A stretch of 64,000 nucleotides of DNA from Takakia lepidozioides (taxonomy: Eukaryota > Plantae > Bryophyta). The translations under genes were made by a program, and so were the position numbers. Shown one piece after another: positions 1-64,000 of the stretch; position 1 is the stretch's first letter; the number at the start of each line of letters is the position of its first letter. Location of the stretch: the NCBI GenBank assembly GCA_030704615.1, contig CM060734.1, positions 37,758,001 through 37,822,000 on the forward strand, in the 5' to 3' direction. The notes under the pieces were generated by a model that saw only the letters and a program-made list of their open reading frames with translations, was not told the origin of the DNA and made no database searches.

Positions 1-500
1 GCAGGGACAATGTTCTTGATATTCCTGAAAAGAGTGATTCTCTGGTGAGAATATCCCGGACAGTGTACCAGAAAATGAATATTGTCTTCAGGCGCCTGCA
101 CATCGGGCAATTACAATCTCCTTTCCTATCTGCATCTTTGTATTGTTGAAAGGTAGGCTTTCCCACCCTGGGTTTAAATTTCAGTCTAGTGCTGAGGGTA
201 GGTAGGCTCTTCAGATCATTCTTAAGGTCCTCACCCATGTCACAGTCTGGAAACAAGTTCAGGGAAGGTTTATGCCCAACTTCATTTCCATTGGACAGTC
301 TTTGGGCATCCAACGTGGCCTTAGACACTGCAAACTTCAGGTCAGCTTCATCTAGCAAGGTCAATTCTTCTGGGCTAATATTCAGTTACTTGCATATCTC
401 TTCTACCCTTGTCAGCCAGGACTTAGCCTGTTCTACAGGACTGTCTTGCTTCCAAGAAATAGAGTCGACTATCTTAAGGTATCCAGTATTAGTCATACGA
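1..500 (-). mobile_element. Diverged LINE 3' fragment (C-terminal/CCHC region) inside an intron of the decarboxylase gene
   Basis: Aligns by eye with 16800-17290. The ORF tail [29 protein letters not shown] parallels [29 protein letters not shown]. Confidence 0.85.
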
Positions 501-537
501 GTATTAGCCATAGGTGGAGAGTCGCTGGGATAGATAC

Positions 538-1773
538 CAGAGGACAGAAATGCATTTGGAAGCTGCAAAAGCTTGCCGAGCCAGTCTAGCACAATGGTTT
601 CCAGTTCTGTTACAGCTGGGGATGCAATCCAACTGAAGCCAAGCACATTGAAGCCACCACTGAGAAACTCTCCTAGCAAACCTGCTGTGCTACCGTTGAT
701 CGGGAAATAGCCAAAAAAATTGGGGCTTTGCCAATGCGTGACCCCGGGCAAGATCTTGCTCTGCAAATCTGCACACATCAAGCATTGAGATATTCTCAGG
801 GTAACAAACTTCACAATGATGCCACAATCATGAAGTTGTGTGGGCAGGCTTAGAAGCTAAGACTTGGCATCCTTCCTGTGAGTAAACTTGGTTTTAATGG
901 CAATGCTGAAAAATACACTTCAGACCTACGTGTGGCATACATGAAGGGCGGGTATCGAGTCAACACAAGCGTTCCTACCAGCCACCACCCAGTCGACATT
1001 TGATTCCATATCATATTACAGATCAGAAACACCCTCCTTTTGGACGTGGGGACAAACATGAGTTATGACAGCTTGCCAGGAGTGGGAAGAGAGGATTAGT
1101 GACAGCAGGAAATTACCAGAGAAGACATCGTCCACAGTTTCTGGCTCTGCTGGAGCACAGCCAGGTAAAAGTGACCGCAGATATCCAGGCTGGAGATACA
1201 CACAAATCAGATAAAGCGACAATCATTAAATCAGTGAACCTGGTAGCAGCTAAGTTAAACAGACTCTCGAGAACAACTCTCCGGTCTCGGAAATGTTGTA
1301 GAAAGTCGAAAAGAGGGCACAAAGATTGAAACTTAGACTGGACTCCCCAAATAATTCTTCAGCAGTGCATTGCGCATCATGGGTAGACACTGAGATCGAC
1401 AGTGCTGAGACTATCCTCAATTGTTTGGAGGAACTTGATGGCCATGCTTCCAGTAGAGAGTAGGGCGGGTAAGTAATGCAAATAGTTGTCCTCTTCACCA
1501 GCTAATTCCTGTGGTTATCTGCATTGTAATCAGCCTTTCCTGACCAGTAGCCAGAGGTGGTAAGTTAGTTGAACCCAGAGTCATGTGCATATAAGAGTAC
1601 TATGAGAGCGCCTTAGTGTTGGTGTACCTTCACTTGGCTGCGCACTGGGAAATTCTCAATGTCACGGTGATAATCAGCAATGAAGTCAACCATTCTGTGT
1701 GCATGCTTCCTAAACTCTTCCACATCGAACGGTTTGGTGAGCCGTGACCCTGCTCCTGATCCTTCGCTTCCCC
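538..1773 (-). CDS. Aromatic L-amino-acid (tyrosine/DOPA) decarboxylase, 5' exons (~1628-1773, 1117-1189, 538-768); remaining exons lie left of the window; start ATG not found
   Basis: Peptides [37 protein letters not shown] and [35 protein letters not shown]; GT-AG boundaries are phase-consistent. Confidence 0.88.
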
Positions 1774-2507
1774 TGTCACACGTCAAACTATCAGTAAGCA
1801 ACCGTCCTCTCCTTTGTGTCAAATACTATCGACGTACGTACTCACCACCAACTTTTCTTCCAGTCTGCTCTTACATTGTGTGCGAAAAACCGCAGGCGCG
1901 CCGCCTCCCCAACGATCAGTTAGTCCTCTCACGGATACTGTGGCTTACTAGCACAAAGCTGTTTGGCTGAGGTCTAATACCTCACAACCTGCGGAGGCTT
2001 TCCATTATATAGCCGCCGCTATAACTCCATCCTCAAGAAAAAAGAAAAGAAAAAGAAAAACAAAACTCCATCCTCTACTATTTCGTAATCACTGCCGTAC
2101 GCATCATGCTGATGTGGCAGGTTTTGATTGCGTACGAGGAGGCCTGCTATTGCCTGTAGCATGTGTCCTTCTTTTCATCTCGTATTTTGTGTCCTTCGTG
2201 TGTCCTTTACGATGTGACAGGGCTGAAAGACTACTCAGCAGGTCACTTTATGACCTGCTCCATCCTTAGCGACAGTGACATTACGTCCTGTAGCGCACTG
2301 GAGCGCGACCGCTACGGGCAGTAGCAGGTCGCTGTGACTGGCTCGACGCTCCCGCGTGCGCTACCTGGTACTTTTTGGCGCGGGTCCACCGGGACTGGCG
2401 TCGTCGTCGGGCCTGCTGTCAAATCCCTACCCCCTGTCCTATCCCCACCCCTTGTCCTGCTGGCCTCCCTGCCCGTGGGCTGATGGAAAGATTAAAAGCT
2501 GGGTATC

Positions 2508-3272
2508 AATATATGAAGCCAGGTAGTTGGTTTGTTTTGGTTGTTTTGTAGCGTTGAGATCTCCCAAACCACGGGGCACGGGTGGACAGCCCTCGATGAG
2601 GAGGGGTGCACCGACTTGGTCTCATGATTTTTGACCTGCAGTGTGGGAAATGTGGAATTTCAAGTACTTTTGGTCTTTGGAAATTCGTGAAAAATAGCTT
2701 TCATTGGATGCATTACTACTCAATAATAGATTGGTTTTTTCAATATATGATGATTGTATATACAAAAGTATTATATAAGCTTCTAACCCTTTCAACAAAT
2801 TCCAATCTCTAACATTCCACAGTACCCCTCTATCCAAATGGAGGCAAAAGAAGGAAGAACCAGCCCAAATAGATAAGATTTCAGCCTCAAGATCAGATTG
2901 ATTCTGAATGCTACAATTGAGAGCATGTTTTCGCAGTTGTTGCCACTCTGCCATGCCACTAGAGATGGTGTCCTTCCATGCCAGAGATCCAACTTCATTT
3001 TAGTACATCGATTTCAATTCTTCACACATAGGAGACGCACTTGGATATATAGGGGATTGCACTTGAATATATGAAGCAAGGTAGTTCGTTTGTTTTTTTG
3101 TTTTGTAGCGTTGAGATCTCCCAAACCGCGGGCCAGCCCTAGTGCTGGGTACCGTTAGAAAGCCCTGGATGAGGAGGGGTGCACTGACTTGGTCTCATAA
3201 TTTTTGGACTTGCAGTGTGGGATATATGGAATTTCAAGTACTTTTGATCGTCGAAAATTCGTGAAAAATAGC
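2508..3272 (+). repeat. Two ~190-bp direct repeats (2508-2698 and 3066-3272)
   Basis: Both copies read atatgaagc..gtagcgttgagatctcccaaacc..gaggaggggtgcac.gacttggtctcat..ggaatttcaagtacttttg..aaattcgtgaaaaatagc. Confidence 0.85.
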
Positions 3273-4496
3273 AAAGTGGGCTTTCCGGGGACAATGATTG
3301 GGACTTTTAATCATTCTCTACTCAGTGTCCGCTTTTCCGTCTGTTCTTTCCGCTTTTGTTGCAAAGAAGAAGTCTGGGAGTGCATTCCACGCATTCCACC
3401 CTCGCCAAGCGCACCAATCTGCTCTGGGGGAGCAGATAAGAACAAAGAGAAATATTTCACAAAGTGCTTTATGTGCGGTGAATGATACTTTTTCTTTTTC
3501 TTTTTCTTTTAAGGGACTAATCGCCCTTTAGTATGACCCGCACAACAACGCAAGTTGTTTAATCACCAAACCTCAAATATATATTTATGCTTATCCTCCA
3601 AGTAACGGTAAATAAAAAATTAGAAGGTTATTCATCCTCCGGGTAAGCATGAATTATTTATAGGTCCACTTATTTATACTACGGGTAGGGGTAAATAAAA
3701 ATTTGATGATATATTTAATCTCCAGAATAAGGCCAATATATTGAGGATAAATATCTTATAGTAAGGATAAATGACTTTTCTCCACTCACCATAATTATGT
3801 AAGAAACCTCCAACCCCGTTCTTCAAGGCAAATAAATAAATGACTTATCCTTTATATACCCGATGGATAAATCAATAGATTTTTGTGTTCCCATTCTTCC
3901 TTTGGTGGTCATTTTGGGTGTAATAGAAGGGTTGATTTACAGGATTTGAAGAGAAAGAAGAGACGTGGAGGACTCCATATTTTTCTTTTTTCTTTTATCC
4001 TTCACTAATATTCCTCCTCCTAACCCTTGCTTGTATATGCGAGAGGAGGGGAGTAGGAAGTAGGAATAGGAGTCCGAAAACGGAGCGGAGGAATTATGGA
4101 TACGCTTCTAGGACTTCGAATTTATTTTGGAGATGAAAAATTCATAATGCACTGTAGTTTGTTTAGTCACCCAACGTACCGCATCTTTGGAGGTGTAAAC
4201 CAATGTTATGTGGGTAAATAGATTTTTCGCAATGTCGAAAAGGGCTGCCTTGTTTGTAGAACATGTATACACAGTTCTTCAATCACGATAAGCAGGTGAT
4301 GTCTCATTATGTAAGGTAGTTTTTGTTTTCATCAAGTTGGTTTACGAGCCTCTAAAACTGTGTGCGGCAACGCACACCACTTCTGCACCCACCCCCACCC
4401 CCAACATTGACCAAAAATGTTAAAAAATATAAAATATATATATATAATTGGGTCAGTTTTTGGTTCGCGGGGCTGACAAACATGGACTAGTCTCAG

Positions 4497-5360
4497 TATG
4501 AGAGCTCATTTTCTTTTTTCACGTCCTCTTCAGAAGCACTGCGTAAATGAGCTTCATGATGACCATCTGTTTTTTTTTTCACCTCTTCATCAATAACAGG
4601 CACCTGAACAAGTTTCACAATGGCAGCTCATTTGTTTTCCACCTCCTCTTCACAAACAAACCCTAAATAAGCATTCATGATGACCATCTGTTTTTTTTTT
4701 TCCACCTCTTCTTCAATAACATAACCCTGAACAAGTTTGATAATGAGAGCTCAATTTTTTGCACCTCTTCTTCACAAACAAACCCTAAATAAGCATTCAT
4801 GATGACCATCAGATTTTTTTTTCGCCTCTTCTTCAATAACATAAACCTGAACAAGTTTCACAATGATAGCTCAATTTGTTTTTCACCTCTTCTTCACAAA
4901 CAAACCCTAAATAAGCATTCACAATGACCATGTGTTTTTTTTTCACCTCATCTTCAATAACAAAAACCTGAACAAGTTCCACAATAAACCGCTCATTTTG
5001 TTTCACATCTTCTTCACAAACAAACCCTAAATAAGCTTGAAGATGATCATCTATTTAATTTTCACCTCATCTACATTAACAAAAACTTGTGCCTGTTTCA
5101 CAATGAGAGGTCATTTTTTAGGGCTTCTTCTTGACCATCCGCATTATTTTTAACCTCTCCTTCTATATTTCATCCATCCATCATCCATCCACCATGGATG
5201 GAATATTGGAAACGTCAATTAGCTTCACAATGAGCATCCAAACTTTTCTTGCCTCTTGTTCATGCAAGAAACCCTAAATAAGATTCATGATTACTCACCA
5301 AGCCTTTTTTTCACCTCTTCTTCAATAACAAAACCTCAATAAGCTTCACTTTCACCTCTT
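4497..5360. repeat. Tandem repeat, ~120-bp unit built from two related ~60-bp subunits, containing AAACCCTAA
   Basis: Recurrent atgatgaccatc.g(T)ncacctcttcttcaataaca..cctgaacaagttt and cacctcttcttcacaaacaaaccctaaataagc. Confidence 0.9.
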
Positions 5361-6044
5361 CCATTTTTCTATACATCTTTTTTTAAGCGCTATAACAGCT
5401 TCCATGATAATAGGACCCTTTCTAAACAAAGGACTCGGGTATGGGCCCTGCTTCTCCCTCCACTAAACCCCTAGGCTCACGCTTAGAGGGCAAAACGTGA
5501 GCCGAGCTCCTGGGTTCACGCCGTAGCTTCGATTCGCCCCCCCCTAGTCTAGGAATCGGTGATCAAGATGCAGAGTACTTGCTTCATCACGCCAATTCCC
5601 CCAACAGACTTCACACAACTCCAATTTTTGTGTGGCCTCTTCATAATGAGGCCGGCTCAGAGGAGACAAGGACCTACCACACTTAAACCCTCTCTATTAC
5701 CTTATTCCTCTATTACATTCTTGTCCGATATATTTCCAATAAACGATAGAATGTTCCCAAGGATATTGTAGTGTGGTGGTAAGAGGATATATGTGCTCTC
5801 TTAGAGGTTGTGGGTACCATATCCCAGGTGGTTGACTTCGATTGGGACTATCTCCATGTAGGTAGTTTATGATTGTTTGCCTGGAGTAGTTTAGCCTATT
5901 TTTACAACTACCTTCATGGAGGAAATCCTATAATTACTTGCATGGAGGTAGTTGTAAATTTCCTAGGCTGAAAAAAATTTCGAAGTCCTTGCCCGCTCCT
6001 ACGTTAATGAGGGGTGAGCCCACCACCCGACTAGCGTCCTTACA

Positions 6045-9000
6045 TTACGACCGCCACACAAAACTGAGAGGCGACTTTACACCTTCATAAAGCACTTTGA
6101 GTTTTTTCTCTTTGTATTTATCGTGTTGTTTAAAAGCAAAATTCATCGCTTGGCCATGGTAGTGCATTACACGCCGACATAATGCAGTGGACAACGAGGG
6201 CGGTGCATTACAGCGGTGTCTCGTGCCAACTACACTGTTCATGGCCCCAAGAGTCACGTCCTTCGAAGGTGGCAGTTGTGCCCACATTCCTTCTCCCCTC
6301 CTCCATGCCACGCCGACGCAATAGGCAGAGAGATTGGGGCCCTGCCCTGCTACTAACCCCTCGGCACAGGTACGGTGACATGCTTCTTGGAGAATGGTTA
6401 TGTCTACGTCTGCTACAGGAGTATATGCTATTAGGACGTCAACGACAATTACCATTTGGTGCACAATTTACAGAGTTCCATGGCGTTTTTCTGAGCCATG
6501 CTGGGGTGAGAGTCTAGATTGTCCTTCTGCATGTAAGATGCCCAATTTGCATGTTGCATTATGGAAATCCGAATGGATCGGCATGAGTCTCTCACTTGTC
6601 CACCCCCTGGGGTTAAGCAACAGATCTGCGTCATCTAGTCTAAGATTGATGTGGGGGCCTACAGTTGTGCGGAAAAACCACACATCTGAGGAGTTTTTGA
6701 CTTGTGCACCACATGCTATCCTGAAGACAGCCAACGTAACGATACATGTCAAAGAAGAGAGATTTTAACAATGAGGGTGCATGAGGTAATGATAGTGCGG
6801 AATGCAAAACAGTACCATTGCAAAGAAGGGAAAAGAGCACAATTTGTTGACTCACAAACCTTCCTTGAGCCTTTCATGGACCCTGCAATCACATACAGAA
6901 CGTTCATGTCAGCAAGATGATGCCGAAGGGGCTGGGGCATTGGGAGAGGAAATTCCAAATTGACAAGTGCAGAAAGAGGGCATTCAGTACTGACGGGGAC
7001 GAGTGACGAAGGGATGGCTGGGAGACATTGTTCTTTTCAGGTGTGACTGATTTCCCATCTTTGACGCGATTCTCATTTGTATCTTCGATGCTATGAGGTG
7101 GGAGGAAGCAAGAAGTCGCCAACATGCATGTCATCGTTGAAGCGTTTGGTGCGCCATGAACTATTGTCCCCAACAACACTTCTTGATGCTCCCTTACTAC
7201 CCAATTCACTTCCTTAGGCAGTACTCAAATGTGGCCAAGGGAGAGCCTTGGGGGACGGACCAAGGAGGGCGTTCCTTGCAGCAAAACCAAATTGAGGGTT
7301 GACATAATGCACAGGGGGTTTTGAGGACCTCACTCCTGTTGCTACATGCATAGCAGAACGTGTGTCAGAATGAGGGGGTCTCACGCCCAAGGGGGCGGGG
7401 CTTTCAACTAATGCCTGGCTTGAATGCAGAACCATTTCCATTTGCGTAAATGCACCTGGTTTAATGGCCTGCCCAGTAGAGCAAGGTCTGTGGCGCATGA
7501 CTCCTGAATATGAAGAGGACTGTCATCTCCATGGTCGGGCTCCTCCCCATGAGTCCCAATGTGTTGCACAACAACCTTCCCTTCCACTCCAAGTGTAGGC
7601 TCACCATCTTGCAACAGCTCTGTGGGTGACCCGAACATAGGTGAAGTTGGCGTGACTGGAAGGGACTGTTTATGAGCTCGCTGCAGGACATCCCAATGTA
7701 CTTGATGAGAAGGCAAAGCAAGAGGGGGTGTTGTCGCATGATCTTCATGAATATCATCACCTGACAGTCGCTAATTATCTAGGTTGCGTCTGCTATCCCC
7801 CAACAGTTGCACCTGGAGAAATGCTTCTATGTAGGCGTCCTACAATGCTGCATGGTCAATATCACCTACAATGTGAAAGAACCATAGCATGAGTTTAAGG
7901 GCACCACAAACAATGCAGACATATGGAAGGCAAGTGCATTCAGGGAAAAGCATGGAAACATTATCACCTTCTGTGAGCGAAATCCAGCCCATGTCAATGT
8001 CTTCACGATGCTTGAGGATATCCTGGAAGACTTGAATTGCTTTGTGTCTCTCAGAATGGCTGCTTGTATTAGTACACCACAATGTGTCAAAAACCTTTGG
8101 CTTCTACATGGCCAGATCCCCCAAAGCACGAAAACGAGTCATTTCAATGAAGTCAGTCATCTCCTTCTTCATACCATCTCTATAACTCGCATCGGCATGT
8201 AATAAATCCTCCACGCTTCTACTCGTCTCATGCACGAGATTCTGTGGCAGGTATGCAAAGAGAAAGCGGCAACAATGCAGAAATTGGCTGCAACATGTCT
8301 GAGCATGGCATTGCCCTCTTCGGTTCCAACAAGTTGAACCAGCACGTCATGCAACAATGGGTTTGCAGGAGATGATGACCGCCTCAGTACTACTGGGATA
8401 TGACATCCAGATAGTCCGCAACACCTGCACAAATACCGGGCAATTCACAGGTGGCCATGCCTTGCAGTACCTTGCAAACATACCCCGTAGGAGGCTGGAT
8501 TCGTCCTGCGAGTGTTTCATGAAAGTAGGAAGGGAAGCAGGCACAGTACCAGCATAAACAATGTTGTAAACAGGGGACCAACCCCACTTACGCTCCTCCT
8601 GTTCACGATGGAAATTGGCATCCCACACAGCCAACTGGTCTTCGACGTACTTGTTTCTGATGACCTGCAACTCTGCTTGTCTTGCTATTTTTTCGTTTCG
8701 CAGGCTGAAACGACAGTCATGTACTTACGGTACTCTGTAATGGCTGTGCACTCATTGTAGACAACTGCATAATCACAAGGAACGCCAGGCTTCTTTGCCC
8801 ACAGCGCCATGGTCTTCAAGACAACATCTTTCTCCTCATGTGGTGCTTCATGCTGGTTCACATGCCAATTTGCACGTTCAGGTCAAGAACATTCATACAG
8901 TAAAACCTTTTCAGTGATGCACTTGGGTTGCAAAACCATCGTCATGAGCATGTCTCTTCAAAATGCACCTGCAAAATCAAAATGTGCATGAATAGATATG

Positions 9001-10023
9001 GTATTTTGTTCACCTGTCTATTGAGCCACCACCGGCCGTAGGCTGCGCCCAAGAGAAGTGCAGCAAAGTCCTCTGCATCAACAAGCTGCCTGAGGGAGTG
9101 TTGAAAGTGAGCATCTTCTATGCTTGGAAAGTCTTGAGGAAGCAATTGGTGCTGTAGCAGGGTGAAAAGTCCAGGGCATCTCACATGTGGCGGTTTTTGG
9201 GGCACTTCAATAGATCCACACAAACTTTTGGACTTGTTGGTAAAGTAAGAAATTGCCTCCTCCCTGGAGCGAGGAAGTGGAGGATCAGGATGAACTTTGA
9301 CAGAGCTCCATTTGTTGCCTGCCGTAGAGAGCGATGCATGCAGCTTCCCTGCCCTCAAACACCCTTTCTTGGAATTGTCAAGAGGAAGAATACCTGAAAT
9401 GAAGGCTTTGTCATGCCCTGGACGATGGGAGGAAGGGCCCTTAGTAGGGAGCTGAACCCTCATGCGTTTCGGCCCATCATCGAATACCTCCATGTCGGAG
9501 TCATCCAGTTCAACTGCTGTTGCTTCTGTATGAACGCTGCAGTCCCCCTCAGAATCTGTCAAGACCAGCCGAACTTGCGACCTGTTCTTCCTTGATGATT
9601 TTCTCGGATAATCACCCATTTCGTGGGACACTGGTTCACCAGAGGCTGCAGTCTTTTTCTTCTGTGTGGTTTTGCGAGGCGGCATCAAGTTGTGGCGCCT
9701 GAGCACATCCTCTATGATACCCCTCTGGCAGGGTTAAAAACAAGATACATTTTAAGGGCACCCTCATCTCGCCCATGCTTCCTACAACCATCTATCCTGT
9801 GCAAGTTCAGTTTTTTTTTATCCCCAAAAAGCAGATGACAGTATATGCATCTGTATTGTCGTCTGTTAGACGCACCAGGTTCATGCACCCTCGCCTTGGA
9901 GTAGGCCTCGCATATGAGGTCCTCGTATTCATCAGTTTCATATGTCTTGCGGTATTCCCTTCGGTTCTCTATCATTTTGCTCTCCTTCATCGTGATTGAT
10001 GCGTCTGCCAACACTTGCAGCAC
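6045..10023 (-). pseudogene. Degenerate multi-ORF coding-like region of unknown, probably TE-associated origin, including a C2H2/C2HC-like zinc finger
   Basis: Series of minus-strand ORFs (254, 139, 107 and 103 aa); YRCIYCHLLFGDKKKLNLHRIDGC in 9712-10023; basic/acidic low-complexity stretch in 8942-9706. Confidence 0.4.
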
Positions 10024-11860
10024 CGTGCAAATCTACACAGCCAATGCCCACTGGAAATCCTAAGCAAGGTATAAATCATGCAAAGGCCAATTGCATCCAT
10101 GGCCCATGAACCCAGCCAATATACCTTAGACAATGATATGCACGTCATTTAATAGTAAACCCAAAATCCCAAAACACCACGAATGGACTGCAGCTCATAT
10201 GACAGCCATATATAGAGATGGAGAGTAAAAATACAGCAAAGTGCGGAAAGAAGCAAAGAATTCGATAGCTGGTATGTGCGCGTCCGTAGAGGGAGACAGT
10301 GAATTATGGAAAGTGATGCCGTCACCTTGAATTCTTTCAGAATACAACATCACAAATTGCAAAATAGATAGGTTTATGCCTTACCAGGCTCCCCAGGATC
10401 AACAAAGAATCAGCAAAGGAACGAACTCCTCACCTCAGCTCCATATGAAACAATGTGTTCATCTCACCTCCATATGAATGCTTGCATGAAGTGGTTTGAG
10501 GACTAGCAAACATGCCCACTTGTCCACTTTGGTAACTAGTGTACTGATAAAACGATTGCTAAGTATGGGTATGGTGCATTTAGGGCAAGAGAGTTGTTGT
10601 TCATACGCAGTAGTTTCCCTCCATGCCCCGTTCCGTCGTTTTTAGTATCCCTAGTTGTCGACTGAACAAAACCATGTTTCATTTACGATCCAGCGGGTGA
10701 ATCTATGCATGCATCTGTGAAAGAACCAACAAAGAAATGAACATGGCAGAGATGTGAGGGTTTCGGATGTTCATTGCAGAAATCACTCACCCGCAAGGTA
10801 TAAACTGGACGAAGAGAACAATGAAAATCCAAAGAAGCGCAATGGTACTGTTGATCGTTCTGGAGCGATAAGAAGGACCTGCATGCAAGATATGTTTGTT
10901 GCGCAAGCGTTGCAACCTTCGAACACGGCAAATACATCCTGCATCGTAACGATTGCCCAATGCTGTCCACCCAATTGACGCATGACGGGACGCGGTACGC
11001 CAACAATAGAAACGAAAGCGGAAGCTGGTACGTGTATTCTCCACCTTACCCTGGTCATTTTAGATGCATGGGGTCATATGGATGCAATGGCATGCATGGG
11101 GGATGGACAACGATGGCATGCCCAGGATGGGAGGCGGGATGGGGATGTGGGTGAGGACACGTCTCATGTCCCCGCAGCGGGCACTTGAGGCGCGGGGGGC
11201 GTGCCGCGCGGCAGCGGCCGCGTGTTGTGCGGGCGACGGAGGCGGGGGTGGGCATGGGGTGGCGGGGGGTCCACACTGGCTGAACCGGCTCCCTCGCATT
11301 CAACTCCAGGGCCCCATCTAATGCTTGGCAAAAAAAACACTGGTTTGGGACCGGCCCTGGGGCTCCCGCCCTTGTGCCGGACCTCACGCCCCCTAATGTC
11401 TTGGGGCCAGGCATTCCCCCTCACAAGATGCTCTGCAACCGTGCGGTCTACATGCTGGATGTGGGATGTACATATTACAATACAGCCGTATCTACTGGTA
11501 ATTGTCCGTACCAATATGTGAAGAGGCCGTACGCTGATCACAGGCTTATCCTCAGTACTACAAAATGGCTATGAGTCAGATGACCATAAGTTGACTGGGC
11601 AGCGCCCCTGAACTAGGCCACACCAGTCCCCAGCCGGGTTTGCCAAGTGGCTCAATAAGGCACATGAACTTGGGAAGTGGCGCATGGTCACGAGGCTCTT
11701 GCGTTTTGCGAGTTTAAGAGTTGGGGCAATGGCTGGCCTGACCCTTTTTTGTCACGAGGTTTTTGCTTCGCAGACATGAGTCAAGAAATGGCCTGAACCC
11801 AACAATAACCTTACACATGGATGCCTACCTGGCCCTTTAAAGTGGCTTTAAAGTGCACAG

Positions 11861-12999
11861 GTAGGGAATTCCAAAAAGGCCTTGATGTGAAATGCATCGC
11901 AATTCACTTGATCACCCCCTAAAAGTGCGCAATTCAATTGAACTAACCCTAATTTGCAATTCAATTGAATTGTTGGCACACGATTCAATTGAATTGCGAA
12001 TTGGCAATTCAATTGAATTGCTGACTACGCATTGTAATCTATAATTTTTAACTTATTTTTGTATATAATATATAATATATATGTACATGTATATATTCAA
12101 ATTATATTTATACACATATAAGAGTATAAGCTAAAAATACATGTTGCTCGTCTATTCTTGCTGGTCCTCTTTCTTGTGCCCTTGAGGAAATTGTGGAGTT
12201 GTGAAGCCACCCTCAGCCTCAGCGAGAAAGGGAGAGCCAGAGACGGAGACAGATCATCAGCTTCCTCTGATTCATTGGTAAGAGAAACATGGCTGGCTCC
12301 GAAAAAAACAGACAAAATCAAACCTGACAATTGATGAAAGGCTTCCCCTGCATCACCATGTAGTCCCCTAACACTAGTATCTGGCCCAGGACAAAGAAAA
12401 CAAAAAATATGTTCATCTTGAGAATTATCAAAAATTTCGATACCCTTACAAAGGTATCATGTTGAAGTTGGGATGCGTGTTCTATATAAGTTTAATATAT
12501 TAAACTCTTACACGTTGATACTCTTACACGTTGATACTCTTACATTGGTATCATGTTTGGTATATGTACATAGCCATATATTGGCACCAACATCCACAAA
12601 GAGAGACAATCCCGCTTTTGCAAGCGCTTCGTGACTTCCTCTCTCTCTCTCTCTCCCTCTCTCGCTCTCCCTTAGGCTTATCTTGGGCTCAAGCCTTACC
12701 ACGGGCAAAGGATTGACAGACAGACAGCAAGAATAGACAGGCAACATGTATTTTTAGCTTATACCTGTGTATGTATATATGTATAATTTAAAAATATACA
12801 TATATATATTATATACAGAAATAAGTTAAAAATTATAAATTACAATTCAATTGAATTGCGAGTTGGCAATTCAATTGAATTGCCAATTCGCAATTCAATT
12901 GAATTGCCAATTCGCAATTCAATTGAATTGCGCACTTTTAGGGGGTGATCAAGTGAATTGCGATGCATTGCACATCAAGGCCTTTTTGGAATTCCCTAC
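11861..12999. mobile_element. Foldback/MITE-like element with ~280-300-bp inverted arms (11861-12163 and 12725-12999)
   Basis: Termini GTAGGGAATTCCAAAAAGGC and GCCTTTTTGGAATTCCCTAC; arms contain repeats of the palindrome CAATTCAATTGAATTG; ACAG flanks both ends. Confidence 0.7.
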
Positions 13000-14184
13000 A
13001 CAGGAACTTGGGAAGTGGCGCATGGTCAGGAGGCTCTTGCGTATTGCGAGTTTGAAAGTTGGGCCCTAGGCTAAAGGCTGGCCTGCTGGGTTCTGTGGCG
13101 TGGCACCCCCACGCACACCCTTGTCCCTGAATCGCCCACGCTATCCCCGCGCACCTCACCTCCTGTTGGCAGGAAGGGGCAAGGTCTCCGCTAAGATGCT
13201 GATAGGCACGCGCTTGGTCACGTTGACTTGGATTCAGGGACGTATTTTGTGCACTGAATACGGCGCTCCGGTTCAGTGCACGGAACGATCAGTGCCCACT
13301 TTTCATGGGATATAGGGTTCAATGCATGGGTGGGGACGTTTTCCCACCCACCATACCCTTATATTCCGTTGGCGTGCTGGGTTCAGTGTAGGGTGAGGAA
13401 ATTCTGCTCAAGAAGATCCCTAGAAACACTAAGGGAAAAAGCTGGAAAATCTTTAGCAGGCATGAGTGGAAGGATGGGCTGACCTAAAAATACCCTTTAC
13501 ACGTAGATGCCTACCTGGTCCTATACAGTGCCTTTATAAGTTTTAAGGACACTTGATGAGTGCTTAATGTAGGAGAGGACGGATCTGACGCTTTTCACGG
13601 TCAGGATCGCGTCTGAAGGCGCAGATGTGAGGCTCTAAATTGTAATCGGCTCGCTTGTCTGCAGTCATTGCGCATCATCCAGGGCTCCCCAGTATATCCG
13701 GTCATCCCTTTCCACTCTGACTTTACTTCATCCACTAATCAGGAGTTTTGGGGAAGATTAGGGGCCCTGCAGTAAAGGTTGCAGACTTGAATGGTCATTT
13801 TACAAAGTCAAGCGGGCGGTCATGTATATATTATATACATATTTATGTATAATACCAAGGGTATCAATCTCCTTACCACTATGTACCCCCAACTCATTTA
13901 CCCAGTTTGGGAAGGTCAGGCAACCCGACACTGTGGGAAGAGCCAATCAGTGGGGCCGTAGGAGGTGGTAGCATAGAAGTAGGAAGGGGCAATGGGAGGT
14001 AGACACCTGGATGGTTTTCTTTTAAATTTAAAAAAAAAATACGGCTTGGGATGGGTGGTGGGCCCTCCTTTCTAGATCTTTCCAGAATCAGCGGATGAGG
14101 CGGTGGGCCCCTTTCTATATAAGGAGGGTAAGGGGGGTTTATTAGGATTAAGGCACCAAAAATAGACCAAAAACTGATTGGCGG

Positions 14185-14865
14185 GGAGGAGGAACAGGGA
14201 GCGAGGACAAGGGACCGGGACTAAGAACAAGGAGGGGAAAGAGGAGCGGACAATGAACAGGGATGTGATTAAAGATTAGGCGATCTATTAGTTGCATTTC
14301 CAAGAATTGAACTTCAAACTTTGTCTTTGGTGCACACATCACAAAGCCACCGCACTACCCTCGATATTTTTGTCAGATTATAAAGTTTTTAATAGTTTAT
14401 TCTACAATACAGGCTCGTAGGTGCAGCATGGGGTGAGGATTTAACAGCGCACCCGCTGGAACGTCCACCCTGTGGAGAAGATTACGCTTACCCTAACGAG
14501 TTGAATGCAAGCGTTGGAGCCCTGCGGGTACAGTCACCGGGGATTGCCGTTCCAGCTAGGCACGCTGTCAAATCCCTATCCCCCTTGCTCCCCTCTCACC
14601 TGCGAGTCCATTGTAGAGTAAACGATTAAAAAATCAAAGTTATGACAAGAAGATGATATGTTATACAGTGACAAGGTCTGAGGTTCAATTCGTGGTCGTC
14701 AAAGTACATTGAGTGATAGGTAATACATGTGACTAATTAGTTAACTTTTTCATCTCCAAAATAATTCTCTTAAGTCCAAGATCCTGCTCCGCGCCCTGCT
14801 CCTCTATCCCCTCCTTGTTGCCAGTCCCCTATCCCTTGTCCTCGCTCCCCTGCTCTCAGTCCCCG
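14185..14865. repeat. Imperfect ~65-bp inverted repeat pair (~14185-14250 and ~14795-14865)
   Basis: gggagcgaggacaaggga..ggact..aacaaggagggga.agaggagc, with its reverse complement downstream. Confidence 0.6.
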
Positions 14866-15167
14866 CTCCCCTCCTCGCCCTGTGGAACGTCCCGCCTGGC
14901 TCCCCTGTCCCACTATGGGGAGCAGCGATCAGAGAGCGGAACAGGGGAGCAAAATTAGAGAATGTTTAGGAACATGGTCCTAAAGGTGGGGAGCATGAGG
15001 AGGGAACAAGAGGTGTGGAGCGCTCCCCACCTTCCCAATGGGGATGAGATTTGACTGGTAGCCTGCAGAAAGCTCCCCCCCCCCCCCTCCGGTCAGCGGC
15101 CCCACCACCTCACACGCTTGCCTTAAACTCGTTGGACAAGCGTAGTCCTCACCTATATATTGCTCAA

Positions 15168-15240
15168 GAGGGGATAGCTCAGTTGGGAGAGCCTCAGACT
15201 GAAGATCTGAAGGTCGCGTGTTCGATCCACGCTCACCGCA
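15168..15240 (+). tRNA. tRNA-Phe(GAA), possibly a pseudogene
   Basis: 73 nt matching plant cytosolic tRNA-Phe as recalled, except C2>A (acceptor-stem mismatch) and G26>C; A and B boxes intact; TTTT at 15277-15280. Confidence 0.92.
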
Positions 15241-16519
15241 TACTCCAGCGGTAGAGTACTTCTGGGTACTTCCAGGTTTTCGCCGTATGTGCTACCACCT
15301 TTTTGCTTTTCGCCGTAGGTGTGGTGTTCTTGTTAGTTTGGAGACACTGAAGTGGAAGGAAGGCTTCATTTTTGCTGGCTTCACTGCTTCCATGGATGAC
15401 GGCAGCAGCCATGGCGGAGCTTGTGGTGGACAAATCTCTGGTGGTGCAATTGTAGTTGGGCAGATTCCAAGGTGTGAAGAGATCAGAAGTTATCCTACAG
15501 AGGAACGGGATGGAGATGCTGGGAATGAAGACATGGAGAGTGGCCCCCTCATTGATAGAGATGATTGCTCAGGTATTTAATGTCATGTTGATTTCCCCTA
15601 TGTTGTGTCACTCTTTTCCTACCACTGATGGCCACCAAAAAGTCATGCAATGTCTCCACATAACAGTTGGAGCTGGTTCTCAGCTTAACTCCTTTCGCAT
15701 CAGATGTTAAATTGCTATGTTTCCTGGAATTCGCTTGGATACTTTGTACTCTCATCGGACATATCCGTTTTTCACTAGACATTCTTCTTTCTTGCTGCTA
15801 CAGTCTCTTTTGCCACAGAAAGATAATTTATGAGAAAAGTGGTGTACAATGCTGTGGAAGAAATGGCTACCACAAGATAATTATGAATGCGTTGTAATTC
15901 TCGCAGAAAGCTTGTGGGCAAAGTAAGACACAAGTGAGGCATATAAGACTGTCTTAACAGTGTGAATATTTCTGTGATTGTTCCTTCATCTTTCATCGTT
16001 GTTGCTATCCAAGAATGACTATGATAATTAATACATCAGATAACAGTATGTTTTAGTGTACAATATTGGTTTATTCGATTTTTGGAAATCCACGTTCACT
16101 TCAAGCGCCTTAGCCCCCAAGCCACATTCATGAATTTCTCACCTTAACCAACTTCCTTTGAGAATTCACTGTGCTTAAAATCACAGAAAAAAGTCACTTA
16201 AGCAAGGTCAAGTTCTGATTGCCTGGTGACAGTTGTAGTGTTAAAAAGTATGTCATCATATTGGCAGCACAACCGTGTTCCAAGATCAAGGGACCCTTCA
16301 TCAAGTTAGCAAGGGAGGGTGTTGGATGTTGAGACAGCAGGACATATGAGCAAGGAGGAGGAGCCTTTGAAGCCATGGTTTGTTGGCCCAATCCTGGTGT
16401 GTGCTGTAGTGGCTATTTCTTCTGCTGGAGCTGTATGTCACTCACATTCAACCTTGAAGTTTTCCGTGTAACTTTTTGATTATGAAACTGTATGTGCTAT
16501 TTGTGAAATAATGAAAAGA

Positions 16520-19500
16520 TTGTACTCATAAGACGTTGTTTGCCGTAGCCTTGTGGCCATTGACCCCGCGCCCAGTTTGAGCGGGAACAAAAGGGACAGA
16601 ACCTACCTCTGTCAGGGGCTGACGTTGGTAGTAAGACTTACCTCCATATAAAGAATTAATCCGGGTTTTCCAGATATCCTCTAGAAATCCCTTCACACAA
16701 GCATCAATCTGCTGTGTGTGATTTGCCCAAAAGCCAGGCCTCAGGAGGGCCTGGGCTTTTGGCTCAGCCTCGAGACTTTCAAAGTTGGTAAACAGGGGTA
16801 CAGGCACAATTCCCTTAATAGATTTGAAGAGAGCGTCTCTTTGGTGAGAGAACCCCGGACAGTGTATCAGAAAATGAATACTGTGTTCAGATTGCCCACA
16901 CAACGGGCAATTGCACTCTCCCTTTCCTCTCTGCTTCTGTTTGCTGTTCAAAGGTAGGCTTCCTGCCCTGAGTTTAAATTTCAGTCTAGTGCCGAGAGTG
17001 GGTAGACCCTTGAGGTCATCCAAGCTGTCCTCCCCCATGTCACAGACTGGAAACAAGTTCACGGAAGTTTTCTGCCTAACTTCATTTTCATCAGACAATC
17101 TCATGGCAACAGACATGGCTGAGGACACTACAGCCTCTAAGTCAGATTTATCCAGCAGGGTCAAGACTTGCGGATCCAGGTCCAGGTCCTTGAGGATCTC
17201 TTCTACTCTCTTCTGCCAGGACTTAGCCTGTTTGACACGGCGGTCCTGTTTCCAAGATATAGAGTCGATTAACTTAGGATATCTGGTGTTGGGCATATGT
17301 TGCAGCTGACCCCACCATCTGACCTTGAGTTCATCTCGTCGGGAGCTTAAGGACGGAATGCCAAACTCACCCCGAACAGCCACATTGGCTGTTTTGGAGC
17401 ATGCTGACATACACTCCTTAAGCACCCCCACTTGAATGGATTCTAGAGACTTAGCCTGGTTGGAGTTATCAACCCATATAGCAGATCCGTACTCCAAGGC
17501 AGGTCTAATAACGCGACAAAGCATGGTTTTCTTAACCTCAGAGTTGACCCCTCTGCAGTGGAAAAATTTAGTGAGCCCCAGAGCTTTGCCCTTGCCAGTT
17601 TGAACAACTTTCCGGATATGTGCATCCCAATTACAATTGGAGGAGAACTCAACGCCCAGGTAAGTGTAGGAAGGGAGGACCGGGATCTCTTGGCTACCCC
17701 ACTGCCACTTAAGATCACTTCCTCCCTCTCCTCTGTCGTTGAATGCTACCACTGCACATTTGTTGACTCTAGCCCCCAAAGATCAAAGTATCTCTTCGCG
17801 CAATCAATCAACTCCTGGAGATTGGTTGGAGTCTCCCCTATGCCTGCGAAGTCATCCGCAAACATAAGGGCTGGTATGGTGGTATCACCCACCCTTAACC
17901 CAAATCCCTCACTTTCCACATCCTCGAGGAGTTGATTGATGAAAACATTGAAGTTGGACTATGTCAAAGAAGTTGGACTTCTGTCCATTAACAGTGACAC
18001 AGCTTTTGGTGTGAGCATGCAAGTTGTGGACAACTCTCCACATCTTTCCCTTGATCCCACAAGACCAGAGGCGGAACCATAGGCCATCTCTCCACACTGT
18101 GTCATAAGCCTTTTTGACATCCAGGAAAAAGACATAAGTGGGTTTCCCTTCTTTTTTCCTTCCCTGGATAATCTGGCTTAGAGTGAAGATATGATCCACA
18201 CAGCCCCTGTTTCGCCGAAAGCCAGCTTGGCCTTCGTGGAAACAACCTCTAGACTCCAGATCAACCTCGAGACGAGTACTTATAACTCTGCAGAATGTCT
18301 TGCCAACAGCATTGAGGAGCGTGATGCCACGGTAGTTCCCCGGTTCTTCTCTGTCACCCTTCTTGTATAGATTGACAATGACCCCCTGTCGCCAGCGAAA
18401 GGGGATCATTTCAGTCTTCCAGATAAGGTTAAAGAGGAGAACTAGGGCCTCTATCATGGGATCGCCACCATGCTTGATAAGCTCGTTGACAATACCATCA
18501 GGTCCACCAGCTTTATATCCATTTAAATGTTCAATTGCATCCACAATCTCAGAAGAACTAATGGGAGCATTATAAGCCATTGAAATATACTCCAGTTCAT
18601 CAGGGCTGTTTTGAATCATAGGAACAGTTTTTCCAACTGTGTCCCTCCATTCAGCAGAAGACCCCTCACTGTTAGACCTAGAAGTTCTGCAAGGATACTG
18701 TAGTGAGTTTCAAAGGTTTTGACAATGTCAACCGATGAAGTCACCACTGCACCTTTAGTAGTCTTCAGCGCTTGTACTTGCTGACCATTTTTCAGCTTGT
18801 ACAAACGTTGAAGGGCCAACCAGAATTTCTTGTCATTACCACCATGGTGGTTTGAGTTTATTTCACTGTATAACTTGTCCCAGTATAATTTCTTCTGAGA
18901 CCTAACAAGCTGATTGATATCTTTACGGAGCTGGTAGTACCTCGCCCACAATTCTCTGTTGGTTTCCAAATTGCAGCACTCTTTATAGAGGGCTCGTCTC
19001 CTATCTTGAGTTTAATCTCATTAGTCCACCAATTAACTGCTCTACCGCAGACAATTAGTTTCCTCCCAATGATCTTGTCAGCCACGGAGGAAACGAGACT
19101 CTACTTCTCAGGGTTGACCAACCAAAGGAAACAACTTGAAGTGGGACAAGTTCTTCGGACTAATGATATTCATATCTGTGCTGGGCAAGAAACATGGGAA
19201 ACGTCGGATAAACTGGTTGGAGATGTCATTGGTTATAAATGGGCAGGTAAGATGTGTACTCTCAAGGCAGCCTCTGCCAAACGCTGTCAAAAAGGGGTCG
19301 GATTCTTTGTCCGTGATTTCTTGTTTGACAATTGTGAAATTATCAACAAGGGTTGAGGTACGAGCATGGCTAAAACTGAATTTGAAGGGCGGCATGAGTA
19401 CAAAGGACCTCTTTGTTGGTTGTGTTTACATGCCCACAGAGGGGACCCTTAGTGCTGACGCAGACAAGGCCTTCGAAGATGTAAAGCTGGACTGTGCTTC

Positions 19501-20055
19501 GTTCCTTGCCAAAGGTCAGGTGGTACTATTGGGGGACTTCAATGCCCGGGTGGGCAAAGGGATCCATCAGGACGAAATCATTGGACCTTTTGGTGAGGAC
19601 GAGCTGAATTCTAATGGCAGACGGTTAATTAACTGTCTAGAAGAGCTTCAGCTTTTGACCTTGAATAACAGGACAAGAGGTGACCAGTGCAGTGGACTCG
19701 TGAGAAATCCAAACTGGGGAACGTTCCATTGTGGACTATATCATAATGGACAAAATTTTGTTCCCCCAGTGTGCCAATGTGTTGATCGACAGAACTGATA
19801 CTGGTACCTCTGACCACTTCCTGGTTTGGACTGAGTCAAAAGGTGTTTTCCCACCACCAAGAGAATCTGTGAAACGTTCGATTCGGAAGTGGCGCATAGA
19901 AAAATTCCACAATGAGGGAGGTCAAGGCTGAGTACTTCCAGGCCTGCAAGAGGCTCTCCCCTCATTTTGTCCAATCGCTCCAAGAACTTCAGTCACGCTC
20001 TGTTAACGCAAGAAATGAAGTCGAAAGGGCAGGGGACTCTTGGGTGGCCAGCTGG
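16520..20055 (-). mobile_element. LINE (APE-RT-CCHC, RTE-X-like), 5'-truncated with an inverted 5' segment: RT part on - (16520-19102), endonuclease part on + (19103-20055)
   Basis: RT motifs NYRGITLL, QAGFR, FLDVKKAYDTV, LMFADD, YLGV and CPLC..H...HC; APE motifs GQETW, VYMP, GDFNARVG and SDH. Confidence 0.93.
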
Positions 20056-20129
20056 CAATCCAGCCCTTTTGCGTGTGAATTGTTTGTCGTCTAGGTAGCT
20101 TGTGATTGCTCCGGGAGGCCAACCATTCT

Positions 20130-20480
20130 GCAAAGGGGGGACAGTTTACCCCATGTGTAGATTTGCTCGTCTTGTGTAAATTGAGAATTGGTAAACAGTC
20201 CGGGTACCAAATCTTTCAGTTACACGACGCACAGCCCGCACACATAGGGGCAGATTGTCCGTCAGACTGCTTGGGGACAATTACCCCGTGTATAGTTTTG
20301 CTCATCTTGTGGTAGACTTTGAGGATTGGTAAACATTTAGAGTACAAATCCTTCATTACAACGACGTGTCAGGCTCTGCACACTTAGGACAGATTGTCCA
20401 TCTGACGGCTTGGGGACATTACCACCCCCGTGTAAATAGAATTTGTTCGTCTTTTGTAAACCTTGAGGATTGTAAACATT
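20130..20480. repeat. Degenerate ~130-bp tandem repeat (2-3 copies)
   Basis: cagattgtcc.tc.gac.gcttggggaca.tt at ~20251 and ~20390, with a related ggggacagtttacccc at ~20137. Confidence 0.6.
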
Positions 20481-23400
20481 CAGATTACTCAAATCCTTCA
20501 GATTCAGGACGTTCAGGTTCCGTACACTTAGGTGCATCTTGTCCTTCTGCGGTTTGGATCAACCTCATCCAGCAGCAAACCGATTAGAAAACTCTCAGTT
20601 GAAGTTGTTGGCCTTGGGTGTGTCACTCCTAGAGCGCCCCATTGAATCACACCAATGTCTAAGAACCGCTCTCCAGCCAGTCAAGGGACAACTTCTTTGA
20701 GATTGAATTTGATGTCGGGCTCTTTAAAAGCAACTTTTGGTCATTGCAAACCTTCAACGTACCCCTGTTTATCAAGTCTCAGAGAATGGTACCATTAAGC
20801 CATGAAATCCAAGCCTAAGCTAGAGCATGTGTTTTAAAACAAAAAAAGTTTTTTAAAAAGGACACATTCATCCATCCTGGTCCACACCTCACGCCCAAAA
20901 CCTACACATGAAGCCTAGATTGGCATAGTAACCAATTCCAGGGATACCCTGAGGAGTGTTGATGTTGAATAGGAGCTAAATTTTGATTGTTTCGCAAAGG
21001 CCATAAGTTTAAGCACAGGACCAAACCCGAGCCCAAGTGCCCAGTATGCTAGACAAGGCAATACGAACTGCCCAATTGGGCGGAGGGGGCTGCCCCCAAG
21101 CGGTAAAGGAGTCCGCTTGTTTACCATTCAGAGATCACACTCCAGGGAGTTGCAGGATGGCCCGTGTAGGCCTATTCAAAGAGGAAAGGCCCCAAGCTTT
21201 CCAAATGAAATCCCAATGCACTACCTTACCTTAAGCAAAGTGCTTCAGGTCGAAACAACAATGACAAAAACGAGGTCCACAAGGCGGCCATTTAGTCACA
21301 GAGACATTAATGTACTCCCGTTTCAGTCCACCCAATTCAATAGGTTCCTAGAGACAGGGAGAGGGAAATATGAAATAATGAAAAGAGAGAGAGAGAGAGA
21401 GAGACCATGTCATTTGTAACCTTAGTCTTGTAGTAAAATAAAGAGGAGCTAGATGGAGAGTCTTATCAGCTTTTGGCCACTATAGGCCCCACACCACCAT
21501 TTGGACTTTACTGAAAAGTGGAACATAGAATGCAGAAAGGGGCTGACCACTATGGCAATATGCTTGCTCTAGTAGTGGGATGTACCTTCAAAAATGAAGT
21601 TACCCAAAGAAAGGAACTGGACCTTGTGGGTGGGGCAGCTGGGAGTGAAGCAATGTGCTCTTGAGTCAAAGGTCTCCCTTGGATAGTGAATTCTTTTTTT
21701 CTTCTGGGAGTTTCCTGAACTGGTGGTGCTTGTTCTGATCTTGCTTCCGGTAACAAAGATGATGGTGGAGGCGGCACCAGTATCGAATGCTGGGTGGCGT
21801 CTTCAGGTCACCTCTTTGATTTTACTGCCTGGATTCATATGGCAGTGGTGGTTTCTGCCAGTATTAACACGCCAGCGAGCATTATCATCAGTGAATGTCA
21901 CCATAGTTGTACTTAGTGCTTCAGCTCTTGCTCTTGATTTTGGTCTCTGGGTGAGTGTTCTCTATTTCATGAGTGTTGACAATATTTGTTGTCTTCTCCT
22001 CCTTGAACTGTACGAGTGCTTTGGCAGCTTGAGCAATGATGCTGCTTGATTCTATTGACCTTCCAAGCTGGTGAATGCAGGTTTGGTCGCTTGACCACAC
22101 ATCATTGCCCCACAGTTTGTTGTTTATTTCGACCCCTCCAATAATTATGGCAGTTCAAGCTTTTGTCCAGGGGCAGCCATTATCCAAGGAGAGTTGGGTG
22201 GAGTAGTCCTGGGAATGGGAGGGATGGGAATAGTAGCAGCAGGCTCCTCTGTTGAGAATGATAATGAAGTTACAAGGTTGGGTGATTTTGCTTCATTTCT
22301 TGCGGCTGCTGCAATTGTAGTACACATTTATGCCGGGCGCCATCTTAGAGGTAAATTGCAGGCCCAAGCTTTGACATCGCTTTGCCATAAATGAGATCTA
22401 CCAGTCTGAACACATCAGTAGTATCTTGAATGACTCTTTGCATTTCATCTGAAGTTCACATGCTTCAGGTATGGGGAGGGTACCCACTTTCGTTCACAAA
22501 TGAACCAATACTGCCTTTTGCAATTACTTATCATATTTTCAAGAGGGACCAGAAGTTGGCAGCTCTTGGATCTTGCTAAATGTAGGGCTTCATGTAGTTA
22601 TGATTTGGACTGAAGTTTAGTGGATTTCTGTCTATTAGATGTATTAATTTAGGTGGTACTTGCCTCAAGAATTGTCAACAATGACCATTTTCTGGGGGTT
22701 AGTCTGGCTCCATCAATCTCTTTAATGCTGCAATGGATCTTCTCCTCATCTTTTCCCAGACTTGCTGGTTAAATTACCTTGTCTGTGGATGTTATGAAGT
22801 TCCCTCCTTGCTTTTCATCTGTACAGCTGATGATATCTGCATGAGCAGGCTGGATGCCCCTATATGTGTATGCATTACCGGTGACAGCTGTTGCGGCTCT
22901 TCAATTGAGTCTAGCAGGCATGATCCTGGAGGGCATCTCACAATCTTCCACAGGACAAATCAGTGGCCCTTTTGCTTGGGTTAGAAAAGGTGAGGTTTGA
23001 TTGAACACTTGTAACTCAACTGACAATGGGAGTGAGATTGAGATTGCACAGTCCTAATGAACATTAGAAGGTGTAACGTCATAGATGATGCAAGGGATAT
23101 GAGCAATAGTAGTTGGACACTAGTTGGCTTTTTTAACTTTGCTTGGAGGCTTTGTGGGTGAGTGCAGAATTTTGGCTGCCTACCTTGTATTTGGCGATGG
23201 GCCCAGGTTTTGTGGGTCACACAGGGGTTAATGCACTCTTACGATACTCCACCCCACTGACAATTGCAATGGCCATCACTTTAGAGCCTCCTATTGGAAC
23301 CGTTGTTGGTTGGGCCCTTAATGTGACTCCCACGCCTGGGTAGGGAGAACTACACCTGGTCTTTCTGGTTTAATTATCCAATTGTTTGGACAACAACTGA

Positions 23401-24659
23401 AGGCAAGTAGAATGTCATCCACTAATGCATCAGGTCTGGTTGGGTCTTCTTTGCTCCTCTTGTCTGCTATTACAGCCATATGAATGTTTGTAACAAGAAG
23501 ATTTGCAGACTGAATTCAAGCAATAGCTGCGGCGTATTCAATTATTTATCTCAAATACTTTCCCAAGGTGATTTTAAAACAAGGAGAAACCTTAAGATCC
23601 TGCTTGTTTTCTGGCCTGTAGCATTTGGACATGTGTGGGTGGGGTGCTGCTGCTACTGGGAACAATGTGGGTGAACTATGCCAGCGAACAAAGAGAGGTG
23701 CCGCATGTGGATATACACAGCACTTCCTCTAATCTTACTGTCTATATCATTCCTCACTGTACTGCCTTTTATCTTCTTGCTGGCAGAATGTAAATGCCAG
23801 CCCTTAAATCATGAATCCCCAACCAAATTGTCAGTGGCTGAGCAGGGGTGTAATGGACTTATTTAGCTTGAGCTTCATGGAAGCTCCATGAACTGCTGCA
23901 GGACGGTCCATATGCAAGCAGAATTTGCCTTACCTTACTTCGTAAACTTTTCTATAGATTTACTTTTTCGTCTAGTGTATTTCAAATTGCTTTGCCTGGC
24001 AGAGGTGTGCATCAATGAAGCTAGTAGTTATTCCAGTGATACTGGTCTGGTCCATACTCTCATCGGTTAATCTAACAAGCATTGAGCCAGGTGAGCAAGG
24101 AGATGGAGTATTTGAGTCTTGGGGACGATGACGAAGATGCCGCTGATCTTCACAGCCAAAGCCACCAGGAAGACAACCCTAGGAAGGGAGATGAGCATAC
24201 AAATCTACTGCCAGCATCTTGAAGTGCTCCTGCAATGGTATAGCTCTACGAATCCCCCATTCACCAACATACTTTTCTCAGCACCTCAGCCACTAAAGAG
24301 TAGTCAAGTTAGCTGCTGAAACCCCTACTGAAGTCAATCTGGTTAAATAAGCATAAACAAAGAAAGCAAGCTGAAGTTTAGCACTCCAAATTGACAATGA
24401 AAGAGCTACTTACCTGATCTCTTGAATGTTGAATGTCTGTGGGTAGAGTCTCACAAAGAAACAACATTAAAAGAGAAACAACATTAAAAGAATGATTCAA
24501 GCACGTTGGGATTGGGTGCATGACAACATAGACTATCTTTCTATAGAGGGTAAGGATGGCCCAAGAGAGAGCACCAGTTGCAACTGTCTCTTCAAACGGT
24601 AGAACAAGACAGGCTAAATATCGTACTACACTCACGGCTCTTATGGCAAGCGCTTTGAG

Positions 24660-27600
24660 AGAGCTGCTATGTATCAGGAGGGTCACTCCCTGAAGGCTTT
24701 TGAACTAAAGAATAGATTGTAACAGCATGGTTGCAGATGTAGGCTTGGCAGTTCACCCTCCGCCCAGAAAGTGCATTCTTCATCATATGGACGGTGAGAG
24801 AAGAGAGTGATATTGGGGACGGACACCTGTGGAAATGGTTGGTTAGGCCAAATTTTGATGTGCTGCAATGCCTGCACTTCGGGAGCCACAAAGAAAGCCT
24901 ACAAGACTTCGAGGAATGACTGGAAATTCCCTTGTAGTGGAGGATGTGGTGGTTGTATGGACCAGAAAGTCTCTTGTTGACCACTAAAGTTTTTATTCTG
25001 TGAGAATTGACCAAGTGTTGTGTGCCAAACTGTGTGTGTAGGAGGAGTACAGCCTGTTGGCCTTCGGTAGAGGATGTTGTCTGCTTCCTACTTGTCTGTG
25101 CATGGTGGAGGTACAAATCCACAAAATAAGTGTGCTTTGGGTACCAAACACTGGAGTGGGAGAATCAAATTTTGAAGCTCTCGAGAGAAACAGAAAGTAG
25201 GAGGGAAGAAACACAGCAGGGGATAAAATTTGGGATAGGCGGTCAAAATGACGGGCTAAGAAGGGATCGGTGTTGGATAAGGCGCTACCTACAAATATAT
25301 CAGCATAGAATCCATACAAAGGAACAACTGAAGCGGCAAGGACGGAGCTAAAGAGATCACCTGGAGATGGGATGTCTGGGACCCTTAACTCTCGTGCGCA
25401 GTTGATTGTAACACCACCTAATCTTGCTCACCATCGTCAACTCCTACACGTTCTTTAAGCATCCGGTCTTCCTAATTGCTGTAACATGATTTGCCGATGC
25501 TCCTATAACCCGTTTCGTAAGTAAAGACAATTAGGCCCCCTTTTTGCATCCCCATGGACATCCTCTGTTCCTCGCAAGATCCAGTATGATACTGATCCTT
25601 CCAAAAGAATTAGGAATGACTAGCACATTGCTTGAATCGCAAAGCCCATTCCCTAATGAAGCCAAAGGAGTTTGCAAGACTGAGATCTTCATAGATAGTC
25701 ACTCCAGGCATGTGTATCAAAAGCTCTCCAGTTTTTTATGAGCCACTTACTCAATGAGACCAGTGATTACACATGCCCAGGCTAATAACCTCATGGAATT
25801 TTACAGGGTCCGAAATCGGCTCTGAATTCTATATCCCAGGGGGTTTGGTTGAGTGGTGAATTTGATTTGCTTGTTAAACCGCACCCCTCTATCTCTGCCC
25901 TCTTCAAGGCTGCCTATCCCGGCCCACTGAATGGAACCGTCCTACACTTCTGGGACAGCTCCAGTACAGAGCAAGCTCTGGGGTGGATGACCCACGACTG
26001 CACAGAGGGCAGCCCAAATGGGTAAAAGCATGGACAGGGGCGGGCGGATGTGCAGGAAGGTGAGGGTAAGGTGGGCGTCATCACGCAAAAGCAATGCCAG
26101 ATAGCAATAGCAGGTGGTGGGCGTTACCGCCTCATTAATTACTGGCCATAATAAGCGATGGAGGGGCACAAACCGCCGCAGCACAGCCTTGTTGTGGTAC
26201 ACAGTCTCCAACTGGATTCCCACTACTGCCTCCTGCTCCACCCCACACCTTTGCCACTGGATGAAGACGAGTAACCCAAGCACCAGCATCCATTGCAAAC
26301 TATCTAGTTACTGGACCAGGAAAAAGTGAAGAGATTGTACTCAAAAGACGCTGTTTGCCGTAGCCTTGTGGCCATTGACCCCGCGCCCAGTTTGAGCGGG
26401 AACAAAAGGGACAGAATCTACGGGCTGACGTTGGTAGTAAGACTTACCTCCATATAAGGAATTAATCCGGGTTTTCCAGATATCCTCTAGAAATCCCTTC
26501 ACACAACTGCTGTGTGTGATTTGCCCAAAAACTAGGCCTCAGGAGGGCCTGGGCTTTTGGCTCAGCCTCGAGACTTTCAAAGTTGGTAAACAGGGGTACA
26601 GGCACAATTCCCTTAATAGATTTGAAGAGAGCGTCTCTTTGGTGAGAGAACCCCGGACAGTGTATCAGAAAACGAATACTGTCTTCAGATTGCCCACACA
26701 ACGGGCAATTGCACTCTCCCTTTCCTCTCTGCTTCTGTTTGCTGTTCAAAGGTAGGCTTCCTGCCCTGAGTTTAAATTTCAGTCTAGTGCCGAGAGTGGG
26801 TAGACCCTTGAGGTCATCCAAGCTGTCCTCCCCCATGTCACAGACTGGAAACAAGTTCACGGAAGTTTTCTGCCTAACTTCATTTTCATCAGACAATCTC
26901 ATGGCAACAGACATGGCTGAGGACACTACAGCCTCTAAGTCAGATTTATCCAGCAGGGTCAAGACTTGCGGATCCAGGTCCAGGTCCTTGAGGATCTCTT
27001 CTACTCTCTTCTGCCAGGACTTAGCCTGTTTGACACGGCGGTCCTGTTTCCAAGATATAGAGTCGATTAACTTAGGATATCTGGTGTTGGGCATATGTTG
27101 CAGCTGACCCCACCATCTGACCTTGAGTTCATCTCGTCGGGAGCTTAAGGACGGAATGCCAAACTCACCCCGAACAGCCACATTGGCTGTTTTGGAGCAT
27201 GCTGACATACACTCCTTAAGTACCCCCACTTGAATGGATTCTAGAGACTTAGCCTGGTTGGAGTTATCAACCCATATAGCAGATCCGTACTCCAAGGCAG
27301 GTCTAATAACGCGACAAAGCATGGTTTTCTTAACCTCAGAGTTGACCCCTCTGCAGTGGAAAAATTTAGTGAGCCCCAGAGCTTTGCCCTTGCCAGTTTG
27401 AACAACTTTCCGGATATGTGCATCCCAATTACAATTGGAAGAGAACTCAACGCCCAGGTAAGTGTAGGAAGGGAGGACCGGATCTCTTGGCTACCCCACT
27501 GCCACTTAAGATCACTTCCTCCCTCTCCTCTGTCGTTGAATGCTACCACTGCACATTTGTTGACTCTAGCCCCCAAAGATCAAAGTATCTCTTCGCGCAA

Positions 27601-28130
27601 TCAATCAACTCCTGGAGATTGGTTGGAGTCTCCCCTATGCCTGCGAAGTCATCCGCAAACATAAGGGCTGGTATGGTGGTATCACCCACCCTTAACCCAA
27701 ATCCCTCACTTTCCACATCCTCGAGGAGTTGATTGATGAAAACATTGAAGAGCAGAGGGGAGAGAGTACATCCTTGAGCTACACCTTGGTCTATGTCAAA
27801 GAAGTTGGACTTCTGTCCGTTAACAGTGACACAGCTTTTGGTGTGACCATACAAGTTGTGGACAACTCTCCACATCTTTCCCTTGATCCCACAAGACCAG
27901 AGGCGGAACCATAGGCCATCTCTCCACACTGTGTCATAAGTGAAGAGAGCCCAAGAACAAGCAAGCCAGGATAAAGATACCCAATTGCATGCGGCTATCC
28001 AGGCCCCTCTGCTTCACAATCATGCGGTGAGTGTGTAGAAGAGGAAACCCATGTTCCTCCTGCCGCTCACACACACAACGATAGCACGGGTGGTTTGGTG
28101 GAGACTCCTGTGTTCCCTGCTCTCGCATCT
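24660..28130 (-). pseudogene. Possible degenerate type II membrane protein gene interrupted by LINE copy 2
   Basis: Removing the LINE and one TSD restores KQRGLDSRMQLGIFILACLFLGSLHFFLVQ (anchor-like). Downstream sequence looks coding but is full of stops; family not recognised. Confidence 0.3.
26335..27937 (-). mobile_element. LINE copy 2, 5'-truncated, with 11-bp TSD
   Basis: Near-identical to 16520-18107; TSD AAGTGAAGAGA at 26324-26334 and 27938-27948; GVAQGCTLSPLLF and LMFADD present. Confidence 0.95.
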
Positions 28131-28264
28131 CGCTGTGCCTACATCTGATCTGCCATTGGGGGTTGTTAGGAATTTGCGGGCACATCATAGCTTCATAAAA
28201 GTCAGAAAACAAAGAGATAACGTGTCAGGGAATAGTTGGAAAGGCATCTTCACATTTGCAGACT

Positions 28265-29241
28265 TGAATATTGCGAGATTATATGATGGAGATTGGCCTT
28301 AAACTCAGGAATAGGTACATGCTGCCGCTGGCTGCGTGCGTCAGGTAGTGCTGCATCATTTGCACCAAAAAACACCGTTACCAATTTTGGGGCCTCTGAT
28401 GTCTGTTTCCCATCCCATTCCCATCCCACCAAGCCAAGCAAACCCTTCAGCAATTGGAAACCACTTTCAGTTGCATTGTCAATACAATGGATTGTACGGA
28501 GCATTTCTGAGAGAAGAAAGATCTCCGCGCCTGTTCGGTCTGCAGATTCATTATCTCTAATCTAAACCTTCCAGAACCCAGCAATAGCTACGTAGAAACC
28601 TATCAAGACTGAAGCCCCATGACATTAACCCACGGGATGACTTTCTTGACTTTCCATATGCGTGAATAGCCAAGGGGGACATGCACAGAGCAATCCCTTG
28701 CCTCATCATGACGGGGTATCCGGGGAAAGCAACACTACCTTCGGAAATATTTTATCCAGTAGAAAGAGTGCACGTCGCGTGTTGTACCCACTATATCCTC
28801 GCAACACCACATCTGCCTGCACTCCAGGACACGCTTGCTCTGCATGCCCTCTTGAGAGAGAGATTTTTGAGCATACCCTTTTCTAAGACATCAATCTTCG
28901 TGACTAATTTTATTGAAGCGGGTCCGGGGGTATAATGAAATCTAAAACCTTCAAATCATCCAAAGGCAACTATCAAATAAGAAACGGCAATGCGCCACAA
29001 GCATCCTCGGTGTTCAGCATTACTGACGACTGAACATTCGATGCGATTCTCGTAGTGGGTCTTTGCAAAGTTGTGTTACAGAAACCAAGCAGAGGACAGG
29101 GTTGTAAAACTATGTGCCGGATGGAGGAAACAGGAAAGGGAGGAGTAAACACCTTCCTGGCATAGCGGTCAGCGAGACCAGCTCCCCACCCTCCAGGCCG
29201 AGAGGACCGCTGAGTGATGGAATCGCCAATTCGGGGCGCAT
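28265..29241 (-). pseudogene. GDSL/SGNH esterase (IAH1-like), frameshifted in exon 1; 3' exons not found
   Basis: MRP..(frameshift)GDSITQ..GGWGAGLADRYARK (29153-29241), ADVVLRGYSGYNTRRALFLLDKIFPK (28739-28816), PKLVTVFFGANDAALP..QHVPIPEFKANL (~28265-28402). Confidence 0.85.
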
Positions 29242-29574
29242 GCTGAGACGCTATACAAGAAAAACAGACACGCCATCCATCGGACGTGCTCCGCTGGACG
29301 TCGACGAAGGCACTACTATAATCAGAGGGCGCCGTCTGTTAGACGTCGATCGCCGTGCAAAAAAACTTTTCTCGTCTCCTTTCCTTCATCTCAATCGTCA
29401 GAAGTCGTGTCGCTGAGGTTTGTGGGCACAGATGCTGGCGCTGGGAGTGCAACAAGGGTGATTTACACTTCAATATTCGTCTCAGTCAATGCCTCTCTTT
29501 CCTCCGTTTGCACTGTGTTGGTTTGGTGGAGTTGCCATCCCTGTTGCTTCCAGCCAGGAACCGATTGATGAAAC

Positions 29575-32500
29575 ATGTCGTCAGTGTACGTTCTCGAGCC
29601 ACCCACGAAAGGCAAGGTGCTCTTCAACACTACGCGCGGTCCTCTCGACATCGAGTTGTGGCCCAAAGAGGCCCCTAAAGCTGTATGATGCGCTCCATCT
29701 TTCTTTCTTTCACCTGGGGAGTGTTTTGTTTTCAGAAGCTTCGTGGAGTATTGAAATAGCTTTGGAAAGTATACCGCTTTTTGTCTTTCTGATGGTTTGC
29801 CAGAGACAATTCAGTCGAATGTTCAGGGGGGGCCCAGATTTTTCCTTTCATTGTCATCGATGTCCGTTGTTGACCAGGAAGTCGCGACAGAGAGCTGCCG
29901 CTTACTGACTGATGAGTTCGGTGAAAGCAGACAATCGAGTTCTGTATTATGCTATCACTCGTCAAACATGTGTTGGTCAGGGTTTACCTTTTGATTCCAA
30001 AATTTTCTAGCCGGAATCATGTGGGCGAAGGTGCCTTGGGTTCTACAGCTAACAGAGTCTTTCCTTCAGAATGATCCTCAGCGGTAGGCTGAGCAACACC
30101 AGGAGAGAAGGGGTAGAGGGGAAGTGGAGGAGTTGGGGTTACAGATCCATTATTAGCAATATGTTTAGGTGGGGGACTGGAAGCCTTCTTCCACCACAGG
30201 TCTCAGGTTCCTACATTTGTCACCAATTGCCTGGAGGTGATTTTTGTGCTTTGTTTTGTAATGATTTGATTTGATTGCTTACATTGGCAAAGCCTTGGGT
30301 GGTGGACGATCAGGTGCGCAATTTTGTGCAGCTTTGCTTAGATGGCTACTACAATGCCACCATATTCCACCGTATCGTGAAGACCTTCATGATACAAGGG
30401 GGTGACCCAACAGGAACTGGAACAGGCATGAAAATTTTCCTACCTTTCATTGCAATGTTGGTGCCTAAATTTCTAAATTATGAATATCAAGCAAACTTGC
30501 AGCAGTGATGAATGAAATGTTCACACTTTCCAAAAGAAGCGTTTGTCTTGACAATTTGGTTGGGGTTTTTAGGATCACTATCTGATATCGTGCTTTTCTT
30601 ACAAGGAAGAGATCTGACCTTGGAAGCTTTCCGGTTGATTAATCTGTTCTTGGTAAATACAACCAGGTGGGGATACCATATATGGAGGACCATTTCCTGA
30701 TGAGTTTCACTCTCGACTACGATTCAATCACAGGGGTCTGGTGGCCTGTGCCAATGCTGGGTCCCCTAATTCAAACAATAGTCAGTTCTTTATCACCTTG
30801 GACCGCTGCGATTGGCTTGATAAAAAGAGTACCATATTTGGAAAGGTATGAAGATCATTTTACACCTTGGGATGTCTTGTGTTAGACTCTTTTACCTTGC
30901 TCACTAAGCACTTTCAGCACTTATGTGTATGTTCCACGAGCTGCAGCATTTGTAGGCATTTCCCTCTTCTTTGCACTGCCCTGCCATTGGAGCAGACACG
31001 TGTCTAAGTAACCTTGCTGGATACATGATTGTTACTTCCTAGCGCTTCTGAAATTTTATGAAAGTGTTGCATTGTAATGATGAGTAGTAGTAGCTCATGC
31101 ATGCATATGTGGGATATGCCTATGCCTGGTTCAGATCCATTGTGAATGGGCTGCCTCTTTCTATCTCAGATTACTGGAGAAACTGTATACAATCTGATCA
31201 AACTCGGGGAGCTTCAAACTGACAAGGATGAGCGTCCCATTGATCCACCAAAGATTCTATCTGTGGAGGTGGGCTTTATTACACTTTGTAATAGAATAAC
31301 CACTGTAGGATCCTCTTAGGAAGGAAAGTCTTTGGCCTAGTATCTGCGTGGCCTTCAGATCCCCTGTATATGTGGCTGCTTAAGCCTTTTTCGATGCTTG
31401 ACAGAAAGCGAAGTAATTGTTGTGTTGGTGGCCACACAAATCACCAAGCCGCCTTAAATGGGTTCAATTTCTTTCAAAGGCTAGTCTGTAGGGAGTGTCC
31501 ATTTCTTTTTTCCCCTATGAAAGGTGTTGGGAAGGGTTATATGGTTTACATGTGGCAGCATCAATTCTCAATCCACAATCTTTTCATGTTTTGAAAACGA
31601 ACATAGGCTGGGCTGCATGGATAGATGGTGTTTTGACAGTGATGTCACGTGGATGATGATTTCAGGTGCTCTGGAATCCTTTTGATGATGTTTTCCCTAA
31701 GAATATCTCCAAACAACCAGAAGTTCCTGCAACTCTAGTTTTGGATCCTCAACAGCTAAAGGCGGCCAAACCCAAGAAGTGAGTGGTACATCACTGAGAT
31801 GGGGATGGGAGTTTTATCTAAGGATAATTAATTATTGTTGTGGACAATATTGGACTCAATGCGTCTCAATGAGATGTTGAATGAAAGACGCTCAAAAGTA
31901 ACTGAAGATCCCAGTAAATTAAAAAATGAGCATGATCAATCTTTTCAAAACCCGATGGTTGGAGTGTGCCGTAGGAAGCTGAACCTGCTGTCATTCGGGG
32001 AGGAGGTGGAAGAGGAGGAGCAGGCACTTACCAGTGTCAAAGATAAAATCAAGAGCAGCCACGATGTGCTCAATGACCCACGGCTGCTGAGGGCCGCCTC
32101 AGACCCTGCTGAATTGGTAAGGCCGCAAAGATGATTTACAGAAGACCTAAGTGAGCTCTTTGCACTAAGCTTTTGAAGTGGGATTGCATCTGTTGTCATA
32201 AAATTGGGTCATTGCTGCGCTTGTCAGGACCCGCTTGAGGTGCGCAGGCGTAAAGATATCCAGACATCAGTGCGGCAAGCACTAGTTGTAGGCAAGAATA
32301 GTGAGTCTGATGAACCAAAGCAGAATCTCACGGGCTCTAGTGATGAAGACGAAGAAGATTTTGATGCACGGATGCGGAAGCAAGTTATGGATAAAAAGTT
32401 GCGCCTGACTCACTCCAAACCTGCTGGTGTCAAAGACGCTATACCAGGTATTCGTTACTTCAAAGGTTTTAATCTAGGTGCATGAGTGTGTCCTTTTGGC

Positions 32501-34127
32501 TGTAGCTTGAATGGGTCTGCTTCAATTGAAAGTGGCCAGTTGACAATTGCATGGTACTTGCAAGTAGCTGTGTGACCAGACTAAGCTCATCAATTCTACT
32601 GCCTGATTGAAGTTGCAAGGGCTTATTGGGACTGCCTGGGAAGCAAGACTCTCTTCTTGACTCTAGGTGCTGAATGCCTACAAGCTACCCATATGGAAGG
32701 TGTGAAAGAGTTGGAGGCATGTATTGGATGGATGGATGCAGGCAAACAGGGTAAACCGAGTGCCAAAGTTATCCCACCATCAAGGTACACATGTAGTCAT
32801 GATTTACCAACCAGACTGATGAAACTTGGGTGGCTCATCATCTAGGAATTACGTAGCACAGACCCTTAGAAGTCAACTTCTAGGCACGATGGTAATGGTG
32901 AAACAGGTGGAGTCTGCCTGGCCTACACTGTTGTTTTGGTGCTGATGTTGTATGTATCCAAGTTATTTTCTCTAGTCACCTTCAGAAGGCTCTATTTACC
33001 AGTAATAGTCTCACACCTATCTTGTATTTCTGGTATCAATGTTTTTGCTTGTTTGTTCCTGGTTATAGCACTTTTATTGCTATGCAATCTGAAAAAGCAA
33101 GTGGGGTCTCTGTCCATTTGGGGATAGGACGGCAGCTGACGATGAATCAGACGAGGAGAGAGAAGGGAGAAAAGAGAAACTCAGCTTGAGAAAGAAAGGG
33201 CTGGGGTCTGAAGCCCGAGCTGCCCTGGCCTCCAATGTTGATGCAGACGTACAGCTGATGACTCCACATCAACAACAGCTTCAAAAGTACAAACAGCGAA
33301 AGCGAAGTCTGCAGGGCCGTGAAGCAGCGGTAAGGGTGGATAAGTGGGGGATAGAAACTGTTAAGGTCGGACTTGTATGGAGTTTTTCTTTCAGCTACTT
33401 AGTTTTAATAGTCTGGTCTTGTTTCCTGCATTACTAGAGAGATATTCTACTACGACTTATTACATGAGAAAATGTACAAAGGGAAGTGCTTGAATTTGTC
33501 TCAACATGTTTTACATGGTTTTTTTATCACAGACATTGGCCAAGCTGGAGCAGTTTAAGAAGAAAGTGGGGCAAGCCAAACTGGAAAATAATGCAAAAGT
33601 TGACAAACAGGATGACAGCAGTTGGATGACTCATGAGTTGAAATTTGAAGTGGACCTGACAAAAAGGGTATGTTTCTCTATCTACTTAGCTGCCCTCACA
33701 TAGGTGGGGTGCTTATTGGTCCATCTGTATAATGTCTCTTTGTAGTTTGCGATTAAAGTTGTCCAGGCAACCATTTTGGTACTATGAGAAATGTGAATGG
33801 AGGTGGAGATATATCTTAAATGACGGAATATCCTTTGATCCAGAATCATTTGTGAATGTCTTTGGAGGGTTCCTAAGAGTCCCTTATACGAAGGATAATT
33901 GGATGACTTAGTTCATAGACCCTGCCCTTTGGGCCCAAAGAAACAAAGGAAAAGTAGGTACTGACTGATGGAACTCTGGTCTGCAGGATGATATGGCAAA
34001 GAATGATGACCCAAATCAGTATGTGGTACATGACCCACTCCTAGAGAAGGGCAAAGAGAAGTTCAATAGAGAGCAGGCCAAATTGAAGCGCCGTGGCCGT
34101 GAGTGGGCTGGCAAATCACTTACGTAA
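29575..34127 (+). CDS. CYP57: Spliceosome-associated cyclophilin CYP57/CWC27, 11 exons: 29575-29682, 30314-30425, 30667-30845, 31170-31268, 31666-31778, 31975-32116, 32228-32447, 32742-32784, 33128-33329, 33533-33667, 33987-34127
   Basis: [73 protein letters not shown] and [25 protein letters not shown]; exon phases are consistent. Confidence 0.93.
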
Positions 34128-35364
34128 TACGAACTGTAAAAGAAGGCTGCCACATTGCTTTTGGGCGAAATTAAGGCAAACTGCATCAGATAATTACTGG
34201 CAGGTTAGGCATTTACCTCTCTGGCAACATGTCCACTCGTTTCCATCTCGGAACCGCTGTCACATCAGTAGTTATTTTCAAGATATGTTTGCTGCTTGTC
34301 TAATTGAGTACATTTTAGCACATTTCTGGAGCCAGTCCAGCTCTGTATTTTAGAACTAAAAGTAGCAAGAAAACCAATAGGCATCAGTCCAGTTTACTGT
34401 GGGAAGGTAGACTGAGGACAAGTACTATCCCACACCAAACGTCTAGCTTCACTTATTGCTCTGATGATTTTACTCGGGTACACTGCCTGGCTCATTTGAT
34501 GTACAGGAGCATCCTTGCTGTCAGTCTGGGAAAGTCTTCTTTCCAAAGATGGAGATCAGATAAACGAGGTGTCTGAAGCAGAAAAGGAAATAGCAGAAGC
34601 CATCTCTCTCCCTCTCTCCCTCTTCAGAGCAGATGCACTCACATTTGCTCACCATGAGTAAATTTTGGTACATTTGCATTGGGTGGGAACCAGCGGGTGC
34701 AAAGGAATGCATTTAGAATTTACTTATGTGAAATGTCAAAACTACAATATGTACTTTGAGTTTGTAATCATATATACTAGGGGTAAAATTAGTATGTAAA
34801 ACTTTAGTTTTGAGATTTACATCTTGTCGAAAAGTTTACTGGTGTCAACTGCATTGCTGGGTGGTTGCATTCGGGATGGGGATTTGCAAACAGCCCGCGC
34901 CACAATATGTGTAGAATCTGTTTGTCCAGCCCGCATTTTACCGCAATCTAGGTTTTAGGGTGGTAGGCACTTCGGTAGATGGCCAGGTTGCTAATTTGCA
35001 GTAAAAATGCTTGTGTGCTCTCTTCATTTGTCTTACACTTTATGTGCTGACTAGATACATTGTATAGATGGTGTATGTCATATGATACACTGAAAGACTA
35101 TTCTTCTTGAGGTAGGATATGGTCCACACCACCCAAAATCTCACAAGCATAGTGAAGATGGTGTAGGCACTTTTGCAGTGTCAGATCAGCATCACTAACT
35201 TACTCCTTCGATGTGCATAGCGGGCCGACCTGGACATCAAAACAGGTAATCCTCCCTCAGATAGAACGACAAGAGAACCATGGAAAACCAGAACACATAT
35301 TGGTATGAAACCTGTATTCAAAGTTGAAGAAAACTTCAATTTGACATCTGCGCTTGGCCATTAC

Positions 35365-35645
35365 TTTCTGTTGGAAGTGTGTGGCGGCACTCATACTCTA
35401 CTGCAGGGGTAGTATTGTTGGCGTGGTATGCACACAGAGGTGCAACGGTTCGTGGCTAGGTGCATGGTGTGTAACAGGGTGCGTGCTTCATTCAACGCCT
35501 CTACACCCCAATTGCATCCTCTTCCGATCATGGGATTGGGCTACAAATGGAGTCTTGATTTCACAGGACCGTTACCACTGACGATGCGCCACCACAGATA
35601 TGAGTTGGTGATGGTGGAGCACTTCTCCAAGTGGATTGAGTCCAA
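35365..35645 (+). mobile_element. Gypsy integrase fragment, same family as 41430-41690
   Basis: MHTEVQRFVARCMVCNRVRASFNA..LHPLPIMGLGYKWSLDFTGPLP closely parallels ORF 41475-41744. Confidence 0.88.
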
Positions 35646-38277
35646 CAAAACCGGCCGTGTATTGTGGCATTATTTGTAACTACGAATGTTTCAATGTTTT
35701 TGACAGGGTACTGAAAAAATGATATATTGGATCCATAGGAGTTAGACAACAAACGTTCCATATCTCATTCAACTGTGCGACACTACCATGAGTGACATGG
35801 ATTAAAAAATAATAGGTGTACATGCGACTTCCGCACGTTTAAGTAGAGATCGCGTATCAAACGTTCGGAGGTCGTATGTGCACCTATTACTTTCCGATCC
35901 ATGCCTCTCATGGTAGTGTCGCACAGTGCTGGATCACCAACAAACAAGCAAAAATGGATTTCTGAAGTTTGGAGATGAAGAGAACAAGGAGACTATGGAC
36001 TGGCTGAGAAGTGGGCTTTGTCCAAAGAGTTGAAGCACCTCCACATGGGGACATTATTTCACCCTTAGCTGTAAAATCTGCACTCCTAGCCACCTTTCTA
36101 CTCACTTAGGGGTTTTTGGGATAGTTCTTTATGTGATCAATAGGCAAGGTTTTGATGATCATCAAAGGTTGTCCAAGTTCTCAACATCAAGGTTATGAGC
36201 ATACCTGCTAAGTTACAGTAATGACTCTATATTTCAATATGAGATCCAAGGCTTACCCTGATTAACCCCAATTGTTTAAACCAAACCTCATTTACTAGAC
36301 ATAGTATCTTGTGGTATCTGTCTCGTGCAAATTAAAGCAAAATGTTAGATGTAAAGAATTTAACTCCGTGATGCAACTATAGTTCCCTTGAATTTTTTAT
36401 GACTATAAATATTAGTTGGTAGGCACACAATGTCAGGAGATCATTATAAAGGATTGCAAACAATACACAGGAGTTGGAGGGCTTTGTGGAATATATTAGT
36501 CCCACATATTTGGAAGTGAAACTGTAGCACTATCCAACGGCTGCCATAGTTGAGACAAAATATGATCATTGCCACGCTCAAAGCCATGAATTTTGAGCAG
36601 ATGCTGTAACTTTTGTATCCATTGGTACTGTGCGGATACAGCCCAGAGCATGACAGCTTGAAAAAGAGGATTAGTACTTCGAGTTTTATGGCCCTCCCCA
36701 TTTCCAAACGCTAACCTTTGGGACCTGTGGCCGTGTATTGAAGGAAAAAGTGATGATCACAAGAGAGGAATCATCTCAACAGGAAAGCAGCCAGAGTTCC
36801 CACAGATGTTGAACAAACAGTCTTGTTGGGAATCAGGAACTTATTTTGTTGATTGATGTTTGAACAATAGTTTATGGGGGCCAATGGACCACATCCAAGA
36901 ACCCATGGTCAAGACAGTAGAAATTAGAATGGAATCACAGCCTCCACACAACACCACTCCATCTTTACTGGCGTTCTAGGCCTCTTCTGGGACAGAACTT
37001 GCAGTGAGAGAAGAGAGAGAGAGAAGACTCCGGCCAAAGTCGACGTAACTCAGAAGGTGTGTGTCATACTATGTATAGCTTCAGGTATCATCTCAACCAA
37101 CCCTTCCTCTCTCTTTGCTGTTCCGATTGTTGATTCTTGCACGTGTGTACTCAACTGTTGTTGCCCACTGAAGGGTATTCTGGGCCATCCAGCACTTCAA
37201 ATGTGAAGCAATAAACATGATTTGATCAGTGATGTTGGGTAGGGAATGCAGCAAAAGCAGGTGCAACGAGGAGAAGTGTAGAATGGAGTTGCGTACTTGC
37301 CAGAGAGTAGTAAAGTGAAAACTTTGGCAGAAAAATCCATCTTCATCCGGCCAAGCACAAGACTTGACTACCTCCAAATCTGGGCTGCATGGAAACCTTT
37401 CAAATCTATGAAATTTTCCATCCCAATCCTGTTCACACCCTTGCATTAGTTCCTGCAGCAATGGGTTGAGAGGATTACCACAACTAACTTGCCCGTCATG
37501 AATATTTCCAGATTTGCATGCCGATGTGATTGCATTTGTCTATCACTAGTTCGTACTGTATCCATGGGCCCTCTGGGCTGCTGTTGACGTCATATCTTCT
37601 CTTCTTCTGTATGACTGGCAGAGGGACGCAGGCCTTCGGAATCAGACATGATTAAATTGAACTGAACAAGATCACGAAGCTGCTAAGACATAGAGAGAAA
37701 ACCTTCATGTGATCAGACCTTATATTTGAGGACATTTTGCCCAAGGGTAAGGCTGATGAAATTATGTTAAGGACTGGAGATTCAAAGTGTTTCCATCTCC
37801 ACAGCCACTCCAAACCTCAGGGTAATAAAAATGGTTCAAACCTGTATAAAACCTACCTTCATCTAAGTTCAGATGAACCCTGATTTTCCCAATCATACCT
37901 GCATGCAATCCTGTGCTGAGAACACAACACGAAAATGTCCCTGCGATACACACAACAGAAAGAGACAGAGGGAGACAGACAAGCACAGGTGTTGACAGAA
38001 ACATCTGCGGCTTGGTTAGCATTCACACCTTCCACACCATAGGAAGGATTTACATCCCCGTGCACCCAATACCATGACCTGGCAGAAACCATGACTGGCT
38101 TGATGATGACTAGAAAGAGTGACTGCTACATTGCTGGGGAGAGCCAACACAAAATTTAATGTTGCAAGAGGATTACATGCCCACTTGCGGTAAGACAACC
38201 TTTGTAGAGGAACTTGAATAAGAATGCTGTGTGGCCTCAGAATCTGAAATACAGATGCTTCTTCACATCAAACAACT

Positions 38278-39585
38278 CTAAAAGTCAAGGCCCACCTCCC
38301 GTGCAGCATCAGCTAAGGCCTTAATCCGCCCATGGTAGACAAAACCACCCCTATCAAAGGCAACCTTGCTAATACCTTTTTCTAGGCAAGCCTTGGCAAT
38401 TGCCTCTCCGACTTTTTTTGCGGCATCCTGCCAAAACATTAGAAAGTTATTAGTCAGATACTACTAGATGTCCTGCTTGCGGCCCACCAATGCACCCAGT
38501 ACCTTCCACAGATCTTGATTGCAATGCGCACCACTAGCAATTCTGGACAAATGATGGAGCAGTTCTCTCACTACCTCCCTCTCTCTCTCTCTCTCTAGAA
38601 TGTGATGCAGGGTGTGACAAACCCACAACATGAACAACAAAGAAAGAGTGAGTTACTTACGATGGTAGGGGCAGCTGTAAACTCCAACTCTTCCTTGACG
38701 GCTTTGGTGAGGGTGGAAGCATGAGCCAGAGTGTGTTGCTTGGTGTCATCAATAACTTGAGCGTACAAATGTTGGTTGGAGCGGAAGACTGCCAAGCGTG
38801 GCCTCTCACTGGTCCCATTCAGCTTTCCCATGAAAGACCGCCCACCCACTTGCCCCACTCAGCAGTTTCGTGTCGGACGGGAGGACAGGCACAAAGCAAG
38901 TAAGCATTATTATTTCTGATGGTGGAGAGGCTGGATAGGGTGGGACGACTCCACAGCCACAAATGAAGGTCTACATGTCCGTGTCATGCAGTCCCTACGA
39001 GAATATCTCATCAAGACCTACAGCTGGAAACTGATCCATGACATAGCAGTGTGCTACAAAGACGACACAATTCGTAAAATTTCCCGCTCTCTACAGGAAC
39101 CCCACACAAAGCCAATGCACTAAGCCCCGTGACTTTAGGGCATTGTACCTTTTTCCTAAGACGCTGATGGCGTTTCTTGATGGTCTCTCTCCGGGTTGGC
39201 TCGCTCGCTTCTATCCTCAGTGGTCCACTTGCGGCAACTGCACGAATCACATTGGCTTTAGACCTCCCAACACCAAATTGGAAGCTGATTTGACCCAAAC
39301 CAAGCAGATTTGTGGGTGCTCCCGTCTCCCATGATAGAAAACAGAAGGAAATCGAAAGCCCATATTTTGGCTCTCTTTCGAAGAAACAAGTTAAAAGATA
39401 GAGAGAAGGACAACTCACTTACTTTGCGGGAGAGGAGATTTCCCCAAAGAAGCACCAAATGGCTTGAACCCCGCAAGTCCACAGAATTCCTGGAAGCCAG
39501 ACCCCTGTGTAGATGCTCCTACTCCACAAGGAGACTTCAACGACAGCATGGATGCCATGGATCCCGCCACTGCCATAGCTCCCAT
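38278..39585 (-). CDS. RPL18: Plastid 50S ribosomal protein L18 with transit peptide; exons 39419-39585, 39149-39284, 38661-38822, 38278-38427
   Basis: [34 protein letters not shown] and [48 protein letters not shown]. Confidence 0.94.
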
Positions 39586-39903
39586 CCGCTTCCCTCTTTC
39601 TCGACAGACCACAACACTGCTTCAAAAGGCTTATCCTGAGATTTGGATGAATTTTGTTTTCATCGATGATAATGAGGACAGGTCTCAGTGTTATATTAGG
39701 GCGTAGACACACGAGCGGCAATGGAGATGAATGGGAGACGACCATTGGCCGAGGGGAAAGCGCACACTAACACAGGGGAGGAAGCACGTTCTACCGGAAG
39801 GTGATGTGTCTACTGACGTGGACAGTTTTGGAAACCGCAGCACTTCCAGGCACTTCACGATGGAAGTGTCGCGCGTCTATGAAAAGTGTTGTCTTGACGT
39901 GAA

Positions 39904-40910
39904 ATGCAGGGCCCACCATCGTCTTCTTTCTTTGCGAAGCTCTTCACGAAGCTCTCTTTACTACGGGTCACCACGAAAAGGTGTGTGTTCACGATAGGGT
40001 TTAGGAGGCCTCATGGAACCCACAGAGCAGTTACCCGTCATAGACTTGGAAGAGGGGAATGGTCATCAGTCGTGCAACATGCGATTTCAAATACGTACAC
40101 ACCAGGTTCATTTTCACAATTGTTGGGTGAATACCCTCACCCAAATCCTCCGCAGATGTTCTACTCAAACATGGGACCATCCAATTTCCACCCAAGTTGG
40201 GCACAAGCACCACCTCCTGCTTCTTCAACTACGACTGGTACTGCACCAAAGAGAACGGCGTGTAACGTCAAAAAGGAATCCGATGGGTCTGTTGCTCCAG
40301 CACCTAAGAAGAAAAGGGTGTCCAAAAAAAAAATGATCAAGGATCTCACGGAGAACGAGTTGGAAGAAATACGGCAGGGTGGACCTTGGAAGGAGCATTG
40401 GGTGATCCACCTCATCACTTTGCGAGGAGAAATGCAAGATGTGTTTTCATCACCACCAAAACAAGGTATGTATTCTCTTCAGTGTCACTGGCAAAACCTA
40501 TGCATGCAAATGTAATCGACAGTTTGGTATAGCTCGTAACAAACTGAATTCCTACAGTGAGCCATTAACAGGCATTAGTCACTCATCTCTATAACCACTC
40601 TGCAAAACCTAATTGTCATTCATGAATGATTTGTCATAATTCCCCATGGTTTATTTGGTGTGCAGGTGTGGATAATTGGTCATGTCTGCACACGAAGTTG
40701 GTTGCAGTGTGTCCCGAGTTTACAAAGGACAGTGAGGCATGTCGAAAAAAATGGCAGGCTATTTACAAAGACTACAAGGAGGATAAGCCTCTCAATGGAA
40801 TTTCTGAAAATGATAGGTCTGATAAGTGCAAATGGTTCGATTTGGTAGATCAGTATATGCACGATCGAGCCAATGTCGTTACTCGTGCACACAGATGTGC
40901 TCATGAGCCA
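39904..40910 (+). pseudogene. Myb/SANT-like (trihelix) DNA-binding ORF, probably the second ORF of a PIF/Harbinger transposon, truncated at the 3' end
   Basis: WKEHWVIHLITLRGEMQ..(intron ~40466-40665)..W..LHTKL..DSEACRKKWQAIYKDYK..CKWFDLVDQYM. Confidence 0.7.
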
Positions 40911-43050
40911 AAAGGTTTGAATGCCCTATGAGGAACTCAAGGCTCGATTGACTTCTGCACATATTCTGAGGCGGCCAATTCGGGGCGGCATTTCCAGCTA
41001 CATACGGATTGGAGTATGCTGGGGATTGGAGCAGTGCTCACACATGTGGATGATGAGGGAAGAGAGTTCGTAGTGGCATATGCTAGCTGCTCGACAATGA
41101 TGCCGCCGAGGCAAAGTATAGTTCATATGAAGGGGAGTGTCTAGCTGCGGTATGGGCAGTGGCACATTTCAGATGCTACCTCTATGGCAATTTCTTCACC
41201 TTTGTCACGGATCACCAACCATTGAAGTGGTTGATGGAGTCAGACAAGCTTACAGGGAAGCTTGCATGGTGGGCACTTATGCTTCAAGAGTACGACTTTC
41301 AGGTGGTGCATCGAGCCGGTATTGTCAATCGGGATGCAGATGGATTGAGTCATAATCCATGCACGAGCGAGCATGATGATACTGGAGCTCGGTGGCATGA
41401 TGAGACAGATGAGGAGATGGTGTCAGGATGGCACGCACTCATAGTTTGCTGCAAGGCAGTATTGGTGGGGGGGCATGCACACGGATGTGCAACAGTTAGT
41501 GGCAAGATGCATGGTGTGTGATAGAGTGCGGACTTCTTTCAATGCCCCTACTCCACAATTGCATCATTTACCCATTATGGGTTTGGGCTGTCGTTGGAGT
41601 CTTGACTTCGTAGGTCCATTGCCATTAACGATTCACCATAACAAGTATGTGTTGATGGTGGTGGAACACTTCTCCAAATGGATTGAACTGGTGGCATTGC
41701 CTGACATGGCAAGTGAGGGGGCTGCGTATGCATTCTTAGATTGAGTGCTTAGCCATTTTGGTGCTCCAGCCGAGGTACTCACGGATCAGAGGAGAGAGTT
41801 CTTGGGGGAATTTCAGGCTTTGTGTGAGCAAGCCTTGATAGATCACCGCACTACTTCTCGGGATCATCCGGAGCTGATTGCTTGGCTGAGAGAGTTGTTC
41901 AAACAGTCAAGTGAGGTTTGCGCAAGTACGGTTTGCAGAAGGGACATCTAGGAGATTGGGACCTTCAGCTGCCTTGGCTAGCTATGGGCTATAGGTTCAG
42001 CAAACAAGCTTCACTTGCCTCCTTCTCACCTTACTTTCTTCTCTTCGGTCGAGAGCCGGATTTGCCTGCATCTATTCGCAGGGAGGCTGCAGTAGTTCTC
42101 AACCTTGATGATCCGGATGTGTAGACACAAGCATGTGCCCAGCGGGCAGAGTCGTTCAAGAGAGTCATGCCTATGGCTTTTGAGAACCTTGCTATTGCCC
42201 AACACCGAGACACATTGAGGTACGCCACTATACGTGGAGGGGGATATCGGCCAAGTGTTCGGCATTTCTACCCTGGGGACTATGTGTATTTGCAGTAAAC
42301 AGTATCTACGACCTTGGATGTCACAGCAGGACGTGTGGTTCTAAGGGTCAGGGAGGTGTTGCCTTCAGAAGTATTGATTCTGGAGGGTCGAGATGACATT
42401 GTATGGAAGGACCATGTGCGTAATTGTGCGCCATGTCACATTCCACATATGGATGGGAGGATAGATCCCAACCTTGCAATGGTACCTACAGGGTTGCGTT
42501 GCATGTTGGTGGCGCCGCAACCATATTGGTGTGTGACAAATGCTCAAGGGGGTGGCACGTGGGATGCTTGACACCGCCACTTGAGAAGGTTCCTATCGGA
42601 AAATGGTTGTGTCCACGATGCCTTGGACAGAGGTGGTGGGCATGACAATGGTGAGGCGGATAAGTGATCCAAGGTCTAGCTAGTGGGGCTTCAATGCCAT
42701 GGATATCAACTAAAGATCATGGATTGCATGAAGGCGACTAACGATGGGGCTACGTTTGCACCCGGTCTCTTTATCTATCGACTTCAGGTGTTGGGACTTG
42801 TGCGATTGAAGACCAAACGATGATCTTATTGGGGTGGATACTTGCAAGCTATCCGGTGTTAGAGGGACCTAATCACCAGCTAGGGGAGCGATTGTGGCGT
42901 GGCTTTCTAGGACTGTATGCTAGGAAGTGTGGTTGGACAACGATGTATGTTGTGGCACGATGCTTAGGTACACGACAGCTGTCATGGTTTTGTTTGTGAT
43001 TAGTTAGAAATAGTTATTTCTCTAATTAGGAATCTAGCCGTGATAAAAGT
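40910..43050 (+). mobile_element. Ty3/Gypsy 3' half: RNase H - integrase - PHD finger - PPT/LTR start; degenerate
   Basis: FQLHTDWS..GIGAVL, VTDHQPLKWL, ADGLS, WSLDFVGPLP, EVLTDQ..EF, SPYFLLFGREP; PHD VCDKCSRGWHVGCLTPPLEKVPIGKWLCPRC; TAGGGGAGCGAT followed by TG at ~42893. Confidence 0.88.
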
Positions 43051-43329
43051 TTGAGCCTAACTTCTACACGGCGTCTCCGCATGCATGCTAGGAACACTCA
43101 ACTATTTTCCTGCCTTCTTTTCACTGCCAGCAATGTCTATACCCGGGTGAACAGAATTCTAAGCTCTTTTCATGTTTTTCTATGGCCAAAGACAATTCAG
43201 ACCGATGACATCCTCCAACATTGTTGGTGGTGGGACCTTTTCCTCGTTAGGGTGAGGCAAGACACAATTGGCAATATAGATATCATTCACCTCAACCCAC
43301 CACAATCCTTCAGGTATGACACGGCAGTG

Positions 43330-44520
43330 ATATAACTTGATCACACTAGTTGTTAAAAATGTGTCAAGCCATAGCACACCACAATTGGAGCAATTGGCAA
43401 GAACATAGGCCCATTTAAGTACCCGAACGTCCGAAAACTTGAACAACAAATGTAGATCTGTTGGGGGCCAGACCACAACCCCTTAAATATCTTGAAGCCA
43501 TAATATATTGATCAAACTAGTTGTGAGAAATTCTCCAAGCCATAACACACCACAATTGGAGCAATTGGCAAGGAGATAGACCCATCTGAATAGTTGAAAG
43601 TCCGGAAACTTGAACTACAAGTGCAAGATCTATTGGGGGCCAGACCACAACCCTTTAAGAAAATTCAGAGCTTAGGAGACCACCATAACTTGATCACACT
43701 AAATGTTAGAAATGTTTCAAACCATAGCACACCACAATTGGAGCAATTGGCAAGGACATAGGCCCATCTGAATAGTTGAACGTCCGGAAACTTGAACTAC
43801 AAGTGCAGATCTATTGGGGGCCAAACACAACAAGTGTAGATCTGTTGGGGGCCAGACCACAACCCCTTAAGAAAATTCAGAGCTTAGGAGGCTACCATAC
43901 CTTGATCACACTGGTTGTTAGAAATGTTTCAAGCCATAGCACACCACAACTGGAGCAATTGACAAGGAGATAGGCCCATCTGAGTGCATGAACGTCCGGA
44001 AACTTGAACAATAAGCAGATTTGTTGGGGGGCAGACCACAACCCCTTAATAAGATTTGGAGCTCTAGAGGCCATCATACCTTGATCACACTAGTTGTTAG
44101 AAAGTTTCAAGCCATAGCACACCACAATTGGAGAAATTGGCAAGAAGAGAGGCCCATTTGAGTACCTGAACGTCTAGAAACTTGAACAACAACTGCAGAT
44201 CTGCTGGGGCCAGACCACAACCCTTAGAAATTCCAAAGCTCTAAAGGCCATCATATGTTGATCACACTAGTTGTTAGAAATGTGCCAAGCCATAGCACAT
44301 CACAAATAGAGGAATTGGCAAGAAGATAGGCCTATCAAAGTAGCTGAATGTTTGGAAACTTGAATAACAAATGCAACTATACTGGGGGCAGACCACAACC
44401 CCTTGAAAATCTTTATGGCTCTGAAGTCTAGCATATCTTTATCACCCTACTTGCTAGAAATCCACCAAGCCATAGCACACCCAAATTGGAGAAATTGGCA
44501 TGAAGATAGGGCACAACAGA
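43330..44520. repeat. ~180-bp tandem satellite, about 6.5 copies
   Basis: Unit ttgatcacactagttgttagaaatgtttcaagccatagcacaccacaattggagcaattggcaag..cgtccggaaacttgaac..gggccagaccacaacccctt. Confidence 0.93.
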
Positions 44521-44529
44521 AATGAATGT

Positions 44530-44790
44530 GGCTTGGTCTGGCTTCACCCCCTGCTGATGTGCATTTGCTCACAGGTCTCCAAAGCCTCCATCCCCCATAT
44601 CCATGTTGTGCATGTCCTGCAATCATAGCACTCCAGAACACCACATCTCGTTTGTCCATCAAACACTTCATTTGCATCCACAGTGCACCCACATTTGACA
44701 TATATATCAACAAGGGTATTGTTCGCTAAAATGACATCTGGTACTATTCCAGCCTTGACGATGTCACCATGGACCTCTTTTCCCTTTATG
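44530..44790 (-). pseudogene. PLS-class PPR gene fragment
   Basis: GKEVHGDIVKAGIVPDVILAN.TLVDIYVKCG and RDVVFWSAMIAGHAQHGYG, frameshifted. Confidence 0.8.
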
Positions 44791-47700
44791 AATATATAAA
44801 TGGCTGAGCCCTAGAATACAACTTCCTGGCAATGGTGCCCTTACAGAACCGGCAACAGAAGACCCAAGCCTCAAGTGACCTACTACAGCAAAAACATGAT
44901 AAATGAAGAGGGTGAGAGCGAGATAGATGGAGAGTTGGAGAGCGCTTGGGCATGGACTAAGGAGAAGCAGACAATGTGAAAGAAAGATGGGTTAGAGAGG
45001 AGGGTGGAGAGGACGATAAGTGGTAGTAGAAATCGATAAAGACAGGCCAAAATGAACTAATTAATATGACCAAATTTAAATTATGTAATGCATGTTTGGC
45101 CATATTCGGGTCATATGAAACCTGTTTGACGTAGTTTTTGGGGGGATAGCTTCAGGGCTTACAATACTACCCACCTATACCTCATTTTTGGGCTCTTCCA
45201 AAAAGTCTATAGATTTTTCCAAAGTATATTAGATCATCTTTTTTTTTTAAATAAAAAATAAAGGGAAACACCTAAGAGCTACAGCTCACAAATCAGGCTT
45301 ATCTACTAGATGTGACATATAAAAATTTGAATGAAATGTAAACAACTATTGTCAAGCTTTGTAGTGAGTTCAATTATTTCGAAATTTTATATTTTTGGAA
45401 CTAGCTTAATTTATTTTCATTCTAAAATTCATCGTTGAAGTTTGGACATTGGAGAAAATGCAAATTTTGATGGTCTACAGCGACCCTCTACCTTATCAGA
45501 TCAGCCCATACCTAGGTCATTAGATGGTGCTCTAAGTGGAGAAGAGCTGGCTATGTTGGCTACCATATTTCAAGCTAGTTTCGTATGACCAAACATTGTT
45601 CCAGTTGAGGAAAGTGCTTCAGAGAATGAATATTGTGATTCAGATTCAGAATAAAGTTGATTGTTTGGAAGCATCTGTTCAATCATCCTACAATGATTTG
45701 GACACTTGTATGTTTTTAAAGTCTGCCACAGGTGCACAAACCACTTAAACATTTTCATGAATCACCACAAGAGTGGTACCAATCACTGAGGTGTCTTTAA
45801 CCACTTACAATCTACCACCGTCCAAGTGATACCAATCACTGCGGTGTCTTTAACCACTCACTATGTACCACTGTCCAAGTGATACCAATCACTGCGGTGT
45901 CTTTAACCACATAACATTCTAGAACTAACATGAGAGATTGAAGACCTGGCTATGTTGGCTATCTGCATTCAAACGACATTTGTACAACCAACCGCTATTC
46001 CAGTTGAGGAAAGTGATTCAGAGAGTGACGAATATGTTTCAGATTAAGAATAAAGTTTATTGTTGGAACCATTTGTTCAATAGCATCATCCTACAATGGT
46101 CTGGACACTTGCCTGTTTTTCAAAGTCTGTCACAGGTGCACAAACCACTTAAAGTTTTTCATGTATCACCACAAAAGTGGTACCAATCACTGTTGTGTAG
46201 GCAACCACTCATGAGTGACCACTAGAATAGTGGTTCCAATTACTGCAGTGTCTTTCACCACCCACTTTCTACCACTGTCAAAGTGGTACAAATCAATGAG
46301 GTGTCTTTAACCACTCAAGATCAACGTGCACTCTCCCCGTCCACGTGGAGTATTATAATAATTAATTAAAATAGATTTCCAAATCATAAATCATAAATAA
46401 AATTTGAATTATTACGCGTGGAGTAGCAAGTGGTTTCAACCACTTCCCATCACTGAGGTGTCTATAACCACTCACAATGTATCACTGCACCCGTCCACGT
46501 GGAATATTATATTTATTAACTAAAATATATTATCAAATAAAAAATAAAAAATAAAAACAAATTATTACACGTGGAGTACTGTGTGGTTGAAACCACTTCC
46601 AACCACTGTCTGTGATGCCACCGTGGCATTTCATCGAGATTAACCACTGGCAAGTGGTTACTAGTGGTTTATAGAGTGGGAAAAGACAGTAGTGGTTAAA
46701 GGGCCACTGGTTATTCCGCGTTTTCTTTCTAGTGAGGAGAGTGCCGGTACGAGCACCAGCGATAATAGTGGGTATACAAGACGAGGTATGTTGTTTAGGC
46801 CACCTTTACCTTCATTGTCTTCTGAGGAAGGTTCAGACTCAGAGTCAAGAAGATTCTCGCCGAGGGTGCAAGCCATTTCCGTGCCATTGTTGTGGGATAC
46901 GATGGAGGAAATGTATGGAGCTACCAAGGGGCCATGCCATGTCGGTACTCTGGAGCTGTGGGTACCATCAAGCTTGATGATTTCATATAAGAGTTTGATA
47001 GTTGGTGTGATTTGCAGCAGATGCGCAATCCACAACTGTTTACGCCTTTCATGGAGTGGAATGGGCTGTTTCAGCACCTTCAGGGGCCGCCTGTGGATGA
47101 CTACCATGAGTTTAGGCGGGGAAATGAGATGGAGATTGAGGTGTGGCGACAATATTGGTTACCTTACTATGTCTCCATCACTAGAGGCACAAGGGCAGCG
47201 GCAACACCAGCAGCTACGCCAACATCCCCAACTGCAAGCACAAGTAGTGGGACAAGTAAAGATGGAGCTGAGAAATCCACTCAAGCTCCTGCTACAGCAC
47301 TAGCACCCGTGCCTGCCTTTAATCCAATTGTGGAGTTCTTCGAGGAGTTGAGGAGAAACTACCAGGGGATAATGACAGAGAAATTGTGGAGCTTGCGAGA
47401 GTTCCAGTCTACTGAGAGTTTGAGGGAGGCTTACACGCACATGAGACGATTGATAAATGTAACCCAAGGGGTTACAGAAGCTCAAGCAGTCCAATTCTGG
47501 TATGGGATATTGGACAAGGAGCTGAGAGGAAGGGCGTGGGATGCAACTCTCCTACAAATGGCCCAACCCACCTTAGCAAACGTGTTTTTGCTGGCAGAGC
47601 GGATAGAGCTCAATATGGTGGAAGAGCGAGTGGTCATGGTGGGGTTTGGTAAGGAAACACAACGAAGTGGGGCTCCTAGTCAACAACAACCACTACCCCA

Positions 47701-49601
47701 ACGTGCTCAAGGCAACAAAGGGGCTCAGGCAAATCCCATGGAAGCACAGAGAGGATCTCAATTGCAGAGGTTACTTCCTTCATTTCAGGCCAACAACAGT
47801 CGGGTGTGACATGTGGGATTTGGGAGGACCCCATGTTAAGAGAGATTGTCCGGAGAAAGGCAAAAGGTTGGCACAGGCACAGCCTACACAACTACAGTGT
47901 GGACATTGTGGCAAGAGGCCCATTGTTATGACTTGCATCCTGAACTACGGTCAGGCCAGTTCCAAGGGAACAATGGTGGCCGAGGACGAGGCAATGTAGT
48001 CTAGAGAGGTAGAGGAGGCAGAGGTCGTGGTGGAGGTCGTAACCAAAACCAAGGAGCACAGGGTCAAGGTCAAGGTCATGACCAAGGCATGGTGAATAAG
48101 CTTGCCCAGCTAGAGCAACGTCTTGCTGCCATGGCCACTACTAATGTTGCGCCAGCTCCAAGGCCTGAGATTCAAGCCCCACCTGCACAACCTCCTATGC
48201 CTAGAGAAGACCAGATTGGTATGGGCTTCATGTGTGGAGCCGCACTTGCTCGACCATTGCATATGGACTCTGCAACCGCTGTCACTCAAGCAACAACTCG
48301 TGCCAAGAAGACTGGATGTGGATTTTGATCCACAAAGGAGGGAAGCAAGTCGACAGACTAGGCTTCCATAGTCTTTCACATTGGCTGAGACAGTGCCAAC
48401 TACAACATCGATGATATCCGCTCGCCCAAGTGTGCCAGAGGTAGAGCCACGAGTGCCATTGGGAAGAGTTGGTGTGGCTCGGGAAATGTCAATAGGTGGT
48501 GCTGCAAAGCAAGGTGCAGCTAGTACATTGTTGGGGGCAGCTATGGCAGTTTGTCAAGCTCCATTGTTTTCTGCAATGACAATTGCAATGCCGGGGATTC
48601 GGCCAACTGTTGTGTTCAGACTAGCAGCTAGACTCTGTGAGAGTGGTGATGCATCGGCACTATCTGCGAGGATAGCGGATAAGGTACAATGGATGGATGC
48701 CATGGATTCAAGGGTGACAGCCACAGCTGCGCCATGGCAAGCGGCAGCTGCAAGTCAGGAGTTGCCAGCTAGGCCAGCCATTGAGCGCAGTATGGTGACT
48801 CCTGGGGTAGTCCTGGTGGACAATCAGGATGGTATGTTTCAGTTGGGTGGCCCAGCCGAAAGGAGGTATAGGCCACTACGGGTCTTGTTGGACTTGGGAG
48901 CACAGTCATTGATGTTGGGGAGAGCAGCAATTACAGGCTTGGGCCTTACACAGGCGGATTTGGAGCCTTGCCCTTTCCAGATTCAAACATCTTTTGATGG
49001 TTTAGAGAAAGCGCGAGGGATTACACGCCATGAGTTCTTCATTCGATTGTAGTCAGATCATCCTACGGACGGCTCAGTTATGAGAGCTAAAGCCATTGTT
49101 ACGGACGCGATGTCCTATGATGTGCTTGTTGGTGGGGCTGCGTTGTACCCCATGGGATTTACTCTGGACTTTTGAGAGGAAATTACATCCTACAGGCCAT
49201 AATGGCAGTCAGGAGATGGCCGACATGCACTGCTCCCAGTGAGGTTTATTGGGAATGTAGCGGTGGATCATAGGAACATAATGCCCACATTGGCTGCATT
49301 TTCAGGGGTGGTGGCTTGGAGTGGTGAGATCTTGGAGGGCAATAGTCATACAGATGATAGGCCATCACCTGATGAGGACAAACAATTGGCATACAAGGCT
49401 GATTTGCTTCCTCGTGCGCCTGTGTATATTCCACTGTGGGGTACGGTTGGGAATTTGCATCGAGTAGCAGACGAGTGTGTGCACCAAGCATGGTAAGAAG
49501 CATTTCCATTGATGAGTGAGGGGAGTTCAGTGACATCACCTAGACCTCCTCAGTTAGCTCCTTTGGACACAGTGCCCATTACCTGGCAACCACCTGACTC
49601 A

Positions 49602-50560
49602 AGGATTTGTTTACTAGACCTGTTTGGAGGCATGAGCACTGGGTTTGCAGGAGTGTTGCAAGCAGGGATTAAAGTACGCAAATACTTGTATGTGGAGAAG
49701 GATGAGATAGCTCGACGTATTTCTATGCGCCACATTGCCTTGCTCACACACCGATATCCTAAGTTGTTGTCTCTCTCAACAATTCAAGGATACCAAAAGG
49801 CCTTGCCAGTAGACATTACCTTGCTAGGGGCGGATGATTTGGACCGACATGGTTCCATTGACTTGGTGATAGCCGGATGGCCTTGCCAAGGACACTCTCC
49901 CGCAGGTCATGGGAATGGCTTGCATGATGCACGATCGCATTTGTTTTGGGAGATGTTACGAGTGTTGCGGGACTTGCAGATGAGGCAAGTGTAACCTCTA
50001 GGCTATATCTTGGAGAATGTTCCTCTTATAGAGGATTTTCGGGCCAAGGTTATGGCCAGTGTGCATCAGGTGCGGTCTTGGATTGGATCGGCGGCACTAT
50101 TGGATGAAGCAGTGGTGGGATCACACGCATCGACCTCGATTGTGGTGGACCAATCTTGCACCACTAGAACTGCTCAAGAGAGCATACGATTCCATTCAAC
50201 GGCCATCCAATCTCACGGTTGAGGGCATTTTGGACCAAGGGAGGCAACCACAGAGGGTGCGACATGATGACCATCCACATCTAACAGTGGTCAATCGAGT
50301 GGGGCAGCCACGTGCGGCCTTGCCTATACTTATGAGCTTCCCCTTGTCTTATGCTTTCCGAGACAATGATCCTGGATTGATTTGGGATAGTGTGCTACAG
50401 CAATTGGTGGAGCCTAATGCGGATGAGCGGGAGCGGACAATGGGTTTTACCACGAGCACTACAGATGTGCCAGCTCTATCAAAGGTATCACGCTGCCAAG
50501 TGTTGGGTCAAGCAATGGATCTAAATTGCTTGACATGGATAATTGGCTTGTGCATGGGTG
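49602..50560 (+). pseudogene. C5-cytosine DNA methyltransferase domain (DNMT3-like, non-permuted) within the Gypsy polyprotein
   Basis: Motifs in order: I LLDLFGG, II YVEKD, III DI, IV IAGWPCQG (Cys codon 49884-49886), V LFWE, VI ILENV, VIII HRPRLWWTN, IX ERERTMGF, X LGQAMD. One stop (49992-49994) and one frameshift (~50125). Confidence 0.92.
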
Positions 50561-51194
50561 AACAACGGAGATTGCAGCATTGGTGACTACTTCTACACTC
50601 CTATTAAATAGTGCATCCTCCCTGCCAACCGGGACGGTTGAGGCAGTGAGTGGGGGCGAGCACAGGATCGCAAACACCCATGGCACATGTGGGATGAGAT
50701 GCGCAAAGAGAGAGTCATTGGATCTCTCAAGCAGCAGTATGAGGAGTCGGGAGAGCCATGGACTGAGGATCAGTTGGAGGCCAAGGTGGCCAAGGTTTTT
50801 GAGGAGATTGAGGATATTTCTTGCGCGGAGGATGTTCTCAAGGTGGATGGCGGAGCAAGTGAAGGCTACGCCACAGTCATATTGGGCGGACAAGGCCTAA
50901 GAGGTTGTTATCTAGCAACCAAAGGATTCGTCTCCTACCTCCAAGCCTGGTGTATCCAAGGTTGCAATCACTGAGGACAATTAGGAACCAGATGTTGGAC
51001 CTACAGTCACCGGAGGAGAACGACGGAGGATCCAGCGATTTCTAAGGGCTTATAGAAATTGTTTTGCCTTCGGTTTGAAGGATTTTGGGAGCTTGAAGGG
51101 TCAGGAGATTCGTATTGATTTGGCAAGTGACACGTCAATCTTTCAAAGGCCCTACCAGTTCCTCTTTTTTCCCGGAGACTTAAGCTGTTTCTTC

Positions 51195-54100
51195 TGTCAC
51201 GGACATAGCCCAGAGGAACTTACCAGGAGTAAATACCAGAAGTTATCAAGTTACCATGTTATCAAAAGTTACCATGGCTTACCGTGATTTACCGTGATCT
51301 ACCATGATTTACCATTACTTACCAAGTTACCGGAAGTTTACCAAATTACCAAGAGTAACTTGGGAAACTGCTCAGGAAGCTTCATTTGGAGGAAACTTCT
51401 CCATCAAGATACCCCCTTTGTTTAAGGAAGCTTCTCCATCAAGAAACCTCCATAGGGGAAGCTTCTTAGGGAATTTCTTAGTAGCCAGTATATATAGGAG
51501 GCGAGACTGGACACTCTTCAGTCTCGCCAACACAAGTTCAAGCTATTCTTGTTCCTCGTCCCAGTACTCTAGTCCAGTTTCCAGTATCTGGTACTCCAGT
51601 CCAGTTTCCAGCATTCCAATATTCGAGTCGAGTTCCAGTATCTTGTACTCTTGTCCATTGTTATAGAGATCATCTTGATTTATGTTTATCCACCATGCAC
51701 TCGGCCACGCCGACCTTGATTTCTTGTCTAGTCTTGTACCTCTAGTCTAATCTCTTGTTTGTGTTCGGTCATGTTCTCATCCTTGACAGTTTGGCGAGAC
51801 TAAAGTTTGTTCCTTAGTTAGTTAAGATGGAAGACACATTTGCGGAAATGGTCGCCACATTGCAGAGTCTTCAGCTCCAGCTGCAAGAACTTCGTACCTC
51901 TACCGCCCAATTGCAAGCTGATCAGTCTCAAGATCTTGGCAACGCTCTCCACAATTCACAACAACAAATTTCAGAGTTAAATGAGTCGAACAATGGATCT
52001 TCAACCATACGAGTCTCTACTGCAACAGCTCCTACTGCAACGGTTCATCTTCAACAGATTACGAGAGAACCAAAGATCAGCATGCCCGAGAAATTTGATA
52101 GGACGAGATCAAGATTTCGCGGTTTTGTTCAACAAGTACGACTGTTCCTACGACTACATCCACAACGCTACCCCGATGAAGGTATTCAAGTGGGATTCGT
52201 GGGCACCCTTCTATCAGGCACTGCCCTATCTTGGTTTGCACCGCTATTAGAAAACAAATTCGTATTTACTATATAATTTTGAAGCATTCATGTCCGAGTT
52301 CACTGCAACGTTTGGAGAGAATGATAGAGAGAGAGTGACAAAGATGCGAAATCTTCAACAAAGAGCACGTCCTGCTTCCGTTTATGCTGCCGAATTTTGA
52401 CAACTTGCGTGCGATCTCGACTGGAATGAGAAAAACCTCATTAGTCAGTTTCGATGTGGACTAAAAGATGATGTAAAAGATTTGTTGCCGACAATGTCAA
52501 ATGTGAGCGTACTGAGTGAATTCATCACCCAAGTCATTGCATGCGATAATCGTTTGTTCGAAAGACGTCAAGAAAAGCGATCTGGATGGTCGACGACGCA
52601 TCATGTCACTGCTACTACGGCACCAAACACAATGATCCATCAGACATCCGGTAGTGATCTTATGCAGATCAGAGTGCAAAATCGAGAGATCTCTGTAGAA
52701 GCACTTTTGGACTCAGGGGCTTCAGCTTGTTTTATGGACAAAAACTTTGCAAAGCAACACAATTTAACGCTCGTAAAGAAGAAACTTTTGGCCCCCGTTG
52801 AAGTCATCGATGGACGACCGTTAACATCAGGAAATGTGAACCATGAAACTCGACCACTTGAAATGAAGCTTAAAGACCAAGCATCATATATTGTTTTCAA
52901 CGTCATCCAGTCTCCAACGAATCATGTGATCCTTGGGCTTCCCTAGTTCGTACTTCACAATCCCGACATCGATTGGCGATCGCGAAAACAAATTGTAGAA
53001 ATATCAAAAATATTCAACCCTTATTCCTTGGAGCTAGAGCTTTCATGAAAGCTACCAAAAAAGAGGCGGCATTTGTACTTTATGCGATTCCGATCAAGAC
53101 CACAATAGACAAAGGTACTTCAACATTACCCGCTCAATATCAAGATTTCAACGATGTCTTCGAGAATAAAAATGCAGACATATTGCCAGAACATCGATCT
53201 TATGACTGTGCAATTGAGTTACAAGAAAGAGCCCAACCACCATTTGGCCCAATCTATAACTTATCGCAAACGGAGTTGGCTACATTACGTGAATACATTG
53301 ATGAAAATTTGTCGAAGCACTTCATCAGACATTCAAAATCACCTGCGGGGGCGCCTATCTTGTTTGTGAAAAAGAAGGATGGATCATTACGCATGTGTGT
53401 CGACTATCGTGGTCTCAACAAAATCACAATCAAGAATCGTTATCCGTTGCCGCTGATTTCTGGGCTTCTCGACCAGCTAGAACGAGCGAAGATTTTCACC
53501 AAAATTGACTTGAGAGGAGTTTATAACCTTGTACGGATAAAAGAATGAGACGAATGGAAAACAACTTTTCAAACAAAGTATGGACATTTTGAATACAGTG
53601 TTATGTCTTTCGGTCTTACAAATGCTCCAGCAATTTTCCAACATATGATGAATGACATTTTTCGAGAATTTTTAGATGACTTTGTAGTCATCTATTTGGA
53701 TGACATTTTGATATTTTCACAGAATGAAGAAGAACATGGCCGCGATGTACGCCTTGTCCTTGATAAATTAAGAGAAAGAGGACTATATGCCAAGTTGGAG
53801 AAATGTCTTTTCCATCAATCTGAGGTCGAATTTATGGGCTACATTATTTCCGACAAAGGTGTCTTTATGGATCAGAAGAAAATACAAACCATCATCGAGT
53901 GGATTAAACCAACTTCGGTCCGAGATATACAATGTTTTTTGGGCTTTGCAAATTTCTATAGAATCTTCATCAATGACTACTCCAAAATTGTTGCACCATT
54001 GACACAACTCATATGGAAGGACAAATTTGTATGGGACAAGAAGGCTGACCAGACATTTGAAAGGTTGAAGCAGGCATTTACAACGGGTACATGCAGACCC

Positions 54101-56366
54101 ATCTAAACCATTCTTCTTGGAAGCAGATGCATCAGACTTTGCACTTAGCGCTATACTTTCTCAATACGGTACGGATGGCCGATTTTACCCTGTTGGTTTT
54201 CGTTCTCGCAAATTTTCCGCTGCAGAGATCAATTATGAAATCCATGATAAAGAACTTCTAGTGATCATCGATGCTTTTGAGGAGTGGCGTCATCTACTGG
54301 AGGGAGCTAAACATCAGGTCATTGTCTACACCGATCACAAAAATCTCGAATATTTTATGAGTGCTCGTGTTTTGAATCGACGTCAAGTCAGATAGGGTAT
54401 GTCACTAGCAAGGTTTGATTTTGTTATTACCTATCGCCCCGGACATCTTCAAGGGAAACCCGATGCTCTTTCTCGACGATCGTATCTTGCGCCGAAAAAA
54501 AAGGAGGCAGCTTTCGACCAACATAAATCCATCATCTTGAAACCAAGAAATCTCCAATTGAATATGCTATCCATGTCCACCTATGACAATGCAGAGATCA
54601 TAAAAGAGATTCAGGAAGCACTGAAGAGTGACCAATTTGCTACGACACTACGAAGTCAACTAAATCAACCTCGAGACAACCCACAGGTTACAAACGACTT
54701 CAAAGATGGATTACTTTATTTCAAGAGACTTCTCTATGTACCTCTAGGACCTACACGGCTTCGAATTCTTCAAATATGTCATGATCTTCCGGCTGCAGGA
54801 CATTTCGGCTTCAACAAAACAATGGAATTGATATCCAGGGACTATTGGTGGCCGCAGATGTGGAAACTCGTGAAAGAATTTATAAAATCTTGCGACACGT
54901 ATGCTAGAGCGAATGGACCACGACATTGACCTTACGGCCTTCTTCAACCATTACCCATTCCCAAGGGTCCATGGTCGTCCGTGTCTATGGACTTTATTAC
55001 GGACCTTCCAATTCCCAATACCACCGATTCAATTTTTGTTATGGTAGATTGTTTTACGAAAATAACACATTTCATTCCATGTAATAAGACTGTTACCGGT
55101 GAGGAAACTGCAAGACTCTTCCTCAATAATATCTACCGCATTCATGGATTCCTGAAGGACATCATATCTGATCGAGGACCACAGTTCATATCAAATTTCT
55201 GGAGGGGATTAATTCACATATTGGATACTAAGATCAACCTCTCTACAGCTAATCATCCACAGACTAATGGTTAAACCGAAAGTGTAAGTCAGATTTTGGA
55301 GCAGTATCTTCGCTGTACGATAAATTATCACCAAGATAATTGGACGAACCTTCTATCATTGGCTGAGTTTGCCTACAACAACACTATACATTCTTCGACC
55401 AAGCATTTTTTTCCAATTATGGTCATCATCCTCGAGCAAACCCGTTCCACATGAAGACTGTTGGAAGCCCTGCTGCAGAAAACTTTGCTACTCATCTTGC
55501 TACGATTCACAAGGAGCTTACATTCCACCTCGCAGAAGCTCAAAAACAATACAAGGAGTATGCAGATCAACGTCGCCAACTCCAACCCCAGTTCAAGGTC
55601 GGAGATTGTGTGTGGTTCCTTCAACGGGACAAACAAACCTCGCGACCATCAAGAAAGTTGGATTATCAACGAAGTATGCGCATCCATTCAGTCTTTCATG
55701 TTTCATTATTGGAGTCGTATCATCCATCGAATATTCCAGAGAGAGTCTCCGTACCACCTCCACCAATTGAAGTCAATCGGGAAATTAAGTATAAAGTCGA
55801 CGAAGTCCTAGACTCTCGCATCAAGTATAAACGTCTTGAGTATTTCGTACATTGGAAAGGCTACGACATCAGCGAATGAACGTGGGAACCTTCATCCAAC
55901 CTCGCCAATGCATCTGACAAAGTCCAAGAGTTTCATCAACGATATCCAACTAAGCCCCGAGCCCCGTCAATAAGACAACACGACGACGATGGCAGTCAAG
56001 TTAGCTTCAAGGTGAAGACTCCACATTCAGTGTACCTGACACACACTAAGGAGGGAGGTTTTCCAACTCTAAGCAAGTCCAAGATTTTACCGCTCCTCGA
56101 GGAACTCGGCGATAGAGGAAGGGGTGATGTCACGGACATAGCCCAGAGGAACATACCAGGAGTAGATATTAGAAGTTACCAAGTTACCATGTTACCGAAA
56201 GTTACCATGACTTACCGTGATTTACCGTAATCTACCATGATTTACCATTACTTATCAAGTTACCGGGAGTTTATCAAATTACTAAGAGTAACTTGGGAAA
56301 CTGCTCATGAAGCTTCTTTTGGAGGAAACTTCTCCATCAAGATACCTTTTTTGCTTAAGGAAGCTT
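51195..56366 (+). mobile_element. Tcn1-like chromovirus (Gypsy) nested in the RT of the DNMT element: 5' LTR 51195-51788, gag-PR-RT-RH-INT-chromodomain, PPT, truncated 3' LTR 56128-56366
   Basis: LTR TGTCA..TGACA; REPKISMPEKFD, ALLDSGAS, YLDDILIFS, EADASDFA, SMDFITDLP; chromodomain YKVDEVLDSR..EYFVHWKGY; PPT GATAGAGGAAGGGGTGA. Confidence 0.95.
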
Positions 56367-57699
56367 GTTTGTACCAATGGCGGTTCTTACCGTTTGGGTT
56401 GAAGATGCTCCTGCAGAGTTTCAGAGGGTCATGGATAGGATTCTCGCGGGGCTAGACTTCGCCTGGTGCTACATTGATGACATCATCGTCTTTAGTGCTA
56501 TAGTTGAGGAGCGCCATGAGAGACACCTTCAGGTGATGTTGGAGCGCTTGAGAGCGCACGGGTTGAAATTGCACCCTGGAAAGTGCAAGTTCTTCCACAA
56601 TCAGATTGAGTATCTGGGCCACATGATATACCCTGGAGGATTGGGTGTTCAACAGACAAAGGTGGAGGCCATTGCATGCATTCCACGCCCCATGGATGTG
56701 AGCAGAGTTTGTGCTTTCATGGGATTGACAAACTACTATCGACGGTTTGTCAAGGGATTTAACAACATTGCAAAAGCTCTTACCAAGTTGACCAATAATT
56801 TAGCCACTCGTACCCTTTTTCAAAATCCTTAAAAAAAACCCTGGACACCACCAAAATCTGATACCCCCTCACACTAAAAACATCCTACCGTGCAGGGAAT
56901 TTATGATTTTCGTGTGCCGTTTATTGGAGCATGTAGAGGACAATGACACGTACATTTTTTCATTCGACGGACTGCATGATCATCCGACTTCATGCATGGA
57001 AGTTATGGCATGTATGAAAAATGAAGCGACTCGAAAATCGATCGCGTCATCGTTTCGGGGTTAAGCCTATGGTACTCTTTGAGTTGAATTAAGCTTTTGG
57101 CTTTCTTGAAGGTGCTGATTTATTGATATGTCATTAGGGATTATGACATGGCAATTTTCCATTCTCAAAATAAATATAAGAAGCGGAAATTATGGTGTAT
57201 CTTTCTCCCGATGGAGTACTTGCCACTACGGCATTATGTTGGAAGTAGGCACTTTGAACCCTAGATCACCTAGGTCATGCACAAGCAAGGCACAATCTCC
57301 CAACCACTTGGCTGCATGCTCTAATGCTCCCCAAATTAACACCAAATTCCCAAGGCTTCTCATTAGAAGATATTAGGGTCTTTAAGACCACGGACTTAGT
57401 GTATTGAACGACGCAAAGAAGGGTGGAAGGGCTTCCAACCTAGCGCTAACTGCGGTAGGGCTCAGGGGAGACAAGAGGGGCCATGACCAGCCTCATAACC
57501 ACATAAAACATTAAAAGTGTAAGACTTTCTAGGAAATAGTAGGTAGTGCAATGGTGAAGAACCTCCAATGGTACCTATTAAGGATTGTGTTCAGTTTCAA
57601 GTGGGAGCTACGAGTCTTAATTATAATAAATATTTTTTGAACTCGTTATTCCGCAAAAAAATTTCTAAGTCCTGATTTCTTTTATGTTGCAAGCGGGCA

Positions 57700-58440
57700 A
57701 GCGCGGCGGACCTCCAGAGTGAATCTGGCGGATAGGGGCCCCACTGACCCCTTGACCAATATCCAGTGGATTGGATGTTTAAGTGGACCGTCCAATGGAC
57801 AGGTGCAGCAGACCTCAAGAGTGAACCCCGGCGGACAAGCGCCCCACTGACTCACGGACCATCCAGTGGATTGGATGTTTAAGTGGACCATCTAGTGGAC
57901 ATGCTCATGGACCATCCTGAGTTATAGGGAAAATGCCTATGACTGATCACCCCATAAATGCTTCGATTAGGTCCTATACACTTTTGTTTTTTGAAAGGTC
58001 GACCTACCTTTTTTGTGGGAAGATAATAGGAATAATAGAAGAACTTAATGCACACGTGCAACCTCTTTGACAGGATGGTACGCCGGTTTCCGGCATGTCA
58101 AATCTTCCCCACCCTCTCTTGAGAGTGACATGGAATTGAAGGAGTGTCAACTCCAGTCAGGGTTACACGACGAGGTGTGTAACTCCACTTGGGGTTATAT
58201 TGGGTTACACTACAAAAGATGTATAACTCCATTTGGGGTTACATTGGGTTACACTGACGAGATGTATAACTCCACTCGGGGTTACACAGAAATGGAGTGT
58301 AATTCCACTTGTGTAACTCACACTTGGTCTCGAAATTTGACTAAGTCCAAATTTGGCTAAGTATAAAATGGACTAATCAGTGTTACATGAGAAACCAGGG
58401 TTACACCCGTGGAGGGTTACATCGACTGGGGTTACCATAC
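57700..58440. repeat. Two ~105-bp tandem units (57705-57905) and a cluster of imperfect GTAACTCCACTTGGGGTTAC hairpin-like repeats (58150-58440); probably DNA-transposon subterminal DNA
   Basis: atccagtggattggatgtttaagtggacc occurs twice, with an inverted relative at ~59075-59110; repeated taactcca..gggttaca. Confidence 0.6.
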
Positions 58441-59365
58441 AAAAGCCTCCCGTGAAGAATCAAACCCTAAACCTCACCGCCTATCACCTTACCATCACGC
58501 TACCCACCGCAACTTACAACCCACTCGGATTCTTAAGTATTTAATAGTGAAACCGAGGTAAGAGAGGGTGGGGAGGATTTGACAGGGGCCCCGCCAGAGG
58601 AGCCCAAGTTGCCGGAATCCGGCGAAAGTACCGTTGGATTACACGCATCCATTAAGTTCTTACATTACTCCTATTATCTTCATTTTTTGTGCTAGGTCAA
58701 TTTCTTTTTTGACTTTCATTATAACAATAGAAAATACCTTTTACATGAGATGTTGATAAATTATTGACCTTTCACACAATCATAAATTAGAAATTAGAAA
58801 TGAAAGAGAAGTTTGAACATCTTACGATCAGTCCAAAATAAGAACCCTTTTGGTTTGTGCCACATTATACTGATCTCCAATCCATATTCTCCAACTTGAA
58901 GTGTAAAATTATCCCTTTCACAAATTGGGTAGCTATATTACTTATAAAATGGTATTTGGGTACTTCGGAATGTCTCTCATTTTTTAAATATTAAGGTCTT
59001 TAATGTGTGTGTGGGCCCCGCCAGTATGGATCCATGGGTCACCCAAGTCAACGCACGTGCGGCCACGTCAGCATGTCCACTGGGCGTTCCACTTAACCAT
59101 CCAATCCACCAATATAATGGTGATCATCCACACTCACTTGTCAACCTCTATTGCTATGAACATCTTCTCACTTCGGGGCGGCTGCTTGAAGTCCTATACA
59201 ATTCTTGGAAATTTGAAACATTGGCACATGTTCCTTGACTTCTAGTAAACAACCTCAAATGAATCCCATCTTAACAGCCGTACCCAAACACTTTTTATTG
59301 AGATTACCTTTCATATATGAAAATACAATAAAAAAGATTAAAATTTCCCCCTCTATGTAGCTTCG

Positions 59366-62300
59366 TGTCGCGGCCCTTTGCCTTGAGGGCAAAGGGTCGG
59401 GACACGAGAGGGCTGCCCCTGTGGTGGGGGCAGTGGCAACAATAGGTACGGGGGCTGAAGCACCCTTGAGTGCCCAAGGCACTCAAGGAGGCGGAGGTGC
59501 TCACTAGGTAGAGCCCCGCACACCGGGTTGCGGTGGGGGTGGTTCCACGAGGGGTGATGGTAGCTTAGTGGGTTTTAGTGGGGGTGGCATAGGACTCACC
59601 ATGGGGCGGAGACCTTGTGGTGGGAGTCGTGGGGAGTCTTGGGACTCATCACGGTCCTATGGGGCCGTGGTAGGTGGGCCAAGATTCACCGCGACTCATC
59701 ACCGGGAATGGAGGGTCTTCATGATGGTTCGCCATAAAATGACTGGGTTGTTTGTGAAACCCCCGCGGACAGTCACAAAAGTATATATAGGGAGTAGTAA
59801 CCCCGAGAACGGTGCAAGCCCGTTGTGTGACCAAAAATAGTGAGTAAGCGGCGAGCGACCAAGGTGTGGGGAGCTGTTCGGACTGCCAACAACCAAAGGG
59901 AATTTCACTAGGCCCAAATTGAGCGAGGGTCTGGTGGAGGAGTAAAGGGGGACCGTTATGTCCCGGTGAGCAGCCGAAGCTCCGAGTTGGCCGGCGGCCA
60001 GTTTGGGAGTTAGACGCGCGTATCAAAGCGAGTAACTATGACCTGAAGGGGAGCTTACCGAAGTGAGGTGCGCGACACTTGGTATCAGAGCTTAGAGTTC
60101 AGTACGCAATCGTCCTTGAGATCGGCCTCATCATGGGGTTGGGCAAGACAAAGCGAAAGCGGAACGACCCGAAAGATGATCATTGTCCCACCGGATTTTC
60201 TTCCTGAACTACTTCATCTATCACCGGTGCTACAGTGTCATGACCTTCCGCCTGTGGTACCTCCGACACAAGTGTGTGTATTATTGCCTCAGGATTTCCC
60301 TTGGGCAACTGTTGCACCTCTGGGATCTCTGTCTCCTTGACCAGACCAGAATATTCATAGAGAAGGTCCCCCTTCTCTATTTCTGCCACTATCTGTTCTG
60401 TAGTTGGAATATCTAACCCTTCTTTTTCCAAATCAATTATTTCTGGTTGAGCTGCATGGATAACTTGTGACCTTGTGACAAGTCGATCAGCTGGCCGGTG
60501 CCCCGAAAGGAAAATCAGGTGCGGCGGCTTATGGCAGACAGAAGGCGACCTTTGATGGAGTGTGTTTTAATTGCGGGGAGCCCGGGCACATGGCCAAGAA
60601 GTGCGCAAAACCCCGACAATTGAATATGACTCGGGCGACCACGGAGCTGTCCGAAGATTCCATTAGTCGCTTGGTGGAAGCGGTGGTCGCCAAGACTTGC
60701 AAGGTAGACAACTACTCTTGTGAGTTGTATCAGGAGACTGGCGCCTTGCATAAAGGGAGTCAGTTAATGTTTGTGAGTGGGATAATTTTCGGAATTAACG
60801 TGTCGTTGTTGGTGGACATAGGAGCGTCGCACTCCTTCATGACACCGGCAATGGCACGGAAGCTGGGGCTCCCGGCAATTGATGTGGGGGCCTCTATTGA
60901 AGTGCGTTCTACCAAAGGAGAACCACAATTGGCGACGAGGTTGGCGTTCGATATTCCTCTTCAGCTCGGGAGTTGGGAGGGACGTGAGAACTTCACCATT
61001 TGCGAGATCGGTGGAGTGAATCTCATTTTGGGGATGACCTTTTTGAGCAAATCCGGAGCGGTCATAGATGGCCGCAAGAAAATAGTCACGGTATCGTGTG
61101 GGAATGGTGGGGAAGTGTTACGGGTGTCAGAAATGCCCAACCGAGTGGGAGGGCAAATAAACCTGCTGTCAGCAAAGAAGTGGGCCGTGAAGGAGCCACA
61201 CGAGCCCCAAATTTTGCTTTACGTAAGACAAGTGGAAGGAGAAGTCCGATAGGGAGCGAGCCCAGATTGGATCAAGGGGATCCTGGAGAAATACCAGGAT
61301 GTGATGCCGGAGGATTTACCAAGCGGCTTGCCACCGCAAAGAGGAGTTGACCATAAGATAGAGGTGATACCAGGATCGGAGCCGCCTGCCAAGTCGCCCT
61401 ACCGGTTGAGCCACAGAGAGTTGGTTGATCTGAAAGCTCAGCTCAAGGATCTAATGTCAAAGAGGTACATCCGGCTGAGTAAGTCACCTTACGGAGCCCC
61501 GGTGCTATTTGCAGACAAGAAGGATGGGACGCTGCGGATGTGTGTCGATTACAAGGCTCTGAATAAGGTGACTATAAAAAACCGGTACCCTTTGCCAATG
61601 ATCGATGACCTCTTTGATCGGTTGGCAGGAGCGAAGTATTTTAGCCGGATCGATTTGCGCTCCGGCTACCATTAAATCCGAGTGGCGGAAGGAGATGAGG
61701 AGAAGACTGCGTGCAGGACAACATATGGTTCATATGAGTTCATGGTGATGTCTTTTGGGCTCACCAACGCACCCGCGACCTTAGCACGCTAATGAACAGC
61801 CTATTCCATGAGTGGTTGGATGACTTTGTGATCGTGTACATCGACGATATCTTGGTGTACTCGTAAACAAAGGAAGAGCACCTGGAGCACCTAAAAAGGG
61901 TGTTCCAGAAATTGCGGGAAGGGAAGTTGTATGCCAAAGCTTCAAAGTGCGAATTCGGGGTCACAAAAGTGGAGTTCCTGGGGCATGTGATTACACAGGA
62001 TGGGATCAAAATAGATGACAGAAAGGTGAGGGCGATCTTGGACTAGGAGCCTCCGACTTCGGTCCTGGGAGTGCGATCCTTCCTAGGACTCACCTCCTAT
62101 TACCGAAAGTATGTGAGAAATTTCGCCAAGATCGCGGGGCTGCTGTTAGACCTTCTATGTAAGTCCAAGGTATGGGTATGGAACACTTTTTGTGGCCAAG
62201 CTTTTGCCGAGTTGAAGTAGTGGATGGTGGAAGCTCCAGTCTTGAAAATCTCGGAGTTCAACCGTCCATTTGAGATTCATACAGATGCGTCGGATTTCGC

Positions 62301-64000
62301 AATTGGGGGTGTGCTCATGCAGGATGGACGTCCAGTGGCTTACGAAAGTAAGAAACTGAATGAAGTGGAGCGACGGTGGCCTACGCACGAGAAAGAAGTG
62401 AAGGCGGTGGTGCATTGCCTTGAGCTTTGGCGCCACTATGTTGGTTCCAACCCGGTGAAGGTGTTCACGGACAATGTCGCGGTGAAGTATTTTGCCACGC
62501 AGCCTAAGTTGTCCCAAAACAACTTAGGTGGCAAGACACTTTGGCAGTGTTCGACGTGGATATCCAATACAAACCGGGATGGGACAATGTGGTGGCCGAT
62601 GCTTTAAGTAGAAAGCAGTAGCTCATGTTGGTGTACAGGGGCGAGACGGCGCTCCAAAAGAAGCTCCGGAAGGCTTACCGGAAGGATGAGATGGCGAAGT
62701 CCGTGATGCGGGACTTGAGAATGGGAGTTAAATTTCCACTTGCACAATGGACTGCTCTGGTACAAGCAAAAGCACGTGCCGAAGGGAGGGATCAGAGATA
62801 GTCTCTTGAGAGAATGCCACGATGGTTCGCTTGCGGGCCACGGCGGAGCCAAATGCACCGCAACGCTATTGAAGAAAGAGTATTTTTAGCCCAAACTGAG
62901 GGAGGAGGCCAAGGAGTATGTCAAGACATGCACCACATGCCAACAAAATCGGAGCGAGTACAAAAAGCAAGCGGGAATTTACAACCCTTGCCGATTCTAA
63001 AGGGGTCTAGGGAAAGTGTCTCGATGGATTTCATGACTGCTATGCCGCTGTCAAAAGGATTCAATGCAATCATGGTGGTAGTGGATAGGTTCAGTAAAAT
63101 GGGCCATTTCATTCCCACTAAAGAGACGGCAACGGCGCAGGAGACGGGGCGACTTTACTTCACCCACATCTTCAAGCATCATGGACTCCCGAAGGATGTT
63201 GTCTCGGACCGCGATCCAAAGTTTACAAGTAAATTTTGGAGAGCACTTTGGAAGAAAATGAGGACGAGGCTCAAGATGAGCACCGCCTTCCGACCTACGA
63301 CGGGCGGCCAAACGGAAAGAGTGAATTCCATGGTGAAGCAGATCTTGCGGAATTATATGTCGGGAGACCAATCAGACTGGGTGGAGCACTTGGATGCGGC
63401 AAAGTTCTGTTATAATAACACAAAACACTCCGCAACTGGAGTTTTCCCTTTCGTATTGGTCTATGGAAAAGCACCTCTTGTGCCGACAAGTTGGGCCGCC
63501 CAGGACGTTGAGGAACCGTCAACAGCAGCGGTGCTGGAAGAATGCGAGCGTTTGTTGGAGCTCGTAAAGTACAACATTGCCAAAGCTAGGAAACGGTATG
63601 AACGACAGACAAATCGGAAGCGGAGGGAAATTAAGTTTGAGGCAGGCACGGAGGTCTGATTGAACATCAAGAATTTTTGACTACCTCCGGAAGTGAGTCC
63701 GAAGTTCGTACCTCCGTATGTAGGGCCCTTTTACATCCGGAAGGTTATGAATGAGGATGTGTATGAATTTGAGCTGCCGGCAAACAGCAAGGTGCATCCG
63801 GTATTCCACGTCTCCATTTTGAAGCCTTACTTCAAAGATGAAGCACGTCCGAATCGGCATCAAGTGTTGCGTCCGCCACCTGTGCTGTTGGATCATGAAA
63901 ATGAACCTGAGTACGAGGTGAAGACAGTGCTTAAGTCGAAGAGGTTCAAGAATCGAGAAACGGAGTATCTCGTGAAATGGAAGGGCTATCATCAAGTGGA
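59366..64000 (+). mobile_element. Chromovirus (Gypsy) with iMet PBS: 5' LTR 59366-60077, Zn knuckle, PR, RT, RH, INT, chromodomain; degenerate, runs off the window
   Basis: LTR TGTCGCG..CGCGACA; PBS TGGTATCAGAGC at 60080-60091; CFNCGEPGHMAKKC, LVDIGASHSF, YIDDIL, TDASDFAIGGVL, SMDF; EYEVKTVLKSK..EYLVKWKGY at ~63908-63990. Confidence 0.95.

Follow-up and report, generated by a model that had tools for sequence, protein, structure and literature searches.

Retrotransposons that retain a silencing enzyme of their own have been a puzzle since 2018, and the hosts in which they are known are hard to work with. The closest described case is KnitGypsy-Dnmt3 of Klebsormidium nitens, a Gypsy element with DIRS-like split repeats, whose DNMT3-type domain is intronless, non-permuted, under purifying selection and placed in the Pol ORF together with reverse transcriptase (RT) and RNase H (PMC5890265). 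This domain gave no methylation in yeast, a result its authors regard as inconclusive, and the DNMT3 domains borne by DIRS elements methylate CG de novo in the same host (PMC5890265). Later papers citing this work name only "streptophytes" in the portions available, the available portion of the REXdb lineage paper (PMC6317226) makes no mention of a methyltransferase or a PHD finger, and we found no report of such elements from land plants in the open-access literature covered.

Here we analysed a 64 kb stretch of DNA from Takakia lepidozioides (the window), and found in it a decayed Ty3/Gypsy copy with a DNMT3-type cytosine methyltransferase (MTase) between protease and RT. On the + strand, at 46735..51155, gag, two degraded zinc knuckles, protease, C5-MTase and the RT N-terminus follow one another in the order that a preliminary description of the locus had given. 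The features of the copy and its neighbourhood are:

35353..35640, + strand: integrase fragment belonging to a further family copy (76% to family integrase; 78% DNA identity to 41455-41686)
40927..42645, + strand: RNase H, integrase and PHD finger of the same family (PHD E 2.9e-10)
42850..42986, + strand: end of repeat B and B-A junction (…GACA, two bases, TGTC…), as in L016, L025, L036 and L039
45480..46734, no strand assigned: transposon end, presumably CACTA-like, with TAGTG at 46730-46734 and sub-terminal repeats, abutting the ORF1 start
46735..47809, + strand: ORF1 start and capsid-like gag, frameshifted (tblastn 44-60% to intact ORF1 P0215 and P0201)
47800..47945, + strand: two degraded CCHC-type zinc knuckles (translation against family knuckles)
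48756..49247, + strand: aspartic protease with three stops (53% to family protease)
49602..50560, + strand: DNMT3-type C5 cytosine methyltransferase (PF00145, DNMT3 matches in PDB, identity to Marchantia ORF1)
50561..50912, + strand: acidic C-terminal tail of ORF1, frameshifted and longer than in relatives (translation and relatives)
50913..50921, + strand: ORF1 stop TAG followed by CAA CCA, in the RT frame (CAR-YYA match; stop at the same position in relatives)
50916..51155, + strand: ORF2 start and RT N-terminus, broken off (54-59% to intact ORF2 proteins)
51195..56366, + strand: nested chromodomain-bearing Gypsy element (gag, protease, RT, RNase H, integrase, chromodomain)
56366..56797, + strand: RT palm (YIDD) of the DNMT family (RVT_1 E 3e-17; 75% to Marchantia P0020; tree)

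The TAG-CAA-CCA at 50913, the RT palm at 56366-56797 and the same-family RNase H-integrase-PHD end at 40927-42986 had been overlooked previously. The copy had been called dead on account of a stop and a frameshift, and its decay proved to be heavier: it has six stops (49050, 49173, 49200, 49494, 49992 and 50982), the reading frame shifts several times and the protease catalytic motif (48885-48902) is altered; the 5' repeat and leader are absent from the ORF1 start. Gag, knuckles and protease, which as window pieces gave no Pfam match, were recognised through 44-60% identity to intact relatives. The RT palm is probably the continuation of this copy beyond the nested element, with about 120 codons missing ahead of it. 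No MTase was seen in the nested element, whose truncated 3' LTR (56128-56366) is 92% identical to its 5' LTR.

The motifs of the window MTase run from I to X, with FGG at 49617, YVEKD at 49689, GWPCQ at 49875 (PCQ at 49881-49889), ILENV at 50007 (ENV at 50013-50021), motif VIII at 50118-50145, ERER at 50419 and GQAMD at 50503, and are not circularly permuted as in DRM; the numbering follows that of DNMT3 enzymes, checked against DNMT3 alignments. A stop falls within the domain at 49992. The intronless, ordered motif set with PCQ and ENV reported earlier is indeed present, motif VIII being however interrupted by a frameshift near 50128. No intron was found in the window copy: its offset to locus L005 remains at 48117-48158 from a point ahead of the protease to where the MTase ends, and the spacing is that of intact relatives, with 243 codons between the protease site and FGG (239-250 in the relatives) and 86 codons in each between FGG and PCQ.

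Positions 49497-49991 matched PF00145 (E 5.4e-10; 39.7 bits against a cut-off of 22), as the preliminary description expected, and the 3' MTase pieces alone gave no Pfam match. The best PDB matches were DNMT3C, DNMT3B and DNMT3A, and identity to Marchantia ORF1 proteins was 70% and 61%. The family MTase profile scored DNMT3A at 1e-25, DRM at 9e-16 (DRM aligning only to the part holding motifs I-V) and HhaI at 4e-9, and the predicted structure of the intact relative P0001 (pLDDT 92.4) had DNMT3B as its top match (Z 28.9, rmsd 2.7, 279 aligned), its fold being nearest to DNMT3B/3A, ranked above DNMT2. Profile scores, PDB matches and predicted fold thus agree with the DNMT3-like type proposed before, and the window MTase is classed by its sequence as a non-permuted DNMT3-type domain with a putative methylation activity. 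The catalytic cysteine does not vary among 60 family members, in which conservation also reaches at least 90% for the ENV glutamate and for the arginines of motif VIII. Pfam found no C-terminal DUF3444 in the window pieces or in intact ORF1, and ORF1 yielded neither a nuclear localisation signal nor a chromatin-reading domain.

The MTase domain is under purifying selection. Comparison of the window with metagenome loci gave pN of 0.20-0.28 and pS of 0.69-0.81, and dN/dS among near-copy loci was 0.57 for the MTase, 0.92 for the protease and 0.34-0.42 for RT, RNase H and integrase. The MTase value, higher than those of RT, RNase H and integrase, counts against the explanation that we favour below. 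We list on the same side CpG observed/expected, which at 0.43-0.56 in the element is no lower than in the whole window (0.53), although CpG depletion is uninformative here.

Homology searches returned 39 homologues with 49-71% identity, from Marchantia, Sphagnum and metagenomes; Marchantia holds several full-length ORF1 copies, annotated merely as hypothetical proteins. Among 51 metagenome loci, which are near-copies of one family, a protease lies upstream of the MTase in 40, the remaining 11 beginning within about 400 bp of it, and RT lies downstream in 31. The MTase is present in 16 of 18 gag-protease relatives, the other two stopping short of its place, and in none of the 18 does the protease run straight into RT without it. 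The further copies with protease, MTase and RT in this order, which the preliminary description had proposed to look for, do occur in Marchantia, Sphagnum and metagenome loci, and neither of the signs of a one-off insertion that it named, sister elements lacking the MTase or a target duplication and termini of its own around it, was found. The order and spacing are the same across liverwort, moss and metagenome relatives, and the MTase is thus best regarded as a family trait. The predicted occurrence of the family in land plants also held, a placement that follows its nearest named relatives, the liverwort Marchantia and the peat moss Sphagnum. A search of the viral_contigs database and an Rfam scan of 38000-64000 gave no match.

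Read from its frames, the MTase is the C-terminal part of ORF1 (gag-protease-DNMT), with RT, RNase H, integrase and PHD finger beyond an in-frame stop. The earlier view of a polyprotein domain and not a host gene therefore stands as far as its being retrotransposon-borne is concerned, but it is not simply a Pol domain, being the end of ORF1 before a conserved stop. Thirty loci span the junction; the 25 that keep the frame, near-copies that do not count as independent cases and do not include Marchantia junctions, all have an in-frame stop (TAG in 18, TAA in 7) at the same codon, directly followed by CAA-CYY, and four of the five frameshifted loci likewise carry the stop. The context CAA-CCC of the metagenome loci agrees with five of the six positions of CAR-YYA, the readthrough context of the plant virus TMV (PMC2194720), and the window stop has the full consensus, TAG-CARYYA being found at only five sites in the 64 kb when both strands are counted. 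In five clusters, the intact ORF1 proteins stop 69-112 aa past the last MTase motif, and intact ORF2 proteins start shortly before RT with varying start codons.

The relatives have split direct repeats arranged A-coding-B-A-B, with TG..CA ends and 4-bp target duplications. B-A-B was seen in the four loci listed above and eight others end at a single B; the window holds a single B-A junction only. The integrase of intact ORF2 proteins carries a PHD finger and no chromodomain, and the family RT separates in a quick tree from the two chromovirus-like RTs of the window. The Gypsy set of RT, RNase H and DDE integrase after RT is present, in the window as separated pieces. The RNase H-integrase-PHD piece sits upstream of gag and belongs to the same copy or to another. 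Aligned to the intact ORF2 protein P0232, the RT piece runs to residue 324 and the upstream RNase H piece begins at residue 340, which suggests that both may come from one opened circle (circular permutation); against this stand the differing nearest relatives of the RT palm and of RNase H/integrase (p 0.03-0.48, six reference pairs), the missing leader and the fragment of another copy at 35353. The window also contains a host decarboxylase piece, with plant tyrosine/DOPA decarboxylases as top PDB matches, which indicates a plant but nothing narrower, and no usable match in the ESM Atlas.

Taking these results together, we consider it on balance probable that the family makes a gag-protease-DNMT product from ORF1, reads through its stop occasionally, packages the MTase at gag level and methylates its cDNA. 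Ribosomes would now and then pass the ORF1 stop to yield RT, RNase H, integrase and PHD finger. Because the MTase is encoded in ORF1 ahead of that stop, it would enter particles at gag-like abundance; many distant relatives have their MTase inside Pol, and such abundance is thus not required for its role. The protease may free the MTase within the particle, where it could methylate the new cDNA de novo at CG before or at integration, and the PHD finger may direct the element to chromatin, so that new copies would arrive pre-marked like host repeat DNA. The window copy itself is dead and performs none of these steps. The wider proposal, an ancient intact green-plant Gypsy clade reaching from algae to liverworts and mosses, with readthrough loading of an active DNMT3-type enzyme, cDNA pre-methylation, PHD targeting and split-repeat replication with a DDE integrase, is tentative, and we hold it to be rather less probable than not.

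ORF2 could instead be expressed by re-initiation at an AUG two codons past the stop, or be translated from a spliced RNA or one of its own. An ATG does follow the stop in 24 of the 25 loci, which is compatible with re-initiation too, the mechanism at the in-frame stop of Tca2 was an open question (PMC2194720), and a readthrough-stimulating hairpin 3' of the stop is inconsistent (z 0.12, -2.40, -0.55, -1.32). The window lineage, however, combines the full CAR-YYA context with no ATG ahead of RT, and predicted ORF2 starts switch between ATG and GTG inside a single cluster, so we regard this route as unlikely. We find it rather unlikely that the MTase works after integration or in trans, on the insertion site or on other copies, and with the PHD-bearing integrase serves self-limitation or local chromatin in place of free cDNA. 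The PHD finger and a product plentiful enough at gag level to act in trans fit this idea, and self-limiting and insertion-site effects have been discussed (PMC5890265), but as a fusion with gag and protease the MTase would be expected in the particle, where the DNA at hand would be cDNA, and neither of the nuclear or chromatin-reading signals sought was identified in ORF1.

A role in nucleic-acid binding, RNA methylation or structure, in place of DNA methylation, seems very improbable as the reason for the retention of the domain; the inactivity of the Klebsormidium Gypsy domain in yeast would agree with it, but the conserved catalytic residues and a predicted fold closer to DNMT3B/3A than to DNMT2 argue for a DNA methyltransferase. 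Although broken elements lie nested across the region, capture at this one locus of a host DNMT3 or DRM gene or of an unrelated MTase cassette has a negligible probability, considering that liverwort, moss and metagenome relatives share the same order and spacing, that an intron and the host-type DUF3444 are missing, and that phage-genome MTases reach only 24-31% identity among 12 listed of 227 records. One-off capture was rejected on the conserved architecture.

Marchantia polymorpha is a tractable model with several full-length ORF1 copies, which opens enzyme activity, readthrough and methylation of cDNA to direct tests. The position of the stop implies an MTase at the level of capsid and not of RT, whereas the published model couples methylation to RT in one polyprotein, and split repeats with integrase-type ends are an unexplained replication design. 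Element copies can push up or blur the number of DNMTs counted in a bryophyte genome, and if the clade-wide readthrough reading were true, those of Marchantia would add de novo DNA methylation from a source so far uncounted.

Placing the family among known systems, it shares with KnitGypsy-Dnmt3 the Gypsy setting, the intronless, non-permuted DNMT3-type domain, the purifying selection on that domain and the split repeats. Liverworts and peat moss are among its hosts, and the family homology searches gave no sequence under the name K. nitens. SymbioDIRS-Dnmt3 has a retroelement-borne DNMT3 and A-coding-B-A-B repeats as well, but with a DIRS RT and tyrosine recombinase (PMC5890265), in contrast to the Gypsy RT, DDE integrase, TG..CA ends and 4-bp duplication of the window family. 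Gypsy elements of the order RT-RNase H-DNMT-integrase-PHD (among them the Scenedesmus sp. PABB004 pol, KAF8056149.1) have a related MTase (35-44%) and a PHD-tipped integrase, but carry the MTase inside Pol between RNase H and integrase, and form a separate clade in RT and MTase trees that were quick trees with SH-aLRT, lacking a host DNMT3 outgroup and a clade test. Host plant DNMT3 (PpDNMT3a/b; Yaari et al. 2019, PMC6453930) has a DNMT3-type catalytic domain too, yet with a C-terminal DUF3444 and outside any retroelement; DRM differs by its circular permutation, and chromoviruses by an integrase C-terminal chromodomain in place of the PHD finger. An in-frame stop between ORFs is shared with MuLV gag-pol, SIRE1 pol-env and Tca2 (PMC2194720), but in the window family, where readthrough is predicted from sequence context, the stop comes after protease and MTase and ahead of RT. 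A Gypsy-borne DNMT3 with split repeats was thus already known from Klebsormidium, where the DNMT is part of the Pol ORF; in the plant relatives described here it ends a gag-protease-DNMT ORF before a conserved in-frame stop, and readthrough would link it to RT only in a minority product.

Translation of the Takakia stretch through its broken frames recovered part of a Ty3/Gypsy element carrying a C5 cytosine methyltransferase (MTase), and the features of this family in the window on which our analysis draws are:

46735-51155, plus strand: gag, two degraded zinc knuckles, aspartic protease, C5 cytosine MTase and start of the reverse transcriptase (RT)
50913-50921, plus strand: TAG-CAA-CCA stop context, in frame with RT, in the well diverged window lineage
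42971-42986: B|A junction of the split direct repeats, after a same-family RNase H-integrase-PHD piece (40927-42645)

The MTase piece (49497-49991) matched PF00145 in Pfam (E 5.4e-10), its motifs follow the canonical order, PCQ and ENV both being intact, and comparison with an independent locus was collinear without an intron-sized gap, bearing out the preliminary description of a one-strand, intronless series from gag to the start of RT. As had also been stated, the copy is dead: no fewer than six stops lie within it, frameshifts break it at several points and its protease motif is altered. The MTase itself is broken by a stop (49992) and, in motif VIII, by a frameshift. A CACTA-like end, reaching to 46734, stands in place of the copy's own 5' end; this stretch (45480-46734) has sub-terminal repeats and contains an internal duplication of 400 bp, and no left end to match it was found in the window. 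The RT of the copy is split by a chromodomain Gypsy element (51195-56366) and has lost about 120 codons. This nested element, truncated in its 3' LTR and preceded by some 40 unexplained bases (51156-51194), is younger than its target judging from its higher CpG content (O/E 0.88).

The solved structures best matching the MTase piece were DNMT3C, 3B and 3A, and a profile of 60 family MTases gave DNMT3A (1e-25) ahead of DNMT3B/C (1e-23 to 1e-19), DRM (9e-16 to 1e-12) and M.HhaI (4e-9). The predicted structure of an intact relative, P0001 (pLDDT 92.4), was nearest to DNMT3B (Z 28.9, rmsd 2.7, 279 aligned), followed by DNMT3A (27.7), M.MpeI (25.3), DNMT2 (21-22.7) and DNMT1 (19.3), so that the DNMT3-like character first read from the motifs holds. 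Phage MTases were 24-31% identical among the 12 matches listed of 227. Against seven loci the window MTase showed pN of 0.20-0.28 and pS of 0.69-0.81, a constraint like that of gag and protease and somewhat weaker than that of RT and integrase; dN/dS among near-identical dead loci was 0.57.

Of 370 candidates from a search with the MTase piece, 39 were longer proteins, at 49-71% identity, with Marchantia polymorpha and Sphagnum troendelagicum as named sources; one Marchantia cluster of 18 members includes several gag-knuckle-protease-MTase proteins of 1278-1281 aa, encoded on autosomes and the V chromosome. A metagenome scan gave 51 loci with the MTase, 40 of them with protease 5' of it (the other 11 begin too close to the MTase) and 31 with RT 3' of it, complete loci reading gag-zinc knuckle-protease-DNMT-RT-RNase H-integrase-PHD. 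Because these loci had been chosen by the MTase, the converse search started from the gag-protease region: 16 of its 18 proteins carry the MTase, two stop short of its position, and none passes directly from protease to RT, which makes the MTase a family trait rather than a one-off insertion. In a quick tree the window RT palm grouped with Marchantia, Calypogeia and metagenome loci (SH-aLRT 96), and an ORF2 of Coleochaete scutata fell just outside this clade. By themselves these relatives and a plant-type decarboxylase fragment would make a non-seed land plant the likely host. An intact ORF2 of the family, P0161 (CAA9586175.1), is labelled uncultured cyanobacterium, probably through a binning error. 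Immediately upstream of one family copy lies a more divergent RT-RNase H-integrase element (L013:1-2034, 46-61%), whose 5' part lies beyond the contig.

The preliminary placement of the MTase between protease and RT stands as to order, but not as to one uninterrupted ORF with RT. We examined 30 of the 31 loci spanning the MTase-RT junction, L040 being excluded for an insertion; in these near-copies of one family the frame was kept in 25, all with a stop at the identical codon (TAG 18, TAA 7), followed by CAA-CCC in 23 and by CAA-CTC or CAA-CCT otherwise, and four of the five frameshifted loci have the same motif, the fifth having GAG. Independently of these loci, intact ORF1 products from five clusters end 69-112 residues past the last MTase motif, and intact ORF2 products (RT-RNase H-integrase-PHD, 1000-1080 aa) open a short way ahead of RT, at start codons that vary. 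From the conserved in-frame stop, its context and the window junction, where no ATG lies between TAG-CAA-CCA and RT, we infer readthrough. The nine-base pattern TAG-CARYYA, which includes the plant-virus consensus, occurs five times on both strands of the 64-kb window, and a stimulating hairpin at the junction found no consistent support. Re-initiation after the stop is a possible alternative, an ATG following it in 24 of the 25 loci. Under either mechanism the MTase forms part of the gag product, which is the abundant one.

Elements of the family start with TG and finish with CA, and five of the six loci with both ends show a 4-bp target duplication. Four loci have the layout A-coding-B-A-B or its B-A-B end and eight a single B end; at the internal B|A junction, two bases link what look like two integrase-type ends. 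Four copies of A-coding-B only (L018, L034, L037, L043, unlike L016) still have target duplications, and such copies may stem from B-B recombination or from integrase use of the inner B end. The upstream RNase H-integrase-PHD piece of the window, which ends in the same junction (40927-42986), begins 15 codons past the end of the downstream RT piece (56366-56797), as if both were parts of one opened, permuted copy; alternatively they may be two separate copies, and the subfamily signal between them is mixed.

Where the RNase H piece starts, a Myb/SANT-like ORF of the kind known from PIF/Harbinger elements breaks off (39898-40928; weak PF13837, E 0.001). The window also holds a tandem array of about seven units of 171-212 bp, 60-90% alike (43273-44510), a 60-bp tandem array (4553-5117), a 1.1-kb element (11661-13072) with 82-bp inverted arms (11861-11942 and 12918-12999, 99% complementary), and a further Gypsy element with knuckle, protease, RT, RNase H and integrase in which no MTase was seen (59370-64000). 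A LINE-like element lies in three minus-strand pieces (16526-19798, 26462-28013, 1-460) and is recent, since two are 97-100% identical; a plant-type aromatic amino acid decarboxylase fragment (PF00282; 386-775, minus strand) adjoins one piece.

Most likely, the gag-PR-DNMT protein would form the particle and the protease release the MTase, with rare readthrough yielding RT and the PHD-tipped integrase; the MTase would then methylate CG in the new cDNA, which would integrate already marked, to the element's presumed benefit. The analysis shows the domain order, stop, fold, selection and termini; the steps from readthrough through processing and activity to substrate and benefit are inferred. 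A precedent in favour comes from the DNMT3 domains of DIRS elements, which methylate CG in yeast; against the scheme, the Klebsormidium Gypsy domain gave no methylation there, in a test its authors call inconclusive (PMC5890265).

A search of 1.84 billion representatives returned 269 clusters with E at or below 1e-30; among the best 150, the MTase lay after RNase H or before integrase in 76, after gag/protease or before RT in 19, and was alone visible in 55. The Gypsy Pol proteins with the MTase between RNase H and integrase plus a PHD finger (P0252-P0392, P0297) are numerous, and we found no description of them in the literature searched; of ten clusters looked up one was named, a pol from the chlorophyte Scenedesmus. 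In quick trees built without host DNMT3 rows or clade tests, the RNase H-DNMT-integrase group formed one side of a branch both for RT (88) and for the MTase (97); the gag-PR-DNMT-stop group, with the window copy among its members, likewise formed one side of an MTase branch (96). This would fit a single old capture of the MTase with relocation of the domain.

The observation is real, conserved and functional in origin, and the land-plant range of the family is apparently unpublished. The host range is given only as 'streptophytes' in the available text of PMC12344493 and bioRxiv 10.64898/2026.05.21.726589; the accessible parts of PMC6317226, PMC6453930, PMC10508981, PMC5784723 (which counts five DNA methyltransferases in Marchantia), PMC12885004, PMC6673714 (which calls PHD fingers common in retrotransposons) and PMC11982613 contain no description of such elements in land plants, and the literature searched, with few subscription papers, yielded no land-plant report of a DNMT-bearing Gypsy. 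The closest known system is KnitGypsy-Dnmt3 of Klebsormidium, described by De Mendoza et al. 2018 (PMC5890265), which, as far as the text available goes, shares with the window family the kind of DNMT domain and the DIRS-like repeats but has its DNMT inside the RT/RNase H ORF. That position was looked for in the window family and not found, the DNMT lying with gag and protease and a stop preceding RT, and the family is therefore a variant of KnitGypsy-Dnmt3 and not a member, its new point being a gag-linked MTase ahead of a likely leaky stop.
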